Shown: in pieces, positions 1-64,000 of the stretch
Layout of the letters: each line of letters begins with the position of its first letter
Numbering within the stretch: the stretch's first letter is position 1
NCBI GenBank assembly: GCA_017410365.1
Contig: JAFQQY010000049.1
Span: forward strand, 10,443-74,442
Origin: Prevotella sp.
Lineage (GTDB): Bacteria; Bacteroidota; Bacteroidia; Bacteroidales; Bacteroidaceae
DNA: 64,000 nucleotides
Direction: 5' to 3'
Notes under the pieces: model-generated
Database searches by the model: none
Seen by the model: only the letters and a program-made list of their open reading frames with translations
Told to the model about the DNA's origin: nothing
Program-made: the position numbers and the translations under genes

Positions 1-3000
1 TATGCGTCCTGACAAGTCGTAGACCGCGCCGTTGTGGCTGTGGTTCTGACTGGTGGAGACCGATAATATATTGGTAGTGCCCAAGGCATAGAGCTGGAAA
101 TAGTCAACACGGAATGTGCCTGTCTCGCCACTGGTGTCGTAGGAACCGTCAGGGCGCTGGTTGCTGGTACGTATGCCGATGCTCACGTCACCGTCGGTTG
201 TCGTGGTGAAATCTACCGTCATGTTCTGCAGTGTGTTGTAGTCGCTTGTCCCCACATGTCCGGCAAAGCTGTTGTTCTCGTTGTCTTTGAATACGCTTGC
301 CTTGTAGTCGGTCTGTGCGCCGAAATACGCCACGTTGTTGTCGGCAAACAGCCTCAGGGTGCCTATGTAGTCTTTCTTGGCCCCCAGACGGCATGTCAGC
401 CTGTAGCTGCCGGCAGGGAGGTTCTTGATGGTCTGGAAGAATTCAAAGTCGGTGGGCATGGGCTTGTTCCAGAACCAGCATGAGTTGGAACCGTGCATAT
501 TGGCCCCCGTGCCGTTGATGCCCTTCGAGTTGCCGGGGAACTCCTGGTTAGTTTGCCATCCATAGGGCACGCCTCGCACCGTGCCGCCCCCCGTGTTTAC
601 TACGCCCTCTGCGGCCAGCTCAAAGTCAGCATTGACAACGTACTGGTTGGTAAGGCTGTTCCCATTGGGCTGGTCGATGGTTATCTCTTGCAGTGCCAGA
701 CCGGGGTCCATGAAGTATATGCGCAGCTTCACCTCGCCCGCTTCGGCTGCTGTATAGGCTATGCTCTTGCCCGTTGCCCATCCTCGCAGCACGTTCTGTT
801 TCCAGTTGGCAGAGTTGGCGCTGGTGGCGATGCTGTTGATCACGGGATTGGCATCGTGTCCCAGCAACTCTGTGGCGTAGCGCAGCGTGCCTCCGGCATG
901 CACGGGGAAGGTGGGCAGCAGGCGCAGGGTGACCACATTCTCGCCAGCCTTCACAGGCAGCACGTATTCGGCATAAGGCGCATCGGCAGCTCGGGTGTAG
1001 GACTTCATGTCCATGGGCCACACGGCGACGGCCTCTTGCTGCATACCCAGCCCCTGTAGCTTGCGCAGCGTGCTGCTGGCTGTCACGTAGGCACTGGCTG
1101 CAATGGTCATCTGGCTATCGGCCGACGACATGCTCTCTACGGGGCTGATGTTGGTCTGGGTGGCCACCGTGGGCATTTGGAATGCTGGCTGACTGCGGGG
1201 CGATGCGCTCATGATGCCGTCCCATTTGCCGTGCGCAATGTTTTTGTTGTAGATGGTCGTCAGCCGTTGTATCTCGTTGTAGGCCTCCCTGGCCTCGTCA
1301 GCATACTGCAGTGCCTGCGCGGCGTGGCCCAAGCGTGCCTCGCTCATGCTTTGCAAGGCCCGCAGATGCTTCACGTTCATCAGGTAGGCTCCCCTCACGG
1401 GATATTCTATGAGTTGGAAATAGGCATCGCTAAGTTCTGGGCGGATACTCGGCTTCAAGGCTTCGACCTGCTTGGCAATGGTGTTGTAGGCCGCAAGGCG
1501 TGCTTCCATCTCCTCGTTGCTGTAGTCGACGAACATCACGTGCTCAGGCTTGCCGCCAGCCGCCAGTCTGTAGTATTCCTTCTTCACTTCGGCCAGGCCG
1601 TCGGCCACCTCCTCGCCAAAGTTCTCGGCTGCCCAGTGGCGGTTCCATTGGTTGGCATTCTCTGGGTTCCAGGCATCGATGTCCCACGCCAGGTCCATGC
1701 AGAACTGCAACTCTGCCTCGGCAGGTTTGATGTCGCCCACGTTGATGATCCACAGCCGCTGTATGCCCTGCTCGTAGCCGCGGGTGAGCTCGTAGCTGAT
1801 TTGCGCGGGGCCTATGCTGGAGAGCCACAGATAGTCTTGCGGTGCACCGTAGTAGGACAGATGGTAGTAGATGCCATGACTGCCCGCCCGTTGCTGCTCG
1901 GTCTCGGTGGGCATCTGGCGGATGAATCCATGATTGTCGTCGACCCATGTGAGGGTGACATCGTCGGGCACGTTCATACCCGTGTTGTAGGCATCGAGCA
2001 CCTCTTTGTAGGGGATGAAGGTCTGCGGCACCTGCGTCACGTCTTCGTTAACGATGCTGCGGATGAGGCTGCGCTGGAAGGCGATAATCTCCTGCAGTCC
2101 GGCTGCGATGTTGGCGGCACCGCTGTAGCCCTGTATGCCCCCGTCGTGGACGCCGCGCATGCCCAGGGTGTACATCACGTCCTGGTCTTTCGACTCTTCA
2201 ACCCTGGTGCGCCAGTACTGCTGCACGGCAGTCCTGTTGGTGGCATAGTTGTAGGATGACCCGCTGGCGGTCCACTCGCCCACGTTGTTGCGCAGCATCG
2301 GCTCGCAGTGGCTCGACCCCAGCACGATGTCGTACTGGGCGGCCAGCTGATGATTCTCATCGATGGTCCAGAAGGCTCGGCTCACCTTGTGCATGGCCGG
2401 CCACAGGATGTTGGCACGCAGGCGCAGCAGCAACTCGAAGACACGCTCGTAAGTGCGTGGGCCGATATTGTGGATGTTGGTGTCCATCTTGGTGCTGGCC
2501 CAGGGCTGCAGCCCCCAGTCTTCGTCGTTGATGAATATTCCGCGGAAGCGAACAGAAGGCTCCTTCGACGCAAAGTTGTCGGCAGCCGTGAAGTAGAGTT
2601 GGTCGTGATGAGCGGGAACGACATCGGCCCACCACACCCAAGGCGACACACCGATGAGACGCGACAGATGGAACACACCGTAGGCCGTGCCGCGGGGCGT
2701 GCTGCCTGCTATGACCAGGGCGCGGGGGATGCTGTCGCCAATGTTCTCGACATATTGCAGGGTGTAGGCCTCCCACTTCCCCTCGATGGCCGAGCAGTCC
2801 ACTTTTCCGCTATTCGCGAGTTGGTCGACGATGGCCGACTGACCGAGCGTGCCGATGATGATGGGGTAGCGCAGTGCTGCTGCCGTTGGCTTCACTTCAG
2901 GCTTGCGCCCAGTGACGAGGCGGATGTCAGCTGCCAAGGCCTTGGCAGCCACTCCTACCACGGGATGGTCGTTGGTGGCATCTGTCACGATGTCGGCCAC

Positions 3001-3840
3001 GATGGGGCCTCCCACGATGGGGAACCCTTCGCCCAGGGGGAGCGATTGCAGGTAGTCGATGTAGGCTTGCTCGGCTGCCTTCAGGACGGTCAATGATGCT
3101 GCATAGCTCTCTGCTGTTCCGTTCTCATCGTCGAGTGCTGCCTGGGCCGCTATGACGGCTTCGTGCGAGGGACCCATCAGCAGTCGCGCCTGCTCTATCT
3201 CGGCCAGCAGCTCATAATAGACGGCGGGCAGCGGAGCCGACGGTTGTTCAAAGGCTAACGCACGCAGTGTGAAGCGGTAGCCATTGAGCTTTCCAGGGTA
3301 GCTGAGCTGGAAGAAATAGTAGATGTGGTTGGCATCGACGTCGTAGCTCCACGATGTGGCAGAAGCGTTGTAGGGTGTGACCTCCGCAGCGAGGATGGTT
3401 TCGGGGGCATCCTTGCTGACCGTTGCGAAGACCAGCTGCTGTGCGACATTGGCCGAGGGCTTGCCGCTGATGGTCACTGTGCCCGCAAGGCTTGGTTCTA
3501 TCTTCAGAAAACAGCCTCTGGTGGGCAGGGTGCCGAAGGGAGCTGCTTCGGTGAACGTGGTAATCAGGGTTTCTGCCGTGCCGCCGGTGGATGGCATCTG
3601 CGAGGGAAGCAAACCAGTGTTGCCAGCATGCCATGTCCAGTTGTTGCCGACATCGGAGGCAGCACCCAGCGTCACCTTAACCCCGTGGAGAGTGACGGTG
3701 GAACCCATGTCGCAGCCATCGGCAGCGGTGGCCGTCCACGTCGTCTGCGAGGTGCTGCCAAACTGAACAATGGCAGCAAACAGTGTGGTGGAACTGGCAA
3801 GCACCGACAGCGCAAAAAGAAAAAGTCTGATTGGTTTCAT
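1..3840 (-). CDS. Secreted multidomain GH115 alpha-glucuronidase, 3' end off window: signal peptide, domain X, helical linker, GH115, GH115_C, CBM-like jelly roll, T9SS-like tail
   Basis: Hand translation from ATG at 3840 (MKPIRLFLFALSVLASSTTLFA) stays in frame to base 1. GH115 motifs LVIAGSTPRGTAYGVFHLSRLIGVSPWVWWADV, PSVRFRGIFINDEDWGLQPWA, YERVFELLLRLRANILWPAMH, LRIYFMDPGLALQEI. Ends ...GAVYDLSGRI. Absent from the ORF track because there is no stop in the window. Confidence 0.9.
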   Translation of the reverse strand, partial: MKPIRLFLFALSVLASSTTLFAAIVQFGSTSQTTWTATAADGCDMGSTVTLHGVKVTLGAASDVGNNWTWHAGNTGLLPSQMPSTGGTAETLITTFTEAAPFGTLPTRGCFLKIEPSLAGTVTISGKPSANVAQQLVFATVSKDAPETILAAEVTPYNASATSWSYDVDANHIYYFFQLSYPGKLNGYRFTLRALAFEQPSAPLPAVYYELLAEIEQARLLMGPSHEAVIAAQAALDDENGTAESYAASLTVLKAAEQAYIDYLQSLPLGEGFPIVGGPIVADIVTDATNDHPVVGVAAKALAADIRLVTGRKPEVKPTAAALRYPIIIGTLGQSAIVDQLANSGKVDCSAIEGKWEAYTLQYVENIGDSIPRALVIAGSTPRGTAYGVFHLSRLIGVSPWVWWADVVPAHHDQLYFTAADNFASKEPSVRFRGIFINDEDWGLQPWASTKMDTNIHNIGPRTYERVFELLLRLRANILWPAMHKVSRAFWTIDENHQLAAQYDIVLGSSHCEPMLRNNVGEWTASGSSYNYATNRTAVQQYWRTRVEESKDQDVMYTLGMRGVHDGGIQGYSGAANIAAGLQEIIAFQRSLIRSIVNEDVTQVPQTFIPYKEVLDAYNTGMNVPDDVTLTWVDDNHGFIRQMPTETEQQRAGSHGIYYHLSYYGAPQDYLWLSSIGPAQISYELTRGYEQGIQRLWIINVGDIKPAEAELQFCMDLAWDIDAWNPENANQWNRHWAAENFGEEVADGLAEVKKEYYRLAAGGKPEHVMFVDYSNEEMEARLAAYNTIAKQVEALKPSIRPELSDAYFQLIEYPVRGAYLMNVKHLRALQSMSEARLGHAAQALQYADEAREAYNEIQRLTTIYNKNIAHGKWDGIMSASPRSQPAFQMPTVATQTNISPVESMSSADSQMTIAASAYVTASSTLRKLQGLGMQQEAVAVWPMDMKSYTRAADAPYAEYVLPVKAGENVVTLRLLPTFPVHAGGTLRYATELLGHDANPVINSIATSANSANWKQNVLRGWATGKSIAYTAAEAGEVKLRIYFMDPGLALQEITIDQPNGNSLTNQYVVNADFELAAEGVVNTGGGTVRGVPYGWQTNQEFPGNSKGINGTGANMHGSNSCWFWNKPMPTDFEFFQTIKNLPAGSYRLTCRLGAKKDYIGTLRLFADNNVAYFGAQTDYKASVFKDNENNSFAGHVGTSDYNTLQNMTVDFTTTTDGDVSIGIRTSNQRPDGSYDTSGETGTFRVDYFQLYALGTTNILSVSTSQNHSHNGAVYDLSGRI

Positions 3841-3856
3841 TGAAAGGGAGGAGTAG

Positions 3857-3962
3857 CCCCTCCCCCCGCCCCCCCCCTGGGGGGAGCATATAGTTCTGCC
3901 ATTAGCTTTCTGATAGCAGGTCTATATCAACTCCTCTCCCTTGGGGAGGGGCTGGGGGTGGG
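3857..3962. repeat. GC-rich REP/MITE-like palindromic element
   Basis: Outer arms ccctccccccgcccc / ggggctgggggtggg, core ctcccttggggag, inner imperfect hairpin atatag..ctgc / gcag..ctatat; intergenic. Confidence 0.65.
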
Positions 3963-3968
3963 TGTTGG

Positions 3969-6900
3969 TTATTTCACATATACTTTCTTGACGCTGCCAT
4001 CGGACGACACGATAATGTTCAATCCGCGACGCATCTTGTTCTGGCGAGTGCCGCTGATGCTGTAGATGCCAACGGGGAGGATGACCGACGGCTGTACGTT
4101 GGTGATGCCGGTGCTCTGCTCTTGGATGATGCGCTTCGACTCTTCACCCTCGTAGGCGAGATAGATGTTGAAGATGCCGGCACGGGGAACGTCGTTGACG
4201 ATACGTGTGCGAACGAAGACGGGCGTGGCACCTTCGTAGCTGCGCACGAACTTGCAGTAGAGCCGGCGCGCGTCGGGCAATGCGATAGGCTCGCCTATCT
4301 GTGTCCATTCAGCACCAGCGCCATTGCTGGCTGCAACTTCAACTACCAGACGGGCAGCCAGTTCGGCCGAGGGCGCGACGACTGGTTCGTCTGAGCCGCC
4401 CTCGATGGCCTCGAAGGTAAAGCCGCGAAGCGTGAAGCGATAGGCATTGAGTTTTTCGGGATATGCCAGCTGGAAGAAGACGTAGGCATGGTCGGCGTCG
4501 ACCTCATAGCTCCACTCCGTGACGCTGTTGTCCCAAGGCGTGATAGAGGCGGCAAGGATGCTCGTCGGGTTGTTCTTGTCGAGCGTGACGAACACCAATG
4601 GCTGGTCGGCGCTGGCCGAGGCCTTGCCCTTGATGGTGATGACGCCCGCCTTCGTGGGTTCAATCCTGAAGGATGCGCCGTGGGTGGGAAGGGTTCCAAA
4701 AGGCTCCTCCTCGGAGAATTCGGTAATGAGCGTCTCGGCGGTACCATCGGCAGATGGCATCTGCGAGGGCAGCAATCCGGCATTTCCTGCATGCCATGAC
4801 CATGTGACGTCAGCATCATCGGGCGAGCCCAGCGTGACGACGACACCGTTGAGGGTGATGGTGGAGCCGTTGTTGCAGGCGTCGGCCGCTGTGGCAGCCC
4901 ATTCCGACACCGACGTGTCGCCAAAGCCTATGTTGCCATTCTCGTTGACCATGTAGGCCACCACGTCGAAGGGGCCGGCAAAGGCCTGCGTGCTCTGTAT
5001 CATGGCATTGGCTGGATGCTGTGTGTTCCAGTCGTGAAGGTTTATCAGGCCGCTGCTGATGGGCAGATAGGCATCTTCGTCCTCGACGGTCATCGGGTTG
5101 AACGAACCGCTGGCGTCGTCGCCATAGTTTAAGGCCGGGGTGATGTTCTCCCAGGCGATGCGCTGCCCACGTGAGCGAACGCTCCATCCATTGCCGAAGT
5201 CAACCACCTCTTCCTGGCCCACGTTGTCCATGGCGGTGCCTCCCCACGAGAAGTAGTAGCCGGCGTTGCCTGTCTGCGTGTCAGGATTGGTCTGGCTGTA
5301 GTACTCTTCCTGATTGGCATCCATCTTCGACAAGACGTCGACGCGCACTCGTGGATTCGTCACCACGATCTCTGCCGAGCCCACCCTTGAGTTGAGATGT
5401 TCGGGGCAGGTCTGGAAGGCATAGATGGTGCGGCCGCTGGTGAAGGTGATGGGCCCCGTGTAGCGGGTGCTCTTCCCCGTGGTGTTGTCACCCTTGTAGT
5501 TGTAGTAGATGGTGGCCTCGTCTAGGTCGGAGCTGATGGTGACGACGGTCTGTCCGTCGCGGCGCTCCATGCTGAACGTGGGCGGCGGGCACACTTGCTG
5601 TATGTCGATGTAGCGCTCTGCCACATCGCTCAGCAGATAGCCTTCGCCACGCGCCACGGCCATGACGGTCGTCTCTCTGTCTACGGTGAAGGGCGCTGTG
5701 TAGCGGGTGCTCTCCTCGGTGGGCGTCGTACCGTCGAGCGTGTAGAATATTTCGGCTTCAGGGGCGGCATCGGCAATGCTGACAATGGTCTGCTGATAGT
5801 CGTACTCCAGCGCGAAGGTGGGCAGCGGAGCCTTGGTGGCAGGCTGCTTCGTGCCGTTCATCATGGCTATGGCGTGGGTGATGATCTCGGGAGTAACGGC
5901 ATCGGCCAGCGTCTGCTGTGTGTAGGGAATGTAGAGGTAGCCGTTGCGCGAGAGGCTATGGCTGTGAATGGCCACCACATCTGCGTTGTTGTAGGCTACT
6001 GCCAGTATGGGGTCGTTGGCAAAGATTCCGCTCAGGTGCAGGCCGGGGAAGGTAGAGTAGGTGCTGACCTCCAGCACGTAGGTAGGCTCTTCAGCATCGG
6101 GGTCCTCGATGAGCGACAGGTTCCTGAACAGGGGATGGTTAGGATTGGTGGCTGTGGCAAACTGAATGCCTGCGTCCACCACCTCGCCATAGCCCCACTT
6201 CTCATAAATATGAGGATTCAGGTTGAGCACCGGCAGGTAAGGATGCACCTCCTTCAGCGAGGCTATGGCCTCGTCGTTGGTCACGGTAGAGCTGATGGTG
6301 ATGACCTCATAGTCGGCAAAGTCATCGACGGTGAAAGCCTTGTTGGCCTCGATGGGTGTCACATTGTTGCTTTTGTCGCGGGTAATCACTTGGTAGGCCA
6401 GGTCGGCGTTCAGGTCGCCATTGTAGAGGAATCCCACATTGCGCTGGTCGACGGGGGGCGGTGCTTCGCCGGTAGCCTCGAAGGCCACGCCACGGAAGGT
6501 GAAACGATAGGCGGTGAGCTGACCGGGATACGACTGTTGGAAGAAGTAATAGTCGTGCTCGGTGTCCACTTCGTAAGTCCACTCGGTCACGTTGTTGTCC
6601 CATGGTGTGATGTTGGCTTCAACAATGGTCTGGTCATCCTTGAAGCAGGTGACGAAGATTAGCGGCTGTTCTGCGTTGGCCGATGCCTTTCCGTGGAACG
6701 TGATGTTTCCGGGGCGGCTGGGCTGAATCTTGAAGAAGGCGCCATGGGTGGGCAGCTCGCCGAACGGCTCAACGTCAGAAAACGTTGTGATGAGCGATTC
6801 AACGGTGCCTTCGGTGGAGGGCATCTGAGAGGATATCAGGCCAGCGTTTCTGGCGTTCCACGTCCAGCTGACCTCAGCGTCTTCTGCCGAGCCCATGGTA

Positions 6901-7067
6901 ACGACTACGCCGTCGAGCACGATGGTTGAGCCATTGCTGCAGCCATCGTCGGCCGTGGCGGTCCATTCTTTGTCTTCCAGACTGCCAAACTGGATTATTT
7001 CGGCATGCAAGCTGGTTGAGCCAGCGAGCCAGGGCAGGGTGATAAGCAATAGTTGGTAGAGTCTCAT
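3969..7067 (-). CDS. Secreted 1032-aa modular protein with two copies of domain X, two Fn3-associated/CHB_HEX_C-like domains and a T9SS-like tail; no catalytic domain recognised
   Basis: Signal peptide; AEIFYTLDGTTPTEESTRYTAPF and ATIYYNYKG..STRYTGPITF motifs; C-terminus GIYSISGTRQNKMRRGLNIIVSSDGSVKKVYVK. Confidence 0.85.
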   Translation of the reverse strand: MRLYQLLLITLPWLAGSTSLHAEIIQFGSLEDKEWTATADDGCSNGSTIVLDGVVVTMGSAEDAEVSWTWNARNAGLISSQMPSTEGTVESLITTFSDVEPFGELPTHGAFFKIQPSRPGNITFHGKASANAEQPLIFVTCFKDDQTIVEANITPWDNNVTEWTYEVDTEHDYYFFQQSYPGQLTAYRFTFRGVAFEATGEAPPPVDQRNVGFLYNGDLNADLAYQVITRDKSNNVTPIEANKAFTVDDFADYEVITISSTVTNDEAIASLKEVHPYLPVLNLNPHIYEKWGYGEVVDAGIQFATATNPNHPLFRNLSLIEDPDAEEPTYVLEVSTYSTFPGLHLSGIFANDPILAVAYNNADVVAIHSHSLSRNGYLYIPYTQQTLADAVTPEIITHAIAMMNGTKQPATKAPLPTFALEYDYQQTIVSIADAAPEAEIFYTLDGTTPTEESTRYTAPFTVDRETTVMAVARGEGYLLSDVAERYIDIQQVCPPPTFSMERRDGQTVVTISSDLDEATIYYNYKGDNTTGKSTRYTGPITFTSGRTIYAFQTCPEHLNSRVGSAEIVVTNPRVRVDVLSKMDANQEEYYSQTNPDTQTGNAGYYFSWGGTAMDNVGQEEVVDFGNGWSVRSRGQRIAWENITPALNYGDDASGSFNPMTVEDEDAYLPISSGLINLHDWNTQHPANAMIQSTQAFAGPFDVVAYMVNENGNIGFGDTSVSEWAATAADACNNGSTITLNGVVVTLGSPDDADVTWSWHAGNAGLLPSQMPSADGTAETLITEFSEEEPFGTLPTHGASFRIEPTKAGVITIKGKASASADQPLVFVTLDKNNPTSILAASITPWDNSVTEWSYEVDADHAYVFFQLAYPEKLNAYRFTLRGFTFEAIEGGSDEPVVAPSAELAARLVVEVAASNGAGAEWTQIGEPIALPDARRLYCKFVRSYEGATPVFVRTRIVNDVPRAGIFNIYLAYEGEESKRIIQEQSTGITNVQPSVILPVGIYSISGTRQNKMRRGLNIIVSSDGSVKKVYVK

Positions 7068-7095
7068 AAGCGTGTGTTGACTTGTTGGGTTTCAA

Positions 7096-7836
7096 TTACT
7101 TTTTGAAGTAGAGTTTTCTGCCGTTGACTATGCGGATGCCGCTCTTGTCGCTGGCACGACGGCCGCTGAGGTCAAAGTAGGAGGCATCAGCAGCTGCGGG
7201 GGATGCATGAAGCATGTTCAGGCCTGTCGACTCATTGTTAGCAACAAAAGAGATGCCGCGAAGCGTGAAGCGGTAGGCAGTGAGCTTGCCGGGATAGCTT
7301 AGCTGGAAGAAGCAATACACATGGTCGGCATCTACGTCGTAGCTCCACTGCGTCACGCTGTTGTCCCATGGGGTAATCTGGGCTGAGAGAATGACGGTCG
7401 GGTCTTCCTTGCTCAGCGTAACAAACACCAGCGGCTGAGCTGTATTGGCCGAGGCCTTGCCGCTGATGGTGATGGTGCCTGCCTTGGTGGGCTCCATCTT
7501 CAGGAAAGCGCCGTGAGAGGGCAGGTGGCCAAAGGGCGCTTCTTCTGAGAATTCGGTGATGAGCGTTTCGGCGGTACCATCGGTAGATGGCATCTGCGAG
7601 GGCAGCAATCCGGCATTTCCTGCATTCCACGACCAAGTGACGCCAGCATCGTCGGGTGAGCCCAGCGTCACTTTAACGCCGTCGAGAGTGACAGTCGAAC
7701 CCATATCGCAGCCGTCATCAGCCGTGGCACTCCATTCCGTCAGTGATTCGCTGCCTAGGTCCACGATGTCAGCTTTCATGTAAGCACTACCTGCCATTAG
7801 AGACAGGGCAATGAGTAAGAGTTTCTTTTTTTTCAT
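7096..7836 (-). CDS. Secreted 246-aa protein: single domain X plus T9SS-like tail
   Basis: Start moved to ATG 7836 (MKKKKLLLIALSLMAGSAYMKA signal peptide); tail SYFDLSGRRASDKSGIRIVNGRKLYFKK. Confidence 0.85.
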   Translation of the reverse strand: MKKKKLLLIALSLMAGSAYMKADIVDLGSESLTEWSATADDGCDMGSTVTLDGVKVTLGSPDDAGVTWSWNAGNAGLLPSQMPSTDGTAETLITEFSEEAPFGHLPSHGAFLKMEPTKAGTITISGKASANTAQPLVFVTLSKEDPTVILSAQITPWDNSVTQWSYDVDADHVYCFFQLSYPGKLTAYRFTLRGISFVANNESTGLNMLHASPAAADASYFDLSGRRASDKSGIRIVNGRKLYFKK

Positions 7837-7889
7837 AAAGCTTAGTTTTTTATAGATTGTTAATAATGATAGTTTTGGCAATGGTGCTG

Positions 7890-7897
7890 CAAATTTA
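7890..7897 (-). promoter_or_regulatory. Bacteroidetes -7 promoter box of the domain-X operon
   Basis: TAAATTTG on the minus strand matches TAnnTTTG, about 55 bp upstream of ATG 7836. Confidence 0.6.
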
Positions 7898-7990
7898 GTG
7901 GTAGTTGGTGATACCTGCCTGACCATAATCGCCAGACCATAACACAAAATGGACAAATGGCGCTAAAATGTCACAAATCAGACAAAAAAC

Positions 7991-8868
7991 TATTGGTGTC
8001 CGCTAAAAGTCTAATGAGCATAAATTATCTTCCGCAATGCCGATAAACAGGCGTTGCGGATTATTTTTTTGAGAAGTAAGCCCCCCTAATCGAAAAGTGC
8101 CGGTTCGTTAGGCTGTGGATTGTCCATTTCAATTATTTTAAGCCAGTCTCTCTCCGGCTGTTCAAAGAAAGTATAGCAGTTGACATAGTACATAAGCATG
8201 ATACGGAACATCGTTGCGAGATTTGAAAAGCTCCAACTTCGCTTAATACGTCTCTGCATGACCATGAGCAGCAGGTTGGCAATGAGCGTTACCCATATTT
8301 GTATATTGATGGCGTTTGCACTCTCCCCATAAAAGTATCTCAATGGAAAATTCTGCTTGAGTTGTTTGAAAAGCAGTTCAATCTCCCAACGTTTGCGTCG
8401 GCTGTCCGAGGAAAGTTCATCCCTGTAAGTGGCATACAGGTCACGGTATACGGCCTCAAACACACACTCCTTGCGGCGGGAGTTTGCATCGGATAAGGTG
8501 GAACGGCGGGGCATCAGGTTGATGCCAAGGTGAGCCAGTTTCCGTGCTTCGGGGAACATCGAGTCCGTAATCTCACGCAAAGAGTCGAAACGCTTGATTA
8601 CCGCATACAGCATAATCACCAAGTGCTGCCATGTATCGAAGTGTTTTACATAGCGTTCACCGCCACTTTCACGGCTGAAACGAAGAATTTTTGACCGGTC
8701 AAGCAAATTTAACAGCTGACCGTACATCGGCTGTCCGATAAAATGTGTACCTTTGTTCATGTTATTGAAGTTTTGTGGTAAAAACAAAGGTAACAAAAAA
8801 GGCTGAATACCAAGCGAGGGATTCAGCCTAATTTTATTACAAGCAAAAAACTTTAGCGGACACCAATA
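7991..8868 (-). mobile_element. Internally deleted IS4-family insertion sequence
   Basis: 17-bp perfect terminal inverted repeats tattggtgtccgctaaa (7991-8007) / tttagcggacaccaata (8852-8868). Flanks acaaaaaac / acaaaaac resemble a target duplication differing by one A. Internal hairpins at about 8031-8069 and 8795-8829. Confidence 0.88.
8086..8760 (-). pseudogene. IS4-family transposase (DUF4372-type N-terminus) with in-frame loss of most of the DDE core
   Basis: MNKGTHFIGQPMYGQLL..RRSTLSDAN N-terminus joined directly at SDSRR/KRWEIELLFKQLKQNF; only 224 aa, and the region carrying the first two catalytic Asp residues is absent. Confidence 0.8.
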
Positions 8869-8922
8869 ACAAAAACAAGGTAAATTTGGTGCGAATAAGA
8901 AAAAAGTAAGTAACTTTGCAAT

Positions 8923-11466
8923 GTGAAAATGTACATACAGCGAAATAGGTCTTTTGTCAGAATCGCCTTCGTGCTACTCTTGATATTGGCCACCACTGGC
9001 AAGGCTGCCACATTGCCGCCGCTGCGCTATCAGTCGTTCAGCAACCTGAAGAGCGAAACGCAGACGCTGGTCGTGAAGGCCATCGTTCAGGACAGTAGTG
9101 GCATGATGTGGTTCGTCGACAAGAAAGCACTCTCAGCATGGGATGGCTATAACCTGCACCGCTATACGCATCCTGAGCAGTCCGACATGGGGCCGCCCCG
9201 TTGCGCTTTGGTAGTCGGTGGCAGCATCTTAGTGGGCCACGAGCATGGTCTGCTTCAGTTCAATCTGAACACCCGCAGCTTCCAGCGCGACAGTCTCTAC
9301 GATGACATTGACGTGCGCTGTCTGGTTCAGGTGGGCACTGACGTATGGGCAGGCACCAGCCGCGGACTCTTCTGCAACGGGCGCTACGTGCGTCTGAAAG
9401 AAGTGGAGAACGTGTGCGCGCTGGCCGCTGTGGGCGACTCGCTGCTATATGTGGGTCAGCAGAGCGGCCTGTCGTGCTACTCCATACCCACCGGTCGCCT
9501 GCACGTGCTGCACACCCTCATCCCCGGCGAGGGAGCCAGGGCTTCGTCGACGGTTATCTCGGCATTGCTCTGGCAACCCTCCGACAGTACCCTCTGGGTG
9601 GGCACCGACGCAGGTTTGGGCACCCTGGACCAGTTGGAACAGGATAGGCTGCAGTTCGACCTGCCCATTGTGAAATGTCTGGCTTTCGATACTGAAGGCA
9701 ATATCTTGGCGGGCACCGACGATGGGCTGTATGTGATGTATCATCGTCAACGGCTGTGGCACCTGAGCCACGATGCGCTCAACGATGCCAAGACGATAGC
9801 CAGCAATGTGGTGTGGACGCTTTGCAGCGATGTTGGCGGCAACCTCTGGGTGGGCACATCCAACGGCGTGTCGATGTCGCCGCGCAGCATCTTCCTCCAC
9901 ACCTACCCCCTGCCTGCCATCACAGCCTCGCGCGAGGGCAACCAGATGCGGTTCATCTTTCAAGACTCCGACTCTACGCTATGGCTGGGCGGCATACATG
10001 GGCTTATAGCTGTCGAGGGTCTGGACACCGACCACCAGAGTTGCCGATGGTACAAGATGAACGACAAGCAGTGGCCCATTCCCCACAACAGCATACGCTG
10101 CATGTTCGAAGACTCAGACCACAGAGTGTGGGTAGGTATTGACGGTGCCTTGCTGCTCTACAACCGCAGGTCGCAACAGTTTAGACCGCTACACATCGAT
10201 GGCGATCGTCGCAACTGGGTGTACGACATACAGGAGACCACCGATGGTAAGCTGCGCGTAACAACCTATCAGGCTACCTATACCGTCAGCCCCGACCGCA
10301 TCTCGGCCGACGGAGTTGTGGCAGTGCTGCAGCGGGAGAACGCCCAGCCATATACGCCGCAAGGATGCTCAGCAGTGACACCGGGCGGCACCTGGACCGT
10401 CACCGACGAGGGACTGCGCATCACCGATGCACGGCAGCAGGTGCTTATAAGTTTCAGCATGGTCGACAGCTACACCTCCGTTTACTATAATCCAGTGAGC
10501 CAGACCGTTTGGCTGGGCGGCATCGACAAGTTTGCCGCCGTCAGGGCGGGCGCCCTGCACAGCCAGCAGCAAGCCGCCACACCCGTGGTGACCAATGTCG
10601 AGGTGATGGGGCAGGGCTATTGCGATGCCCTGCAGCTGAACCAGCACGACCTGCAACTGAACCAGTCGCAGAACTGTCTGCTGTTCTATCTGAGCAATTA
10701 TGAATATGGCACAGAGAAGACAGCCCGCTTTGCCTTCCGCGTAGAGGGCCTGCAGGAAGAGTGGGTACAGCTGCCGGCAGGCAGCAGCACGTTGTTGCTG
10801 TCGGGGTTGCAGTCTGGTAGCTACACCCTCTTCCTGAGTGACGCCCGGCAGCAAGAGGCAGCCTACAGCCTCCACTTTCGCATCCTGCCCCCGTGGTACC
10901 GCTCACGATTGGCATGGATGCTCTATGCACTGTTCGTGGTTGTGCTGTTTACGCTCGTTGGCCTATATGTCAGGAGCCGTTGCATCCTGCGAAGGGAGCG
11001 CCAGGAGAAAGAACTGATATTGCAGAACGCCAGAAGCAAGGAGGAGCAGCTCAGCGAGGACAAGGCTATGCTCGAACAGGAGCTGCGGCTGTCGATGCTG
11101 GCCACCTCTGGCAACGACACCCAGCTGTCGCAAGACGACCAGTTGCTTTTGCGTGTCACCCATATTATCGAGGAAAACATCGACAACTCCGACCTCTCTG
11201 TCGACATGCTCAGCCAGCTCAGCGGCATCAGTACCAAGCAGCTCTATCGTAAAATCAAGCAGCTCACGGGCAGAACTGCCGTGGGCTACATCCGCCACCT
11301 GCGGCTGCAGAAGGCGGCACGCCTGCTCGCCAGCAAAGAGAACTTCTCCACCAAGGAGGTAATGTATCTCACAGGATTCCAGAATGCGTCCTATTTCACG
11401 CGCTGCTTCCAAGAGGAGTTCGGGGCAACACCATCGAACTACGCCAAGATGGGCGGCGGCGACTGA
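8923..11466 (+). CDS. Membrane-spanning AraC regulator: beta-propeller sensor, Y_Y_Y domain, TM helix, AraC HTH; HTCS-like but lacking kinase and receiver domains
   Basis: Reg_prop repeats (QDSSGMMWF, LWVGT, FEDSDHRVWVG), FAFRVEGLQEEW..LQSGSYTL, TM after PPWYRS, AraC KQLYRKIKQLTG..GFQNASYFTRCFQEEFGATPSNY. -7 box TAACTTTG at 8911-8918; true start may be ATG 8929. Confidence 0.88.
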   Translation: MKMYIQRNRSFVRIAFVLLLILATTGKAATLPPLRYQSFSNLKSETQTLVVKAIVQDSSGMMWFVDKKALSAWDGYNLHRYTHPEQSDMGPPRCALVVGGSILVGHEHGLLQFNLNTRSFQRDSLYDDIDVRCLVQVGTDVWAGTSRGLFCNGRYVRLKEVENVCALAAVGDSLLYVGQQSGLSCYSIPTGRLHVLHTLIPGEGARASSTVISALLWQPSDSTLWVGTDAGLGTLDQLEQDRLQFDLPIVKCLAFDTEGNILAGTDDGLYVMYHRQRLWHLSHDALNDAKTIASNVVWTLCSDVGGNLWVGTSNGVSMSPRSIFLHTYPLPAITASREGNQMRFIFQDSDSTLWLGGIHGLIAVEGLDTDHQSCRWYKMNDKQWPIPHNSIRCMFEDSDHRVWVGIDGALLLYNRRSQQFRPLHIDGDRRNWVYDIQETTDGKLRVTTYQATYTVSPDRISADGVVAVLQRENAQPYTPQGCSAVTPGGTWTVTDEGLRITDARQQVLISFSMVDSYTSVYYNPVSQTVWLGGIDKFAAVRAGALHSQQQAATPVVTNVEVMGQGYCDALQLNQHDLQLNQSQNCLLFYLSNYEYGTEKTARFAFRVEGLQEEWVQLPAGSSTLLLSGLQSGSYTLFLSDARQQEAAYSLHFRILPPWYRSRLAWMLYALFVVVLFTLVGLYVRSRCILRRERQEKELILQNARSKEEQLSEDKAMLEQELRLSMLATSGNDTQLSQDDQLLLRVTHIIEENIDNSDLSVDMLSQLSGISTKQLYRKIKQLTGRTAVGYIRHLRLQKAARLLASKENFSTKEVMYLTGFQNASYFTRCFQEEFGATPSNYAKMGGGD

Positions 11467-11532
11467 AACGGGCGGTTGAGAGATATACGGCTGAGATTGA
11501 TGCCAAAGCCTATATCGAGGACTTCCGCAGGG

Positions 11533-11742
11533 CAGACTACCATTGATGTGAACATGCCCTACGAGGTGGACGGCTGGAAAATCTATCAGTACGGCTACGA
11601 CACGCAGATGGGGGCTCAGAGCCAGATATCAATACTCGAACTGGTGAGCGACCCGTGGCTGCCATTTGTCTATACAGGTATTTATATGATGCTGGCAGGA
11701 GCGGTTTGTATGTTTGTTATTGGTGGGAGGAAACGCGTATGA
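11533..11742 (+). pseudogene. C-terminal fragment of a ResB/CcsB-like cytochrome c biogenesis protein
   Basis: IDVNMPYEVDGWKIYQYGYD..SILELVSDPWLPFVYTGIYMMLAGA; 5' part missing; stop overlaps the next ATG (ATGA). Confidence 0.7.
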
Positions 11743-12269
11743 GTTGGGAGCATTTTATATATTTCGCAATTGCAGCGGTACTGCTTTGGGCCGTGGGTGC
11801 ATGGGCTGCGTGGAAGAGTAAAACTGGTATGGCCTACGCGACAACTGTCTTGGACTTGCTCTTTTTCTTCTCGTTCATCCTCTCTATGTGGATCTAGCTG
11901 GAGCGACCGCCACTGCGCACGATGGGCGAAACGCGACTCTGGTATTCGTTCTTCCTGCCGTTGGCGGGTCTCATCGTCTATTCGCGCTGGAAGTACAAGT
12001 GGATCCTGTCGTTCTCGACCATTCTCGCCCTGGTATTTATCTGTGTAAATCTGTTCAAACCGGAGATACATGACAAGACGCTGATGCCCGCCCTTCAGAG
12101 TCCTTGGTTTGCGCCACATGTTATCGTCTATATGTTCGCCTACGCCATACTCGGTGCGGCGGCAGTGATGGCTATCTATCTGCTCTTTATCAAAAAGAGT
12201 GACATCGCTGACCAAGAGTTTGACATCACGGACAACCTCGTTTATGTCGGTCTTGCCTTCCTCACCATG
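11739..12269 (+). pseudogene. ccsA: CcsA-like cytochrome c assembly protein, with a nonsense codon and 3' truncation
   Basis: MSWEHF..SMWI*LERPPLRTMGETRLWYSFF..LMPALQSPWFAPHVIVYMFAYA; TAG at 11895-11897; similarity ends at GLAFLT, before the WWD motif. Confidence 0.75.
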
Positions 12270-12480
12270 GTGACGAAGGGCATTGTAGACACGGGAGGCA
12301 CATTCACCAACCAGTTTCTCCAACACGGTATAGTCAATGTCTCTCAGCAACAGTACATCTTCACGGATATATTCATCCATACTGTCATAACCCCTCTTGT
12401 CTTTCATATAGGCATAGAGGTCATCAATCTTTGAGTAGATTTCCCATTCAGCATCCCAGAACTTAGCGACGGCCATGCCA
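12266..12480 (-). pseudogene. Internal fragment of a hypothetical protein gene, convergent with the ccsA remnant
   Basis: GMAVAKFWDAEWEIYSKIDDLYAYMKDKRGYDSMDEYIREDVLLL..LEKLVGECASRVYNALRH reads as a genuine protein, then runs into antisense ccsA sequence. Confidence 0.5.
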
Positions 12481-12626
12481 TCATTCGTCAGGGGGCTAAA
12501 ACTCAAAAAAGAAGGATTGTGAAAAGATAGCTTTCACTCTAAAAAATAGCAGTGAAAAGAGGTGAAAACCAGGGAGATTTTATGGAAAATACCACATTTG
12601 TTGCCTCAAATTAGCCTCAAATGGGC

Positions 12627-12660
12627 AAAAAAGAAAGAGAGCTACTTTCGTAACTCTCTC
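12627..12660 (-). terminator. Intrinsic terminator downstream of tRNA-Asn
   Basis: Minus strand gagagttac-gaaa-gtagctctc followed by a T-rich tail. Confidence 0.6.
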
Positions 12661-12670
12661 ATTTTTCAGG

Positions 12671-12744
12671 CGCTTCAGGATGGGCTTGAACCAACGACCC
12701 CCTGATTAACAGTCAGGTGCTCTAACCAACTGAGCTACTGAAGC
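12671..12744 (-). tRNA. tRNA-Asn(GTT)
   Basis: GCTTCAG acceptor stem, TAGCTCAGTTGGTTAGAGC D-arm, CCTGA-CTGTTAA-TCAGG anticodon arm, GGTTCAAGCC T-arm; -7 box TACCTTTG at 12775-12782. Confidence 0.97.
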
Positions 12745-12927
12745 AATTTTGCGCCTCATTTCTGAATTGCGATGCAAAGGTAATGTGTTTTTCTGAAATC
12801 CGCAAACATTTTGAAGAAAAATTTATCGTAATCTTTAAAATTTTGCAAAAAAACGCCTAAAAAGACTATTATTACCATTGAATGGTGTAATTTTGTAGGC
12901 AAAATGAACAACGAAAATATAATCTCG

Positions 12928-14589
12928 ATGAAAAAACTATTGATATTGGTAGCTGTTGCCTGCTTAGGACACTTGGCTGTCTTTGCCCAGAAATCAAAAG
13001 ACCATAATTTTGAGGTGGCAAAGAATCTGGAGATATTCAACGATATATATAGGATGCTCGATGTGATGTATGTCGACACTCTCGACCCGAATGTCGTTAT
13101 TGGCAATGGCATCAATGCGATGCTTAAAGGTCTTGATCCGTATACAGAGTATTATCCTGAGGACAAATCGAAAGACCTGAAGATGCTGCTCACAGGTAAG
13201 TATGCCGGCATTGGTTCAGTCATCCGCTATCATCAGCGACTGAAGCGTGTGGTGATAGACGAGCCATACGAAGGTATGCCGGCGGCAGATGTTGGTCTGA
13301 AGAAGGGCGACATAATACTGAGCATTGACGATTCGGTAATGACTGACAAGAATGTTAGCGAGGTGAGTAATTGCCTGCGCGGTGATGCCGGTACAAGCTT
13401 TGTACTGAAGATAAAGCGCCCGAGCACAGGTAAGGAGATGAAGTTCAAACTGACCAGAAAGAATATCAAGTTGCCGGATATTCCATACTACGGAATGCGT
13501 CCGGACAGTGTGGGATATATCAATTTCGGCAGTTATACGGAAGGCACAGCCAAGCAGATGCGTCGTACATTTGTGGATTTGAAGAAGCAAGGCGCAAAGA
13601 GTCTGTTGCTCGACTTGCGAAACAACGGCGGCGGTTCGTTGCAAGAATGTGTTGACATTACAAACATCTGGTTGCCGAAGGGAATGACCTTGGTGGAAAC
13701 CAAAGGAAAGGTAAAGGGAGCAAACAAGACATATAAAACAAAACTGGAACCTGTTGACACGCTGATGCCAATCATTGTGCTTGTTGACGGTGCTACTGCC
13801 AGTGCTGCGGAAATAACCAGCGGTTCGCTGCAGGACCTTGACAGAGGAATAATATTAGGTACGCGCACGTATGGCAAGGGATTGGTACAGGTGCCTGCAG
13901 ACCTGCCGTATAATTCAAATATCAAACTGACTACAAGCAAGTATTACATACCTAGCGGACGATGCATTCAGGCTATTAACTACAAGCATACCGGCGGAGG
14001 ATATAAAGAGCGCATTGCCGACTCGTTGACACACGTGTTCTATACAAAGAATGGTCGTGAGGTGCGCGACGGTGGTGGCATAAAGCCTGACATAGAAGTA
14101 AAGCCAGACACCATGCCTAACATTGCAATCTATCTGGAGCGATTGGACACGATGGAGGTGATGTTCGATTATGTGGTTGACTATATAGCCAAGCATCCGA
14201 CCATTGCTCCTGCCAATGAGTTCCGTCTGTCAGATGCCGATTTTGAGGATTTCAAGAAGCGTGTGGTGGAGAGCGGTTTCACATACGACCCAATGAGCGA
14301 GAAAATGCTTGACGAATTGATAAAGACGGCTAAGTTTGAAGGTTACTATGAAGAGGCCAAGCAGGATTTCGATAATCTGAAGGCAAAATTGAAGCATGAT
14401 GTAGCCCGCGATATAGAACGAAATAAGGAAACGCTTTGCCAGATAATAGAAAGCGACATCATTTCAGCCTATTATTATCAGAGCGGTGCCATAGGAGCAA
14501 TGCTGAAATACGACAAGCAGTTGAAAGAGGCAGAACGCCTGCTAGGCAATTCTGAGGAGTATAAGAAACTGTTGCAGCCAAAGCAATAA
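12928..14589 (+). CDS. S41A carboxyl-terminal processing protease (PDZ + peptidase S41)
   Basis: Signal peptide; LDLRNNGGGSL, TASAAEITSGSLQDLDRG, RTYGKGLVQ motifs. Confidence 0.93.
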   Translation: MKKLLILVAVACLGHLAVFAQKSKDHNFEVAKNLEIFNDIYRMLDVMYVDTLDPNVVIGNGINAMLKGLDPYTEYYPEDKSKDLKMLLTGKYAGIGSVIRYHQRLKRVVIDEPYEGMPAADVGLKKGDIILSIDDSVMTDKNVSEVSNCLRGDAGTSFVLKIKRPSTGKEMKFKLTRKNIKLPDIPYYGMRPDSVGYINFGSYTEGTAKQMRRTFVDLKKQGAKSLLLDLRNNGGGSLQECVDITNIWLPKGMTLVETKGKVKGANKTYKTKLEPVDTLMPIIVLVDGATASAAEITSGSLQDLDRGIILGTRTYGKGLVQVPADLPYNSNIKLTTSKYYIPSGRCIQAINYKHTGGGYKERIADSLTHVFYTKNGREVRDGGGIKPDIEVKPDTMPNIAIYLERLDTMEVMFDYVVDYIAKHPTIAPANEFRLSDADFEDFKKRVVESGFTYDPMSEKMLDELIKTAKFEGYYEEAKQDFDNLKAKLKHDVARDIERNKETLCQIIESDIISAYYYQSGAIGAMLKYDKQLKEAERLLGNSEEYKKLLQPKQ

Positions 14590-14710
14590 TAAGCGTTGAG
14601 CATAAAGCATTAATGGTCAAGGGTCTATATATTTCATATAAATATACAGAAAAACGGAAAAATATTTGCTAGATTACGGAATTTGTTGTAATTTTGCAGC
14701 GTTCGGTGGA

Positions 14711-14741
14711 ATGAGGGACTTCTCGCAAGTCCCTCATTTTT
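14711..14741 (+). promoter_or_regulatory. rimP leader hairpin / attenuator
   Basis: atgagggactt-ctcgc-aagtccctcat plus T run, between a TAATTTTG box (14689-14696) and the rimP start. Confidence 0.65.
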
Positions 14742-14761
14742 CATTATTTAATGATATTTAG

Positions 14762-15229
14762 ATGATAGACAAGAACCTTATCAAGACTTTAGCGGAAGAG
14801 TGGTTGCAGGGCAACGACTATTTCCTTGTTGATGTGAACATCAGTGCCGACGGGCGTATTGTAGTGGAAATCGACCATGCCGATGGCGTGTGGATTGAAG
14901 ATTGCGCAGAACTGAGCCGCTTTGTACAGGAGCGTGTGGGCGAAGAACTGGACAATTATGAATTGGAAGTTGGTTCTGCAGGAATCGGTCAGCCGTTCAA
15001 GGTATATCAGCAGTATGTCAACTACATCGGAAAGGATGTAGAGGTGCTTGCTGCTGACGGAAAGAAAGTGCAAGGTGTGCTGAAGGCGGTTGATGGCGAC
15101 GAGTTTGTTGTAAGCGTGAAGGAAAAACAGAAGGTTGAAGGCAAAAAGCGCCCTGTTATCGTTGACGTTGACAAACAATTTAATATGAATAATATAAAAT
15201 ATACAAAATACTTATTAAGTTTCAAGTAA
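14762..15229 (+). CDS. rimP: Ribosome maturation factor RimP
   Basis: GVWIEDCAELSR, YELEVGSAGIGQPF; first gene before nusA-infB. Confidence 0.95.
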   Translation: MIDKNLIKTLAEEWLQGNDYFLVDVNISADGRIVVEIDHADGVWIEDCAELSRFVQERVGEELDNYELEVGSAGIGQPFKVYQQYVNYIGKDVEVLAADGKKVQGVLKAVDGDEFVVSVKEKQKVEGKKRPVIVDVDKQFNMNNIKYTKYLLSFK

Positions 15230-15233
15230 AAGT

Positions 15234-16493
15234 ATGGCAACAAAGAAAGATTCGTTAGGTCCAAGCATGATAGAGACCTTCCAGGAATTTAAGGAGACAA
15301 AGAACATCGACCGCACTACGCTGGTGAGCGTTTTGGAAGAAAGTTTCCGTAACGTTATAGCCAAATTGTTTGGCAGCGACGCGAATTTTGATGTTATCGT
15401 AAACCCAGATAAGGGAGACTTTGAAATTCACCGCAACCGTATTGTTGTAGCAGACGGTGAGGTTCAGGATGAGAATAAGGAAATATCACTTACAGACGCA
15501 CAGAAGATAGAGCCAGACTATGAGATTGGCGAGGAAGTGAGCGAGGAGGTAAACTTCAGCAAGTTCGGTCGCCGTGCAATCCTTAACCTTCGTCAGACAT
15601 TGGCTTCTAAGATATTGGAATTGGAGCACGACTCTCTGTACAATAAATATAAGGACAGGGTGGGCCAGATTATCAGTGGTGAGGTTTATCAGATGTGGAA
15701 GCGTGAAGTGCTGCTCATTGATGATGAGGGTAACGAGCTCCACTTGCCAAAGAGCGAGCAGATACCTTCAGACAACTATCATAAGGGCGAGACCGTGCGT
15801 GCTATCGTTCTGCGTGTAGACAACGAGAACAATAACCCAAGAATCATTCTTAGCCGTACAAGTCCTGTATTCCTTGAGCGTCTGCTTGAGGCAGAAGTTC
15901 CAGAAATCAACGACGGCCTGATAACCATCAAGCGTGTAGCCCGTATGCCAGGAGAGCGTGCCAAGGTGGCTGTTGAGAGTTACGACGACCGTATCGATCC
16001 TGTAGGAGCATGCGTTGGTGTCAAGGGTAGCCGTGTTCATGGCATCGTTCGTGAACTTTGCAACGAGAATATCGATGTCATTAACTATTCAAGCAACGTT
16101 CAGCTGTTCATCCAGCGTGCTCTCAGCCCAGCAAAGGTGTCAAGCATAACTCTCGATGTAGATAACCACAAGGCAGAAGTTTACTTGCAGCCAGAAGAAG
16201 TTTCTTTGGCTATTGGTCGTAGCGGTATGAACATCAAGTTGGCATCAATGCTTACAGACTTTACAATTGACGTTTACCGTGTGGTTAGCGACAATGAGGC
16301 CGATGAGGATATCTATCTGGACGAGTTCTCTGATGAGGTAGACCAGTGGGTTATCGATGCTATCAAGTCACTCGGTATGGATACAGCAAAGGCTGTGCTT
16401 AATGCTCCTCGTGAAATGCTTATTGAAAAGGCAGACCTTGAGGAAGAGACTGTAGACCACTTGCTCAATGTGCTTCGTGCAGAGTTTGAGTAA
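15234..16493 (+). CDS. nusA: Transcription termination/antitermination factor NusA
   Basis: ARMPGERAKVAV, IDPVGACVGVKGSR, SLAIGRSGMNIKLA. Confidence 0.97.
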   Translation: MATKKDSLGPSMIETFQEFKETKNIDRTTLVSVLEESFRNVIAKLFGSDANFDVIVNPDKGDFEIHRNRIVVADGEVQDENKEISLTDAQKIEPDYEIGEEVSEEVNFSKFGRRAILNLRQTLASKILELEHDSLYNKYKDRVGQIISGEVYQMWKREVLLIDDEGNELHLPKSEQIPSDNYHKGETVRAIVLRVDNENNNPRIILSRTSPVFLERLLEAEVPEINDGLITIKRVARMPGERAKVAVESYDDRIDPVGACVGVKGSRVHGIVRELCNENIDVINYSSNVQLFIQRALSPAKVSSITLDVDNHKAEVYLQPEEVSLAIGRSGMNIKLASMLTDFTIDVYRVVSDNEADEDIYLDEFSDEVDQWVIDAIKSLGMDTAKAVLNAPREMLIEKADLEEETVDHLLNVLRAEFE

Positions 16494-16559
16494 TACTCCT
16501 CTAAGTGTGCAATGCTAATCAATTCGAAATTCGTAATTAAAAATTATAATTGTTTATAA

Positions 16560-19433
16560 ATGAGCATCAGATTAAATAAAGTATTAACAGAATTGAATAT
16601 AGGACTTCAAACGGCAGTTGATTTCCTGAAAAATAATAAGAACTTGGGCGAGATAAAAGAAGACGCCAATCTCAGCACCAAGATCTCTGATGAGCAGTAT
16701 GCCGCCTTGAAAAGCAATTTCCAAGGAGATAAGGCGGTGAAGAATGAGGCTGAGAAGATTTTCGCCAAGAAGACAAAGGAAAAGAAGGTGGAAAAGAAGG
16801 TTGTCAAAGCCGAGGAATTATTGGAGCAACGCCAGCAGTTCAAGCCAATGGGCAAAATCGACTTGGACAATGTTGGCAAGAAGGTTGCGCCATCTGTTGC
16901 TCCAGAAAAGCCTGAACCAAAGGCTGCTGCCGAAAGCCCGGTTGAGGTGAAGGAGGAAATAAAGAAAGAAGAGGTTAAAAAGCCAGTAGAGGAGAAGAAG
17001 CCAGAAGTGAAGGCTCAGCCAGAAGTTAAGGTTGAGAAACCTGTTGTTGAGGAAAAGCCTAAGAAAGTTGAGGCTCCGGTTGCTCCTAAGGCAGAACCAA
17101 AAGTAGAAAAGCCTGTTCAGGCTGAATCACAGGAAGCCAGCGAAGAACCAAAGATCTTCACATTGAAGAGCGAGGCTAAGATGGCTCCAAAGGTGAACGT
17201 TCTTGGAAAGATTGACCTTGACTCTCTGAACCAAAGCACTCGTCCTAAGAAGAAGTCAAAGGAGGAACGCAAGAAGGAACGTGAGGAGAAGGCGGCTCAG
17301 ATGCATGGTGGCGAGCGCAAGAAGCGTGTTCGCATCGGCAAGGAGCGTGTTGACATTGAGGCTGCATCTAATCAGCAGGGCGGCAATGGTAAGAAAAACA
17401 AGAACAAGGGTGCCAACAATAACAATAATAACAATAATCAAGGCGGACAGCGTCATGACAACAACCAGCAGCAGGGTGGCGGCAAGAAGAACAAGAAGAA
17501 CCGTCAGCAACCAAAGCCACTGGAAGTGAATGAAGAAGACGTAGCACGCCAGGTAAAAGAGACTCTCGCACGTCTTACTGCAAAGAATCAGAACAAGAAG
17601 GGTGCTAAGTATCGCCGTGAGAAGCGTGATGCTGTTCAGGAGCGCCTGAATGAAGAATTGCAGGAACAGGCAGCAGAGAGCAAGGTGCTCAAGCTCACAG
17701 AGTTTGTTACCGTAAGCGAGCTCGCTACGATGATGGACGTTCCTGTTACAAAGGTAATCGGAACTTGTATGAGCGTTGGCATCATGGTGTCTATCAACCA
17801 GCGTCTGGATGCAGAGACCATCAATATCGTTGCCGACGAGTTCGGTTTCAAGACAGAATATGTTAGTGCAGAGGTTAGCGAAGCCATTCAGGAAGAGGCC
17901 GACGACGAAAACGACCTTCTGTCACGTGCTCCTATCGTTACGGTGATGGGACATGTTGACCACGGTAAGACATCGTTGCTCGACCATATCCGCAATACCA
18001 ACGTTATAGCAGGTGAGGCCGGTGGTATCACACAGCACATCGGTGCTTATAACGTGAAGCTGAAGGATGGTCGTCGTATCACATTCCTCGATACTCCAGG
18101 ACACGAGGCGTTTACCGCCATGCGTGCACGTGGTACTCAGGTTACTGACATCGCCATCATCATCATCTCTGCCGACGATAGCGTCATGCCTACAACCAAG
18201 GAGGCTATCGCACATGCACAGGCTGCTAACGTACCTATGGTATTTGCAATCAACAAGATAGACAAACCGGGTGCAAACCCTGACAAGATACGTGAAGACT
18301 TGGCACAGATGAACCTTCTTGTAGAAGAGTGGGGCGGTAAATATCAGTGTCAGGAAATTTCAGCCAAGAAGGGTATCGGTGTAGATGACCTGCTCGAAAA
18401 GGTACTGCTCGAAGCTGAGATGCTTGACCTTAAGGCTAATCCTAACCGTAAGGCTACCGGTTCTGTAATTGAGGCTTCTCTCGACAAGGGTCGTGGCTAT
18501 GTGGCAACAATGCTTGTTAGCAACGGTACGCTGAAGATGGGCGACTATGTAGTGGCTGGTACAAGTTACGGACGTATAAAGGCTATCTTCAATGAGCGTA
18601 ATCAGCGCATGGACAATGTGCGTCCGGCAGAACCGGCTATCATTCTCGGTCTTAACGGTGCTCCAAGTGCCGGCGACTCTTTCCATGTCATGGAAACAGA
18701 GCAGGAGGCAAGAGACATCGCCAACAAGCGTCTGCAACTGCAGCGTGAGCAGAGTCTGCGCACTACCAAGGTTATTGGTCTTGAGGAGATTGCTCATCGT
18801 ATTGCCCTTGGTGAGTTCCACGTGCTCAACCTTATTGTCAAGGCCGACACACAGGGTTCTGTCGAGGCTCTCTCTGACTCATTCATCAAGATGTCAACAG
18901 AGAAGATTCAGGTGAATGTGATTCAGGGTGCTGTCGGTCAGATTTCAGAGAACGACGTCATGCTCGCTTCTGCCGCAGAAAACTCTATCATCATCGGCTT
19001 TAATGTACGTCCTTCTGCTGCGGCAAAGAAGGCTGCAGAGCAGCATGGAGTGGAAATCAATACCTATTCAATCATTTACGATGCCATCGAAGACCTCCGT
19101 TCTACCATGGAGGGTATGCTCGACAAGGTTAAGAAAGAGGTTGTTACTGGACAGGTTGAGGTTCGCGAGGTTTACAAGATATCTAAGGTTGGCACTGTTG
19201 CAGGTGCTATGGTTACCGAAGGAAAGGTTCACCGTACAGACAAGGCTCGTTTGGTACGCGACGGTATCGTTGTTCATACAGGTGCCATCAATGCCCTCAA
19301 GCGCTATAAGGACGATGTCAAGGAGGTTGCAACCAACTTCGAGTGCGGTATCAGTCTTGTCAACTTCAACGATATCCAGCAGGGTGACATTATCGAGACA
19401 TTCATGGAGATTGAGATTCAGCAGACGCTGTAA
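16560..19433 (+). CDS. infB: Translation initiation factor IF-2
   Basis: [35 protein letters not shown]. Confidence 0.98.
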
Positions 19434-19462
19434 TCTATTCTGCAGGATACACATAAACAAAG

Positions 19463-19502
19463 AAGAGTACACAGGCGAAAGTCTTGTGTACTCTTTTTCT
19501 TT
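19463..19502 (+). terminator. Intrinsic terminator after infB
   Basis: aagagtacaca..gaaa..tgtgtactctt plus T tract. Confidence 0.8.
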
Positions 19503-19631
19503 GGCAGTTATATAAATAATGTGTAATAATCTGATTTTTGCTGTAAATATTTGTCTATCGGTCGTTAATTTATTAATTTTGCACTCCGATAGGCTGTGTG
19601 CAGTAGCAGTCTGTCGCGTTAATAGATAAAG

Positions 19632-21086
19632 ATGGAGAATAAGGACAATAAAAACGAGTATGTAAAGAAGGTGGCCGAAAAGAAATATGAGTTCGGCTTC
19701 ACTACCGATGTGCATACCGAGATAATAGATAAAGGACTGAATGAGGAGGTTGTTCGCCTGATATCAGCAAAGAAGGGCGAACCAGAGTGGATGCTCGACT
19801 TCCGCCTTACCGCCTTCCGCCATTGGCTGACGATGAAGCAGCCCGAATGGGGACATCTGCAGATGCCCGACATCGACTATCAGGCAATCTCATATTATGC
19901 CGACCCTATGGCGCAGAATAAGAAGTCGGAGAAAAAGGAGATCGACCCGGAACTAATGAAAACGTTCGATAAACTGGGCATTCCGCTTGAGGAGCGCTTG
20001 GCGCTGAGCGGCGTGGCTGTAGATGCCATCATGGACTCAGTGTCGGTGAAGACCACCTTTACCGCGAAGCTAGCAGAGATGGGAATCATCTTCTGTTCTA
20101 TAGGAGAGGCTATCCAGAAACATCCCGAACTCGTCAGAGAATATCTCGGTTCTGTTGTCCCATACCGTGACAACTTCTTTGCTGCCCTCAACTGTGCCGT
20201 GTTCAGCGACGGCTCGTTTGTTTACATACCGAAAGGTGTCCGTTGCCCGATGGAACTCAGTTCTTATTTCCGTATCAATGCCCGCAATACAGGACAGTTT
20301 GAGCGCACACTCATCATTGCCGACGACGATTCTTACGTTTCATATCTTGAAGGCTGTACAGCACCAATGCGCGACGAGAACCAGTTGCATGCCGCTATCG
20401 TTGAGATTGTGGTTAAGGATAATGCCGAAGTGAAATACTCTACCGTGCAGAACTGGTATCCAGGTGATGAGAACGGCAAGGGTGGTGTGTTGAACCTCGT
20501 TACAAAGCGTGGCGAACTGCGCGGTGTAAACAGCAAACTATCGTGGACGCAGGTAGAGACAGGTAGTGCTATAACATGGAAGTATCCGTCATGCGTGCTC
20601 CGTGGCGACAACTCTGTAGCAGAATTCTATAGCGTAGCCGTAACAAACCACTATCAGCAGGCAGATACGGGAACGAAGATGATACACATGGGCAAGAACA
20701 CTAAGAGTACCATCATATCTAAGGGTATATCGGCTGGCAAGAGTCAGAACTCATACCGCGGTTTGGTGCGCTGCACCCGCAATGCCGACAATGCTCGCAA
20801 CTATAGCTCGTGCGACAGTTTGCTGCTTGGCAGCGAATGCGGTGCGCACACATTCCCATATATGGATATCCATAACGATACCGCCATTGTTGAGCACGAG
20901 GCTACAACCAGCAAGATTAGCGAAGACCAACTGTTCTACTGCAACCAGCGAGGCATACCAATGGAGCAGGCCATCGGACTCATTGTCAACGGCTATGCCA
21001 AGGATGTGCTCAACAAGTTGCCAATGGAATTTGCCGTCGAAGCCCGCAACCTGCTTGCCGTAACTTTGGAAGATACGGTGGGGTGA
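19632..21086 (+). CDS. sufB: Fe-S cluster assembly protein SufB
   Basis: [40 protein letters not shown]. Confidence 0.97.
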
Positions 21087-21090
21087 TAAT

Positions 21091-21146
21091 GAGTTAGGAG
21101 TTAGGAGTTACGAATTAGGAGTTAGGAGTTAGGAATAACGAATTAA
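21091..21146. repeat. Heptamer tandem repeat, consensus GAGTTAG, about 8 units
   Basis: gagttag gagttag gagttac gaattag gagttag gagttag gaataac gaattaa. Confidence 0.85.
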
Positions 21147-21155
21147 GCATTATAT

Positions 21156-21908
21156 ATGTTAGAAGTTAAAAACCTGCACGCCAACATAGGCGAAAAGGAA
21201 ATATTAAAAGGAATCAATCTTACCATCAAGGCAGGTGAGACACATGCTATTCTCGGCCCAAACGGTTCGGGTAAGTCAACCCTCAGTGCCGTATTGGTAG
21301 GCAATCCGTTGTTCGAGGTTACTGAAGGCACAGCCACTTTCAACGGCAAAGACCTGTTGGCAATGAAGCCGGAGGACCGTTCACACGAAGGACTGTTCCT
21401 TTCGTTCCAGTATCCTGTTGAGATTCCTGGTGTGTCGATGACCAACTTCATGAAGACCGCCATCAACGAGAAACGCAAGTATGAAGGTAAGGAACCGATA
21501 AGCGGCAGCGACTTTATCAAGTTGATGAAGGAGAAGCGCAAGATAGTAGAACTTGATGCCAAACTGGCCAACCGCAGCGTGAACGAAGGTTTTAGCGGCG
21601 GCGAGAAGAAGCGCAACGAGATATTCCAGATGGCGATGCTCGAACCGAAACTGTCAATTCTCGATGAGACCGACTCAGGTCTTGATGTTGATGCCCTGCG
21701 CATCGTTGCCGAAGGCGTAAACAAACTGAAGACACCGGAAACCAGTACCATTGTCATCACCCACTACCAGCGTCTGCTCGACATATTGAAGCCGGATGTA
21801 GTGCACGTATTGTACAAGGGCAGGATAGTAAAGACTGGCGGTCCTGAGTTGGCTAAGGAGATAGAAGAAAAAGGTTTCGACTGGATAAAGGCAGAGATAG
21901 ATGAATAG
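21156..21908 (+). CDS. sufC: Fe-S assembly ATPase SufC
   Basis: GPNGSGKST, NEGFSGGEKKRNE, ILDETDSGLD. Confidence 0.97.
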   Translation: MLEVKNLHANIGEKEILKGINLTIKAGETHAILGPNGSGKSTLSAVLVGNPLFEVTEGTATFNGKDLLAMKPEDRSHEGLFLSFQYPVEIPGVSMTNFMKTAINEKRKYEGKEPISGSDFIKLMKEKRKIVELDAKLANRSVNEGFSGGEKKRNEIFQMAMLEPKLSILDETDSGLDVDALRIVAEGVNKLKTPETSTIVITHYQRLLDILKPDVVHVLYKGRIVKTGGPELAKEIEEKGFDWIKAEIDE

Positions 21909-23244
21909 CAGCAACCAATACATCGACCTCTACGAGCAGGCGCGTGATATGATTTTCCGTCACAGTACCCAGCCGATGAATGCCGTGCGCGATGCGGCTT
22001 TCGAAGACTTCAAACGTCTTGGATTGCCTAATCGTAAGGTTGAGAAATATAAGTATACCGATATAAGCAAGCTCTTTGAACCTGACTATGGAGTGAATCT
22101 CAATCGTCTTGAGATTCCTGTTGACCCATACGAGGCATTCAAGTGCGATGTCCCGAACCTGAGCACGTCGCTCTATTTCGTGGTCAACGATGCTTTCTAT
22201 ACCAAAGCCCTGCCAAAGAGTCATTTGCCAGAGGGTGTTGTTGTGGGTTCTCTGGCGGCAGCAGCTGCGGAAAACCCCGATTTCATCGCAAAATACTATG
22301 CTCAGTTGGCAAAGACCGATGACGATGGAATAAATGCTCTTAACACGATGCTTGCACAAGACGGCCTGTTTGTCTATGTGCCTAAGAATGTCAAGGTAGA
22401 CCGTGCCATACAGATTATCAATATCTTGCGCTCTGACGTTGACATGATGGTAAACCGCCGTGTCCTTATCGTAGTAGAAGAGGGAGCAGAGGTGAAACTG
22501 CTTTTCTGTGACCATTCTGCTGACGACTGCAACTTCCTTGCTACTCAGGTGATTGAGGCATACGTGGGCGATAATGCTGCGCTTGACCTCTATTGTCTAG
22601 AAGAAACCCATGCAAAGAATGTGCGTGTAAGCAATCTTTATATAGACCAAAAGGCAAACAGTCGTGTCAATCATAATGTCATTACGCTGCATAACGGCAT
22701 TACCCGTAACACCACCACATTGACATTCAGTGGCGAAGGGTCAGAATGCATGCTCAACGGTTGTGTTATCGCCGACAAGCACCAGCATGTGGACAATCAT
22801 ACCGTGATAGACCACAAGGTGGCTCATTGCACAAGCAAGGAACTATATAAATATGTGCTCGATGGTGAGGCTACGGGTGCCTTTGCCGGAAGAGTGGTTG
22901 TTCGCAAGGGTGCACAGAAGACAATATCTGAGGAGCGCAACCAGAATCTCTGCATCACTAAGGAGGCACGTATGTACACCCAACCGATGCTTGAGATATA
23001 TGCCGACGACGTGAAATGTGCCCACGGTTCTACCGTTGGCCAGCTCAACGATGCCGCTCTGTTCTATATGCAGCAGCGAGGCATATCGCAGAAAGAAGCG
23101 AAACTGTTGCTTGAGTTTGCATTCATAAACGAAGTGGTTGACACCATTCTGCTGGCACCGCTTCGCGACCGCCTGCATCATCTGGTAGAAAAACGTTTCC
23201 GCGGCGAACTGAGCAAGTGCGTGGGATGTAAGCTTTGCAGGTAA
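21901..23244 (+). CDS. sufD: Fe-S assembly protein SufD
   Basis: EKYKYTD, PMLEIYADDVKCAHGSTVGQL. Confidence 0.95.
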   Translation: MNSSNQYIDLYEQARDMIFRHSTQPMNAVRDAAFEDFKRLGLPNRKVEKYKYTDISKLFEPDYGVNLNRLEIPVDPYEAFKCDVPNLSTSLYFVVNDAFYTKALPKSHLPEGVVVGSLAAAAAENPDFIAKYYAQLAKTDDDGINALNTMLAQDGLFVYVPKNVKVDRAIQIINILRSDVDMMVNRRVLIVVEEGAEVKLLFCDHSADDCNFLATQVIEAYVGDNAALDLYCLEETHAKNVRVSNLYIDQKANSRVNHNVITLHNGITRNTTTLTFSGEGSECMLNGCVIADKHQHVDNHTVIDHKVAHCTSKELYKYVLDGEATGAFAGRVVVRKGAQKTISEERNQNLCITKEARMYTQPMLEIYADDVKCAHGSTVGQLNDAALFYMQQRGISQKEAKLLLEFAFINEVVDTILLAPLRDRLHHLVEKRFRGELSKCVGCKLCR

Positions 23245-23291
23245 CCCCCTCATGGTCTCCCCCTTGGGGGAGGGATTGGATGAGAGATTGG

Positions 23292-23421
23292 AGCCACGAA
23301 TTGCACTAATTATACTAATTAAGGCAATCACTCAGTTAAATAAGAATTCGTTTAATTATTCGCATTCGCTCATCAACACAATGAAATAAATAATTCGATT
23401 AATTCGTGTAATTCGTTGTTT
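23292..23421. repeat. AT-rich inverted-repeat element built from 9-bp units, preceded by a ctcccccttgggggag palindrome (23257-23272)
   Basis: Left arm agccacgaattgcactaattatactaatta, right arm taattcgattaattcgtgtaattcgttgttt. Confidence 0.65.
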
Positions 23422-23462
23422 AAAAAATATTAATTAATTCGCAGTTCAGCTTGTCAACAAGT

Positions 23463-24677
23463 ATGTTCGATATAAATATAATACGCCAAGATTTTCCCAT
23501 TCTATCGAGAAAAGTGTATGACAAACCCCTTGTCTATCTCGATAATGCAGCCACAACGCAGAAGCCACTCTGTGTACTCGATGCCATGCGCGACGAGTAT
23601 CTCAATGTCAATGCCAATGTGCATCGCGGTGTTCACTATCTGTCGCAACAGGCAACCGACCTGCATGAGGCGTCGCGCGAAAAGGTGCGCAGCTTTATCA
23701 ATGCCGGCAGCACGAGTGAGATAATCTTCACCCGAGGCACTACAGAAGCCTTGAATCTGGTTGTTTCGTCGTTCTGCGAAGAGTTTATGCAGGAGGGTGA
23801 TGAGGTGATTGTGTCTGTTATGGAGCACCATAGCAATATCGTTCCGTGGCAGTTGCAAGCAGCCAAGCGAGGCATCTGCATCCGCGTTATACCTGTGAGT
23901 GACAAGGGTGAACTGGATATTGAAGAATTCAAAAAACTGTTTACTGATAAGACAAGGATAGTTAGTGTAGCCCATGTTAGCAATGTTCTTGGAACAGTCA
24001 ATCCCGTAGAAGAAATAATCAGAATATCCCACGACCATGGTGTTCCTGTTATCGTTGACGGTGCTCAGAGCACGCCTCACTTTAAGGTTGACGTCCAGGC
24101 AATGGATTGCGACTTTTTCGCATTTAGCGGACATAAGATGTACGGACCAACTGGTGTCGGTGTTCTCTACGGCAAGGAAGAGTGGCTTGACCGCCTGCCG
24201 CCATATCAAGGAGGAGGCGAGATGATAGAAAGCGTAAGTTTCGAGAAAACCGTTTTCGAGCGTCTACCTTTTAAGTTTGAGGCCGGAACCCCCGACTATG
24301 TAGCTACTCATGGACTTGCCACTGCCATCGATTACATGCTCAATATAGGCATGGACAACATCTCTGCACACGAGCAGATGCTCACGAAATACTGTATGGA
24401 ACAGTTGAAAACCATCGATGGAATGAGGATTTTTGGCGAGGCGGAACATAAAGATGCCGTTGTGTCATTCCTTGTAGGTGACATTCATCATCTTGACATG
24501 GGTACGTTGCTCGACCGCCTCGGCATTGCTGTTCGTACTGGTCATCATTGCGCACAGCCGCTGATGGACCGCCTTGGCATTCAAGGTACGGTGCGTGCAT
24601 CATTCTCTTTCTACAACACAAAAGAAGAGGTAGATGCTCTTGTTGCCGGTGTCCGCCGTGTCAGTCAGATGTTCTGA
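23463..24677 (+). CDS. sufS: Cysteine desulfurase SufS
   Basis: YLDNAATTQKP, EHHSNIVPWQ, FSGHKMYGPTG, RTGHHCAQP. Confidence 0.96.
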   Translation: MFDINIIRQDFPILSRKVYDKPLVYLDNAATTQKPLCVLDAMRDEYLNVNANVHRGVHYLSQQATDLHEASREKVRSFINAGSTSEIIFTRGTTEALNLVVSSFCEEFMQEGDEVIVSVMEHHSNIVPWQLQAAKRGICIRVIPVSDKGELDIEEFKKLFTDKTRIVSVAHVSNVLGTVNPVEEIIRISHDHGVPVIVDGAQSTPHFKVDVQAMDCDFFAFSGHKMYGPTGVGVLYGKEEWLDRLPPYQGGGEMIESVSFEKTVFERLPFKFEAGTPDYVATHGLATAIDYMLNIGMDNISAHEQMLTKYCMEQLKTIDGMRIFGEAEHKDAVVSFLVGDIHHLDMGTLLDRLGIAVRTGHHCAQPLMDRLGIQGTVRASFSFYNTKEEVDALVAGVRRVSQMF

Positions 24678-24960
24678 TGCCGCTATTCTTGCACTTCAGC
24701 AGAGCAGCAACGAGCCAAATCAAACATACAATACGAAATATTGGTGAGCACTCTATTGGGAACACCGTAAACAGAAAAGCAAACTGTGCATTCAGAATAA
24801 GCATGGTTTGCTTGTTGTTTAGTTGGCAGCCAAGCACGTCCGCATAGTAATTCCTTATTATTGTCAGCATACTGATTGCCACGTTCATCATCATTCTGAT
24901 GCCAGATACGGCATTTGTATTCTCCATTGCACTTACTTGCATAGTCATTTCTTTTTTCAT
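24661..24960 (-). CDS. Small hypothetical membrane protein
   Basis: 99-aa ORF with hydrophobic C-terminal half and AT-rich upstream region; overlaps the sufS 3' end by 17 bp. Confidence 0.55.
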   Translation of the reverse strand: MKKEMTMQVSAMENTNAVSGIRMMMNVAISMLTIIRNYYADVLGCQLNNKQTMLILNAQFAFLFTVFPIECSPIFRIVCLIWLVAALLKCKNSGIRTSD

Positions 24961-25142
24961 ATCGGTCAGTTTTAATATTATTATTTAATGTTTACGATGC
25001 AAAGAAACTGACTTTTTGTGCACAAATAGTTCTATTGCAATATTTATTTGTTAAGAAAATTTAAGCCTTAACGTTTGTTTACATATACGTTTGCATGCAA
25101 TTATGTTGTAAGTTGCACGAGGATAATCCATAGTTCGTAATG

Positions 25143-25206
25143 CGTCCGAAACGTTTGGACTCCCAGTCCGAACGGCACGGACTGTCAGTCCGAAGCCTTC
25201 TGACTG
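25143..25206. repeat. Three 22-bp palindromic units, consensus (A)GTCCGAA-N-GACT
   Basis: gtccgaaacgtttggact / cagtccgaacggcacggactg / cagtccgaagccttctgactg. Confidence 0.75.
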
Positions 25207-25563
25207 CTTTTCTGCTATAATTCTTTATGATAAAATTTGCCGTAGTTAATCAAATATATCCTATTTGTACAGGGTCGTTATATACTGCTATTTGATATTT
25301 GTAAATTATTTGAAAACACTTTTTTCTAAGTAGCAATAAAATCTGTTGTTTGCTCGAAAAAGACTCAATGTCAAGATATTTGGCACTGATGGTACGGCTA
25401 AGTATTTAGACGAATATATAAAACAATTGTAGCAAAAGATTAAGCCAATGGTAAAAAAACATAACCGCGATGATAGTGGAGAACGATTTTTTTTTGTATT
25501 TTTGCAGCGCAAAACAAAGATGCGGTAATAAAGATTACTTTTTTAGATAACAAGAATAAGATT

Positions 25564-27012
25564 ATGGGCGGTTTTTTCGGAACTATCTCAAAGAAAAGTT
25601 GTGTCAACGACGTGTTCTATGGCACTGATTATCATTCACATTTAGGTACAAAGCGTGCCGGTATGGTTACATTTGATCCGGAGCACGGATTCTGCAGGAC
25701 CATTCATAGTCTTGAACGCGATTATTTCCGCTCTAAGTTTGAAGACGAACTGGATAAATTCATAGGCTGTCAAGGTATGGGTGTCATCAGCGACACTGAC
25801 CCGCAGCCTATTATTGTTAACTCACATCTCGGTCGCTATGCCGTGGTAACGGTGGCAAAAATCAATAATCAGCGCGAGATAGCTGAAGAACTGCTTGCAG
25901 AGCGCATGCACTTCAGTGAGATGTCTGCCAACAAGATAAATCAGACAGAGTTAGTAGCGCTGCTTATCAACATGGGCGAATCGTTTGTTGATGGTATTAA
26001 TAAGGTATATAACAAGATTGAAGGTTCTTGCTCTATTCTGATACTTACCGAGGACGGACTCATTGCTGCCCGTGACCTGTTGGGCCGCACTCCTATTTCT
26101 ATCGGAAAGAAAGAAGATGCATACGCAGCAGCCGTAGAGACAACGTCGTTCCCAAACCTCGACTACGAGAAAGTTTACGACCTTGGTCCGGGCGAGATAG
26201 TGCGTCTGCATGCAGATGGCTATGAGGTGATGCAGGAACCGTTCAAGTGCGAGCAGATTTGCTCTTTCCTTTGGGTCTATTATGGATTCCCGTCAAGCGA
26301 CTACAACGGCATAAATGTTGAGGCAGTGCGCGAGTATAACGGAAAGCTGATGGGTGAGGAAGACGACATCGAGGCAGACAGCGTGTGCGGTATTCCCGAT
26401 TCAGGTGTCGGCATGGCACTCGGTTATTCAGAGGGACGCAAGATTCCTTATGAGCGTGCCGTTACGAAATACACCCCAACATGGCCGCGAAGCTTTACGC
26501 CAGGCAACCAGAGCCGTCGCAGTCTGGTGGCAAAGATGAAGCTCATACCAAACAAGGCGCTGCTTGAAGGCAAGCGCGTGGTGTTCTGCGACGACTCTAT
26601 TGTACGAGGCACCCAGCTGAAAGACAATGTAAATATGTTCTTCGACTACGGAGCCAAGGAGGTGCATGCCCGCATTTCTTGTCCGCCGTTGGTCTATGGA
26701 TGCCCGTTCGTGGGCTTCACCTCGCAGAAGAGTCCTATGGAACTGATTACCCGTCAGGTGATAAAGGACTTCGAGGGCGACGAGAATGCAAAGCTCGACA
26801 AGTATGCCGAGACCGACTCGCCAGAGTATAAGCGCATGGTAGAGGAGATAGCAAGACGTTTGGGGCTTACCAGCTTGAAGTTCAACAAGATTGAAATGTT
26901 GATAAAGTCCATCGGACTGCCTAAGTGCAGAGTCTGCACACATTGCTTCGACGGCAGCAGTTACACGTGCAGGGAAGCGATAGAGAAAATCAAGAACGGA
27001 GAAATGGTTTAG
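25564..27012 (+). CDS. purF: Amidophosphoribosyltransferase (PurF family, MGGFFG type)
   Basis: AARDLLGRTP, GIPDSG, PRPP loop VFCDDSIVRGTQ, C-terminal CTHCFDG. Confidence 0.92.
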   Translation: MGGFFGTISKKSCVNDVFYGTDYHSHLGTKRAGMVTFDPEHGFCRTIHSLERDYFRSKFEDELDKFIGCQGMGVISDTDPQPIIVNSHLGRYAVVTVAKINNQREIAEELLAERMHFSEMSANKINQTELVALLINMGESFVDGINKVYNKIEGSCSILILTEDGLIAARDLLGRTPISIGKKEDAYAAAVETTSFPNLDYEKVYDLGPGEIVRLHADGYEVMQEPFKCEQICSFLWVYYGFPSSDYNGINVEAVREYNGKLMGEEDDIEADSVCGIPDSGVGMALGYSEGRKIPYERAVTKYTPTWPRSFTPGNQSRRSLVAKMKLIPNKALLEGKRVVFCDDSIVRGTQLKDNVNMFFDYGAKEVHARISCPPLVYGCPFVGFTSQKSPMELITRQVIKDFEGDENAKLDKYAETDSPEYKRMVEEIARRLGLTSLKFNKIEMLIKSIGLPKCRVCTHCFDGSSYTCREAIEKIKNGEMV

Positions 27013-27066
27013 TCGAAGAAACATATTCCGTTTGCGGACACGATAATATTTTTTACAATTAAATAC

Positions 27067-27104
27067 AAAAGACTGACGACATTTTCGGGTGTTTTCAGTC
27101 TTTT
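27067..27104. terminator. Terminator-like hairpin after purF
   Basis: aaaagactga...tcagtctttt. Confidence 0.55.
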
Positions 27105-27163
27105 ATTATATAAGGTATAACTATGCCTTGTTTATTAACGGAAAAACTACAACATAAAGCAAT

Positions 27164-29977
27164 ATGAAAAGACAGATAGCAACAATGTTTCTGGCTGCCG
27201 CCGCTTTCTTGGCTCAGGCACAGACAAATGTAGAAACCCAGCGTCAGTATATCAGCGGAACAGGCTGTGACGATATGGTGGAGTGGGACTTCATGTGTAC
27301 AGGTGGCCGCAACAGTGGCAAGTGGACAAAGATAGGAGTGCCATCGTGCTGGGAACTGCAAGGGTTTGGAACCTATCAGTACGGCATGCGCTTCTATGGC
27401 AAGGCCACTCCCGAGGGCATTGCCGACGAAAAGGGACTCTATAAGACCGAGTTCACGCTGCCTGCAGAGTGGGAAGGCAGAGAGATATATCTGGTGTTCG
27501 AGGGTTCTATGACCGACACCTATGCCACCATCAACGGTCGCAAGGCAGGAGTGGGACTACATCAGGGCGGTTTCAACCGCTTCATGCACAACGTTTCCGA
27601 CCGCGTGTTCTTCGGAAAGAAAAAGAACCGACTAGAGGTAGAGGTGAGCAAGGAGAGTGCTGACCCTCAGGTGAACATGGCTGAGCGCCGTGCTGACTTC
27701 TGGAACTTCGGCGGCATCTTCCGTCCGGTGTTCATCGTGTCAAAACCGGCGCAGAACATCCATCGCGTGGCCATCGATGCCGGCATGGACGGACGATTCA
27801 AGGCCGACTGCTATCTCAACCGTGCCGTACAGGGAGCAAAGGTGAAGGTGGATATTCTCGACAGCAAAGGCAAGAAAGCCGGTAGCAGTGAGTTTGCCGT
27901 GGCATCCGATATTGCAAAGGTTGACTTCTCTGTTAATAGTCCTGCCCTCTGGACAGCCGAGACGCCTAATCTCTATACTGCCGTGTTCACACTGCTCGAT
28001 CAGAGCGGAAAAACATTGCATGTGGAGCGTCAGAAGTTCGGTTTCCGTACAATCGAAATCCGCCAGAACGATGGTGTATATATTAACGGCAGCAAGGTAA
28101 TTTTCAAAGGTGTCAACCGACATAGTTTCCGTCCAGAGACTGGTCGCACGCTGAGCAAGCAGAAGAATATCGAAGACGTGCTGCTCATCAAGAGCATGAA
28201 CATGAACTCGGTGCGCCTTGGCCACTATGCCGCCGACCCAGAGTTTCTTGAGGCATGCGACTCGCTCGGTCTGTATGTAGAGAACGAGTTGCTGGGCTGG
28301 CACAAGGCTGTGCCTACCATCGTTGGTCAGAAGTTGGTAGAGTCGCTTGTTACCCGCGACGTGAATCATCCTTCAGTAATATTCTGGAGTAATGGTAATG
28401 AGGGAGGCTTCAACTACGAGCTTGAGCCATTCTTCTATAAGTTCGACCCGCAGAAGCGCGTGGTGCTCTATCCTTGGGCCAACCGAAACGGCATAGAGAC
28501 AAAGCACTACCGTTCATACGGTGAGACGCAGGAGTATATGCGCCAACCGGAGATATTCATGCCTACGGAGTTTCTGCATGGTCTGTATGACGGCGGACAT
28601 GGTGCCGGACTGGCTGACTATTGGGAGATGATGATGGCGAACCCACGTTGTGCAGGCGGATTCCTTTGGGACCTCGCCGACCAGGGTGTGGTGCGCACCG
28701 ACATGAACAATATCGTTGACTGTATGGGTAATTTCGGTGCCGACGGCATCGTTGGTCCTCACTTCGAGAAGGAAGGCTCATTCTATACCATTAAGGAGAT
28801 TTGGAGTCCGGTGATTTGTCAACTCGTCAACTCGTCAACTTGTCAACTAAACATAAAGAACCGCTACGACTTCCTCAACCTGAACACATGCAAGTTGCGC
28901 TACCGCTATCTCGACACTCCTGCATTGGGCAACAGTGAGGTGAAGACGTTGGGCGAGGGCACTGTGCAGATGCCTGACGTGAAACCATGGCAGGACGGAA
29001 CGATGACAATCCCAGCCAATGATAATGCCAAGGTACTGGAGGTGACAGTTATCGACAAGAACGGCACGGAGGTGATGACATGGAGCTGGCCTATCAAGTG
29101 CATCAGCAAGACAGCCTATGGGGAGAGCATTGCCGATGTGAAGGCAGCCATGACCGAAAGCGACAGCAAGATTGAGGTAAAGGTGGGCAACCATACCTAT
29201 ACATTCTCTAAGGAGAACGGTTATCTGCAGGGTGTGAACGTTGGCGGCAAGCATATATCACTGGAGAACGGACCGCGACTGCTAGCCGTAAGACGCAGCG
29301 ACCGTAGTTTCGACCAGTTCTACAATCACGATGACAAGGAGGCAGAAAAGAAGAAGACACAATACTCGCTCTATGCTGACCAGGGCAAGTTCGATAAGTT
29401 TACCACCGATGGTGCTACACTGACTGCCAACTACAAGCACGGCTCTCTGCAGCAGGTTAAGTGGACATTTGCTCAGGATGGAAGTGTGAAGATGGATTAT
29501 AAGTACAACTTCGGCGGTATCGTCGATGAGATGGGACTGATGTTCGACTATCCAGAAAGCAAGGTGAAGAGCAAGTCATGGGTGGGCAACGGTCCTTACC
29601 GCGTATGGCAGAACCGTCTGCACGGTCCGCAGTTCGGTTACTGGCATAACGACTACAACGACCCGATACCGGGCGAAACTTTCGAATATCCAGAGTTCAA
29701 GGGATTCTTTTCCATCGTAGAGTGGATGCAGATAGAGACAGAAGAAGGCAAGATAGGCATCTCTGGTGTTGGTTGCAAGAACTATATCGGAGTATATCAG
29801 CCACGCGATGGTCGTGACCATTTACTATATGAGTTGCCGGAGAGTGGCATCTCTATCCTGAAGGTGATACCGGCAGTGAGAAACAAGGTGAACACCACCG
29901 ACCTGAACGGTCCGTCGGCATTGCCATACCGTGCTTTCGGCGACCATACAGGAAGTGTAAAACTAACATTCGAGTAA
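27164..29977 (+). CDS. GH2 glycoside hydrolase
   Basis: Signal peptide; GGIFRPV, LWTAETPNLY, KGVNRH, WSNGNEG (acid/base), PTEFLHG (nucleophile). Confidence 0.93.
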   Translation: MKRQIATMFLAAAAFLAQAQTNVETQRQYISGTGCDDMVEWDFMCTGGRNSGKWTKIGVPSCWELQGFGTYQYGMRFYGKATPEGIADEKGLYKTEFTLPAEWEGREIYLVFEGSMTDTYATINGRKAGVGLHQGGFNRFMHNVSDRVFFGKKKNRLEVEVSKESADPQVNMAERRADFWNFGGIFRPVFIVSKPAQNIHRVAIDAGMDGRFKADCYLNRAVQGAKVKVDILDSKGKKAGSSEFAVASDIAKVDFSVNSPALWTAETPNLYTAVFTLLDQSGKTLHVERQKFGFRTIEIRQNDGVYINGSKVIFKGVNRHSFRPETGRTLSKQKNIEDVLLIKSMNMNSVRLGHYAADPEFLEACDSLGLYVENELLGWHKAVPTIVGQKLVESLVTRDVNHPSVIFWSNGNEGGFNYELEPFFYKFDPQKRVVLYPWANRNGIETKHYRSYGETQEYMRQPEIFMPTEFLHGLYDGGHGAGLADYWEMMMANPRCAGGFLWDLADQGVVRTDMNNIVDCMGNFGADGIVGPHFEKEGSFYTIKEIWSPVICQLVNSSTCQLNIKNRYDFLNLNTCKLRYRYLDTPALGNSEVKTLGEGTVQMPDVKPWQDGTMTIPANDNAKVLEVTVIDKNGTEVMTWSWPIKCISKTAYGESIADVKAAMTESDSKIEVKVGNHTYTFSKENGYLQGVNVGGKHISLENGPRLLAVRRSDRSFDQFYNHDDKEAEKKKTQYSLYADQGKFDKFTTDGATLTANYKHGSLQQVKWTFAQDGSVKMDYKYNFGGIVDEMGLMFDYPESKVKSKSWVGNGPYRVWQNRLHGPQFGYWHNDYNDPIPGETFEYPEFKGFFSIVEWMQIETEEGKIGISGVGCKNYIGVYQPRDGRDHLLYELPESGISILKVIPAVRNKVNTTDLNGPSALPYRAFGDHTGSVKLTFE

Positions 29978-32900
29978 ATGAAACGCAGTGCAACCCTTTT
30001 AGTATTGTTGTGCGTGGCGCTGGGAGCGATGGCGCAGAACGAGGCAAAGCCATGGACATTCTGGTACTGGATGTACGGAGCTGTGAGCAAGGAAGGCATC
30101 AAGGCCGATGTTAAGGCTATGAAGGATGCCGGACTGGGCGGTTTCTATCTGATGCCTATCCGCGGAACAGGTGAGAAACCTGAGTATGGCGGCAAGGCGC
30201 AGCAGCTCACTCCTGAGTTCTGGGAGGTGGTGGACTATGCCATGCAGCAAGCCGACTCGCTCGGGCTGGAAGTCGGCATACATGTGTGCGACGGATTTGC
30301 CTTAGCTGGAGGTCCGTGGATAAAGCCGGAGGAATCGATGCAGCACGTAGTGTTTACAGACACTATCGTTGCAGGTGGAAAGATAAATATGAAGCTCCGA
30401 CAGCCAACAACACGAGAGAATTACTATAAGGATATTGCATGCTATGCTATGCCTATGAAGGACTATAAGCCTATAGGCGAAGCTAAAATAACCTTCTCTG
30501 AAAGTTTTACTTGCGATGAAAAAGGTGTCTATAGAGCTAACAATCCGGGATGGATACAGTTGGAATATAAAGAACCGACAACGGTTAGAAGCATCGAAAT
30601 TGTGCCAAGCGGAAACAATCTGCAGTCGCAGCGCTTACTGGTGCAGGCTAGCATCGATGGTAAGACATTCAGCAATGTGCGCCAGTTGACACCACCACGT
30701 CAAGGGTGGCAGAACACAGGATTCAACTATACATATTCTATTCCGGCAACAACAGCAAAGTATTTCCGTTTCCAATGGACTCCAGAGGGAACAGAACCGG
30801 GTGCAGAGGATTTGGATGCGGCTAAATGGAAAGCAAATCTGAAACTGAAGAAGATTAATATGTATGCCTATTCACAGATAAGCGGATGGGAAGGCAAGTC
30901 GGGAGCTGTGTGGCGTATAGCAGAAGAGACGCCGGCTGGCGATATTGCCGCTGCCGACTGCTATAAGATTAAGGACATGATAATGCTGAAGGTGGATGCT
31001 GACGGTAGAGTGAGCACCACTCTGCCTGAAGGCATATGGCGAATACTACGCATAGGCCATACTTCTACTGGACACACTAACGCTACTGCAGGTGGCGGTA
31101 AGGGACTGGAATGTGACAAGTTTTCAAGAGCTGCTGTCAACAAGCAGATAGACAACTGGTTTGTCAAGTTTACCCATCGCAAGTATTCTAAGGTAGTGAA
31201 ATACTTGCACGTGGACAGTTGGGAGTGTGGTTCGCAGAACTGGAACGTCACCTTCGCTAAGGAGTTTAAGCGCCGTCGTGGTTACGACATCATTCCGTAT
31301 CTGCCGATAATGGCTGGTGTGCCAGTAGAGAGCATTGCAAAGAGTGAGGCTGTGCTTCGCGATGTGCGCCGAACAATTAACGACCTGATTAACGATGTGT
31401 TTTTCAGTACTGTTGGCCATAGAGCAAAGAACTTGGGCATGAAATTCTCTTCAGAGAGCGTTGCACCTACTATGATAAGCGACGGCATAGAGCATTATAA
31501 ATATGTTGACCTGCCAATGGGCGAGTACTGGCTCAACTCGCCGACACATGACAAGCCTAACGACATGCTCGATGCCATCAGCGGAGCACATACATATGGC
31601 AAGAATATTGTGCAGGCTGAAGGATTTACAGAGGTGAGAGGTGTATGGGATGAGCATCCTGCAATGATAAAGCCGCTGCTCGACCGCAACTTCGCCATAG
31701 GAATGAATAGATTGTTCTTCCATGTTAATACTCATAATCCATGGTTGGACCGCAAACCAGGAATGACACTCGACGGCATCGGCTTGTTCTTTCAGCGCGA
31801 TCAGATATGGATGCCGGAATCAAAGGCTTTTGTTGACTACATCACCCGTTGTCAGACTTTGTTGCAGAAAGGTCGGCCCGTTGCAGATATAGCAGTGTAC
31901 ACAGGCGATGAGATGCCAAATCGTTCGGTGTTGCCTGAGCGCCTTGTTTCAATGTTGCCAGGACTGTTTGGAGAGAAGCGTGTGAAATCGGAGGCCGCAC
32001 GTATGGCCAATGTTGGACAACCTATGGAAGAGAGTCCGGTGGGTGTCAGACATTCAGCCGGAATAGCAGACCCTAAGGATTGGATTAATCCGCTGAATGG
32101 CTATCAGTACGACTCCTTCAATCCTGATGTTCTGCTCAATTCGGCATCTGTAAAGAACAATAATATAGTTCTGCCAAATGGTGCTACATACAGAGTGCTG
32201 GTAGTGCCGCAAGACAAGATGGTGAGCGATGAGGCGAGAAGAAAGATAGATAATCTGAGAAGAAACGGAGTTGCTGTTATAGATAGTCCGTTTGCTGCCG
32301 GAACTCTTGCACAGTATGGAGTGGAGCGTGACGTAATGCTTCCGGAAGGAATAGCATACACGCATCGTACTGCAAATGATATGGAGATATATTTCATAGC
32401 CAATCAGAAAGAAGAGGCACGTTCGTTTAGGGCATCTTTCAGAGTTGGTGGCATGACTCCGGTTGTTTATCTGCCAGTAACAGACGAGTATTTGAAGGCA
32501 GATGCCAAGGCTGCAGGTACTCGAACAGAAGTTAATATAACATTGCCGGCATGCGGTTCTGCATTTGTATTGTTCTACAAGGGCAATATTCCAGATGATA
32601 TTCAGAAACAGGCAGAAGTAGACAGCCATTTGTTGGCGAAGAACGAACCTCTGAAGATAAAGGAATGGAATATTACGTTCAGAGAGAATAATGTGCAGAT
32701 GGTTAGCGATGTTCTTTTCGATTGGAGTAAGTCGGACAACGACAAGATAAAGTTCTTCAGCGGACATGCATCATACACAACAACATTCAAGCACAAGGGC
32801 AAACCAAAGGGCAAGGCTTTGCTTACATTGGGCGAGGTGAACAATATCGCTCATGTGTGGATCAATGGTGTTGACTGTGGTATAGTGTGGACTGCGCCTT

Positions 32901-33103
32901 ACGAGATCGACATCACAAGGGCATTAAAGAAGGGAAAGAATACCTTGCGTATTGATGTTGTCAACACATGGGCTAACGCTCTTCGCGGTGCTGATAACGG
33001 CAAGGCACCTTATGATGGTATCTGGACTAATGCCAAGTATCGTATGAAAGGCGATGAATTGCTGCCAGCCGGCCTTATAGGTCCTATCGGATTGAAGAAA
33101 TAA
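29978..33103 (+). CDS. GH106 alpha-L-rhamnosidase
   Basis: AKPWTFWYWMYG, GGKGLECDKF, HVDSWECGSQNW, DLPMGEYW, AEGFT. Confidence 0.9.
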   Translation: MKRSATLLVLLCVALGAMAQNEAKPWTFWYWMYGAVSKEGIKADVKAMKDAGLGGFYLMPIRGTGEKPEYGGKAQQLTPEFWEVVDYAMQQADSLGLEVGIHVCDGFALAGGPWIKPEESMQHVVFTDTIVAGGKINMKLRQPTTRENYYKDIACYAMPMKDYKPIGEAKITFSESFTCDEKGVYRANNPGWIQLEYKEPTTVRSIEIVPSGNNLQSQRLLVQASIDGKTFSNVRQLTPPRQGWQNTGFNYTYSIPATTAKYFRFQWTPEGTEPGAEDLDAAKWKANLKLKKINMYAYSQISGWEGKSGAVWRIAEETPAGDIAAADCYKIKDMIMLKVDADGRVSTTLPEGIWRILRIGHTSTGHTNATAGGGKGLECDKFSRAAVNKQIDNWFVKFTHRKYSKVVKYLHVDSWECGSQNWNVTFAKEFKRRRGYDIIPYLPIMAGVPVESIAKSEAVLRDVRRTINDLINDVFFSTVGHRAKNLGMKFSSESVAPTMISDGIEHYKYVDLPMGEYWLNSPTHDKPNDMLDAISGAHTYGKNIVQAEGFTEVRGVWDEHPAMIKPLLDRNFAIGMNRLFFHVNTHNPWLDRKPGMTLDGIGLFFQRDQIWMPESKAFVDYITRCQTLLQKGRPVADIAVYTGDEMPNRSVLPERLVSMLPGLFGEKRVKSEAARMANVGQPMEESPVGVRHSAGIADPKDWINPLNGYQYDSFNPDVLLNSASVKNNNIVLPNGATYRVLVVPQDKMVSDEARRKIDNLRRNGVAVIDSPFAAGTLAQYGVERDVMLPEGIAYTHRTANDMEIYFIANQKEEARSFRASFRVGGMTPVVYLPVTDEYLKADAKAAGTRTEVNITLPACGSAFVLFYKGNIPDDIQKQAEVDSHLLAKNEPLKIKEWNITFRENNVQMVSDVLFDWSKSDNDKIKFFSGHASYTTTFKHKGKPKGKALLTLGEVNNIAHVWINGVDCGIVWTAPYEIDITRALKKGKNTLRIDVVNTWANALRGADNGKAPYDGIWTNAKYRMKGDELLPAGLIGPIGLKK

Positions 33104-33112
33104 AAAATAAAT

Positions 33113-34528
33113 ATGAAAAAAATACTAATAGCCATTTGTGCCTTGATGGGCATTGGCAATGCCATTCAGGCAGAAGTGAAGTTGCCGAAGTTCTTCAGCG
33201 ACAACATGGTGCTGCAGCAACAGACAGAATGTAACCTGTGGGGAACGGCTGAAGCAGGCAAGACCGTTGTGGTCAACACCTCTTGGGACAACAAGACATA
33301 TAAGGTTAAGGCGGCAGCTGGTGACGGTAGGTTTGAGTTGAAGGTGACAACACCTGCTGCCGGCGGACCATACGATATTACCTTCGACGACGGTACAAAG
33401 CACACCTTGAGCAATGTTCTTGTTGGTGAGGTATGGATATGCAGCGGTCAGTCAAACATGGAGATGCAGATGAAGGGATTCAAGATGCAGCCTGTTGAGG
33501 GAACAACTGAGGAACTGCTGCGTTGCAAGGACAAGAATCTGCGCCTCTTCACTGTCAAGCGCAAGGCTTCGCTTGCTCCCCTTGACGATGTTACGGGACA
33601 GTGGAATGAGGCAGATGCTGCCAGTGTTCGCGACTTTTCTGCCACAGCATATTACTTCGGTCGTGCTCTGCGAATGCAGTTAGACGTGCCTGTCGGGCTG
33701 ATAGTTACAGCTTGGGGCGGTTCGGCATGCGAGGCATGGATGAAGGCCGACTGGCTGAAGGCATTCCCCAAAGTAACGCTTCCACAGTCGGATGCCGACA
33801 TGAAGAAGTTGCAGCAGCGTTGTCCTACCGCATTGTACAACGGTCAGATGAATCCGCTTGTAGGTTATTCCATGCGCGGTGCGATATGGTATCAGGGCGA
33901 AGACAATGTTACTCGTGCCGACTATTATGCCGACCTGATGGCAGCGATGGTGAAGGGATGGCGCAGTGAGTGGAAGCAGGGCGATTTCCCGTTCTATTAC
34001 TGTCAGATAGCACCTTATGACTATTCGCTCATTAAGTGGGAGCAGTACAACAGTGCCTACCTTCGTGAGCAGCAGGCAAAGGCAGAAACACTGATACCCA
34101 ATGCCCGAATGGCGGTGCTGATGGATGCAGGACTGGAATACGGAATACATCCCCGCAAGAAGCGTGAGGCTGGCGAGCGCATGGCTCTCCTTGCCTTGGC
34201 AAACACATACGGCGTGAAAGGAATGCCCGACTTTGCCGTTTATAAGTCGGTAGAGTTTAAGGGTGATACGGCAGTTGTTTCCTTTGACCGTTCCAAGGAA
34301 TGGGTATATTTTGAGAATGGCACCACGTCAGAACTCTTTGAGGTGGCGGGCAGTGACAAGGTGTTCCATCCTGCAACGAAAGTGTGGATAGAGCGTAACC
34401 GAGTATATGTTAAGTGTGACAAGGTGAAGCAACCGGCAGCTATCCGCTATGCTTTCAAAGACTGGGCGCAGGGCGACCTGATGCACGACGGCCTGCCTGT
34501 ATCATCGTTTAGGACGGATAGTTGGTAG
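33113..34528 (+). CDS. SASA / sialate O-acetylesterase-family carbohydrate esterase
   Basis: GEVWICSGQSNM, WGGS, WYQGEDN, IHPRKK. Confidence 0.92.
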   Translation: MKKILIAICALMGIGNAIQAEVKLPKFFSDNMVLQQQTECNLWGTAEAGKTVVVNTSWDNKTYKVKAAAGDGRFELKVTTPAAGGPYDITFDDGTKHTLSNVLVGEVWICSGQSNMEMQMKGFKMQPVEGTTEELLRCKDKNLRLFTVKRKASLAPLDDVTGQWNEADAASVRDFSATAYYFGRALRMQLDVPVGLIVTAWGGSACEAWMKADWLKAFPKVTLPQSDADMKKLQQRCPTALYNGQMNPLVGYSMRGAIWYQGEDNVTRADYYADLMAAMVKGWRSEWKQGDFPFYYCQIAPYDYSLIKWEQYNSAYLREQQAKAETLIPNARMAVLMDAGLEYGIHPRKKREAGERMALLALANTYGVKGMPDFAVYKSVEFKGDTAVVSFDRSKEWVYFENGTTSELFEVAGSDKVFHPATKVWIERNRVYVKCDKVKQPAAIRYAFKDWAQGDLMHDGLPVSSFRTDSW

Positions 34529-34539
34529 GGGAGACCTTT

Positions 34540-34609
34540 TAGGAAAACCTAGGAGAACTTAGGAACGCCTAGGAGAACCTAGGAAATCCTAGGAAGCCCT
34601 AGGAAAACT
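34540..34609. repeat. Decamer tandem repeat, TAGGA core, 7 units
   Basis: taggaaaacc taggagaact taggaacgcc taggagaacc taggaaatcc taggaagccc taggaaaact. Confidence 0.88.
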
Positions 34610-34631
34610 TACACTCCTTAAAAAAAGAATT

Positions 34632-37199
34632 ATGAAAAAACTAATTATAGCATTGCTTTCGCTGATAGCATTAACGGCGAATGCGAAGATTGAGACATCT
34701 GTGGCTGGATTCTTCCCGTTGGAGAACAGTGGCAGAATGGTGTGGAACTTTAACCCTGAGTGGCGTTTTCATCTTGGTGATGCAGCAGGGGCAGAGGCAG
34801 TTGTCTTCGACGACTCGGCATGGGATGTGGTGAGCACTCCGCACACTGCAAAGCTTTTGCCTGCTGAAGGCAGCGGATGCCGCAACTACCAGGGCATAGT
34901 GTGGTACAGAAAGCATTTCGTTATGCCTAAGGAGACCGAAGGCAGATGTGTTACCCTGCACTTCGAGGCTATCATGGGCAAGCAGAAACTCTATGTCAAC
35001 GGTAAGTTAGTCAAGGAGCACGAGGGCGGTTACGAACCAATAACCATCGACCTCTCGGCACAAGGCGTGAAGGCCGGTGACAAGTGTGTTGTGGCAGTGA
35101 TGGCCGACAATAGCAACGATAAGACCTTCCCTCCGGGCAAACCACAATATACCCTCGACTTCACATATCACGGCGGAATATACCGCGATGTGTGGATGAT
35201 AGCTAAGAACACCGTTCATATCACCGATGCTGTTGAGGCAGGAAAGGTGGCTGGCGGCGGAATCTTCGTACATTATAATGATATGTCGGCGGATTACGTT
35301 GAGGTATTGGTCAACACTGAGGTTTGCAATAGCGGTAAGACACCACGCACCGTTACGGTTGAGACCACCCTTCTCGACATCAATAAGAAGCAGTCGTCAA
35401 AAGTCAGTCTTGCTCCGGGCGAGGCAAAGACAGTTGTTCAGAAGATAAAGGTGAAGAATCCAAGACTCTGGTCGCCTGAGACTCCATCTCTCTACCGTCT
35501 GGCATCACGCATAAAGAGTGGCAAGACATCGCTCGACGGAGGACTTACCAAGATAGGAATACGCGGTTTCGAGTTCAAGGGCGAGGATGGCTTCTGGCTC
35601 AACGGCAAGCGCTATCATCAGTTGGTAGGTGCCAACCGTCATCAGGACTTTGCCTATGTGGGCAATGCCGTTCCCAATAGTCAGCAGTGGCGTGACGCCA
35701 AACGTCTGCGCGATGCCGGCTTTACCATCATCCGCGTGGCACATTATCCTATGGACCCTGCCTTTATGGATGCCTGCGACGAACTCGGTCTGTTCGTTAT
35801 CGTGGCTACTCCAGGCTGGCAATATTGGAACAAGGACCCAAAGTTTGCCGAGAAGGTACAGCAGAACACACGCAATATAATACGCCGAGACCGCAATCAC
35901 CCTTCAGTGCTGATGTGGGAACCGATATTGAACGAGACCCGTTTCCCGCTTAATTTCTCGCTCGAAGCATTGCAGATAACAAAGGACGAATATCCTTATC
36001 CTTACCGTCCTGTGGCTGCTGCCGATGTACACTCTGCTGGCGTAGCCGACAACTATGACGTGGTTTACGGTTGGCCAGGCGACGACTTCAAGGCCGACAA
36101 GCCGAAGCAGTGCATCTTTACACGCGAGTTTGGCGAACTGGTTGATGACTGGTATGCCCATAACAATCTGAACCGTGCCAGTCGCAGTTGGGGCGAGAAA
36201 CCACAGTTGGTGCAGGCCATGTCGCTGGCAAAGAGCTGCGATGAACTCTTTAATACCACAGGACAGTTTATCGGCGGTTGCCAGTGGCATCCGTTTGACC
36301 ACCAGCGCGGCTATCATCCTGACCCATATTGGGGCGGTATCTACGATGCCTTCCGGCAGAAGAAGACAGCCTTCTATATGTTCAACAGTCAGAATCCTGC
36401 ATCAACAGGACCGATGGTGCATATTGCCCACGAAATGACACAGTTCAGCGATGCCGATGTGGTGGTGTTCTCTAATTGTGACAGCGTAAGACTGAGCATC
36501 TACGACGGCACTAAGACATGGACATTGCCAGTGAAGCATGAGGCAGGCCACATGCCAAACCAGCCCGTTATATTCCCTGACGTGTGGAATTTCTGGGAAG
36601 CGCGCGAACTGAGCTACACGCAGAAGAACTGGCAGAAGGTGAACATGGTGGCAGAGGGAATCATCAACGGCGAGGTTGTGTGCACCATGAAGAAGATGCC
36701 TTCACGCCGAAGCACCAAACTGCGCCTTTACGTTGACCACATGGACAAGCAACTTGTTGCCGACGGCAGCGACTTCGTGGTCGTTGTGGCAGAGGTTACC
36801 GACGATAGCGGCAACACACGACGCATGGCAAAAGAGAATATCCTCTTCACCATTGAGGGCGAGGGCGAGATTATCGGCGATGCCTCTATATGTGCCAATC
36901 CGCGTGCGGTAGAGTGGGGAAGTGCCCCAATCCTCGTGCGCAGCACACGCAATGCTGGCAAGATAAAGATTAAGGCCGAGGTGCAGTTCCCAGGCACTCA
37001 CGCACCGACACCTGCCGAGATAGAGTTTGAGAGCGTGCCTGCCGACCTGCCAATGTGTTTCATCGAGCAGCAGACAACAAAGAATGCTGTACAGAAAACC
37101 GCAAAGGCGGCCAAGGGCAGCGACCTTACTGAAGAGCAGAAGGCAAAGCTTCTAAAGGAAGTGGAGCAGCAGCAGGCTGACTTTGGTATTCAGAAATAA
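34632..37199 (+). CDS. GH2 glycoside hydrolase
   Basis: YHGGIYRDVW, LWSPETPSLY, GANRHQD, RDRNHPSVLMWEPILNE, TREFG. Confidence 0.93.
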   Translation: MKKLIIALLSLIALTANAKIETSVAGFFPLENSGRMVWNFNPEWRFHLGDAAGAEAVVFDDSAWDVVSTPHTAKLLPAEGSGCRNYQGIVWYRKHFVMPKETEGRCVTLHFEAIMGKQKLYVNGKLVKEHEGGYEPITIDLSAQGVKAGDKCVVAVMADNSNDKTFPPGKPQYTLDFTYHGGIYRDVWMIAKNTVHITDAVEAGKVAGGGIFVHYNDMSADYVEVLVNTEVCNSGKTPRTVTVETTLLDINKKQSSKVSLAPGEAKTVVQKIKVKNPRLWSPETPSLYRLASRIKSGKTSLDGGLTKIGIRGFEFKGEDGFWLNGKRYHQLVGANRHQDFAYVGNAVPNSQQWRDAKRLRDAGFTIIRVAHYPMDPAFMDACDELGLFVIVATPGWQYWNKDPKFAEKVQQNTRNIIRRDRNHPSVLMWEPILNETRFPLNFSLEALQITKDEYPYPYRPVAAADVHSAGVADNYDVVYGWPGDDFKADKPKQCIFTREFGELVDDWYAHNNLNRASRSWGEKPQLVQAMSLAKSCDELFNTTGQFIGGCQWHPFDHQRGYHPDPYWGGIYDAFRQKKTAFYMFNSQNPASTGPMVHIAHEMTQFSDADVVVFSNCDSVRLSIYDGTKTWTLPVKHEAGHMPNQPVIFPDVWNFWEARELSYTQKNWQKVNMVAEGIINGEVVCTMKKMPSRRSTKLRLYVDHMDKQLVADGSDFVVVVAEVTDDSGNTRRMAKENILFTIEGEGEIIGDASICANPRAVEWGSAPILVRSTRNAGKIKIKAEVQFPGTHAPTPAEIEFESVPADLPMCFIEQQTTKNAVQKTAKAAKGSDLTEEQKAKLLKEVEQQQADFGIQK

Positions 37200-37244
37200 A
37201 AGAGTCTCGAACCTGTTGGCGGTTACTAACAAAGAATCTATGTA

Positions 37245-40200
37245 ATGAAAATAATGAGAGTCATGCGACTGACACTTCTCTTCATTCCCCTGCTGCTGGC
37301 ATTTTCTATGCCGGTGGCAGGGGAATCTTTGTCAGAACAGATTCTTGTGGAGCATTACTCTACCGTTCAGGGACTGCCCAACAACACCGTTTACAGTTCG
37401 CTGAAAGACCGCGACGGTTTTATGTGGTTCGGTACATGGTACGGACTCTGCCGTTTCGACGGAGCCCGGTTCCAGACCTACAACCAGAAGACCAAGCCCG
37501 GTTCCGATATACCTCCGCGCAAGATACAGACCGTGGCAGAAGACAGCAATGGCAACCTGTGGTTGAAGACTGCCGACATGAAGCTTTATGTCTTTTATCG
37601 TGAGACCGAAGTGTTCCATTCTGTCTATGAAGAGATAAAGCCTTTTTCCGTCAATCTGCAGGTAATAAAGATACAGCCAACAGCCGACGGCAATATGCTT
37701 TTGCTTACCAAAGACAAGATATTGCTGCTTGCCGGTACGGAGAAAGACGGCAAGATATGGCTCAGAATGCTTTTCGACTCCCGAGGCAAGATCAATCCGT
37801 ATAGTTTTCAGCTGAACTATAACGTGCTCAGCGAAACCAAGGACTATCTTTCTTGGATTGCTAAGGACTTCAATATCATATCCATTGCCAAGGGCACGGC
37901 GTTGAAGTCGGTTCCCGAAGATTATGTAAGCAGGTATGTTGCTTCTGATAGAGAACTCCTATGTGCCAGTTCCAATGGCAGTAAGATGTATATAGGTGAT
38001 GACGGCGGCAACATCTTTGTCATAGATGTAGAAGGCGGTCACATACAGAAGTTCTGCTTGCAAGAGCAGTCGGCAGTCCGCATCATCCAGAGCGACCGCA
38101 TAGGCAATATATATGCCATCACCGACAGAGGCACGGTATATGAGTGCAAGAACGGCAGCGACGAACCCAAGCGTCTGCCTTTCACGTTAAGCAGCGGCAA
38201 GGCAAAATACATGCTCTGCGACATGTATGACAAACTCTGGATTTACGAAAGTGGCGCATCGCTGATATGCTACGACCCGCAACAGCGGCAGCATCAGCGT
38301 TATCCGCTTAGATATAAAGAAGATTTCATACCTGAGTTGTGTATGGAGGAAAAAGGAGAGCAGGGCATGTTCTTCCTTACCCCGGCAGGCGAGGCATTGT
38401 TTTTCGACAGAAACAGTAGCACGATGCACAGCATAAGTGAGGAAGCCAAGCATCCTGAGGACGCAAAGGAACTGCATTTCTCCCATATTTACATGGATCG
38501 CGACGGTCTGGTGTGGCTGTCATCGACAAACAACGGAATATATCGGCTCAATTTCCCCAAACAGCAGTTCCGTCTCCAACCGTTGCCCAACAACGACCTT
38601 AGCGGTGTTCGCTGCATCTTCCAGATGAAAAGCGGAGACATATTGGTTGGTTCACGCAGTCGTGATGTCTATATCTACAGTCCTGACGGCAGGCTCGTGG
38701 ATGTCCTGCCATACAACAGGTATCATATCGGTGCTGTCTATTATGCCATGGAAGACAACATGGGCAACCTGTGGCTATCAACAAAGGGCGACGGACTGGT
38801 GAAGATTTATGCAGACGCAAAGTCGCCGAATGGTTATCAGTATATACATTATAAGAGTGATATAGCCGACCCTGCCTCCATCAGCGGCAACAACGTATAT
38901 ACCACCTATATTGACTCGCACGGCAATTTCTGGGTAGGCACACTTGACGGAGGACTGAACCTAATGACGGAGCAGAACGGCAAGACCATATTCTATAATA
39001 AGAACAACGGCTTCGGCAACTACCCCGCCTACGGACTCTACACCGAGATAAGGAATATGGTGGAAGACGAGCATGGGCGACTGTGGATAGGTACTATCGA
39101 CGGACTGATGAGTATTGAAACTTCGTTTGACAATGCCGCCGACATAAAGTTTGAAACATATCGCCAGCAGGGTCGCACCACATTTGCCAACAGCGATGTC
39201 TATACCCTCTATAAAGACCGTCAGCAGCAGATCTGGGTTGGAGCCTTTGGCGGCGGACTGAATATCCTTACCGGTTATGATGCAAAGAACAAGATGCCTG
39301 AGTTCCAGTCGTTGGGCGAGCGCGACGGATTGAGAAACGATGTTATCCTCTCAATGACTGAAGACCGCTCCGGCATCATCTGGTTTGCTACCGAGGCTGG
39401 ACTCTCCTGCTATGACAAGCAGACGCGCCGCATACGCAATTTCGACAGATACGACGGCCTGCCTGTGCTCAAGATGGAAGAGACATCGGCAATGCTCAAC
39501 AGCAACGGACAGATATGGATGGGCAGTCAGCAGGGATTGCTCGTCTTCAATCCCGAACAGGTACAGACAAACAGTGCCGACTACCGCACATTCATAGTCG
39601 ATTTCAATGTCAACAACAGTCAGTCGTCTGCCGACAGCAGCATGACCGACATTCGTTCCATAAGTTATATTGACGGTGTGACGCTCGAACCCGACCAAGA
39701 GATATTTACGATTGAGTTCTCGGCGTTGAACTTCAAGAATTATGACAATGTAACCTATCGTTACCGACTTGACGGGTATGAGACCGAATGGCACTATAAC
39801 GGTGCCAACCGCATAGCCAGTTACACCAACCTGCCTTCAGGCACTTATACCTTCATCGTTGAGACAATCGATGAGTCAAACCCTACACTCACCTCGTCTG
39901 CCCAACTGAACATCAAGGTATTGCCGCCATGGTGGAAGAGCTGGTGGGCAGTGGTCATATACTGTCTTCTGAGCATGGCTCTGCTTTACGGTGCTATGCG
40001 CCTTATCCTTCTCATCATGCGCATGCGCAATGACGTGTATATAGGTCAGCGCTTGGCAGAACTGAAGATAAAGTTCTTCACCAATATCTCACATGAGTTG
40101 CGTACGCCGCTCACCCTCATTCAGGGTTCAATACAGGAATTGAAGAACGAACCAAGTCTCACCTACAGAGGTACCGAGTATGTGAGCATGATGGACAAGA

Positions 40201-41651
40201 ACGCCTCGCAGATGATACAGCTTGTCAATCAGATTCTCGATTTCCGAAAGATTCAGAACGGCAAGATGCGCTTGCATGTTTCCCAAGTTAACGTCAACGA
40301 CCTGTTGCAACAGCATTACAGTCAGTTCCATATTCTGGCAGAAGAGCAGGAGATAAGCTTTAATATACAGCCAGCCGACAGTCCTGTTTATGTATGGGCA
40401 GACAAGGAACGTCTGGCAAGTGTTGTGAGGAACATCCTCGCCAATGCGTTCAAGTTCACTCCGTCAGGCGGCAGCATCTATGCCTCGGCAGGAATGCTCG
40501 ACGGTTCTGAAGGAGTATATATACGGGTTGAAGACACAGGCAAGGGCATCCCGTCGGATAAGTTGGAGGATATTTTTGAACGTTTCTCTCAGGCCGACAA
40601 TGTCAAGCAGTCGCAATATCAGGGCACGGGCATCGGATTGGCATTGTCGAAGGAGATTATCGAACTGCATCACGGGCGTATCTATGCCGAGAACGGTAGT
40701 GAGAGCGGTGCTGTGTTCACCGTAGAACTGCCATTGGGCAAGCAGCATTTTGCCGAGGGCGAGGTTGACTTCTACGAAGGCATGGAGTTTGTTGAGAACA
40801 GTCTTCAGGCTGACGATAGTGATGTTGCGGATGTTGCGGAGAAGTTGCACGATACAGGCAGTCCGACACTGCTCATCGTTGACGACAACAAGGACCTTTG
40901 TCGCCTGTTGCGCATGCAGCTTGAACAGAAATACAATATCTATACGGCGCAAGACGGTAGTGAAGGACTGAAGAAGATAGGCATATACCATCCCGACGTT
41001 GTAATTATGGACCAGATGATGCCGGTGATGGACGGTCTTGAAATGCTCCGCTGTATACGTAATGACTTCCAGATATCGCATATCCCGGTAATCATGCTTA
41101 CTGCTAAGGGCGATGAAGAGGCAAAGACTCGCGCCATCAGCATGGGAGCCAATGCCTATATCACCAAACCGTTCAATAAGGACTATCTGCAGGCTCGCAT
41201 AGAGCAGTTGCTCAAGGCGCGTGCCGCATTCAGAAAGCATCTCACTGCCGACGACAAGAAACAAGCGGAGAACGATGACTATAGCAGTTATCTTGAGCAA
41301 AAGGATGTAGAGTTTATCAAGAGCATACATGAGGTTATAGAGCAGAACATTCAGAACAGCGACTTCAATATCGACACCATTGCAGCAACCCTTGGACTTA
41401 GTCGTTCTGCATTCTTCAAGAAGGTGAAGAGTCTTACGGGCTTCGCACCTGTTGACCTTATCAAGGAATTCCGTTTGAACAAGGCTGCCGAACTGTTGTC
41501 TAATACCGACATGACCATGACCGAGATAGCCTATAAGGTTGGTTTCCGCGATTCTGGTTATTTCTCTAAATGTTTCCGAAAGAATTACGATATGTCGCCT
41601 CGCGATTATGCAGCGAGTAAGCGTGGCACTAATCAAAGCAATATACCTTAA
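37245..41651 (+). CDS. Complete hybrid two-component system (propellers, Y_Y_Y, TM, HisKA, HATPase, receiver, AraC)
   Basis: FFTNISHELRTPLTLI, NILANAFKFT, GTGIGLAL, LLIVDDN..DQMMPVMDG, GFRDSGYFSKCF. Confidence 0.96.
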   Translation: MKIMRVMRLTLLFIPLLLAFSMPVAGESLSEQILVEHYSTVQGLPNNTVYSSLKDRDGFMWFGTWYGLCRFDGARFQTYNQKTKPGSDIPPRKIQTVAEDSNGNLWLKTADMKLYVFYRETEVFHSVYEEIKPFSVNLQVIKIQPTADGNMLLLTKDKILLLAGTEKDGKIWLRMLFDSRGKINPYSFQLNYNVLSETKDYLSWIAKDFNIISIAKGTALKSVPEDYVSRYVASDRELLCASSNGSKMYIGDDGGNIFVIDVEGGHIQKFCLQEQSAVRIIQSDRIGNIYAITDRGTVYECKNGSDEPKRLPFTLSSGKAKYMLCDMYDKLWIYESGASLICYDPQQRQHQRYPLRYKEDFIPELCMEEKGEQGMFFLTPAGEALFFDRNSSTMHSISEEAKHPEDAKELHFSHIYMDRDGLVWLSSTNNGIYRLNFPKQQFRLQPLPNNDLSGVRCIFQMKSGDILVGSRSRDVYIYSPDGRLVDVLPYNRYHIGAVYYAMEDNMGNLWLSTKGDGLVKIYADAKSPNGYQYIHYKSDIADPASISGNNVYTTYIDSHGNFWVGTLDGGLNLMTEQNGKTIFYNKNNGFGNYPAYGLYTEIRNMVEDEHGRLWIGTIDGLMSIETSFDNAADIKFETYRQQGRTTFANSDVYTLYKDRQQQIWVGAFGGGLNILTGYDAKNKMPEFQSLGERDGLRNDVILSMTEDRSGIIWFATEAGLSCYDKQTRRIRNFDRYDGLPVLKMEETSAMLNSNGQIWMGSQQGLLVFNPEQVQTNSADYRTFIVDFNVNNSQSSADSSMTDIRSISYIDGVTLEPDQEIFTIEFSALNFKNYDNVTYRYRLDGYETEWHYNGANRIASYTNLPSGTYTFIVETIDESNPTLTSSAQLNIKVLPPWWKSWWAVVIYCLLSMALLYGAMRLILLIMRMRNDVYIGQRLAELKIKFFTNISHELRTPLTLIQGSIQELKNEPSLTYRGTEYVSMMDKNASQMIQLVNQILDFRKIQNGKMRLHVSQVNVNDLLQQHYSQFHILAEEQEISFNIQPADSPVYVWADKERLASVVRNILANAFKFTPSGGSIYASAGMLDGSEGVYIRVEDTGKGIPSDKLEDIFERFSQADNVKQSQYQGTGIGLALSKEIIELHHGRIYAENGSESGAVFTVELPLGKQHFAEGEVDFYEGMEFVENSLQADDSDVADVAEKLHDTGSPTLLIVDDNKDLCRLLRMQLEQKYNIYTAQDGSEGLKKIGIYHPDVVIMDQMMPVMDGLEMLRCIRNDFQISHIPVIMLTAKGDEEAKTRAISMGANAYITKPFNKDYLQARIEQLLKARAAFRKHLTADDKKQAENDDYSSYLEQKDVEFIKSIHEVIEQNIQNSDFNIDTIAATLGLSRSAFFKKVKSLTGFAPVDLIKEFRLNKAAELLSNTDMTMTEIAYKVGFRDSGYFSKCFRKNYDMSPRDYAASKRGTNQSNIP

Positions 41652-41753
41652 TGTCTGTTTACCGTTTAATAAGTAGTTGTGATATTTGGCATTTTACAAA
41701 TTTTTTGTTATTTTTGCAAACAATCCTTAATAACAAACAAATAATTAAAGAAA

Positions 41754-42527
41754 ATGAAAAAGATTTTATTGTCATGTTTTGCTTTGTTGGCAATGTTTAA
41801 TGTGGCTTTAGCACAAGAAAGCAAAGAATTCTACAAGATTGGAAATCGTTGGGCTATTGGTGCAGGTGCCGGTACAGAAGGTGTTAGTGTTGATTTGTCT
41901 ACTAATTTCAGCAAGTATATCTCTGCTCGTTTTGGAGTAAATATTGTTCCAGGAATTAACATAAACGAAGATTTTGAGATAACTGGTGAATTTGCAGGAC
42001 ATAGAGTTAATAGTATGCTTGAGGCAGAGGGCTCGTTGGAGCGAACCACATTCGATGCTAAGGTTGATTTCTATCCTTTTCCAAATTCAAGTTCTTTCTT
42101 TATCTCAGCAGGATGTTCATGGGGTGGTAAAGATATTATAAAAATCAAGGGACATAGCGATGAGGCCGCTTTGCTTATTAGTGAAGCTTCTGCTTTGGGT
42201 GGTTATAACAATCAGTTCGGTATCGACATCGATGATATTCGCATCCCTGTTGACGAGAACGGTGATGCATCAGGTGGAGTAAAGGTAAAGAATTTCCGTC
42301 CATATTTCGGTCTTGGTTTTGGTCGTGCCGTTCCTAAGAAGCGTGTAGGTGTTAGGGTTGAGTTGGGTTTGCAGCTGCATGACACTCCTGAAATTTATGC
42401 CGACAACAGTAATGTTGATTTGACAGAGCAAATAAAGAAGAACACAGACAACGATATCGTTGAGATAATTGACAAACTTAATATTTATCCTGTATTTAAG
42501 TTAAGTTTGCGCGGACGAATATTCTAA
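41754..42527 (+). CDS. Putative outer-membrane beta-barrel protein
   Basis: Signal peptide, amphipathic strands, RPYFGLGFGRAVP, terminal Phe. Confidence 0.75.
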   Translation: MKKILLSCFALLAMFNVALAQESKEFYKIGNRWAIGAGAGTEGVSVDLSTNFSKYISARFGVNIVPGININEDFEITGEFAGHRVNSMLEAEGSLERTTFDAKVDFYPFPNSSSFFISAGCSWGGKDIIKIKGHSDEAALLISEASALGGYNNQFGIDIDDIRIPVDENGDASGGVKVKNFRPYFGLGFGRAVPKKRVGVRVELGLQLHDTPEIYADNSNVDLTEQIKKNTDNDIVEIIDKLNIYPVFKLSLRGRIF

Positions 42528-42539
42528 TATCAATATATA

Positions 42540-42586
42540 GAAAAAGAGTTTTGATAAGTCTTATTGATTATCAAAACTCTTTTTCA
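42540..42586. terminator. Bidirectional terminator overlapping the WYL stop codon
   Basis: gaaaaagagttttgataa / ttatcaaaactctttttc between convergent genes. Confidence 0.7.
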
Positions 42587-43475
42587 TTTCTTCCACCTTA
42601 TTCTTTATATAAGCAATGAAGTCATCATTGCCCAACACCTCTATGCAGTCATACAATCCCAGCACAAAGCGGCCGATGCCTAAATAGTTGCATACGTCCA
42701 GTTGGAGCGTCCAGTGCTCCTTGTCTTCGTCCTGAGAAATGTGAGCAAAGGCCTGTGGATATTCCTCTATCAACAGGTTGTATGCTAGGCGGTTCATTCT
42801 GATTCTCACCGGATGCCACTCTTCGCCACTGAACATGAATACATCTGTGTATACCTGCTTGTGCTTATCAGAGTGCTCCCAGTTTTCTGATAGCAGTATC
42901 ACCGACTCCATGCGCGACAGTTTGAACGTCTTGTTCATTCCGGAAGTCAGTTCATAACAACGTATTTCGTTGTTGCCGTTTAGAAACATGAACGGCTCTA
43001 CCACTCTGCTCGACAGCGTGTTGCTGTGTGGCGATGAATAGTTGTGCAAAATGGCCTTCTGCCTGTATTTTATTGCATCATAGAGAGTGCTGATATTGGC
43101 TGCTACTTGTTCGCGCATCACGATATCGTCAAGTATGTCCATATCGTATAGCCTGTTCAGTTTCTGTCTTATGTGTTGCACATGAACACTGTTGTCGTTC
43201 ACCCTATCCAGCAGTCGCCGCATCGTTATAGCTTCGTCTTCTGTGAAGTGCAGCACCTTAAAGAGTTTTTTGAAGAAAGGTGAGTCTTTGTCCAGACTGT
43301 ATTTGGTGCCGTTCTTTTCGATAATAAAGCCATTGTCACGAAAGAATTCAAAATAATAGTATAGTGAACGGCGTGATATTTTAAGTTTCTCACACAGTTG
43401 CTCCACTGTATACTCCCTGTTCTCTGTCATCAGGAGCATCAGTTTCAATTCTCTGTCCAGTTGGTTGTGACGCAT
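42561..43475 (-). CDS. wHTH-WYL-WCX transcriptional regulator
   Basis: N-terminal HTH (TVEQLCEKLKISRRSLY), YSSPHS..RVVEPF..KTFKLSRM WYL signature. Confidence 0.88.
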   Translation of the reverse strand: MRHNQLDRELKLMLLMTENREYTVEQLCEKLKISRRSLYYYFEFFRDNGFIIEKNGTKYSLDKDSPFFKKLFKVLHFTEDEAITMRRLLDRVNDNSVHVQHIRQKLNRLYDMDILDDIVMREQVAANISTLYDAIKYRQKAILHNYSSPHSNTLSSRVVEPFMFLNGNNEIRCYELTSGMNKTFKLSRMESVILLSENWEHSDKHKQVYTDVFMFSGEEWHPVRIRMNRLAYNLLIEEYPQAFAHISQDEDKEHWTLQLDVCNYLGIGRFVLGLYDCIEVLGNDDFIAYIKNKVEEMKKSFDNQ

Positions 43476-43490
43476 GATTTGTTAAGGGGA

Positions 43491-44093
43491 TTAGTCAAAA
43501 AGACTCAGTTGCCCATCGCCTAGAAGGTTGAAACTGCGTCGGTGATATGGCGTAATGCCATGCACCTTGATAGCCTCGCGATGCTTCTTTGTAGGATAAC
43601 CTTTGTTGCCCAACCAGTCATATTGCGGAAATTCCTCTGCCAACTTGTCCATATAGTCGTCGCGGTAAGTCTTCGCCAATATGCTGGCTGCCGCTATCGA
43701 CAGATATTTGCCGTCGCCTTTAACTATTGTTGTATGTGGCAGTCCGTTGTATGGCTTGAAACGGTTGCCGTCAACGATTACCGCCTCTGGACGTATCTGC
43801 AGTTGGTCGAGAGCTCTGTGCATAGCCAGTATGCTTGCATTCAGAATATTTATCTTGTCAATCTCTTCCGGGGTTACGATGCCAACGGCCCATGCCAAAG
43901 CATCGCGCTCTATTATTTCTCTCAGTTTCTTTCTTCTCTTGTCTGTTAGTTGTTTCGAGTCGTTCAGTTCTTCGTTAGTATAACCTTCAGGGAAAATTAC
44001 AGCTGCGGCATACACGCTACCTGCCAGACATCCTCGTCCGGCCTCGTCGCACCCAGCCTCTATCTTTCCTTCGTAGTAATGGCTTGCTAGCAT
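43491..44093 (-). CDS. rnhB: Ribonuclease HII
   Basis: GCDEAGRGCLAG, LNDSKQL, VKGDG..SIAAASILAK, NKGYPT. Confidence 0.97.
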   Translation of the reverse strand: MLASHYYEGKIEAGCDEAGRGCLAGSVYAAAVIFPEGYTNEELNDSKQLTDKRRKKLREIIERDALAWAVGIVTPEEIDKINILNASILAMHRALDQLQIRPEAVIVDGNRFKPYNGLPHTTIVKGDGKYLSIAAASILAKTYRDDYMDKLAEEFPQYDWLGNKGYPTKKHREAIKVHGITPYHRRSFNLLGDGQLSLFD

Positions 44094-44313
44094 AATCGTT
44101 CTTCGTTTTTATTGTTACTGCAAAGATAATAATTAAAATGGAAACCAAGAGTAAACAATAATTGTTTTATTCCTCTAATAACTTTCGGCTGCAAAAAGAA
44201 TGCATGATATTTTGCTATACGGAAAAGATTCTTTACTTTTGCAAAGTATAAACAGCCTAATGTATTCTATAATTAAGATTATTATTTGCAACATTAATAA
44301 AAATCAAAACAAT

Positions 44314-44982
44314 ATGAAGAAACTTGTTTTTACAGTACTGCTGGCAGTGCTTGGATTTACGACAAATGTCTTTGCCCAGGAAAATAATGAGGATAGAATC
44401 TCTGCATTTGTTCGTGGTGGTGCGTCTATAAGCTCTTATTACGACTCTGGCTCAGACGGTAGTAATATTCGTTTAGGATATAATGCCGGCGTGGGAGTGA
44501 TGTTGCCACTCCGTAGCAAAGGATTGCTAACGCATATCCAGTCGTCGTTGCTTCTTGTGTCAAAAGGAGCAAAAAGTGAAGAGTTAGGAGTTAAAACGAC
44601 TGTTGAACAGGTATATGCACAGATTCCAATACAATTTGTACATAAGTTTTCCGACGGTGATGATACAGGAGCAAGCATTGCCTTTGGTCCATATATCGCA
44701 TACGGCCTTTGGGGAGATTGTACCGTTGAGCAACGTGTTGGCGGCATGTCATCTGCCACAGCCTCTGTCAGCATCGATACATTCGGCGATGAGCTTAAGA
44801 TTGACAGGTTTGATGTCGGACTGACGCTTACCTTTAAATTCGATTTTGAGAAGTTCTTGGTGGGCATGGATGTTGACCTTGGACTTGCCAACATCGGCAG
44901 TGAAAGAGCAATAAACCATTGGGATACTATGAAATATCCAAAGAATGTCAGCGGTTCTCTGTATGTAGGGTATAGATTCTGA
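44314..44982 (+). CDS. Porin-family outer-membrane beta-barrel protein
   Basis: Start at MKKLVF signal peptide; SKGAK..YAQIP..GPYIAYGL; ends YVGYRF. Confidence 0.82.
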   Translation: MKKLVFTVLLAVLGFTTNVFAQENNEDRISAFVRGGASISSYYDSGSDGSNIRLGYNAGVGVMLPLRSKGLLTHIQSSLLLVSKGAKSEELGVKTTVEQVYAQIPIQFVHKFSDGDDTGASIAFGPYIAYGLWGDCTVEQRVGGMSSATASVSIDTFGDELKIDRFDVGLTLTFKFDFEKFLVGMDVDLGLANIGSERAINHWDTMKYPKNVSGSLYVGYRF

Positions 44983-45019
44983 TTCAAACTAGAGGATTAT
45001 TACGAAGTGCTAAATAAGT

Positions 45020-45123
45020 GATCTGGCACTTCTCGATGAGAGAACTGGCACTTCTCGATGAGAGATCTGGCATTTCTTGATGAGAGATCTGGCATTTCTC
45101 GATGAGAGAACTGGCATTTCTCG
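45020..45123. repeat. 22-bp tandem repeat, 4.7 units
   Basis: ga(t/a)ctggca(c/t)ttct(c/t)gatgaga units at 45020, 45042, 45064, 45086 and 45108 (partial). Confidence 0.92.
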
Positions 45124-45336
45124 TTTTATTTAAATATTTCTATGCTGTGTTCAATTGTAAATCAAGGTTGAAAAGAAAGTGATTAATCTTTGATTAAGGA
45201 TATGATTAAAAGAATTACTATAATCGAAATATTTGGAACAGGTAGAGATGTCGCATTTGTGTCGTCTCTTTTTTAGGATTTTATTTCATGCATAGAAGGG
45301 CAAAAGGATAATGCTGCTATTCTTGTATTACAAAAG

Positions 45337-46215
45337 TTAGCCCTTCCTGTATTCTGATGGCGACATACCTACATGCTCTTTGAAGTACTTGCCTAGAAAC
45401 GACTGGTTGGCAAAGTGCAGTTCTTCGGCTATCTCTTTGATGCTCTTTGAGGAATTGCGTAGCAATACGCGCATTTCAACCGTTACATAGTTGTCTATCC
45501 ACTCGTTTGGTGTGCGGTGGCTTACGTTCTTTATTGTCTCAGACAGATATTTCGCCGTGATGCACAATTGGTCGGCATACCAACTGACGCGACGCTCGTG
45601 TTTGTAGTTCTGTTCAAGCAGTTTGATGAAGCGTGTGAAGATAATTTCCGAACTGCTTTGGCGCTCTCCGCCTGTTGCCAGAACTCTCTGTATCACGTTG
45701 CTCAGGTCGTAAAACATGGCAAGTGTGAGCGTGCTAACCACATTGCGTCTGAACATGTTGCTGCTGTCAGCGGCTTTTGCCTTTAGCAGATAGAAGTAGT
45801 TGCGGAAGGTGTCTGCCTCTTGCTCAGAGAAATTCACTATTGGATGATAGCGCGAGAAAAGCAGTAGCGACGACACATCGCTCACGTTTCGTATGGTTTC
45901 GAAGAAAAACCTTACAGACAGCATTATGCAGAGGCCCTTCAGGTCTTTGCTTCCGCAGAAATTGCTCACTACGTGTCGGTCGAGTATTATCAGCACGTCA
46001 TTGCGGTGTATCGTCTTTTCTTCTGTGTCGAGCGTGTATGTCGCGTGACCGTCAGTGCACAATGCCAGTATTATGAAGTTCATGCGCATGGCTTCGTGGG
46101 GGATAGGTGCATTGCTTATGTCATCGACGATGATAATGTCATCTTCAATGTATTTTGCATCTCCCCATTTCTTAGTGTTTTGGAGGTCGCTATCTTTTAT
46201 GCTGCCCTTAGCCAT
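45337..46215 (-). CDS. AraC-family transcriptional regulator
   Basis: RRVSWYADQLCITAKYLS..IKEIAEELHFANQSFLGKYFKEHVGMSPSEYR. Confidence 0.92.
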   Translation of the reverse strand: MAKGSIKDSDLQNTKKWGDAKYIEDDIIIVDDISNAPIPHEAMRMNFIILALCTDGHATYTLDTEEKTIHRNDVLIILDRHVVSNFCGSKDLKGLCIMLSVRFFFETIRNVSDVSSLLLFSRYHPIVNFSEQEADTFRNYFYLLKAKAADSSNMFRRNVVSTLTLAMFYDLSNVIQRVLATGGERQSSSEIIFTRFIKLLEQNYKHERRVSWYADQLCITAKYLSETIKNVSHRTPNEWIDNYVTVEMRVLLRNSSKSIKEIAEELHFANQSFLGKYFKEHVGMSPSEYRKG

Positions 46216-46359
46216 AGTGATTGTTTAGCATTTACAGTACAAAAATACAATTTTTCTCTTTAAGATAAACAGAATTGTAGACAAAATGAACGTAAAAACT
46301 TTCATTGTGGTTATAGTTTTCAGGATAATTATTAGTAAATTTGCACTCTCAAATCAACT

Positions 46360-47166
46360 ATGATGATAAGATTGTTTTGTTGTTTACTGTTTTGTCTGAC
46401 TTTCCTATCGTGTAAAGATGCTTTTGATATGCATCCATACGACGTACGCTTCGACGGTCAAGAGAATATAAATGCCATTAACATAGAGCGCATAGAACGT
46501 CTGTGTTCTGGCAAGGATACCATGCATGTGGCGTTTATCAGCGATACGCATGGCTGGTATGCTGATACTAAAGATATGGTGAAGAGCATTAATGCAAAGG
46601 GAAATGTTGACTTTGCCGTACATCTGGGCGACCTGACTGATTGCGGCACAACGAAGGAGTATGTATGGATGCGCGATATACTGGCTGGCATCAGAGTGCC
46701 TTATGTGGCCATTATTGGCAATCACGACTTCTTAGGAACGGGCGACCAGACATTCCACCGTATGTATGGTCAGAATGACTATACGTTTATTGCCGGAAGG
46801 GTGAAGTTTGTATGTCTGAATACTAATGCTACAGAGTACGACTATCTGGCAGCCGTGCCTAATCTTGACTATATGGAGGGCGAGATAGGCAAAGACTCGC
46901 TGCTCTACGATCGTACTGTGGTGTGCATGCATGCTCGCCCGTATTCAGAGCAGTTTAACAATAATGTGGCTAAGGTGTTTCATCACTATGTGAAGAGTTT
47001 TCCAGGACTGATGTTCTGCATGAACGGTCATGACCACTGCAAGCAGGCAGAAGATATCTATGGCGATGGCGTGATGTATTATGGTGTTGACTGTGCTGAG
47101 CATCGCAGTTATATGGTGTTTACAATAACGGTAAATGGTTATGACTATGAGATTGTGCATTATTAA
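46360..47166 (+). CDS. Calcineurin-like metallophosphoesterase, putative lipoprotein
   Basis: Lipobox FLSC; DTH, GD, GNHD, GHDH metal motifs. Confidence 0.88.
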   Translation: MMIRLFCCLLFCLTFLSCKDAFDMHPYDVRFDGQENINAINIERIERLCSGKDTMHVAFISDTHGWYADTKDMVKSINAKGNVDFAVHLGDLTDCGTTKEYVWMRDILAGIRVPYVAIIGNHDFLGTGDQTFHRMYGQNDYTFIAGRVKFVCLNTNATEYDYLAAVPNLDYMEGEIGKDSLLYDRTVVCMHARPYSEQFNNNVAKVFHHYVKSFPGLMFCMNGHDHCKQAEDIYGDGVMYYGVDCAEHRSYMVFTITVNGYDYEIVHY

Positions 47167-47869
47167 TCTGCTTTTGCTGTTCTCGCTGCTATCAGCAAAC
47201 GCTGTTATGCCAACCGATACGCTGAGCGTGGAAGACTCGCTGAAGTATTTCTATTACGATAGTCTTGCTGAGCGTGGAGTGTATCTTCGTAAGAGTAAAT
47301 CAACGGAGTATGACCGCCGTGTGGATAAATACCGCAAGCATTGGGCTGCTCTGATTCCGACGCAGTTGGTAGTTCAGAATGCCGGCAACATGGGTTTTAT
47401 GTCTGTGGGTATAGGTTGGGATTATGGCAAGCATAGCCAGTGGGAAACAAACCTCTTGTTCGGCTACCTGCCTGAATATAAGAGCAATAGAGGAAAACTG
47501 ACTATGACGCTCAAGCAGAACTACATTCCGTGGAGCATATATTTGAAGGATGGTTGGTCAGTTGAACCTTTGTCGTGCGGTCTGTATCTTAATACGGTGT
47601 TTGGCAGTGAGTTTTGGGATAGGCAACCTGCCCGCTATCCAGATAAGTATTATGAGTTTCTGTCAACCAAGATGCGTGCCAATGTTTTTGTAGGCCAGCG
47701 CTTGACGAAGATTGTTCCTCACAACAAGCGTAAAATGATAAAGAGCATAACGGCTTTTTATGAGGTCAGCACTTGCGATCTCTACGTCCGCTCGATGATT
47801 ATAGACGATTATCTTTCCTTGTGGGAAATTCTGGGACTCTCTATCGGCATAAAGTTGCAGATGCTATGA
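47147..47869 (+). CDS. Hypothetical secreted / outer-membrane protein
   Basis: Signal peptide, beta-strand pattern (AGNMGFMSVGIGWDYG); overlaps the upstream gene. Confidence 0.7.
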   Translation: MRLCIINLLLLFSLLSANAVMPTDTLSVEDSLKYFYYDSLAERGVYLRKSKSTEYDRRVDKYRKHWAALIPTQLVVQNAGNMGFMSVGIGWDYGKHSQWETNLLFGYLPEYKSNRGKLTMTLKQNYIPWSIYLKDGWSVEPLSCGLYLNTVFGSEFWDRQPARYPDKYYEFLSTKMRANVFVGQRLTKIVPHNKRKMIKSITAFYEVSTCDLYVRSMIIDDYLSLWEILGLSIGIKLQML

Positions 47870-47919
47870 TGTTACTGTAAACCATGAATTCAATGCATCC
47901 TAGGCAATATCACATTAAA

Positions 47920-48001
47920 AACCACAAATTACACGAAGCTAATGAATTTGTATGCCATTCAGCATCAATGATAATTCGTTAAGTTCGTATAATTTGTGGT
48001 T
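47920..48001. repeat. Inverted-repeat element related to the one at 23292-23421
   Basis: aaccacaaattacacgaa / ttcgtataatttgtggtt. Confidence 0.7.
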
Positions 48002-48034
48002 GAAATAAATATATAATCCGTAGTTACGGAAGAT

Positions 48035-50005
48035 TTACGCGTCAATATTTGCGTAAGTGGCATTCTTCTCGATAAACTCGCGGCGTGGTTCTACGTCATC
48101 GCCCATCAGCATCGAGAATATCTCGTCGGCAGCTGCTGCGCTTTCTATTGTAACCTGCTTTAGCAGACGGTTCTCGGGATTCATGGTAGTTTCCCAAAGT
48201 TGTTCGGCGTTCATCTCACCAAGACCCTTATAGCGCTGTGTGTGCAGACCTTTGTCTTCGTCGTTGCCACCCACGTATTTGTCGATGAAGGATTGACGCT
48301 GCTGCTCAGTATAGCAGTACTCGCTCACCTTCTTGTAAGTGCACTTATAGAGTGGTGGAGTGGCAATGTACAGATGACCATCCTGAATAACTTTTGGCAT
48401 AAAGCGGTAGAACAATGTCATAATGAGCGTGTCGATGTGTGAACCATCGACGTCGGCGTCGGTCATTATGATAATCTTGTCGTAGCGCAACTTGTCGATG
48501 TTTGCCTCTTTGTCGCCCTCACCCTCAACGCCGAAACGCACTCCGATAGACTGGATAATATTCATCACAGACTCGGCTTCGAATACGCGATGCCATTGCA
48601 CCTTCTCAACGTTAAGAATCTTACCGCGCAGAGGAAGGATTGCCTGGAAGTGACGGTCGCGTCCCTGCTTGGCAGAACCGCCGGCCGAGTCTCCCTCGAC
48701 AAGGAATATCTCGCAATTCTTTGGATCCTTGTTTGAACAGTCGGCAAGCTTTCCTGGCAGTCCGCCGCCAGTCATCGGGTTCTTGCGCTGGACGCTTTCG
48801 CGAGCCTTGCGCGCTGCTATACGTGCTGTTGCTGCCAGTATAACCTTGTCGCAAATCTGCTTTGCCTCCTTTGGATGCTCTTCTAGGTAGTATGTCAGCG
48901 CTTCGCCTACAGCCTGCTGAACGGCACCTGCCACTTCGCTGTTACCCAGCTTTGTCTTTGTCTGTCCCTCAAACTGCGGTTCTGCCACCTTTATAGAAAT
49001 AACGGCAGTTAGACCTTCACGGAAGTCCTCGCCTGCAATCTCAATCTTTGCCTTTTCAATCTGCTTAGAGATTGTAGGGTCAGCATCGGCATACTTCTTC
49101 AGTGTACGGGTCAGTGCCATGCGGAAACCAACCAGATGTGTACCACCTTCTATGGTGTTGATGTTGTTCACGTAAGAGTGGATGTTTTCTGTATAGTCGG
49201 TGTTGTACATTACAGCTACTTCGATAGGCACTCCCTGCTTCTCTGTCTTCAGGTAGATTACATCGTCGAACAGATGGGTGCGGTGGCGGTCAACGTAGCG
49301 AACGAATTGCTTCAGACCCTCGCTGGCATGGAATACCTCTTCCTTGGTCTTACCTTCTTCGTCAGGGCGCATGTCTTTAAGCGTAATTGTGATGCCAGCA
49401 TTCAAGAACGCCAACTCGCGCATACGCTTTGCTATAATCTCGTACTTATATTCTGTAGTGGTGAATACGGTTGGGTCTGGCCAGAACTGCTGGCGTGTAC
49501 CGCGCTTGTCTGTTTCGCCTACCACTTTTACCGGATAGAGTGGCTTACCCTGTTCGTATTCTTGCTGATAAATCTTGCCGTCACGGAATACCTGTGAGAG
49601 CATCTTGTATGAAAGGGCGTTCACGCAGGATACACCGACACCGTGAAGACCACCAGAAACTTTGTATGAACCCTTGTCGAACTTACCTCCGGCATGCAAT
49701 ACGGTCATGACAACTTCAAGAGCCGATTTGTGCAGTTTCTCATGTTCGTCAACAGGGATACCGCGTCCGTTGTCTTGTACAGTGATTGAGTTGTCTTCGT
49801 TTATGGTAACCTCTATGTGCGTGCAATAGCCTGCCATTGCCTCGTCGATAGAGTTGTCTACGGTTTCGTTTACCAGATGGTGCAAACCCTTTTCGCTAAT
49901 GTCGCCAATGTACATTGCAGGGCGCTTGCGCACAGCCTCAAGCCCCTCGAGTACTTGAATGTTACTCGCGGAATAATTGCTTTCCTTGGTTATGTCTTCT
50001 GCCAT
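48035..50005 (-). CDS. gyrB: DNA gyrase subunit B
   Basis: GLEAVRKRPAMYIG, SGGLHGVGVS, VEGDSAGGSAK, MTDADVDG, QRYKGLGEMN. Confidence 0.98.
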   Translation of the reverse strand: MAEDITKESNYSASNIQVLEGLEAVRKRPAMYIGDISEKGLHHLVNETVDNSIDEAMAGYCTHIEVTINEDNSITVQDNGRGIPVDEHEKLHKSALEVVMTVLHAGGKFDKGSYKVSGGLHGVGVSCVNALSYKMLSQVFRDGKIYQQEYEQGKPLYPVKVVGETDKRGTRQQFWPDPTVFTTTEYKYEIIAKRMRELAFLNAGITITLKDMRPDEEGKTKEEVFHASEGLKQFVRYVDRHRTHLFDDVIYLKTEKQGVPIEVAVMYNTDYTENIHSYVNNINTIEGGTHLVGFRMALTRTLKKYADADPTISKQIEKAKIEIAGEDFREGLTAVISIKVAEPQFEGQTKTKLGNSEVAGAVQQAVGEALTYYLEEHPKEAKQICDKVILAATARIAARKARESVQRKNPMTGGGLPGKLADCSNKDPKNCEIFLVEGDSAGGSAKQGRDRHFQAILPLRGKILNVEKVQWHRVFEAESVMNIIQSIGVRFGVEGEGDKEANIDKLRYDKIIIMTDADVDGSHIDTLIMTLFYRFMPKVIQDGHLYIATPPLYKCTYKKVSEYCYTEQQRQSFIDKYVGGNDEDKGLHTQRYKGLGEMNAEQLWETTMNPENRLLKQVTIESAAAADEIFSMLMGDDVEPRREFIEKNATYANIDA

Positions 50006-50107
50006 AATAATTATTAATGACTAATGCTTAATTTTTAATTAATCGCTTTGCTTATAATATTGTGCAAAGATACAAAAAAAACTCCGTTTCACGAAATATT
50101 TATATGC

Positions 50108-50147
50108 AAAAAAAATAGAGACCAAAGTCACTGGACTTTGGTCTCTA
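50108..50147 (-). terminator. Intrinsic terminator after rpsT
   Basis: atagagaccaaagtc-actg-gactttggtctctat with the T tract on the minus strand. Confidence 0.8.
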
Positions 50148-50169
50148 TACTTATCTTGTTTTAATGTAA

Positions 50170-50424
50170 TTATCCCAACTTGTTGATGTGAATAGAAAGG
50201 CTAGACTTGATATTTGCAGCCTTGTTCTTGTGGATAACATTTGTCTTTGCCAACTTGTCCAGCATCTTCTGAACTGTTGGATACAACTTCGCAGCCTCGT
50301 CCTTATTTGTCAGCGCGCGCAACTTACGTACAGCGTTACGCATTGTCTTAGCGTAATATTTGTTGTGAAGCGTTCTTTTCTTCTCCTGACGGATACGCTT
50401 GATTGATGATTTGTGATTTGCCAT
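50170..50424 (-). CDS. rpsT: 30S ribosomal protein S20
   Basis: [21 protein letters not shown]. Confidence 0.97.
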
Positions 50425-50452
50425 CTTTAAATTTCTTCTTTTTTTAATTTAG

Positions 50453-50524
50453 TAGTCCCTAGGAGAGTCGAACTCCTCTTTAGAGAATGAAAATCTCTCG
50501 TCCTAACCGATAGACGAAGGGACC
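50453..50524 (-). tRNA. tRNA-Glu(TTC)
   Basis: GGTCCCT acceptor stem, AGAGA-TTTTCAT-TCTCT anticodon arm, GTTCGAC T-loop. Confidence 0.95.
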
Positions 50525-50639
50525 ATAGGTTCGTTTTGCGGGTGCAAAGTTATATCATTTATTTAATCCAGCAAAATTTTTCGATGAAAAAATTTAGTTT
50601 TTGTGTATTTTTTCTGTAAAAAGTGCTAACTTTGCCATT

Positions 50640-51359
50640 ATGTTGACAAAAACAGAGGCTATCGTATTGCATTCGTTCAAGTTGGGAGAGAACAAGATTG
50701 TGGTGGATTTATTCACCTTTTCTTGCGGTCGAATGACGGTTGTAGCCCCTATGTCTAAGTCGCCGAAGGCAAAAATCAAGAAACAGGTGTTTCAGCCATT
50801 GGCTATTCTGGAAATCACGGCTGATGTAAGAAAGTCAAATATGCCGAAGTTGACTGATGCCCGCATTCTGCATCCCTTTTCATCCATTCCGTTTGAACCT
50901 TACAAATTGTCTATTTCACTTTTTGTGGCAGAGTTTCTTTATCGTTCTCTGAGGGTGCAGCAGCAAGATGAACCATTGTTTGGGTATGTGCGCAACAGTA
51001 TCTTATGGCTAGATAGTTGTGAGCTTCATTATTCCAATTTCCATCTTGTGTTTACTATGCGTTTGAGTCGCTTTCTTGGTTTCTATCCTAATCTTGACGA
51101 TTATGTACCTGGTTGCTTTTTCGATTTGCGTGCCGGTGGGTTTACGTCTTTGACGCCCTTGCATCGTGATTTCCTGCAACCTCAGGATGCATCTCTTATT
51201 GGTCTGATGATGCGTATGGACTTTTTCAATATGCATCTGTTCCGATTCTCACGCGACGACCGCAACAGGCTTATTGATGTCGTGCTTCATTACTATAGTT
51301 TGCATCTACCAGATTTCCCAGAACTGAAGTCGCTCAGTGTGCTGCGCGAATTGTTTTGA
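50640..51359 (+). CDS. recO: DNA repair protein RecO
   Basis: MLTKTEAIVLHS..FQPLAILEI..LSRFLGFYP..LKSLSVLRELF. Confidence 0.9.
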   Translation: MLTKTEAIVLHSFKLGENKIVVDLFTFSCGRMTVVAPMSKSPKAKIKKQVFQPLAILEITADVRKSNMPKLTDARILHPFSSIPFEPYKLSISLFVAEFLYRSLRVQQQDEPLFGYVRNSILWLDSCELHYSNFHLVFTMRLSRFLGFYPNLDDYVPGCFFDLRAGGFTSLTPLHRDFLQPQDASLIGLMMRMDFFNMHLFRFSRDDRNRLIDVVLHYYSLHLPDFPELKSLSVLRELF

Positions 51360-51367
51360 TAAATACA

Positions 51368-51436
51368 ACATCTGCACCAATCTACATGATGCCTTTCTTG
51401 TTGGTATCTAACTTGTTATGTAGATGGTGCAGATGT
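51368..51436. repeat. Long inverted repeat between convergent recO and yqeY (terminator or REP-like)
   Basis: acatctgcaccaatctacat / atgtagatggtgcagatgt. Confidence 0.65.
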
Positions 51437-51468
51437 GCATTCCTCATGAATAAATCATGAAATGTTTA

Positions 51469-51918
51469 TTATGCCAATAAACGCTTTACGGCATCTGAAA
51501 TAGCCTTACCGTCAGCTTTGCCTGCAAGTTGCTTGCTTGCTACGCCCATTACCTTGCCCATTTCCTTGATGCTAGAAGCGCCAGTCTGAGCAATGATTTC
51601 TTTAACAGCAACCTCTATTTCTTCTACAGACATTGGCTGTGGCAGATAACTCTCGATTACCTTTACCTGAGCCAACTCTGCATCAGCTAGGTCCTGACGG
51701 TTCTGGGCTACATACAGGTCGGCAGCATCGTGTCCTTGCTTTGCCAGTTTCTGCAGAATCTTCATTGCAGTAGCATCGTCAAGTTCGTCGTTAGAACCTG
51801 GCGCTGTCTTTGCCTCGATAAATACTTTCTTTATGTTGCGCAGTGCCTCAAGAGCAACCTTGTCTTTGGCTTTCATTGCAGCAACGATATCTTTGCTTAC
51901 TTGTTCAAATAGTGCCAT
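51469..51918 (-). CDS. GatB/YqeY domain protein
   Basis: AMKAKDKVALEALR..YLPQPMS..KEMGKVMG..GKADGK. Confidence 0.92.
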   Translation of the reverse strand: MALFEQVSKDIVAAMKAKDKVALEALRNIKKVFIEAKTAPGSNDELDDATAMKILQKLAKQGHDAADLYVAQNRQDLADAELAQVKVIESYLPQPMSVEEIEVAVKEIIAQTGASSIKEMGKVMGVASKQLAGKADGKAISDAVKRLLA

Positions 51919-51937
51919 GTTTTTTATATTATAATGT

Positions 51938-53272
51938 TTATGAGAATATTATTGTGCCAAGTGTTTCTTCGTTGGATGGTGTCTCATTTTCTGTCACAAC
52001 GTCGTTGCGCATGGTCTGACTCTTAATGCTGTCAAGTATCTCACGTGTGCGCTTGTACGTTGGAGTAGATTCAACGGCAGATATTACATCGTCGTTGTCA
52101 AGGTCCTCAGGACGGAACATATAGATGTGTGGGCGACGCTTGTAGCGACGATTCTGGCCAGGATTGCCGTAGTAGCGGTCGCGGCGCTCTTCTTTTGCTG
52201 CTACCTTTTCCTGTTCTTCTGCAATGCGGTTGGCTTCTTCCTGAGTATGTTTCTTTATGCGCTCTTGCATGCCGTCAACCTTGCTGATGCCGAAACCGGT
52301 AGCAAGGATAGTTACCTTTACTTTCTTGCCTAGTTCAGGGTCGATGGCAACACCCCATTTGATTTCAAAGTCCCCGAACTTGTCCATGAAGTCGTGAACA
52401 TAGTTCATCTCTTCCATCATGAAGTTGTCCTTGCCGCCCTTTTCTTCGTTGAATGCAATAGAGAGCAGAATCTTTTTAGAGTTGAACACGTCGTTCTCAT
52501 TGAGCAATGGTGAGTTGAGAGCATCGTCGATAGCCTTCTTCACACGGTCTTCGCCTTCACCGTAGCCGGTAGACATTATGGCAACGCCACCATCTTGTAA
52601 TACGGTTTTGACATCGTTGAAGTCAAGGTTGATGACACCGTGGACGGTGATAATCTCTGCAATAGAACGTGCGGCAATGCTAAGAGTGTCGTCGGCCTTT
52701 CCAAAGGCAGCCATCAGCGACAGGTCAGGGTATATCTCGCGCAGACGCTCATTGTTTATTACTAGCAGAGCGTCGACATGCTTTGACATCTCTTCTACGC
52801 CATCGAGAGCCTGGTCAATCTTCTTGGGGCCTTCAAAGCGGAAAGGTATGGTTACAATGCCCACTGTGAGAATGCCCATTTCCTTGGAAACGCGTGCAAT
52901 GACAGGGGCCGCACCGGTACCAGTACCGCCACCCATTCCGGCTGTGATGAATGCCATTCGGGTGCCGTCGTTAAGCATGTTCTTGATATCGTCAAGACTT
53001 TCTTCGGCAGCTTGGCGTGCCTTTTCCGGCTTGTTGCCGGCACCGAGTCCTTCTTTGCCCAGTTGTAGATGAACAGGCACAGGTGAGTCGTTGAGCGCCT
53101 GATTGTCAGTGTTACATAGCACGAAGGTAACGTCGTGTATTCCTTCGCGATACATGTGGTTTACAGCGTTGCCGCCGCCACCTCCAACACCAATCACTTT
53201 GATTATGCAGTTGTTCTTTTCTGGTTCGCCGAAGTCCAGAATATCTGTCATATTATTATAGTTGTCAGCCAT
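51938..53272 (-). CDS. ftsZ: Cell division protein FtsZ
   Basis: GVGGGGGNAV, GMGGGTGTG, INLDFNDV. Confidence 0.98.
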   Translation of the reverse strand: MADNYNNMTDILDFGEPEKNNCIIKVIGVGGGGGNAVNHMYREGIHDVTFVLCNTDNQALNDSPVPVHLQLGKEGLGAGNKPEKARQAAEESLDDIKNMLNDGTRMAFITAGMGGGTGTGAAPVIARVSKEMGILTVGIVTIPFRFEGPKKIDQALDGVEEMSKHVDALLVINNERLREIYPDLSLMAAFGKADDTLSIAARSIAEIITVHGVINLDFNDVKTVLQDGGVAIMSTGYGEGEDRVKKAIDDALNSPLLNENDVFNSKKILLSIAFNEEKGGKDNFMMEEMNYVHDFMDKFGDFEIKWGVAIDPELGKKVKVTILATGFGISKVDGMQERIKKHTQEEANRIAEEQEKVAAKEERRDRYYGNPGQNRRYKRRPHIYMFRPEDLDNDDVISAVESTPTYKRTREILDSIKSQTMRNDVVTENETPSNEETLGTIIFS

Positions 53273-53299
53273 ACTTATTTTCTCCCTTGATTAAATGGT

Positions 53300-54745
53300 T
53301 TACTCATCTTCAGATGTAATCTTTTGAGTGAAGTTTATCAGTCCCTTCTTGAACTTGTTCCAAGTGCTGTTTTCTTTTCTCAGGCGTTCTGCCTCAGCCT
53401 CTTCTTCCTTACGTTTCTCTTCAGCTATGCGATCTTCTTCTTCCTTCTTCTTGCGTGCCTCTTCTTCTTCCTTCTTCTTCTGCTCCATTGTCCTTACGCT
53501 GCCGCCGTCTGTTATTACATCGTTCTGACGCATTGGGCGTTCAGGTGTAAACGCATTGTTATTATTGTCGAAGAGATTACCGTTAGGATCAACATCGTTG
53601 CCGGCACAGTTGATGTCTCCCTTTGCCAGCAGTCCGAGCACTGTGTTCATTGTGCCATCTTTTGCATTGATGTCGCTGTTATTCGACTGTATGGTCTGTG
53701 TAACGAACTTTGCAATGCGTATCTTGTCAATGTTGATGTGGTTTTTGAATGCCTTTTCTATATTCTTCATGTTGGCTCCACCGCCAGTGAGTATGATACC
53801 GCCAAGCAGTTTGTCGGAGTATTCGGTAGGTATCTGATACCAAACATTATGAATAATCTCTTCAAGACGTCCTTCGACAATTTCTATGAACTTGCGGCTC
53901 TCAACCTGTCGTTCCGCATCTATAGGCAACATCAGAGAGTTGTCAATCTCATTGTTGTCTGTATAGGCGCAACCGTATTTGAGTTTCATATTCTCGGCAT
54001 CGCTCTCTTCCATGTTCAATGAGGCGATGTCTTTTGTAATGTTGTTGCTTCCCAATGGGATAACGGCAAGATGGCGCAGGATGTTCTTGCTATATACAGA
54101 GACGGTTGTTGTATCGGCACCGATGTCCACCAATGCACAGCCTGAGCGCTTCTCTGCTTCTGTAAGCACGCTATCGGCAAGAGCGAGTGGTGCAAGATAC
54201 ATGCCGGCAACGTTGATTCTGGCAGTAGCAAAACACTCGTTGAGGTTCTTGTAGAACTTCATGCGCTGCAATATGTTGAGGAAATTGCCCTCAAGGCGTG
54301 AGCACTGTATGCCTACAGGGTCAAGTTGCAGTTGTGAGTCGACCTTAAACTCCTGAGTGGCAACATCGAGTATCTCTTGATCGGCGTATTCCTTGTTGCG
54401 GTTTTCGTCCATCAGTTCGATAATCATGTCCTGAGTTACTTTTGTGTCAGATGGCAGGTTAAGCTCTATCTCGTTCTTGGAACTGCGTATAGACTGGCCT
54501 CCTACACCGACAAATACTTTTGTAATCTCTGTGTGCAGTTGTGCCTTCAGTTTGTTGATGATGTTGCTTAGACAAATTGCCGTCTTGTCAATATTGTTCA
54601 CAACACCTTTACGAATACATGAGGAAGAACTCTCTTTTGCTACAGCCAACACTTTGATGCTGCCGTCGAGGTTCTTCTGCCCGGCTATACCGATAACTTT
54701 TGATGAACCGAGCTCAATTGCTACGATAAATTCCTTTGCTGCCAT
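53300..54745 (-). CDS. ftsA: Cell division protein FtsA
   Basis: IELGSSK, VDIGADTT, IILTGGGA. Confidence 0.95.
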   Translation of the reverse strand: MAAKEFIVAIELGSSKVIGIAGQKNLDGSIKVLAVAKESSSSCIRKGVVNNIDKTAICLSNIINKLKAQLHTEITKVFVGVGGQSIRSSKNEIELNLPSDTKVTQDMIIELMDENRNKEYADQEILDVATQEFKVDSQLQLDPVGIQCSRLEGNFLNILQRMKFYKNLNECFATARINVAGMYLAPLALADSVLTEAEKRSGCALVDIGADTTTVSVYSKNILRHLAVIPLGSNNITKDIASLNMEESDAENMKLKYGCAYTDNNEIDNSLMLPIDAERQVESRKFIEIVEGRLEEIIHNVWYQIPTEYSDKLLGGIILTGGGANMKNIEKAFKNHINIDKIRIAKFVTQTIQSNNSDINAKDGTMNTVLGLLAKGDINCAGNDVDPNGNLFDNNNNAFTPERPMRQNDVITDGGSVRTMEQKKKEEEEARKKKEEEDRIAEEKRKEEEAEAERLRKENSTWNKFKKGLINFTQKITSEDE

Positions 54746-54746
54746 C

Positions 54747-55508
54747 TTATATTGTCTTTTTATTTTGTTTCTTTCTGCAAATTATCTGATTGTCAAACTC
54801 AATGTTTATGTAAGAGTATCTGTTCCATCCGGCTTGGCTTAGTCCGTATTTGTAGAACTGTTCAAGTCGTTTCAGTTTGTGCTCGTAGCCTATCGGCTTG
54901 CCGAGATAGATGATATGTTCGCCCACTCTTGGCACTATTTCTATTTCGTTGCCAGACAGTATGTTAAGTTGCACTATTTGGTTGTGCCAGAACTTGTCGT
55001 GTAGTATATAGTTGGCAAATTCTCTTAACTGGTTCTGGGCGAATCTCTTAGAAATATTGCCTGTGGCAATTATCATGTTCGATGTGTATTTGTTTGCTGC
55101 AAGTATGCTTCCTTTGCTGTCAACATAGTAGTTGTCGCCGTTTTCTGCCATTATTCTTATCACAGGCATTTTCTGTGAAAGGTTTATGACAACGCTTCCG
55201 CCTTGTGTCTTGTAGCATTCCACATTCTCTATATATGGATTCTTTTCGATAGTCTCTTCTATCTTTCTGATGTCGATATTGCTCATCTGTTGTGCCAACG
55301 GAAAGATGCCATTGTGCTTGAGGATATTCTTTATCTCTTCTTCACAAAGAAAGCCTTCAACGATACTCTCGTTGAACTGTATCTTTATGTCGTTGCACAC
55401 ATCATTGCTCTCGTCGGGCTTGTTGAAAGCCGTGATAGCCATCACCAGATATGCAGCAAGTGCTATATCTAGCAAGATTATAAGAGGTTTCTTCCAGTTT
55501 ATTGACAT
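54747..55508 (-). CDS. ftsQ: Cell division protein FtsQ
   Basis: N-terminal TM and POTRA-like region; lies between murC and ftsA. Confidence 0.85.
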   Translation of the reverse strand: MSINWKKPLIILLDIALAAYLVMAITAFNKPDESNDVCNDIKIQFNESIVEGFLCEEEIKNILKHNGIFPLAQQMSNIDIRKIEETIEKNPYIENVECYKTQGGSVVINLSQKMPVIRIMAENGDNYYVDSKGSILAANKYTSNMIIATGNISKRFAQNQLREFANYILHDKFWHNQIVQLNILSGNEIEIVPRVGEHIIYLGKPIGYEHKLKRLEQFYKYGLSQAGWNRYSYINIEFDNQIICRKKQNKKTI

Positions 55509-56878
55509 CTTTTTTGCAGTATCTTTGTTATTTGTGGAACATAACTGTCTAAGTCTCCAGCACCCAATATTACGAGCACGTCGAAATCGCGGTTCTTAAT
55601 GTAGTCTATCACATTGTCTTTGTTAATCATTTCGCGCTTGACACCTGGTTGCAGATTGTCGAAAATGAGTTGGGAAGTTACTCCTTCTATCGGCAGTTCG
55701 CGTGCTGGATAGATTTCGCATAGCACCACCTCGTCAACCAGACTTAGACTATCAGCAAATTCTTTATAGAAATCGCGTGTGCGAGTATACAGGTGCGGTT
55801 GGAAGATAACAGTAATCTGCCTGTCTTTGTACAGTTCGCGTATGCTTTTCGCACTATGGTAGATTTCGTTGGGGTGGTGGGCATAGTCGCTCAACAGCAC
55901 AAGGTTGTCTGTTTTTATCTTGAAGTCGAATCTTCGGTCAACCCCTTTATATGTGCTCATTCCATATTTCAGTTCTTCGGCGTTGCATCCGCTAAGTTGT
56001 GCCATAGCCATGGCTGCCACACCATTTTCTATATTGATTGGTATTGGATGTCCAAGCTTTACGTTTGGTACATTCTCAATTGGTGAAATGAAATCAAATA
56101 CAATCTCCCCGTTGCCAATTCTTATGTTTTCTGCGTGGAAGTCGCCTTCGTCCAGACTATATTCGTAGCATCGTACACCATCTTGCAGATTGGCCTTCAT
56201 CTCTAAATCCTTGTGTATGATTAGGGCGCCACCAGGCATAATCAGTGAAGAATATTTACGGAAACTTTCAAGATATGCTTCTTTGGTTCCGTAAATATCC
56301 AGATGGTCAGGGTCTGTAGATGTTATGATGCTAATCCAAGGTGTTAGCCAATGGAAAGAGCGGTCAAATTCATCGGCTTCTATCACAACATAGTCGCTGT
56401 CGCTAAGTATGCAGTTGGTTGCATAGTTCTTAGATATTCCGCCAAGGAAAGCATTGCAGTCCAAATGGCTCTGGTGCATGATGTGAGCACACATGGTTGA
56501 TGTCGATGTCTTGCCGTGTGTACCGGCAACGCAAAGACCTTTATGTGCGCGGGTTAATGTTCCTAGAACTTGTGCGCGTTTCTGTATTTCAAAACCGTTT
56601 TCACGGAAGTATACCAGTTCTTTGTGATCAGCTGGAACAGCAGGTGTATAAACCACCAAGCACGACTTGTTGTCGCGACAAGCGTGTGGAATCATATTGA
56701 TGTTCTCTTCATAGTGTATCAGCATGCCCTCATGCTCAAGTTGTTTTGTAAGTGCAGAGGGTGTCTTGTCATATCCTGCAACAACCTGGCCGTGGCTAAT
56801 GAAAAAGCGGGCAATGGCACTCATGCCAATACCGCCAGCACCTACGAAATAAACAGATTTTATATCTTTAAGTTCCAT
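55499..56878 (-). CDS. murC: UDP-N-acetylmuramate--L-alanine ligase
   Basis: GAGGIGMSA, AGTHGKTST, EADEFDRSF, DYAHHP. Confidence 0.97.
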   Translation of the reverse strand: MELKDIKSVYFVGAGGIGMSAIARFFISHGQVVAGYDKTPSALTKQLEHEGMLIHYEENINMIPHACRDNKSCLVVYTPAVPADHKELVYFRENGFEIQKRAQVLGTLTRAHKGLCVAGTHGKTSTSTMCAHIMHQSHLDCNAFLGGISKNYATNCILSDSDYVVIEADEFDRSFHWLTPWISIITSTDPDHLDIYGTKEAYLESFRKYSSLIMPGGALIIHKDLEMKANLQDGVRCYEYSLDEGDFHAENIRIGNGEIVFDFISPIENVPNVKLGHPIPINIENGVAAMAMAQLSGCNAEELKYGMSTYKGVDRRFDFKIKTDNLVLLSDYAHHPNEIYHSAKSIRELYKDRQITVIFQPHLYTRTRDFYKEFADSLSLVDEVVLCEIYPARELPIEGVTSQLIFDNLQPGVKREMINKDNVIDYIKNRDFDVLVILGAGDLDSYVPQITKILQKRCQ

Positions 56879-56882
56879 TTTA

Positions 56883-57989
56883 TTATTTTCTTATCATCTT
56901 AATGACCTCTTTCGCTATTATATCTGCAGAGTCTGGCAATGCCAGCTTCAGAATATTTTTACTGAGGTTCTTCAGTTTGTCATCGTCTTTAATTAGTTTT
57001 ATTGCTTGTTCAAGCAGACAGTCTGGTGCATCGCTGTCCTTTACATAGATGGCAGCCTGCTTGTTGACCAGAGCCATGGCATTCTTTGTCTGATGGTCTT
57101 CTGCGACATTAGGACTTGGTACTAATATCACAGGTTTGCCAATAAGGCAAAATTCGGATATGCTGCTGGCCCCGGCACGACTGATAACTAGATCGGCAGC
57201 AGTATATGCAGCACCCATGTCACTGATAAAATCGGTAACGATAAGGTTGCTTGGCAGCTTGCCTTTTAGTTCTTCTGTTATTTGTTTGTTGTAATACTTG
57301 CCTGTTTGCCAAATGAACTGTATGTCTTTCTGGTCAACTAAGTCCAGATGGTGGAGTATGCTATCGTTGATGGTTTTAGCACCGAGGCTTCCTCCAACGA
57401 GTAGAATTGTCTTCTTGTCAGGGTCAAGGCCGAAAGTCTTTGTCGCTTCAGCCTTAGACATTTTTGTATTCAGCAAAGCCTGTCTTACAGGGTTGCCTGT
57501 CTTTATTATTTTCTCGGCAGGGAAGAATCGTTCCATACCGTCGTAGGCAACACATATCTTTTCTGCTTTCTTTGCCAGCAACTTGTTTGTGACGCCAGCA
57601 TAAGAATTCTGCTCTTGTATCAGGCATGGAATACCCATTTTTGCAGCTTGGTTCAGCATAGGGCCGCTAGCATATCCGCCAACGCCAACAGCAGCCATAG
57701 GCTTGAATTCTTCAATCAGTTTCTTTGCCATTCGCTGGCTTTTCCATATCTTGAATAGAACCTTTATGTTCTTCAGCAGGTTCTTACGGTCGAAACCGCA
57801 TATAGGCAGGCCGACAATCTTATACCCTGCGGCAGGAACACGTTGCATCTCCATGCGTCCTAATGCTCCAACGAAAAGTATTTCAGCCTCTGGGTGCAAT
57901 GCTTTTATTGCGTTTGCAATAGAGATGGCGGGGAATATATGGCCGCCAGTGCCACCACCGCTAATAACTATTCTCATCTTATCGTCCAT
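56883..57989 (-). CDS. murG: MurG glycosyltransferase
   Basis: GGGTGGHIFP, GGYASGP, GGSLGA, SRAGA. Confidence 0.97.
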   Translation of the reverse strand: MDDKMRIVISGGGTGGHIFPAISIANAIKALHPEAEILFVGALGRMEMQRVPAAGYKIVGLPICGFDRKNLLKNIKVLFKIWKSQRMAKKLIEEFKPMAAVGVGGYASGPMLNQAAKMGIPCLIQEQNSYAGVTNKLLAKKAEKICVAYDGMERFFPAEKIIKTGNPVRQALLNTKMSKAEATKTFGLDPDKKTILLVGGSLGAKTINDSILHHLDLVDQKDIQFIWQTGKYYNKQITEELKGKLPSNLIVTDFISDMGAAYTAADLVISRAGASSISEFCLIGKPVILVPSPNVAEDHQTKNAMALVNKQAAIYVKDSDAPDCLLEQAIKLIKDDDKLKNLSKNILKLALPDSADIIAKEVIKMIRK

Positions 57990-58051
57990 ACCTTATTATA
58001 TATAAGTAATGCAAAATTACAAATTTTCTCTTGTTTCTGCTAATAAATCAA

Positions 58052-59338
58052 CTATATTTTTGCCGTTGCCAATTCAGCCTCTTTCTCTTCTATTTCGCTT
58101 TCAGTTTTCTGCGTATGCGTTTTTTTCACAGAACGGCTCACGCTGAGTATTGCTCCGATATAGGCACAGTTTATTATTGTCGATGTCCCACCCTTGCTTA
58201 TTAGTGGCAACGGCTGACCTGTAACAGGAGCCAATCCAACGGCAACAAGCATGTTGAACGTGGCCTGAATGACAAGAAGCAATCCCAATCCCATTACCAG
58301 AAATGCAGGGAAGTTGCGCTCGCATCTGCTGGCAATACGTGCACATCTGAATAGCAATATTATGTAGAGGAAAACTACTCCGATGGCTCCTAAGATGCCC
58401 ATCTCCTCAATGATGATGGCAAAGATAAAGTCGGAAAATGCTTGCGACAAGAAATCACGCTCTACAGAATTGCCCGGTCCTTTGCCGATGACATTGCTGG
58501 TAGCTATTGCAATATTGGCATGCCCCACCTGTGCATCCTTGTCAAGGTCATAGTCCTTTGCGGCCACCTCTTCGTTGTCGATGAACTTCATCAGACGAGC
58601 CTTCCATGTGTCTGCACGGTGAAACATCTTGTCTATAAAGTTCTCGTCTTTCTTTTCTTCCACAACCATTTCCTTGCTGATTTCCTCTGCTGCCTTTTCG
58701 TCTTTGCTCTTACCAGCAATCAACACGAAACTGACCACGACCACGCCAATTACGGTAACGATACCAAGCAGTTTGCCTAGTTGGCGCAGGGGCACTCTTC
58801 CGATGAACATCATAAGAAATATTACAGAACAGAGCAGTACTGCCGTTGACAGATTCTCTACAAATATGAGTCCAGCAATAGGTAAAGTAAGAATCATGAT
58901 GAACTTAAACGCTCTTGGGTCGGCTCCGTTCTCATATTGCATGGCGCTTAGGATGTGTGCCGTTGCAAGAATCAGTGTGCCCTTGGCTATCTCTGATGGT
59001 TGGAAAGTCTGCCCCATGAACTTTATCACACGTTGAGCTCCATTGATATCTTCACCGCCAACGAGAACCCATATTAGCGTGAACAAAGATATCAGTAGCA
59101 AGAACGGAGTGGTCAGTTTAAAGTACTTCCAAGGTATGTTTAGCGTTATTACAGTAACAACAGCACCGAAAATCAGCATTCCTGCATGCTTGATAATAGG
59201 TGTCAGATAGTCCTGACTCTTGTAAGTCAGGCCGCTTGAGGCACTGAACACTTCAACCACACTGATTATACAGAGGAAGAAGAACACCATCCAGATGACC
59301 TTGTCGCCTTTAAATATGTTGCTTATTTTAATGTTCAT
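58052..59338 (-). CDS. ftsW: SEDS-family peptidoglycan polymerase FtsW
   Basis: FQPSEIAK, SDFIFAIIIEEMG, PVTGQPLPLISKGGTS; dcw position. Confidence 0.92.
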   Translation of the reverse strand: MNIKISNIFKGDKVIWMVFFFLCIISVVEVFSASSGLTYKSQDYLTPIIKHAGMLIFGAVVTVITLNIPWKYFKLTTPFLLLISLFTLIWVLVGGEDINGAQRVIKFMGQTFQPSEIAKGTLILATAHILSAMQYENGADPRAFKFIMILTLPIAGLIFVENLSTAVLLCSVIFLMMFIGRVPLRQLGKLLGIVTVIGVVVVSFVLIAGKSKDEKAAEEISKEMVVEEKKDENFIDKMFHRADTWKARLMKFIDNEEVAAKDYDLDKDAQVGHANIAIATSNVIGKGPGNSVERDFLSQAFSDFIFAIIIEEMGILGAIGVVFLYIILLFRCARIASRCERNFPAFLVMGLGLLLVIQATFNMLVAVGLAPVTGQPLPLISKGGTSTIINCAYIGAILSVSRSVKKTHTQKTESEIEEKEAELATAKI

Positions 59339-59350
59339 ATCTTGGAGATA

Positions 59351-60682
59351 TTATAAGTTTCTTGCCAAAGTCTTAAACTGTTCGCCACGGTCTTCCATGT
59401 TCTTAAACAAGTCGAAGCTTGCGCAGCATGGACTAAGCAGAACCGTTTCGCCTGGTTTGGCCAATTCATAACACGCCTCTATGCATTCTTTCATGGAGTG
59501 GGTGTCACGTACCGGTATGCCAAGGCTGTCAAAGTTATCATGCAGTTTTGTGTTGTCAGCACCGAGGTAAACCAAAGCAGAACATTTCTCTTTTACTAAA
59601 GGCTTGATGGCATCATAGTCGTTGCCTTTGTCTTTTCCTCCGATGATGAGCACAACTTTCGTGCGCATACTTTCAAGTGCATACCAGCAAGCATCTACAT
59701 TTGTTGCTTTAGAGTCGTTGATGTACTGAACGCCACGAACAGTTGTCACCTTTTCAAGTCTATGTTCTACTCCAGGGAAGTCGCCGAGACTTTTTCTTAT
59801 TATGTCCTTCTCTATGCCCGAAAGATTTGTAGCAATACCGGCAGCCAGACTGTTGTAGATATTATGCTTTCCGGTCAGGCTTAATGCCTCTTGCTCCATA
59901 TTGAATGGAGTAGGTGTCTCTATTTTGTACATCCCTTCTTCCAGATAACCGATAGAACCTTTTTCTTTAAGTTCTGAGAATGGGCATTTGATGGCTTTAA
60001 TGTCATATTTCTCCAGTTCTCTCTTTATTATCGGGTCATCGTTCCAGTAGATGAAAGCATCGTTGTCTGTCTGATTTTGAATGATTCTCATCTTAGAATC
60101 TACATAATTCTGCATGCAGTAGTCATAGCGGTCCATGTGGTCTGGTGTTATGTTCAGCAGGATGGCTATGTTGGCTCTAAAGTCATACATATTATCCAAT
60201 TGGAAAGAACTCAGTTCGATTATGTAGTACTCATGAGGTTCCTCTGCCACCTGCAATGCCAACGAGTTGCCAATGTTTCCTGCCAGACCGGCATCATAGC
60301 CCGCTTCCTTGAATATGTGGTATATCAGCGATGTTGTTGTCGTCTTGCCATTACTGCCTGTTATGCAGATCATTTTCGAGTTTGTGTATCGGCCAGCAAA
60401 CTCTATCTCGCTGATGATATGGATGCCTTTTTCTGTTGCTTTCTTTACGATAGGTGCTGTGTCTGGAATGCCTGGACTCTTTATTATTTCATTGGCATTC
60501 AGTATTTTATCTTCCGTATGCTTCCCCTCTTCCCATTCAATGCCACGGTCGTCAAGCATTTTCTTGTACTTGTCGCCGATGGTAGACATATCTGAAACAA
60601 AGACATCAAATCCTTGTTTCTTGGCGAGTACTGCAGCTCCAGCTCCGCTCTCTCCGGCACCTAAAATCACAATTCTTTCCAT
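59351..60682 (-). CDS. murD: UDP-MurNAc-L-Ala--D-glutamate ligase
   Basis: TGSNGKTTT, ELSSFQL, NDSKATN, LLSPCCASFD. Confidence 0.97.
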   Translation of the reverse strand: MERIVILGAGESGAGAAVLAKKQGFDVFVSDMSTIGDKYKKMLDDRGIEWEEGKHTEDKILNANEIIKSPGIPDTAPIVKKATEKGIHIISEIEFAGRYTNSKMICITGSNGKTTTTSLIYHIFKEAGYDAGLAGNIGNSLALQVAEEPHEYYIIELSSFQLDNMYDFRANIAILLNITPDHMDRYDYCMQNYVDSKMRIIQNQTDNDAFIYWNDDPIIKRELEKYDIKAIKCPFSELKEKGSIGYLEEGMYKIETPTPFNMEQEALSLTGKHNIYNSLAAGIATNLSGIEKDIIRKSLGDFPGVEHRLEKVTTVRGVQYINDSKATNVDACWYALESMRTKVVLIIGGKDKGNDYDAIKPLVKEKCSALVYLGADNTKLHDNFDSLGIPVRDTHSMKECIEACYELAKPGETVLLSPCCASFDLFKNMEDRGEQFKTLARNL

Positions 60683-60688
60683 ATCGTG

Positions 60689-61960
60689 TTATCTCATCTT
60701 TAATGTTATTATCGTCAGCGCAGCCAGAATGATAGTCACAATCCAGAAGCGTATAGTTATCTTTGATTCGTGTGCGACAGTCTTAGGCCCTTTGAGCAGG
60801 TATTTGCATTCAGGGTCAAGTTGGCAGTCTTGAGTGCGGAAGGTGTCGTGGATTGGTGTACGTCTGAATACACGCTGTTTCACTCCTCTTCGCTTGCCTA
60901 ATTTGAAGTACCAAACCTGTATCATTACGCTCAGGCTTTCTACAAAGAATATACCGCACAGAATTGGCAACATCAATTCTTTGTGGATTATTATTGCGCA
61001 AACGGCAATGATACCGCCAATAGTCAGCGAACCAGTATCGCCCATAAAGACCTGTGCAGGGTATGTGTTGTACCACAGGAAACCGATTAGCGCTCCTATG
61101 AATGCACAGATAAACACTACCAGTTCCTGACTCCCCGGTATATACATAATGTCGAGATATGCTGCAAACTCAATGTGGCTGGAAACATAGGCAAATATAC
61201 CCAGCGCAACTCCGATTATTGCCGACACACCTGCACACATTCCGTCCATGCCGTCATTGAGATTGGCACCGTTTGACACGGCTGTAACCACTAGTATGGT
61301 CATTATGACAAATAAAATCCAGCCGGCCTCCTCTTTATACTTGCCACAGAACGACATAATGTCCGAGTAGTCCAGATTATGGTTCTTGACAAAAGGAATT
61401 GTCGTTTTAAGCGACTTTGTCGCTGTCGGCTCGTGCTTTATGGTCACCTCTTGTGTCTGATGTTTGGTTACAGCTATGTTCTCACGTACAACAGCATCTG
61501 GGCTGAAATACATTACCAGACCTACGATAAGTCCTAAGCCGACCTGACCGACTATCTTGAACTTGCCTTGCAATCCTTCCTTGTTATGTTTGAATATCTT
61601 TATGTAATCGTCTAATCCGCCAAGTACTCCAAGCCATATAGTGCTTATTATCATTAGAATAAGATAAATGTTGCGCATTCTGCCCAATAACAATACGGGC
61701 AATAAGATGGCAACAATGATAATCACACCACCCATAGACGGAACGCCAATCTTCTTCACGCCAAATGGGTCAATGCTGGCATCACGCTGCACTTCGGTTA
61801 TCTGCTTCTTTTTAAGGAATTTGATGAATCTCTCACCAAACCATGCAGATATGATAAGAGCTAATATCATGGCCAGAAGTGCACGGAATGATATGTAAGA
61901 CCATAGATGTGCTCCCGGTATGTTGAAGTCTTCTAGAAATCTGAAAAGATAGTATAGCAT
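60689..61960 (-). CDS. mraY: Phospho-MurNAc-pentapeptide transferase
   Basis: PSMGG, SNGANLNDGMDG, PAQVFMGDTGS. Confidence 0.97.
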   Translation of the reverse strand: MLYYLFRFLEDFNIPGAHLWSYISFRALLAMILALIISAWFGERFIKFLKKKQITEVQRDASIDPFGVKKIGVPSMGGVIIIVAILLPVLLLGRMRNIYLILMIISTIWLGVLGGLDDYIKIFKHNKEGLQGKFKIVGQVGLGLIVGLVMYFSPDAVVRENIAVTKHQTQEVTIKHEPTATKSLKTTIPFVKNHNLDYSDIMSFCGKYKEEAGWILFVIMTILVVTAVSNGANLNDGMDGMCAGVSAIIGVALGIFAYVSSHIEFAAYLDIMYIPGSQELVVFICAFIGALIGFLWYNTYPAQVFMGDTGSLTIGGIIAVCAIIIHKELMLPILCGIFFVESLSVMIQVWYFKLGKRRGVKQRVFRRTPIHDTFRTQDCQLDPECKYLLKGPKTVAHESKITIRFWIVTIILAALTIITLKMR

Positions 61961-62005
61961 ATTCTTTTAAATTAATAATGAAGAATTTAGAATGGTTCGT
62001 AACTC

Positions 62006-63454
62006 TTAATTCATTATCTCCATCAACACTTCTTTGTCGTCGAAATGGTGTTTTACACCCTTTATCTCCTGATAGTCCTCATGTCCCTTGCCTGCTACCA
62101 AGATTACGTCTCCCTTTTCTGCCATCATGCAAGCTGTACGAATAGCTTCCTTGCGGTCGACGATGCTCAATGTCTTCTTCATTTGCTGAGGTGTGAGTCC
62201 AGCCAGCATGTCGTTGATAATATCTTGAGGCTCTTCAAAGCGAGGGTTGTCGCTTGTTATTATAACCCTGTCGCTGTTCTTTGCCGCCTCTTGTGCCATA
62301 AGCGGACGTTTGCCCTTGTCTCTGTTGCCTCCCGCGCCGCAGACGGTTATTACTTTGCCTTTCCCGTCGAGCACTTCGTGAATAGCATTGAGCACATTCT
62401 CTAGGGCATCTGGTGTATGGGCGTAGTCAACAATGGCGGTATAGCCTTCTTTCGAACGTATTGGTTCAAGTCTGCCGCTTACACTTTTCAATGTGCTTAG
62501 AGTTAGCAATATATCATCTGGTTGCTTGCCCAGCATTATTGCAGCGCCATATACAGCCAGCAGGTTGCTGACATTGAACTTGCCAATGAACTGCACGCCA
62601 ACTTCGTGTCCGTCAATATCTAGATACATTCCTTCGAAATGACACTCTATGAGCCTTGCCTTGAAGTCGGCCATTGAACGTGTAGAATAAGTCTTCACTT
62701 TTGCTTTACAGTTCTGCACCATTACCATGCCGTTCTTGTCATCGGCATTTGTTATGGCAAATGCATCGCTGTCTAGCCCATCGAAGAATGCCTTTTTGGC
62801 ATCACGATAGTTGTCAAACGTCTTGTGATAATCCAGATGGTCTCGGGTCAGGTTTGTAAATAACCCTCCGGCAAACTTCAATCCTCCTATTCGTTTTTGG
62901 TCAATGGCGTGACTTGAACACTCCATGAACACATATTCGCAACCTGCCTCAACCATTCTTGCCAATAGTGCGTTTAGTGCAATAGGGTCGGGTGTGGTAT
63001 GGCTTGCGGCTACAGCTTCTCCGTCGATATAATTACACACGGTAGACAGCAAACCGCACTTGTGTCCCATCGCGCGAAACATATTATATAATAATGTGGC
63101 GATGGTGGTCTTGCCGTTGGTGCCTGTTACGCCAACCAACTTAATTTTCTCCGATGGATTACCGTAGAAAACTGTTGCCGCCTTGCCGACAACGTCTGTT
63201 GTTGACTTTACCTGTATGTATGTGATGCCATTTGACAAATCTTCAGGCATATCTTCGCATAGTATGGCTGCAGCACCGAGTTCTATGGCCTTGCCAATAT
63301 ATGTATGACCGTCTGTTTGCGTACCTTTAAGAGCAATAAACAGATGGCCAGGTTTTATTTGGCGCGAGTCAATGTTCACTCCGTTTATGTCAATGTCGGT
63401 TTCGCCCACTATGCAGAGCGTTTTGCAACCATTCAGCAGTTCATTCAGTTTCAT
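62006..63454 (-). CDS. murE: UDP-MurNAc-dipeptide--meso-DAP ligase
   Basis: [27 protein letters not shown]. Confidence 0.97.
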
Positions 63455-63470
63455 ACCTTTTTCTTTACGT

Positions 63471-64000
63471 TTAGCCTAAAATCAGTACACATTCAGTTCC
63501 TTTCACAGCTGTTTTGCCAGCAGCGCAACTTTGTGATTTCACCTTTCCTCTGCCCACCAGTTTTACCTTTAGTCCGCGGTTTTCCAGCAGATATACGGCA
63601 TCGCGGGCTCCCATACCTTGAACATTAGGCACTATATGCTCGCTTGTATTCTCTTTCGACAGGTTAACGGTTGTTTCGTTGCTTGATGCCTTGCCCCAAA
63701 TAGGATTGCCGTAGGCAAAACTTCCTTCCCATTCTGTATCGGAATCAATGTCGAGATTCCTCAACACATATTCAGCAGCCATCATATTACCGTTCTTTAC
63801 GTCCGGTGTCATGATTGAAGTACTGTCTTTGGCATCTGCAACGTCAATTTTCAGATTCTTTGCCATTATGGCCTCAGATATGTTGTGGAACACAAGACCG
63901 CTCATGCCACCTCCAGATGCAGGCAGGCCCGACTTCTTCAGACATACGATGCAACTGTATTTTGGGTCGTCGGCAGGGAAGTATCCAGCAAAACTCAACC
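63471..64000 (-). CDS. ftsI: Penicillin-binding protein, C-terminal part (transpeptidase end and PASTA domain); 5' end off window
   Basis: [34 protein letters not shown]; directly upstream of murE. Confidence 0.85.

Follow-up and report, generated by a model that had tools for sequence, protein, structure and literature searches.

A candidate carbohydrate-binding domain family in three adjacent secreted proteins of a gut Prevotella

The window analysed here is a 64,000-nucleotide stretch of a gut Prevotella genome (3.28 Mb, 89% complete). Three adjacent minus-strand ORFs in it, all predicted to encode secreted proteins, carry four copies of a ~175-residue domain (copies A to D, Table 1), the only copies found in a whole-genome search. 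One of the ORFs encodes a GH115 α-glucuronidase. It has 1302 residues in the genome, with its final 22 codons located before window base 1, and Pfam places GH115 at residues 426-767 of the window protein, together with GH115_C. The neighbouring ORF encodes a 1032-residue protein, in which Pfam finds two CHB_HEX_C/Fn3_assoc repeats only and no recognised catalytic domain. Its first half consists of a signal peptide, copy B, ~225 unmatched residues and the repeats (residues 424-552); its second half consists of ~160 unmatched residues, copy C, ~100 unmatched residues and a C-terminal tail. An AF2 model of its whole length had a pLDDT of 51.8 and was too poor for use. The remaining ORF encodes a small protein with a single copy, referred to here as the solo protein. 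This ORF reaches position 7956 through an upstream TTG (7096-7956), with the ATG at 7836 as an alternative start. A 94% identical family member, P0004, is 246 residues long with the domain at residues 24-198; a start at the ATG gives the solo protein the same length and places its domain from residue 24. A previous sequence-only reading of the window had claimed that the first copy in each protein begins at about residue 24, which holds for the GH115 and the 1032-residue protein, and for the solo protein if this ATG is the start. The sharing of the domain between an enzyme, a solo protein and a large protein, the last with no recognised catalytic domain, is likewise supported.

Table 1. Positions of the genes, domain copies and C-terminal tails in the window
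Feature	Position	Strand	Remarks
GH115 α-glucuronidase gene	1..3840	-	Runs off the window; Pfam GH115 (E 1.6e-127) and GH115_C
GH115 tail, first part	1..78	-	Tail HMM E 2.7e-11 (genome ORF); remainder outside the window
Copy A	3247..3771	-	Residues 24-198 of the GH115
1032-residue protein gene	3969..7067	-	Two CHB_HEX_C/Fn3_assoc repeats (Pfam)
1032-residue protein tail	3972..4124	-	Tail HMM E 3.9e-14
Copy C	4410..4931	-	Residues 712-886 of the 1032-residue protein
Copy B	6477..6998	-	Residues 24-197 of the 1032-residue protein
Solo gene	7096..7836	-	246 residues if begun at the ATG at 7836; comprises signal peptide, domain and ~48-residue tail
Solo protein tail	7102..7239	-	Tail HMM E 1e-15; at the extreme C-terminus
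Copy D	7243..7767	-	Entire mature body of the solo protein; AF2 pLDDT 97.5
Transposase fragment (DUF4372)	8086..8796	-	Pfam; between the solo gene and the regulator
Divergent regulator, 847 residues	8923..11466	+	Pfam: Reg_prop repeats and AraC-type HTH

The order of the solo, 1032-residue protein and GH115 genes, followed by ORFs of 464-466 and 474-493 residues, is kept in three relatives' loci (L006-L008), as judged by position and ORF length. In the window genome, the fourth and fifth genes of this order encode a GDSL esterase and a feruloyl-esterase-like protein, and the next gene combines a GH106-like part with a cinnamoyl-esterase-like domain. Pfam scanning of the relatives covered the L006 GH106-like and esterase ORF and the genes of L009 only. 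L009 and L010 differ in having two unnamed ORFs (545 and 466 residues) ahead of the solo gene; the L009 GH115 bears an SGNH domain and is followed by a GH106-like gene. The divergent regulator in the window contains no kinase or receiver domain detectable by Pfam. An ORF of 832-849 residues lies divergently upstream of the cluster in L006-L010, and the L009 one, the sole one Pfam-scanned, contains the same families as the window regulator. The DUF4372 transposase fragment is an insertion and lies outside the system. Its GC content is 0.453 inside an island of 0.55-0.61, and one contig of run X16 joins position 7984 to 8871 with the fragment absent.

The four copies align over 175 columns with one single-residue gap, and 76 of the 175 columns are invariant. 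Identity to the GH115 copy is 56, 61 and 69% for the remaining three. An HMM made from all four recovers each copy at E-values of 1e-102 to 1e-108, which excludes chance. Alignment and HMM confirm the four copies at the coordinates proposed from the sequence, and the motifs proposed with them (W-x-ATA-x-D-x-C, GST, W-x-W, SQMPS, LIT-x-F, PFG-x-LP, GK-x-SA, W-x-Y-x-VD, H-x-Y-x-FFQ-xx-YP and YRFT-x-R) all fall within invariant columns. In the phylogenetic tree, copy A pairs with P0033 (96% identity), copy B forms a separate clade together with four orthologous copies, likewise N-terminal (SH-aLRT 100), and copy C is in an eight-row clade of orthologous copies (SH-aLRT 98). The N-terminal and C-terminal copies of the 1032-residue type form separate clades, grouping by position across genomes, suggesting that each copy has been retained for a long time. 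The window copies are therefore genuine paralogues, and the domain family they belong to is small and has no name. Across the family, W45, P83, G86, Y151 and R166 are invariant, and W12, F153, F154 and Q155 nearly so.

The family comprises 41 clusters among 1.84 billion representatives. It is unevenly distributed: of 401 genomes of the taxonomic family, 5 gave strong matches, and as far as searched it is limited to gut Prevotellaceae and Bacteroidaceae. At E ≤ 1, no Pfam model, those of known CBMs included, matched the domain in the three window proteins or in 38 family members. NCBIfam gave no match to the domain, and a search of PDB sequences with two profiles at E ≤ 10 returned no CBM and no match to it. 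These searches bear out the earlier statement that the domain is not recognisable as a named Pfam family. It is a candidate new CBM family, distinct at least from families that have a Pfam model or a solved structure.

The AF2 model of copy D, based on a 38-sequence alignment, has a pLDDT of 97.5, a pTM of 0.93 and 13 strands, which supports the proposed β-rich nature of the domain and predicts a β-jelly-roll, or β-sandwich, fold. Foldseek ranks two structures highest for this model: 8wc1 (E 2.3e-5), a carbohydrate-binding domain from a putative pectate lyase, and 6sgf (E 3.7e-4), a CBM86 that binds xylan. CBM6, CBM4, CBM35 and CBM16 come next. In a VIA-align comparison against 48,161 chains, the best matches are 8x8h_A (Z 10.1) and 8wc1_A (Z 9.6), with 126-130 of 175 residues aligned (126 for 8x8h_A) at an rmsd of 3.2-3.4 (3.2 for 8x8h_A). 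N-terminal jelly-rolls of CE2 enzymes, CBM22, CBM15 and CBM4 follow at Z 6-7. Judged from their descriptions, 29 of the 50 best rows are CBMs or β-sandwich domains of carbohydrate-active enzymes. In VIA-align, a best Z of 7-8 is usual for models that have no clear match, so a Z of 10.1 is little above background. Sequence identity is 9-10%, and the likeness of the predicted fold to CBMs is modest. The jelly-roll fold also serves protein-protein contacts, and reelin repeats (Z 8.1), MAM domains (Z ~6) and the gingipain K1 adhesin (Z 5.8) are among the VIA-align matches.

Like 8x8h/8wc1, the window domain is predicted to be a small β-jelly-roll module on a plant-wall-degrading enzyme, and the fold comparison places the two structures only about 2 units above unrelated jelly-rolls. 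However, neither profile matches 8x8h/8wc1 in sequence even at E ≤ 10, and the window domain is ~30 residues longer, with a long conserved loop region (residues ~57-88). The literature search found no paper on 8x8h/8wc1. CBM86, CBM22, CBM4/9, CBM15 and CBM6 share the fold class and the role of an appended module on hemicellulases, but the likeness of the xylan-binding CBMs is generic (Z 6-7, TM 0.3-0.45) and their Pfam models match 0 of 38 members.

The fusion partners were counted in the family's 45 longer proteins. GH115 is present in nine, five of which also have SGNH; nine others have SGNH without GH115, one has GH127 and eight are of the CHB_HEX_C type. Another ten are of a ~505-residue type whose N-terminal 260-275 residues are 85-91% identical to those of P0048, where this part matches solved feruloyl esterases (9j07, E 1.9e-8; 8iy8, E 3.7e-7). 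An 82% identical feruloyl-esterase-like core is encoded in the window cluster with a different C-terminal region and without the domain. The same core thus occurs with and without the module, indicating that catalytic cores of this kind do not require it. The domain's place also varies. It precedes SGNH in P0065, P0066 and the L009 GH115, an order not seen at the four window copies. It is C-terminal in P0057 and P0059-P0061, and follows the esterase core in the ~505-residue type. Domain and SGNH co-occur in P0026, P0031, P0044, P0046, P0054 and P0055. A CBM is a contiguous module within a carbohydrate-active enzyme that folds discretely and autonomously. The domain is contiguous in GH115, SGNH esterases, GH127 and feruloyl-esterase-like proteins, and its autonomous fold is predicted by the AF2 model; the solo protein carries it with no other domain.

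Nearly all family members end in a C-terminal tail of ~45 residues. A tail HMM matches 76 of 9,765 genome ORFs at E ≤ 0.01, 75 of them within 20 residues of the stop. A type IX secretion system (T9SS) sorting signal is a conserved segment found at the extreme C-terminus of many secreted proteins in a genome with T9SS machinery; these 75 ORFs and the SprA gene present in the genome agree with this pattern. TIGR04183 at E ≤ 1 has no match in the 1032-residue protein, the solo protein or the GH115 (scanned minus its final 22 residues). At E ≤ 0.01, it has 18 matches in the genome, none within the three window genes; five of these places coincide with ORFs matched by the tail HMM. The tail is probably a sorting signal of the T9SS, of a short type.

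Among solved structures, BtGH115A (PDB 5by3; E 3.8e-162, 545 bits) lies nearest to the catalytic part of the window GH115, compared with 342-403 bits for the other solved GH115 chains. BtGH115A is described as an arabinogalactan-specific GH115 (PMC13059095). Alignments with solved GH115s begin only at residue ~253-299 of the window GH115, and that with BtGH115A only at residue 288, so the N-terminal module has no counterpart in BtGH115A. The sole nearby xylanase lies beyond the compositional island that bears the cluster. Given this and the kinship to BtGH115A, glucuronoxylan is not secure as the ligand. Genomic context and GH115 kinship point two ways on this matter. The ligand may be glucurono(arabino)xylan, or else arabinogalactan or pectic side chains that bear 4-O-methyl-glucuronic acid.

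Our preferred reading, with a probability of roughly 60%, is that the domain is a new CBM-like module that targets proteins to decorated plant polysaccharide. The sequence-only reading had left the choice between a CBM and a docking module; the structural neighbours, the fusion partners and the gain or loss of the module on one core favour the CBM side. We infer glycan binding, T9SS export and surface display for the three proteins. Their N-terminal signal peptides would export them, and the short C-terminal tails would likely route them through the T9SS. The module on the GH115 would then hold a side-chain-removing enzyme to decorated plant polysaccharide, and in relatives it would play the same role on SGNH esterases, the feruloyl-esterase-like core and GH127. 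The solo protein, with one copy, and the 1032-residue protein, with two copies and Ig-like repeats between them, would bind glycans at the surface without any catalytic role, anchoring the substrate, or the cell, to plant fibre.

It is unlikely that the copies instead assemble a multi-enzyme complex on the cell surface by binding to one another or to a partner they share there. Such an arrangement would bear a loose resemblance to the adhesin domains in the gingipain complexes of T9SS bacteria. The module does occur in three neighbours that look co-transcribed, one of which is nothing but module and sorting tail, and the 1032-residue protein, which has two copies and lacks any recognised catalytic domain, could be a scaffold. 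MAM and reelin jelly-rolls and the gingipain K1 cleaved-adhesin domain 4itc (Foldseek E 4.2e-4, TM 0.44) are among the structural matches, but the top neighbours are CBMs rather than adhesin or MAM domains, and Pfam at E ≤ 1 gives no match to the cleaved adhesin family of gingipains and HagA. Pfam finds no cohesin or dockerin families in the three window proteins; elsewhere a dockerin occurs only on one very weak family match, P0092 (E 4.6e-4). Moreover, the module is single on many different enzymes, no matching receptor domain was identified, and solo-CBM and tandem-CBM proteins are equally well explained as glycan binders. A module that recognises itself or a partner rather than sugar, and with which the 1032-residue protein scaffolds GH115, esterases and solo protein in a T9SS-displayed surface complex, is quite improbable; if true, Prevotellaceae would have a debranching machine resembling a cellulosome and based on a novel type of docking domain.

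We also give little credence to a binder of something other than plant glycans, such as lignin, phenolic (feruloyl) decorations or the cell's own surface polymer, which would retain the enzymes on the cell. Frequent partnership with feruloyl- or cinnamoyl-esterase-like enzymes, the largely aromatic invariant residues (W12, W45, Y151, F153 and F154) and the surface-sorting-type tail on nearly all members would fit such a role. On the other hand, GH115 and GH127 act on sugars, the structural neighbours bind glycans, and a second retention module would be superfluous if the tail already attaches the protein to the surface. It is very unlikely that the domain is a substrate-presenting or catalytic helper, or a catalytic domain itself, rather than an independent binder. 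In CE2 acetyl esterases, an N-terminal jelly-roll precedes the SGNH domain and shapes the active site. The domain-then-SGNH order in several relatives is similar, the CE2 N-terminal domains 2waa, 2wao and 3u37 match at Z 6.4-7.2, and Y151, Q155 and R166 are invariant or nearly so. However, the module also occurs alone, in tandem, at C-termini, after an esterase core, and on GH115, GH127 and feruloyl-esterase-like proteins. The invariance of H149 in the four window copies does not extend to the family as a whole. The best 50 VIA-align rows include no jelly-roll of a lyase or hydrolase, and no CE2-type family is among those listed by Pfam at E ≤ 1 for the 38 members.

A CBM-like module on T9SS-exported enzymes would have a parallel in rumen Bacteroidetes. 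Candidatus Paraporphyromonas polyenzymogenes is described as having T9SS-linked, multimodular plant-wall enzymes, which like those of the window lie outside classical SusC/D loci, with C-terminal sorting domains and hypothetical, unannotated regions, one of which bound cellulose (Avicel) (PMC5831590). Those enzymes are described there as cellulases and xylanases with C-terminal domains that match TIGR04183, whereas the window set consists of side-chain removers with a ~45-residue tail missed by TIGR04183 and a module of a different sequence family.

If the domain does bind glycans, it would found a new CBM family specific to enzymes whose role is to remove uronic-acid, acyl and arabinosyl groups from plant polysaccharides, and the module could help target debranching enzymes in feed or biomass uses. 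The solo and tandem proteins would be a first example of T9SS-displayed non-catalytic glycan-binding proteins beside their enzymes, and would correspond in function to the surface glycan-binding proteins that Sus-like loci encode.

Three neighbouring genes on the minus strand (window 1-7956) encode a GH115 enzyme, a 1032-aa protein and a short 'solo' protein, and between them carry four copies (A-D) of a ~175-aa domain (see table). An alignment of the copies spans 175 columns and needs only one gap, a single residue long. Of these columns, 76 are invariant; protein identity to the GH115 copy ranges from 56 to 69% for the other three, and DNA identity among the four is 64-76%. An HMM built from the alignment scored each copy at E values of 1e-102 to 1e-108. 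The sequence-only reading had located four such copies here, and its list of conserved motifs falls entirely in invariant columns. As it also proposed, the first copy follows the signal peptide closely: it starts at residue 24 in all three proteins, and the sequences before it read as typical signal peptides without a lipoprotein cysteine. The genome (3.28 Mb in 55 contigs, 89% complete) contains no copy beyond these four.

Features of the domain-encoding cluster and its surroundings (window positions unless stated otherwise)
Feature	Position	Strand	Remarks
GH115 gene	runs off the window	-	ends 22 codons further in the genome; 1302 aa; Pfam GH115 E 1.6e-127, plus GH115_C
GH115, region beyond GH115_C	1-600	-	residues ~1090-1222; weak DUF5013 match, E 0.014
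Copy A (GH115)	3247-3771	-	
1032-aa protein		-	two CHB_HEX_C/Fn3_assoc repeats at residues 424-552, its sole Pfam families
Copy C (1032-aa protein)	4410-4931	-	
Copy B (1032-aa protein)	6477-6998	-	
Solo protein	ATG at 7836	-	246 aa counted from this ATG; same length as the related protein P0004, 94% identical
Copy D (solo)	7243-7767	-	
Tail, GH115	1-78	-	tail HMM; partial
Tail, 1032-aa protein	3972-4124	-	tail HMM
Tail, solo protein	7102-7239	-	tail HMM
Transposase fragment (DUF4372)	8086-8796	-	236-aa ORF; inserted between solo gene and regulator
Regulator	8923-11466	+	847 aa; Reg_prop repeats and AraC-type HTH; divergent from the cluster
Feruloyl-esterase-like protein	L005:7447-8871 (contig C49)	-	474 aa; first ~265 residues shared with the 505-aa class
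Second glycan-degrading run	27164-41651	+	GH2, GH106, SASA-type acetylesterase, GH2, hybrid two-component regulator; normal GC; no domain copy
Full hybrid two-component regulator	37245-41651	+	HisKA, HATPase and receiver

The gene for the 1032-aa protein spans 3969-7067. The remaining parts of this protein, approximately residues 198-423, 553-711 and 887-985, matched no Pfam family. A whole-length AlphaFold2 model from a 10-row alignment was too poor for assigning regions (pLDDT 51.8, pTM 0.27), and ESM Atlas scores for residues 198-423 did not exceed 0.84 and serve as leads only. Judging from the sequence, copy C might be an insertion that splits a single domain made up of the segments on its two sides. 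The C-terminal region of the GH115 protein beyond GH115_C may be another unassigned binding module; by eye, without alignment, a stretch of the related protein P0058 resembles it.

No named family of Pfam or NCBIfam accounts for the domain, in line with the sequence-only reading, which recognised none. The domain in the three proteins matched nothing in Pfam or NCBIfam at E<=1. When 38 diverse members were scanned singly, no Pfam match was consistent; the commonest, DUF2846, occurred in 5 of the 38 with a best E of 0.0095. Searches of PDB sequences with 4- and 38-sequence profiles (E<=10) returned no solved structure above noise. Relatives are named 'hypothetical protein' in their sources, or after their other domains only. 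In the ESM Atlas the domain fell near unnamed clusters (best 0.95, of low recognition value) and a CBM77 cluster (0.89), which are leads only. Elsewhere in the taxonomic family, some very large ORFs match weakly (E 1e-4 to 1e-10); six of these gave only Laminin_G_3 in Pfam, outside the matched stretch, and no link to a named superfamily. Judged by titles and abstracts, the literature found on GH115, CBMs and feruloyl esterases in Prevotella, and on T9SS in rumen Prevotella, contained no paper on the domain.

The family is small and patchy, as emerged from the profile searches of databases and genomes that had been proposed. Among 1.84 billion representatives at 50% identity, 41 proteins matched at E<=0.001, 32 at <=1e-10 and 17 at <=1e-30; word-seeded searches of 5.8 billion clusters gave 14 solo-length and 45-47 longer proteins. 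Any match was present in 16 of 401 genomes sampled from the same taxonomic family and a strong one (E<1e-60) in five, the source genome counted. In the window's genus, one of 24 other genomes has the domain, as the same four-copy cluster. Named carriers are uncultured Prevotellaceae or Prevotella sp. MAGs together with Bacteroidaceae MAGs, and the sequencing runs containing the DNA are animal gut metagenomes. A locus search with the 4-row alignment found five related loci; its Streptomyces match spans 28 residues and is spurious.

AlphaFold2, given a 38-row alignment (25-74% identity to the query), predicted an all-beta domain of 13 strands (pLDDT 97.5, pTM 0.93), in agreement with the beta-rich module expected from the sequence. 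In Foldseek, the proposed check, CBMs were the best matches, though modest ones. The top PDB entry was 8wc1, the carbohydrate-binding domain of a putative pectate lyase (E 2.3e-5, TM 0.45-0.50), followed by CBM86 (6sgf, E 3.7e-4) and 8x8h, a second pectate-lyase CBM entry. Further down came the gingipain K1 adhesin domain (4itc), the lectinolysin lectin domain, and then CBM6, CBM4, CBM35 and CBM16. VIA-align over 48,161 representative chains ranked 8x8h_A (Z 10.1, rmsd 3.2, 126 aligned) and 8wc1_A (Z 9.6) above reelin repeats (Z 8.1 and 7.7), with CBM22, CBM15, CBM4, CBM8 and MAM domains near Z 6. Re-alignment over Foldseek's top 999 chains left the order unchanged. By our reading of the descriptions, CBMs and beta-sandwich portions of carbohydrate-active enzymes make up 29 of the 50 listed VIA-align rows. 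Models that have no true match commonly reach a best Z of 7-8, so the 8x8h_A score is suggestive of a relationship and does not prove one, and a common fold does not show function. Literature searches on these two pectate-lyase entries returned nothing relevant. Within the scope of Pfam, NCBIfam and PDB sequences, the domain thus appears to be an unnamed sequence family of a known fold class, and its kind of role is probably already known. A polysaccharide-lyase reading of the invariant Tyr, Gln and Arg residues was rejected: no lyase is found in the top structural rows, and His149 (numbered within the domain) is not conserved family-wide.

The company the domain keeps is varied. Among 45 longer relatives, nine carry GH115 (five of these also an SGNH esterase), nine carry SGNH without GH115, eight the CHB_HEX_C type or pieces of it, one GH127 and one a partial HMA match. 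DUF4978 or DUF4859 is carried by further members. A precomputed family is absent in 17 of the 45, ten of which belong to a ~505-aa type with an N-terminal part of ~270 aa, then the domain, then a C-terminal tail. At 85-91% identity, these N-terminal parts resemble the one in P0048, which matched solved feruloyl esterases (9j07, E 1.9e-8; 8iy8, E 3.7e-7); some sources name protein-cluster members poly(3-hydroxybutyrate) depolymerase. The domain mostly lies directly behind the signal peptide, and is also found internally, in tandem or near the C-terminus. The feruloyl-esterase-like protein encoded in our cluster shares this core at 82% identity across 262 residues, lacks the domain and has another C-terminal region instead; its residues ~266-430 form a separate region of no assigned family ahead of the tail. 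Solved GH115s align to the window GH115 only from residue 253-299 on. Because the esterase core occurs without the domain and the GH115 alignments start so late, the domain is an accessory gained and lost on catalytic cores that are themselves conserved, as a targeting module would be expected to behave.

In a quick-search maximum-likelihood tree with SH-aLRT support only, built from 82 complete domain copies, copy B falls in a five-row clade of orthologous N-terminal copies (support 100) and copy C in an eight-row clade (98). The solo copy paired with P0004 (99) and the GH115 copy with P0033 (100). Solo proteins do not form a single clade; P0022 and P0023 have N-terminal copies that cluster with the esterase-type ones. 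Since the clades follow position across genomes, the four copies are paralogues of long standing, each retained at its site amid repeated shuffling, and not recent duplicates homogenised inside this genome.

The DNA contigs of four studies are all interrupted at equivalent sites in copies C and D (4752-4792 and 7596-7614, 2833 nt apart), implying an exact stretch common to both that is long enough to split the assembly graph. RNA-library contigs of three studies, 95-99% alike, contain in-frame joints within 6868-7726. Two lead from the solo copy to the homologous site in copy B of the 1032-aa gene (6868 to 7638 and 6938 to 7708); each skips 769 nt and would delete the solo gene. One, 7197 to 7726, skips 528 nt, the solo domain almost exactly. 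The four DNA runs of the 99% strain contain no joints. The joints are either true inter-copy recombinants in related strains or assembly artefacts.

The window corresponds to C49:10443-74442 of the contig. The minus-strand run comprises six genes: solo, 1032-aa, GH115, a GDSL/SGNH esterase, the feruloyl-esterase-like gene, and a fusion of a GH106-like part (closest to 5mqm, E 5.9e-112) with a cinnamoyl/feruloyl-esterase-like part (closest to Est1E and cinnamoyl esterases). In the divergent regulator, Pfam found neither HisKA nor HATPase nor a receiver domain. Past the cluster, the opposite strand encodes a GH10 into which a CBM4_9 is inserted, and no SusC/SusD pair was seen in the examined stretch. 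By position and ORF length, a divergent 832-849-aa ORF followed by the cluster recurs in all five related loci (L006-L010); downstream, L006-L008 match the source genome by ORF length, and L009 and L010 vary. Pfam was applied to the L009 genes, including this ORF, and to the GH106-like and esterase ORF of L006. DNA contigs of four further studies show the same arrangement, mostly at 99% identity and without joints. All three domain genes are partly represented, at 95% similarity or more, in RNA-library contigs from four runs in four studies; this is no proof of transcription.

The seven genes that begin with the GH106-like one and end with the regulator (C49:4173-21908; window 1-11466 plus ~6.3 kb before it) have a GC of 0.55-0.61, against a genome mean of 0.444 (sd 0.044, 3-kb windows); four of the genome's five highest-GC 3-kb windows lie inside. 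GH10 (0.485) and the transposase fragment (0.453) do not belong to this island. The high GC and the patchy distribution of the domain suggest that the whole cluster was acquired horizontally. One RNA-library contig (run X16) joins 7984 to 8871 and lacks the transposase fragment.

Almost every family member ends in a ~45-aa tail with the pattern TGI...Y-D-L-S-G-R-R-V...K-G-I-Y-I-V-N-G-K-K-V-V-I-K. An HMM of 40 tails matched 76 of the genome's 9,765 stop-to-stop ORFs at E<=0.01, with 75 matches ending within 20 residues of the stop; the ORFs include the three domain genes, GH10 and the feruloyl-esterase-like gene. TIGR04183, the T9SS type A sorting domain, was found at 18 places, none in the three domain genes and five in ORFs also matched by the tail HMM. 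The genome encodes the SprA translocon. The tail is likely a short T9SS sorting-domain variant that TIGR04183 largely misses.

As for the target, glucuronoxylan, the test ligand named in the sequence-only reading, belongs to one of two candidate classes. Grass glucuronoarabinoxylan would suit the esterases of both kinds, feruloyl and acetyl, as well as the GH10 close by. The window GH115 scored 545 bits against BtGH115A and 342-403 bits against the other solved GH115 chains, and PMC13059095 describes BtGH115A as the one characterised GH115 acting on arabinogalactan, not xylan. Arabinogalactan or pectic side chains would also fit the GH106 (rhamnosidase-family) neighbour and the pectate-lyase top structural match. 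With this kinship on one side and the esterases and GH10 on the other, we keep both ligand classes side by side.

Our preferred reading, with a probability of roughly 0.6, is that the domain is a candidate CBM-like module binding decorated plant heteropolysaccharide. The sequence-only reading had offered an assembly or docking module as the other possibility; an adhesin domain does appear in the Foldseek results, below the pectate-lyase CBM entries and CBM86, and we consider docking improbable. Slightly less probable still is a module that binds phenolics or the surface of the bacterium itself. An acyltransferase and CE2 esterases with N-terminal jelly rolls followed reelin in VIA-align (Z 7.6 and 7.2), below both pectate-lyase CBMs; a catalytic helper in the manner of CE2 seems the most doubtful of the three. 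The remaining probability is assigned to no named reading.

As a glycan-binding module, the domain would raise the local concentration of its enzymes at the substrate. The solo protein and the two-copy protein with its Ig-like spacers, both likely displayed by T9SS, would act as surface glycan-binding proteins. The domain is a clean, cheap target for binding studies and of moderate interest to CAZyme specialists. The finding would gain interest should the solo and tandem proteins turn out to bind glycans, or to serve as scaffolds, while on display through T9SS.
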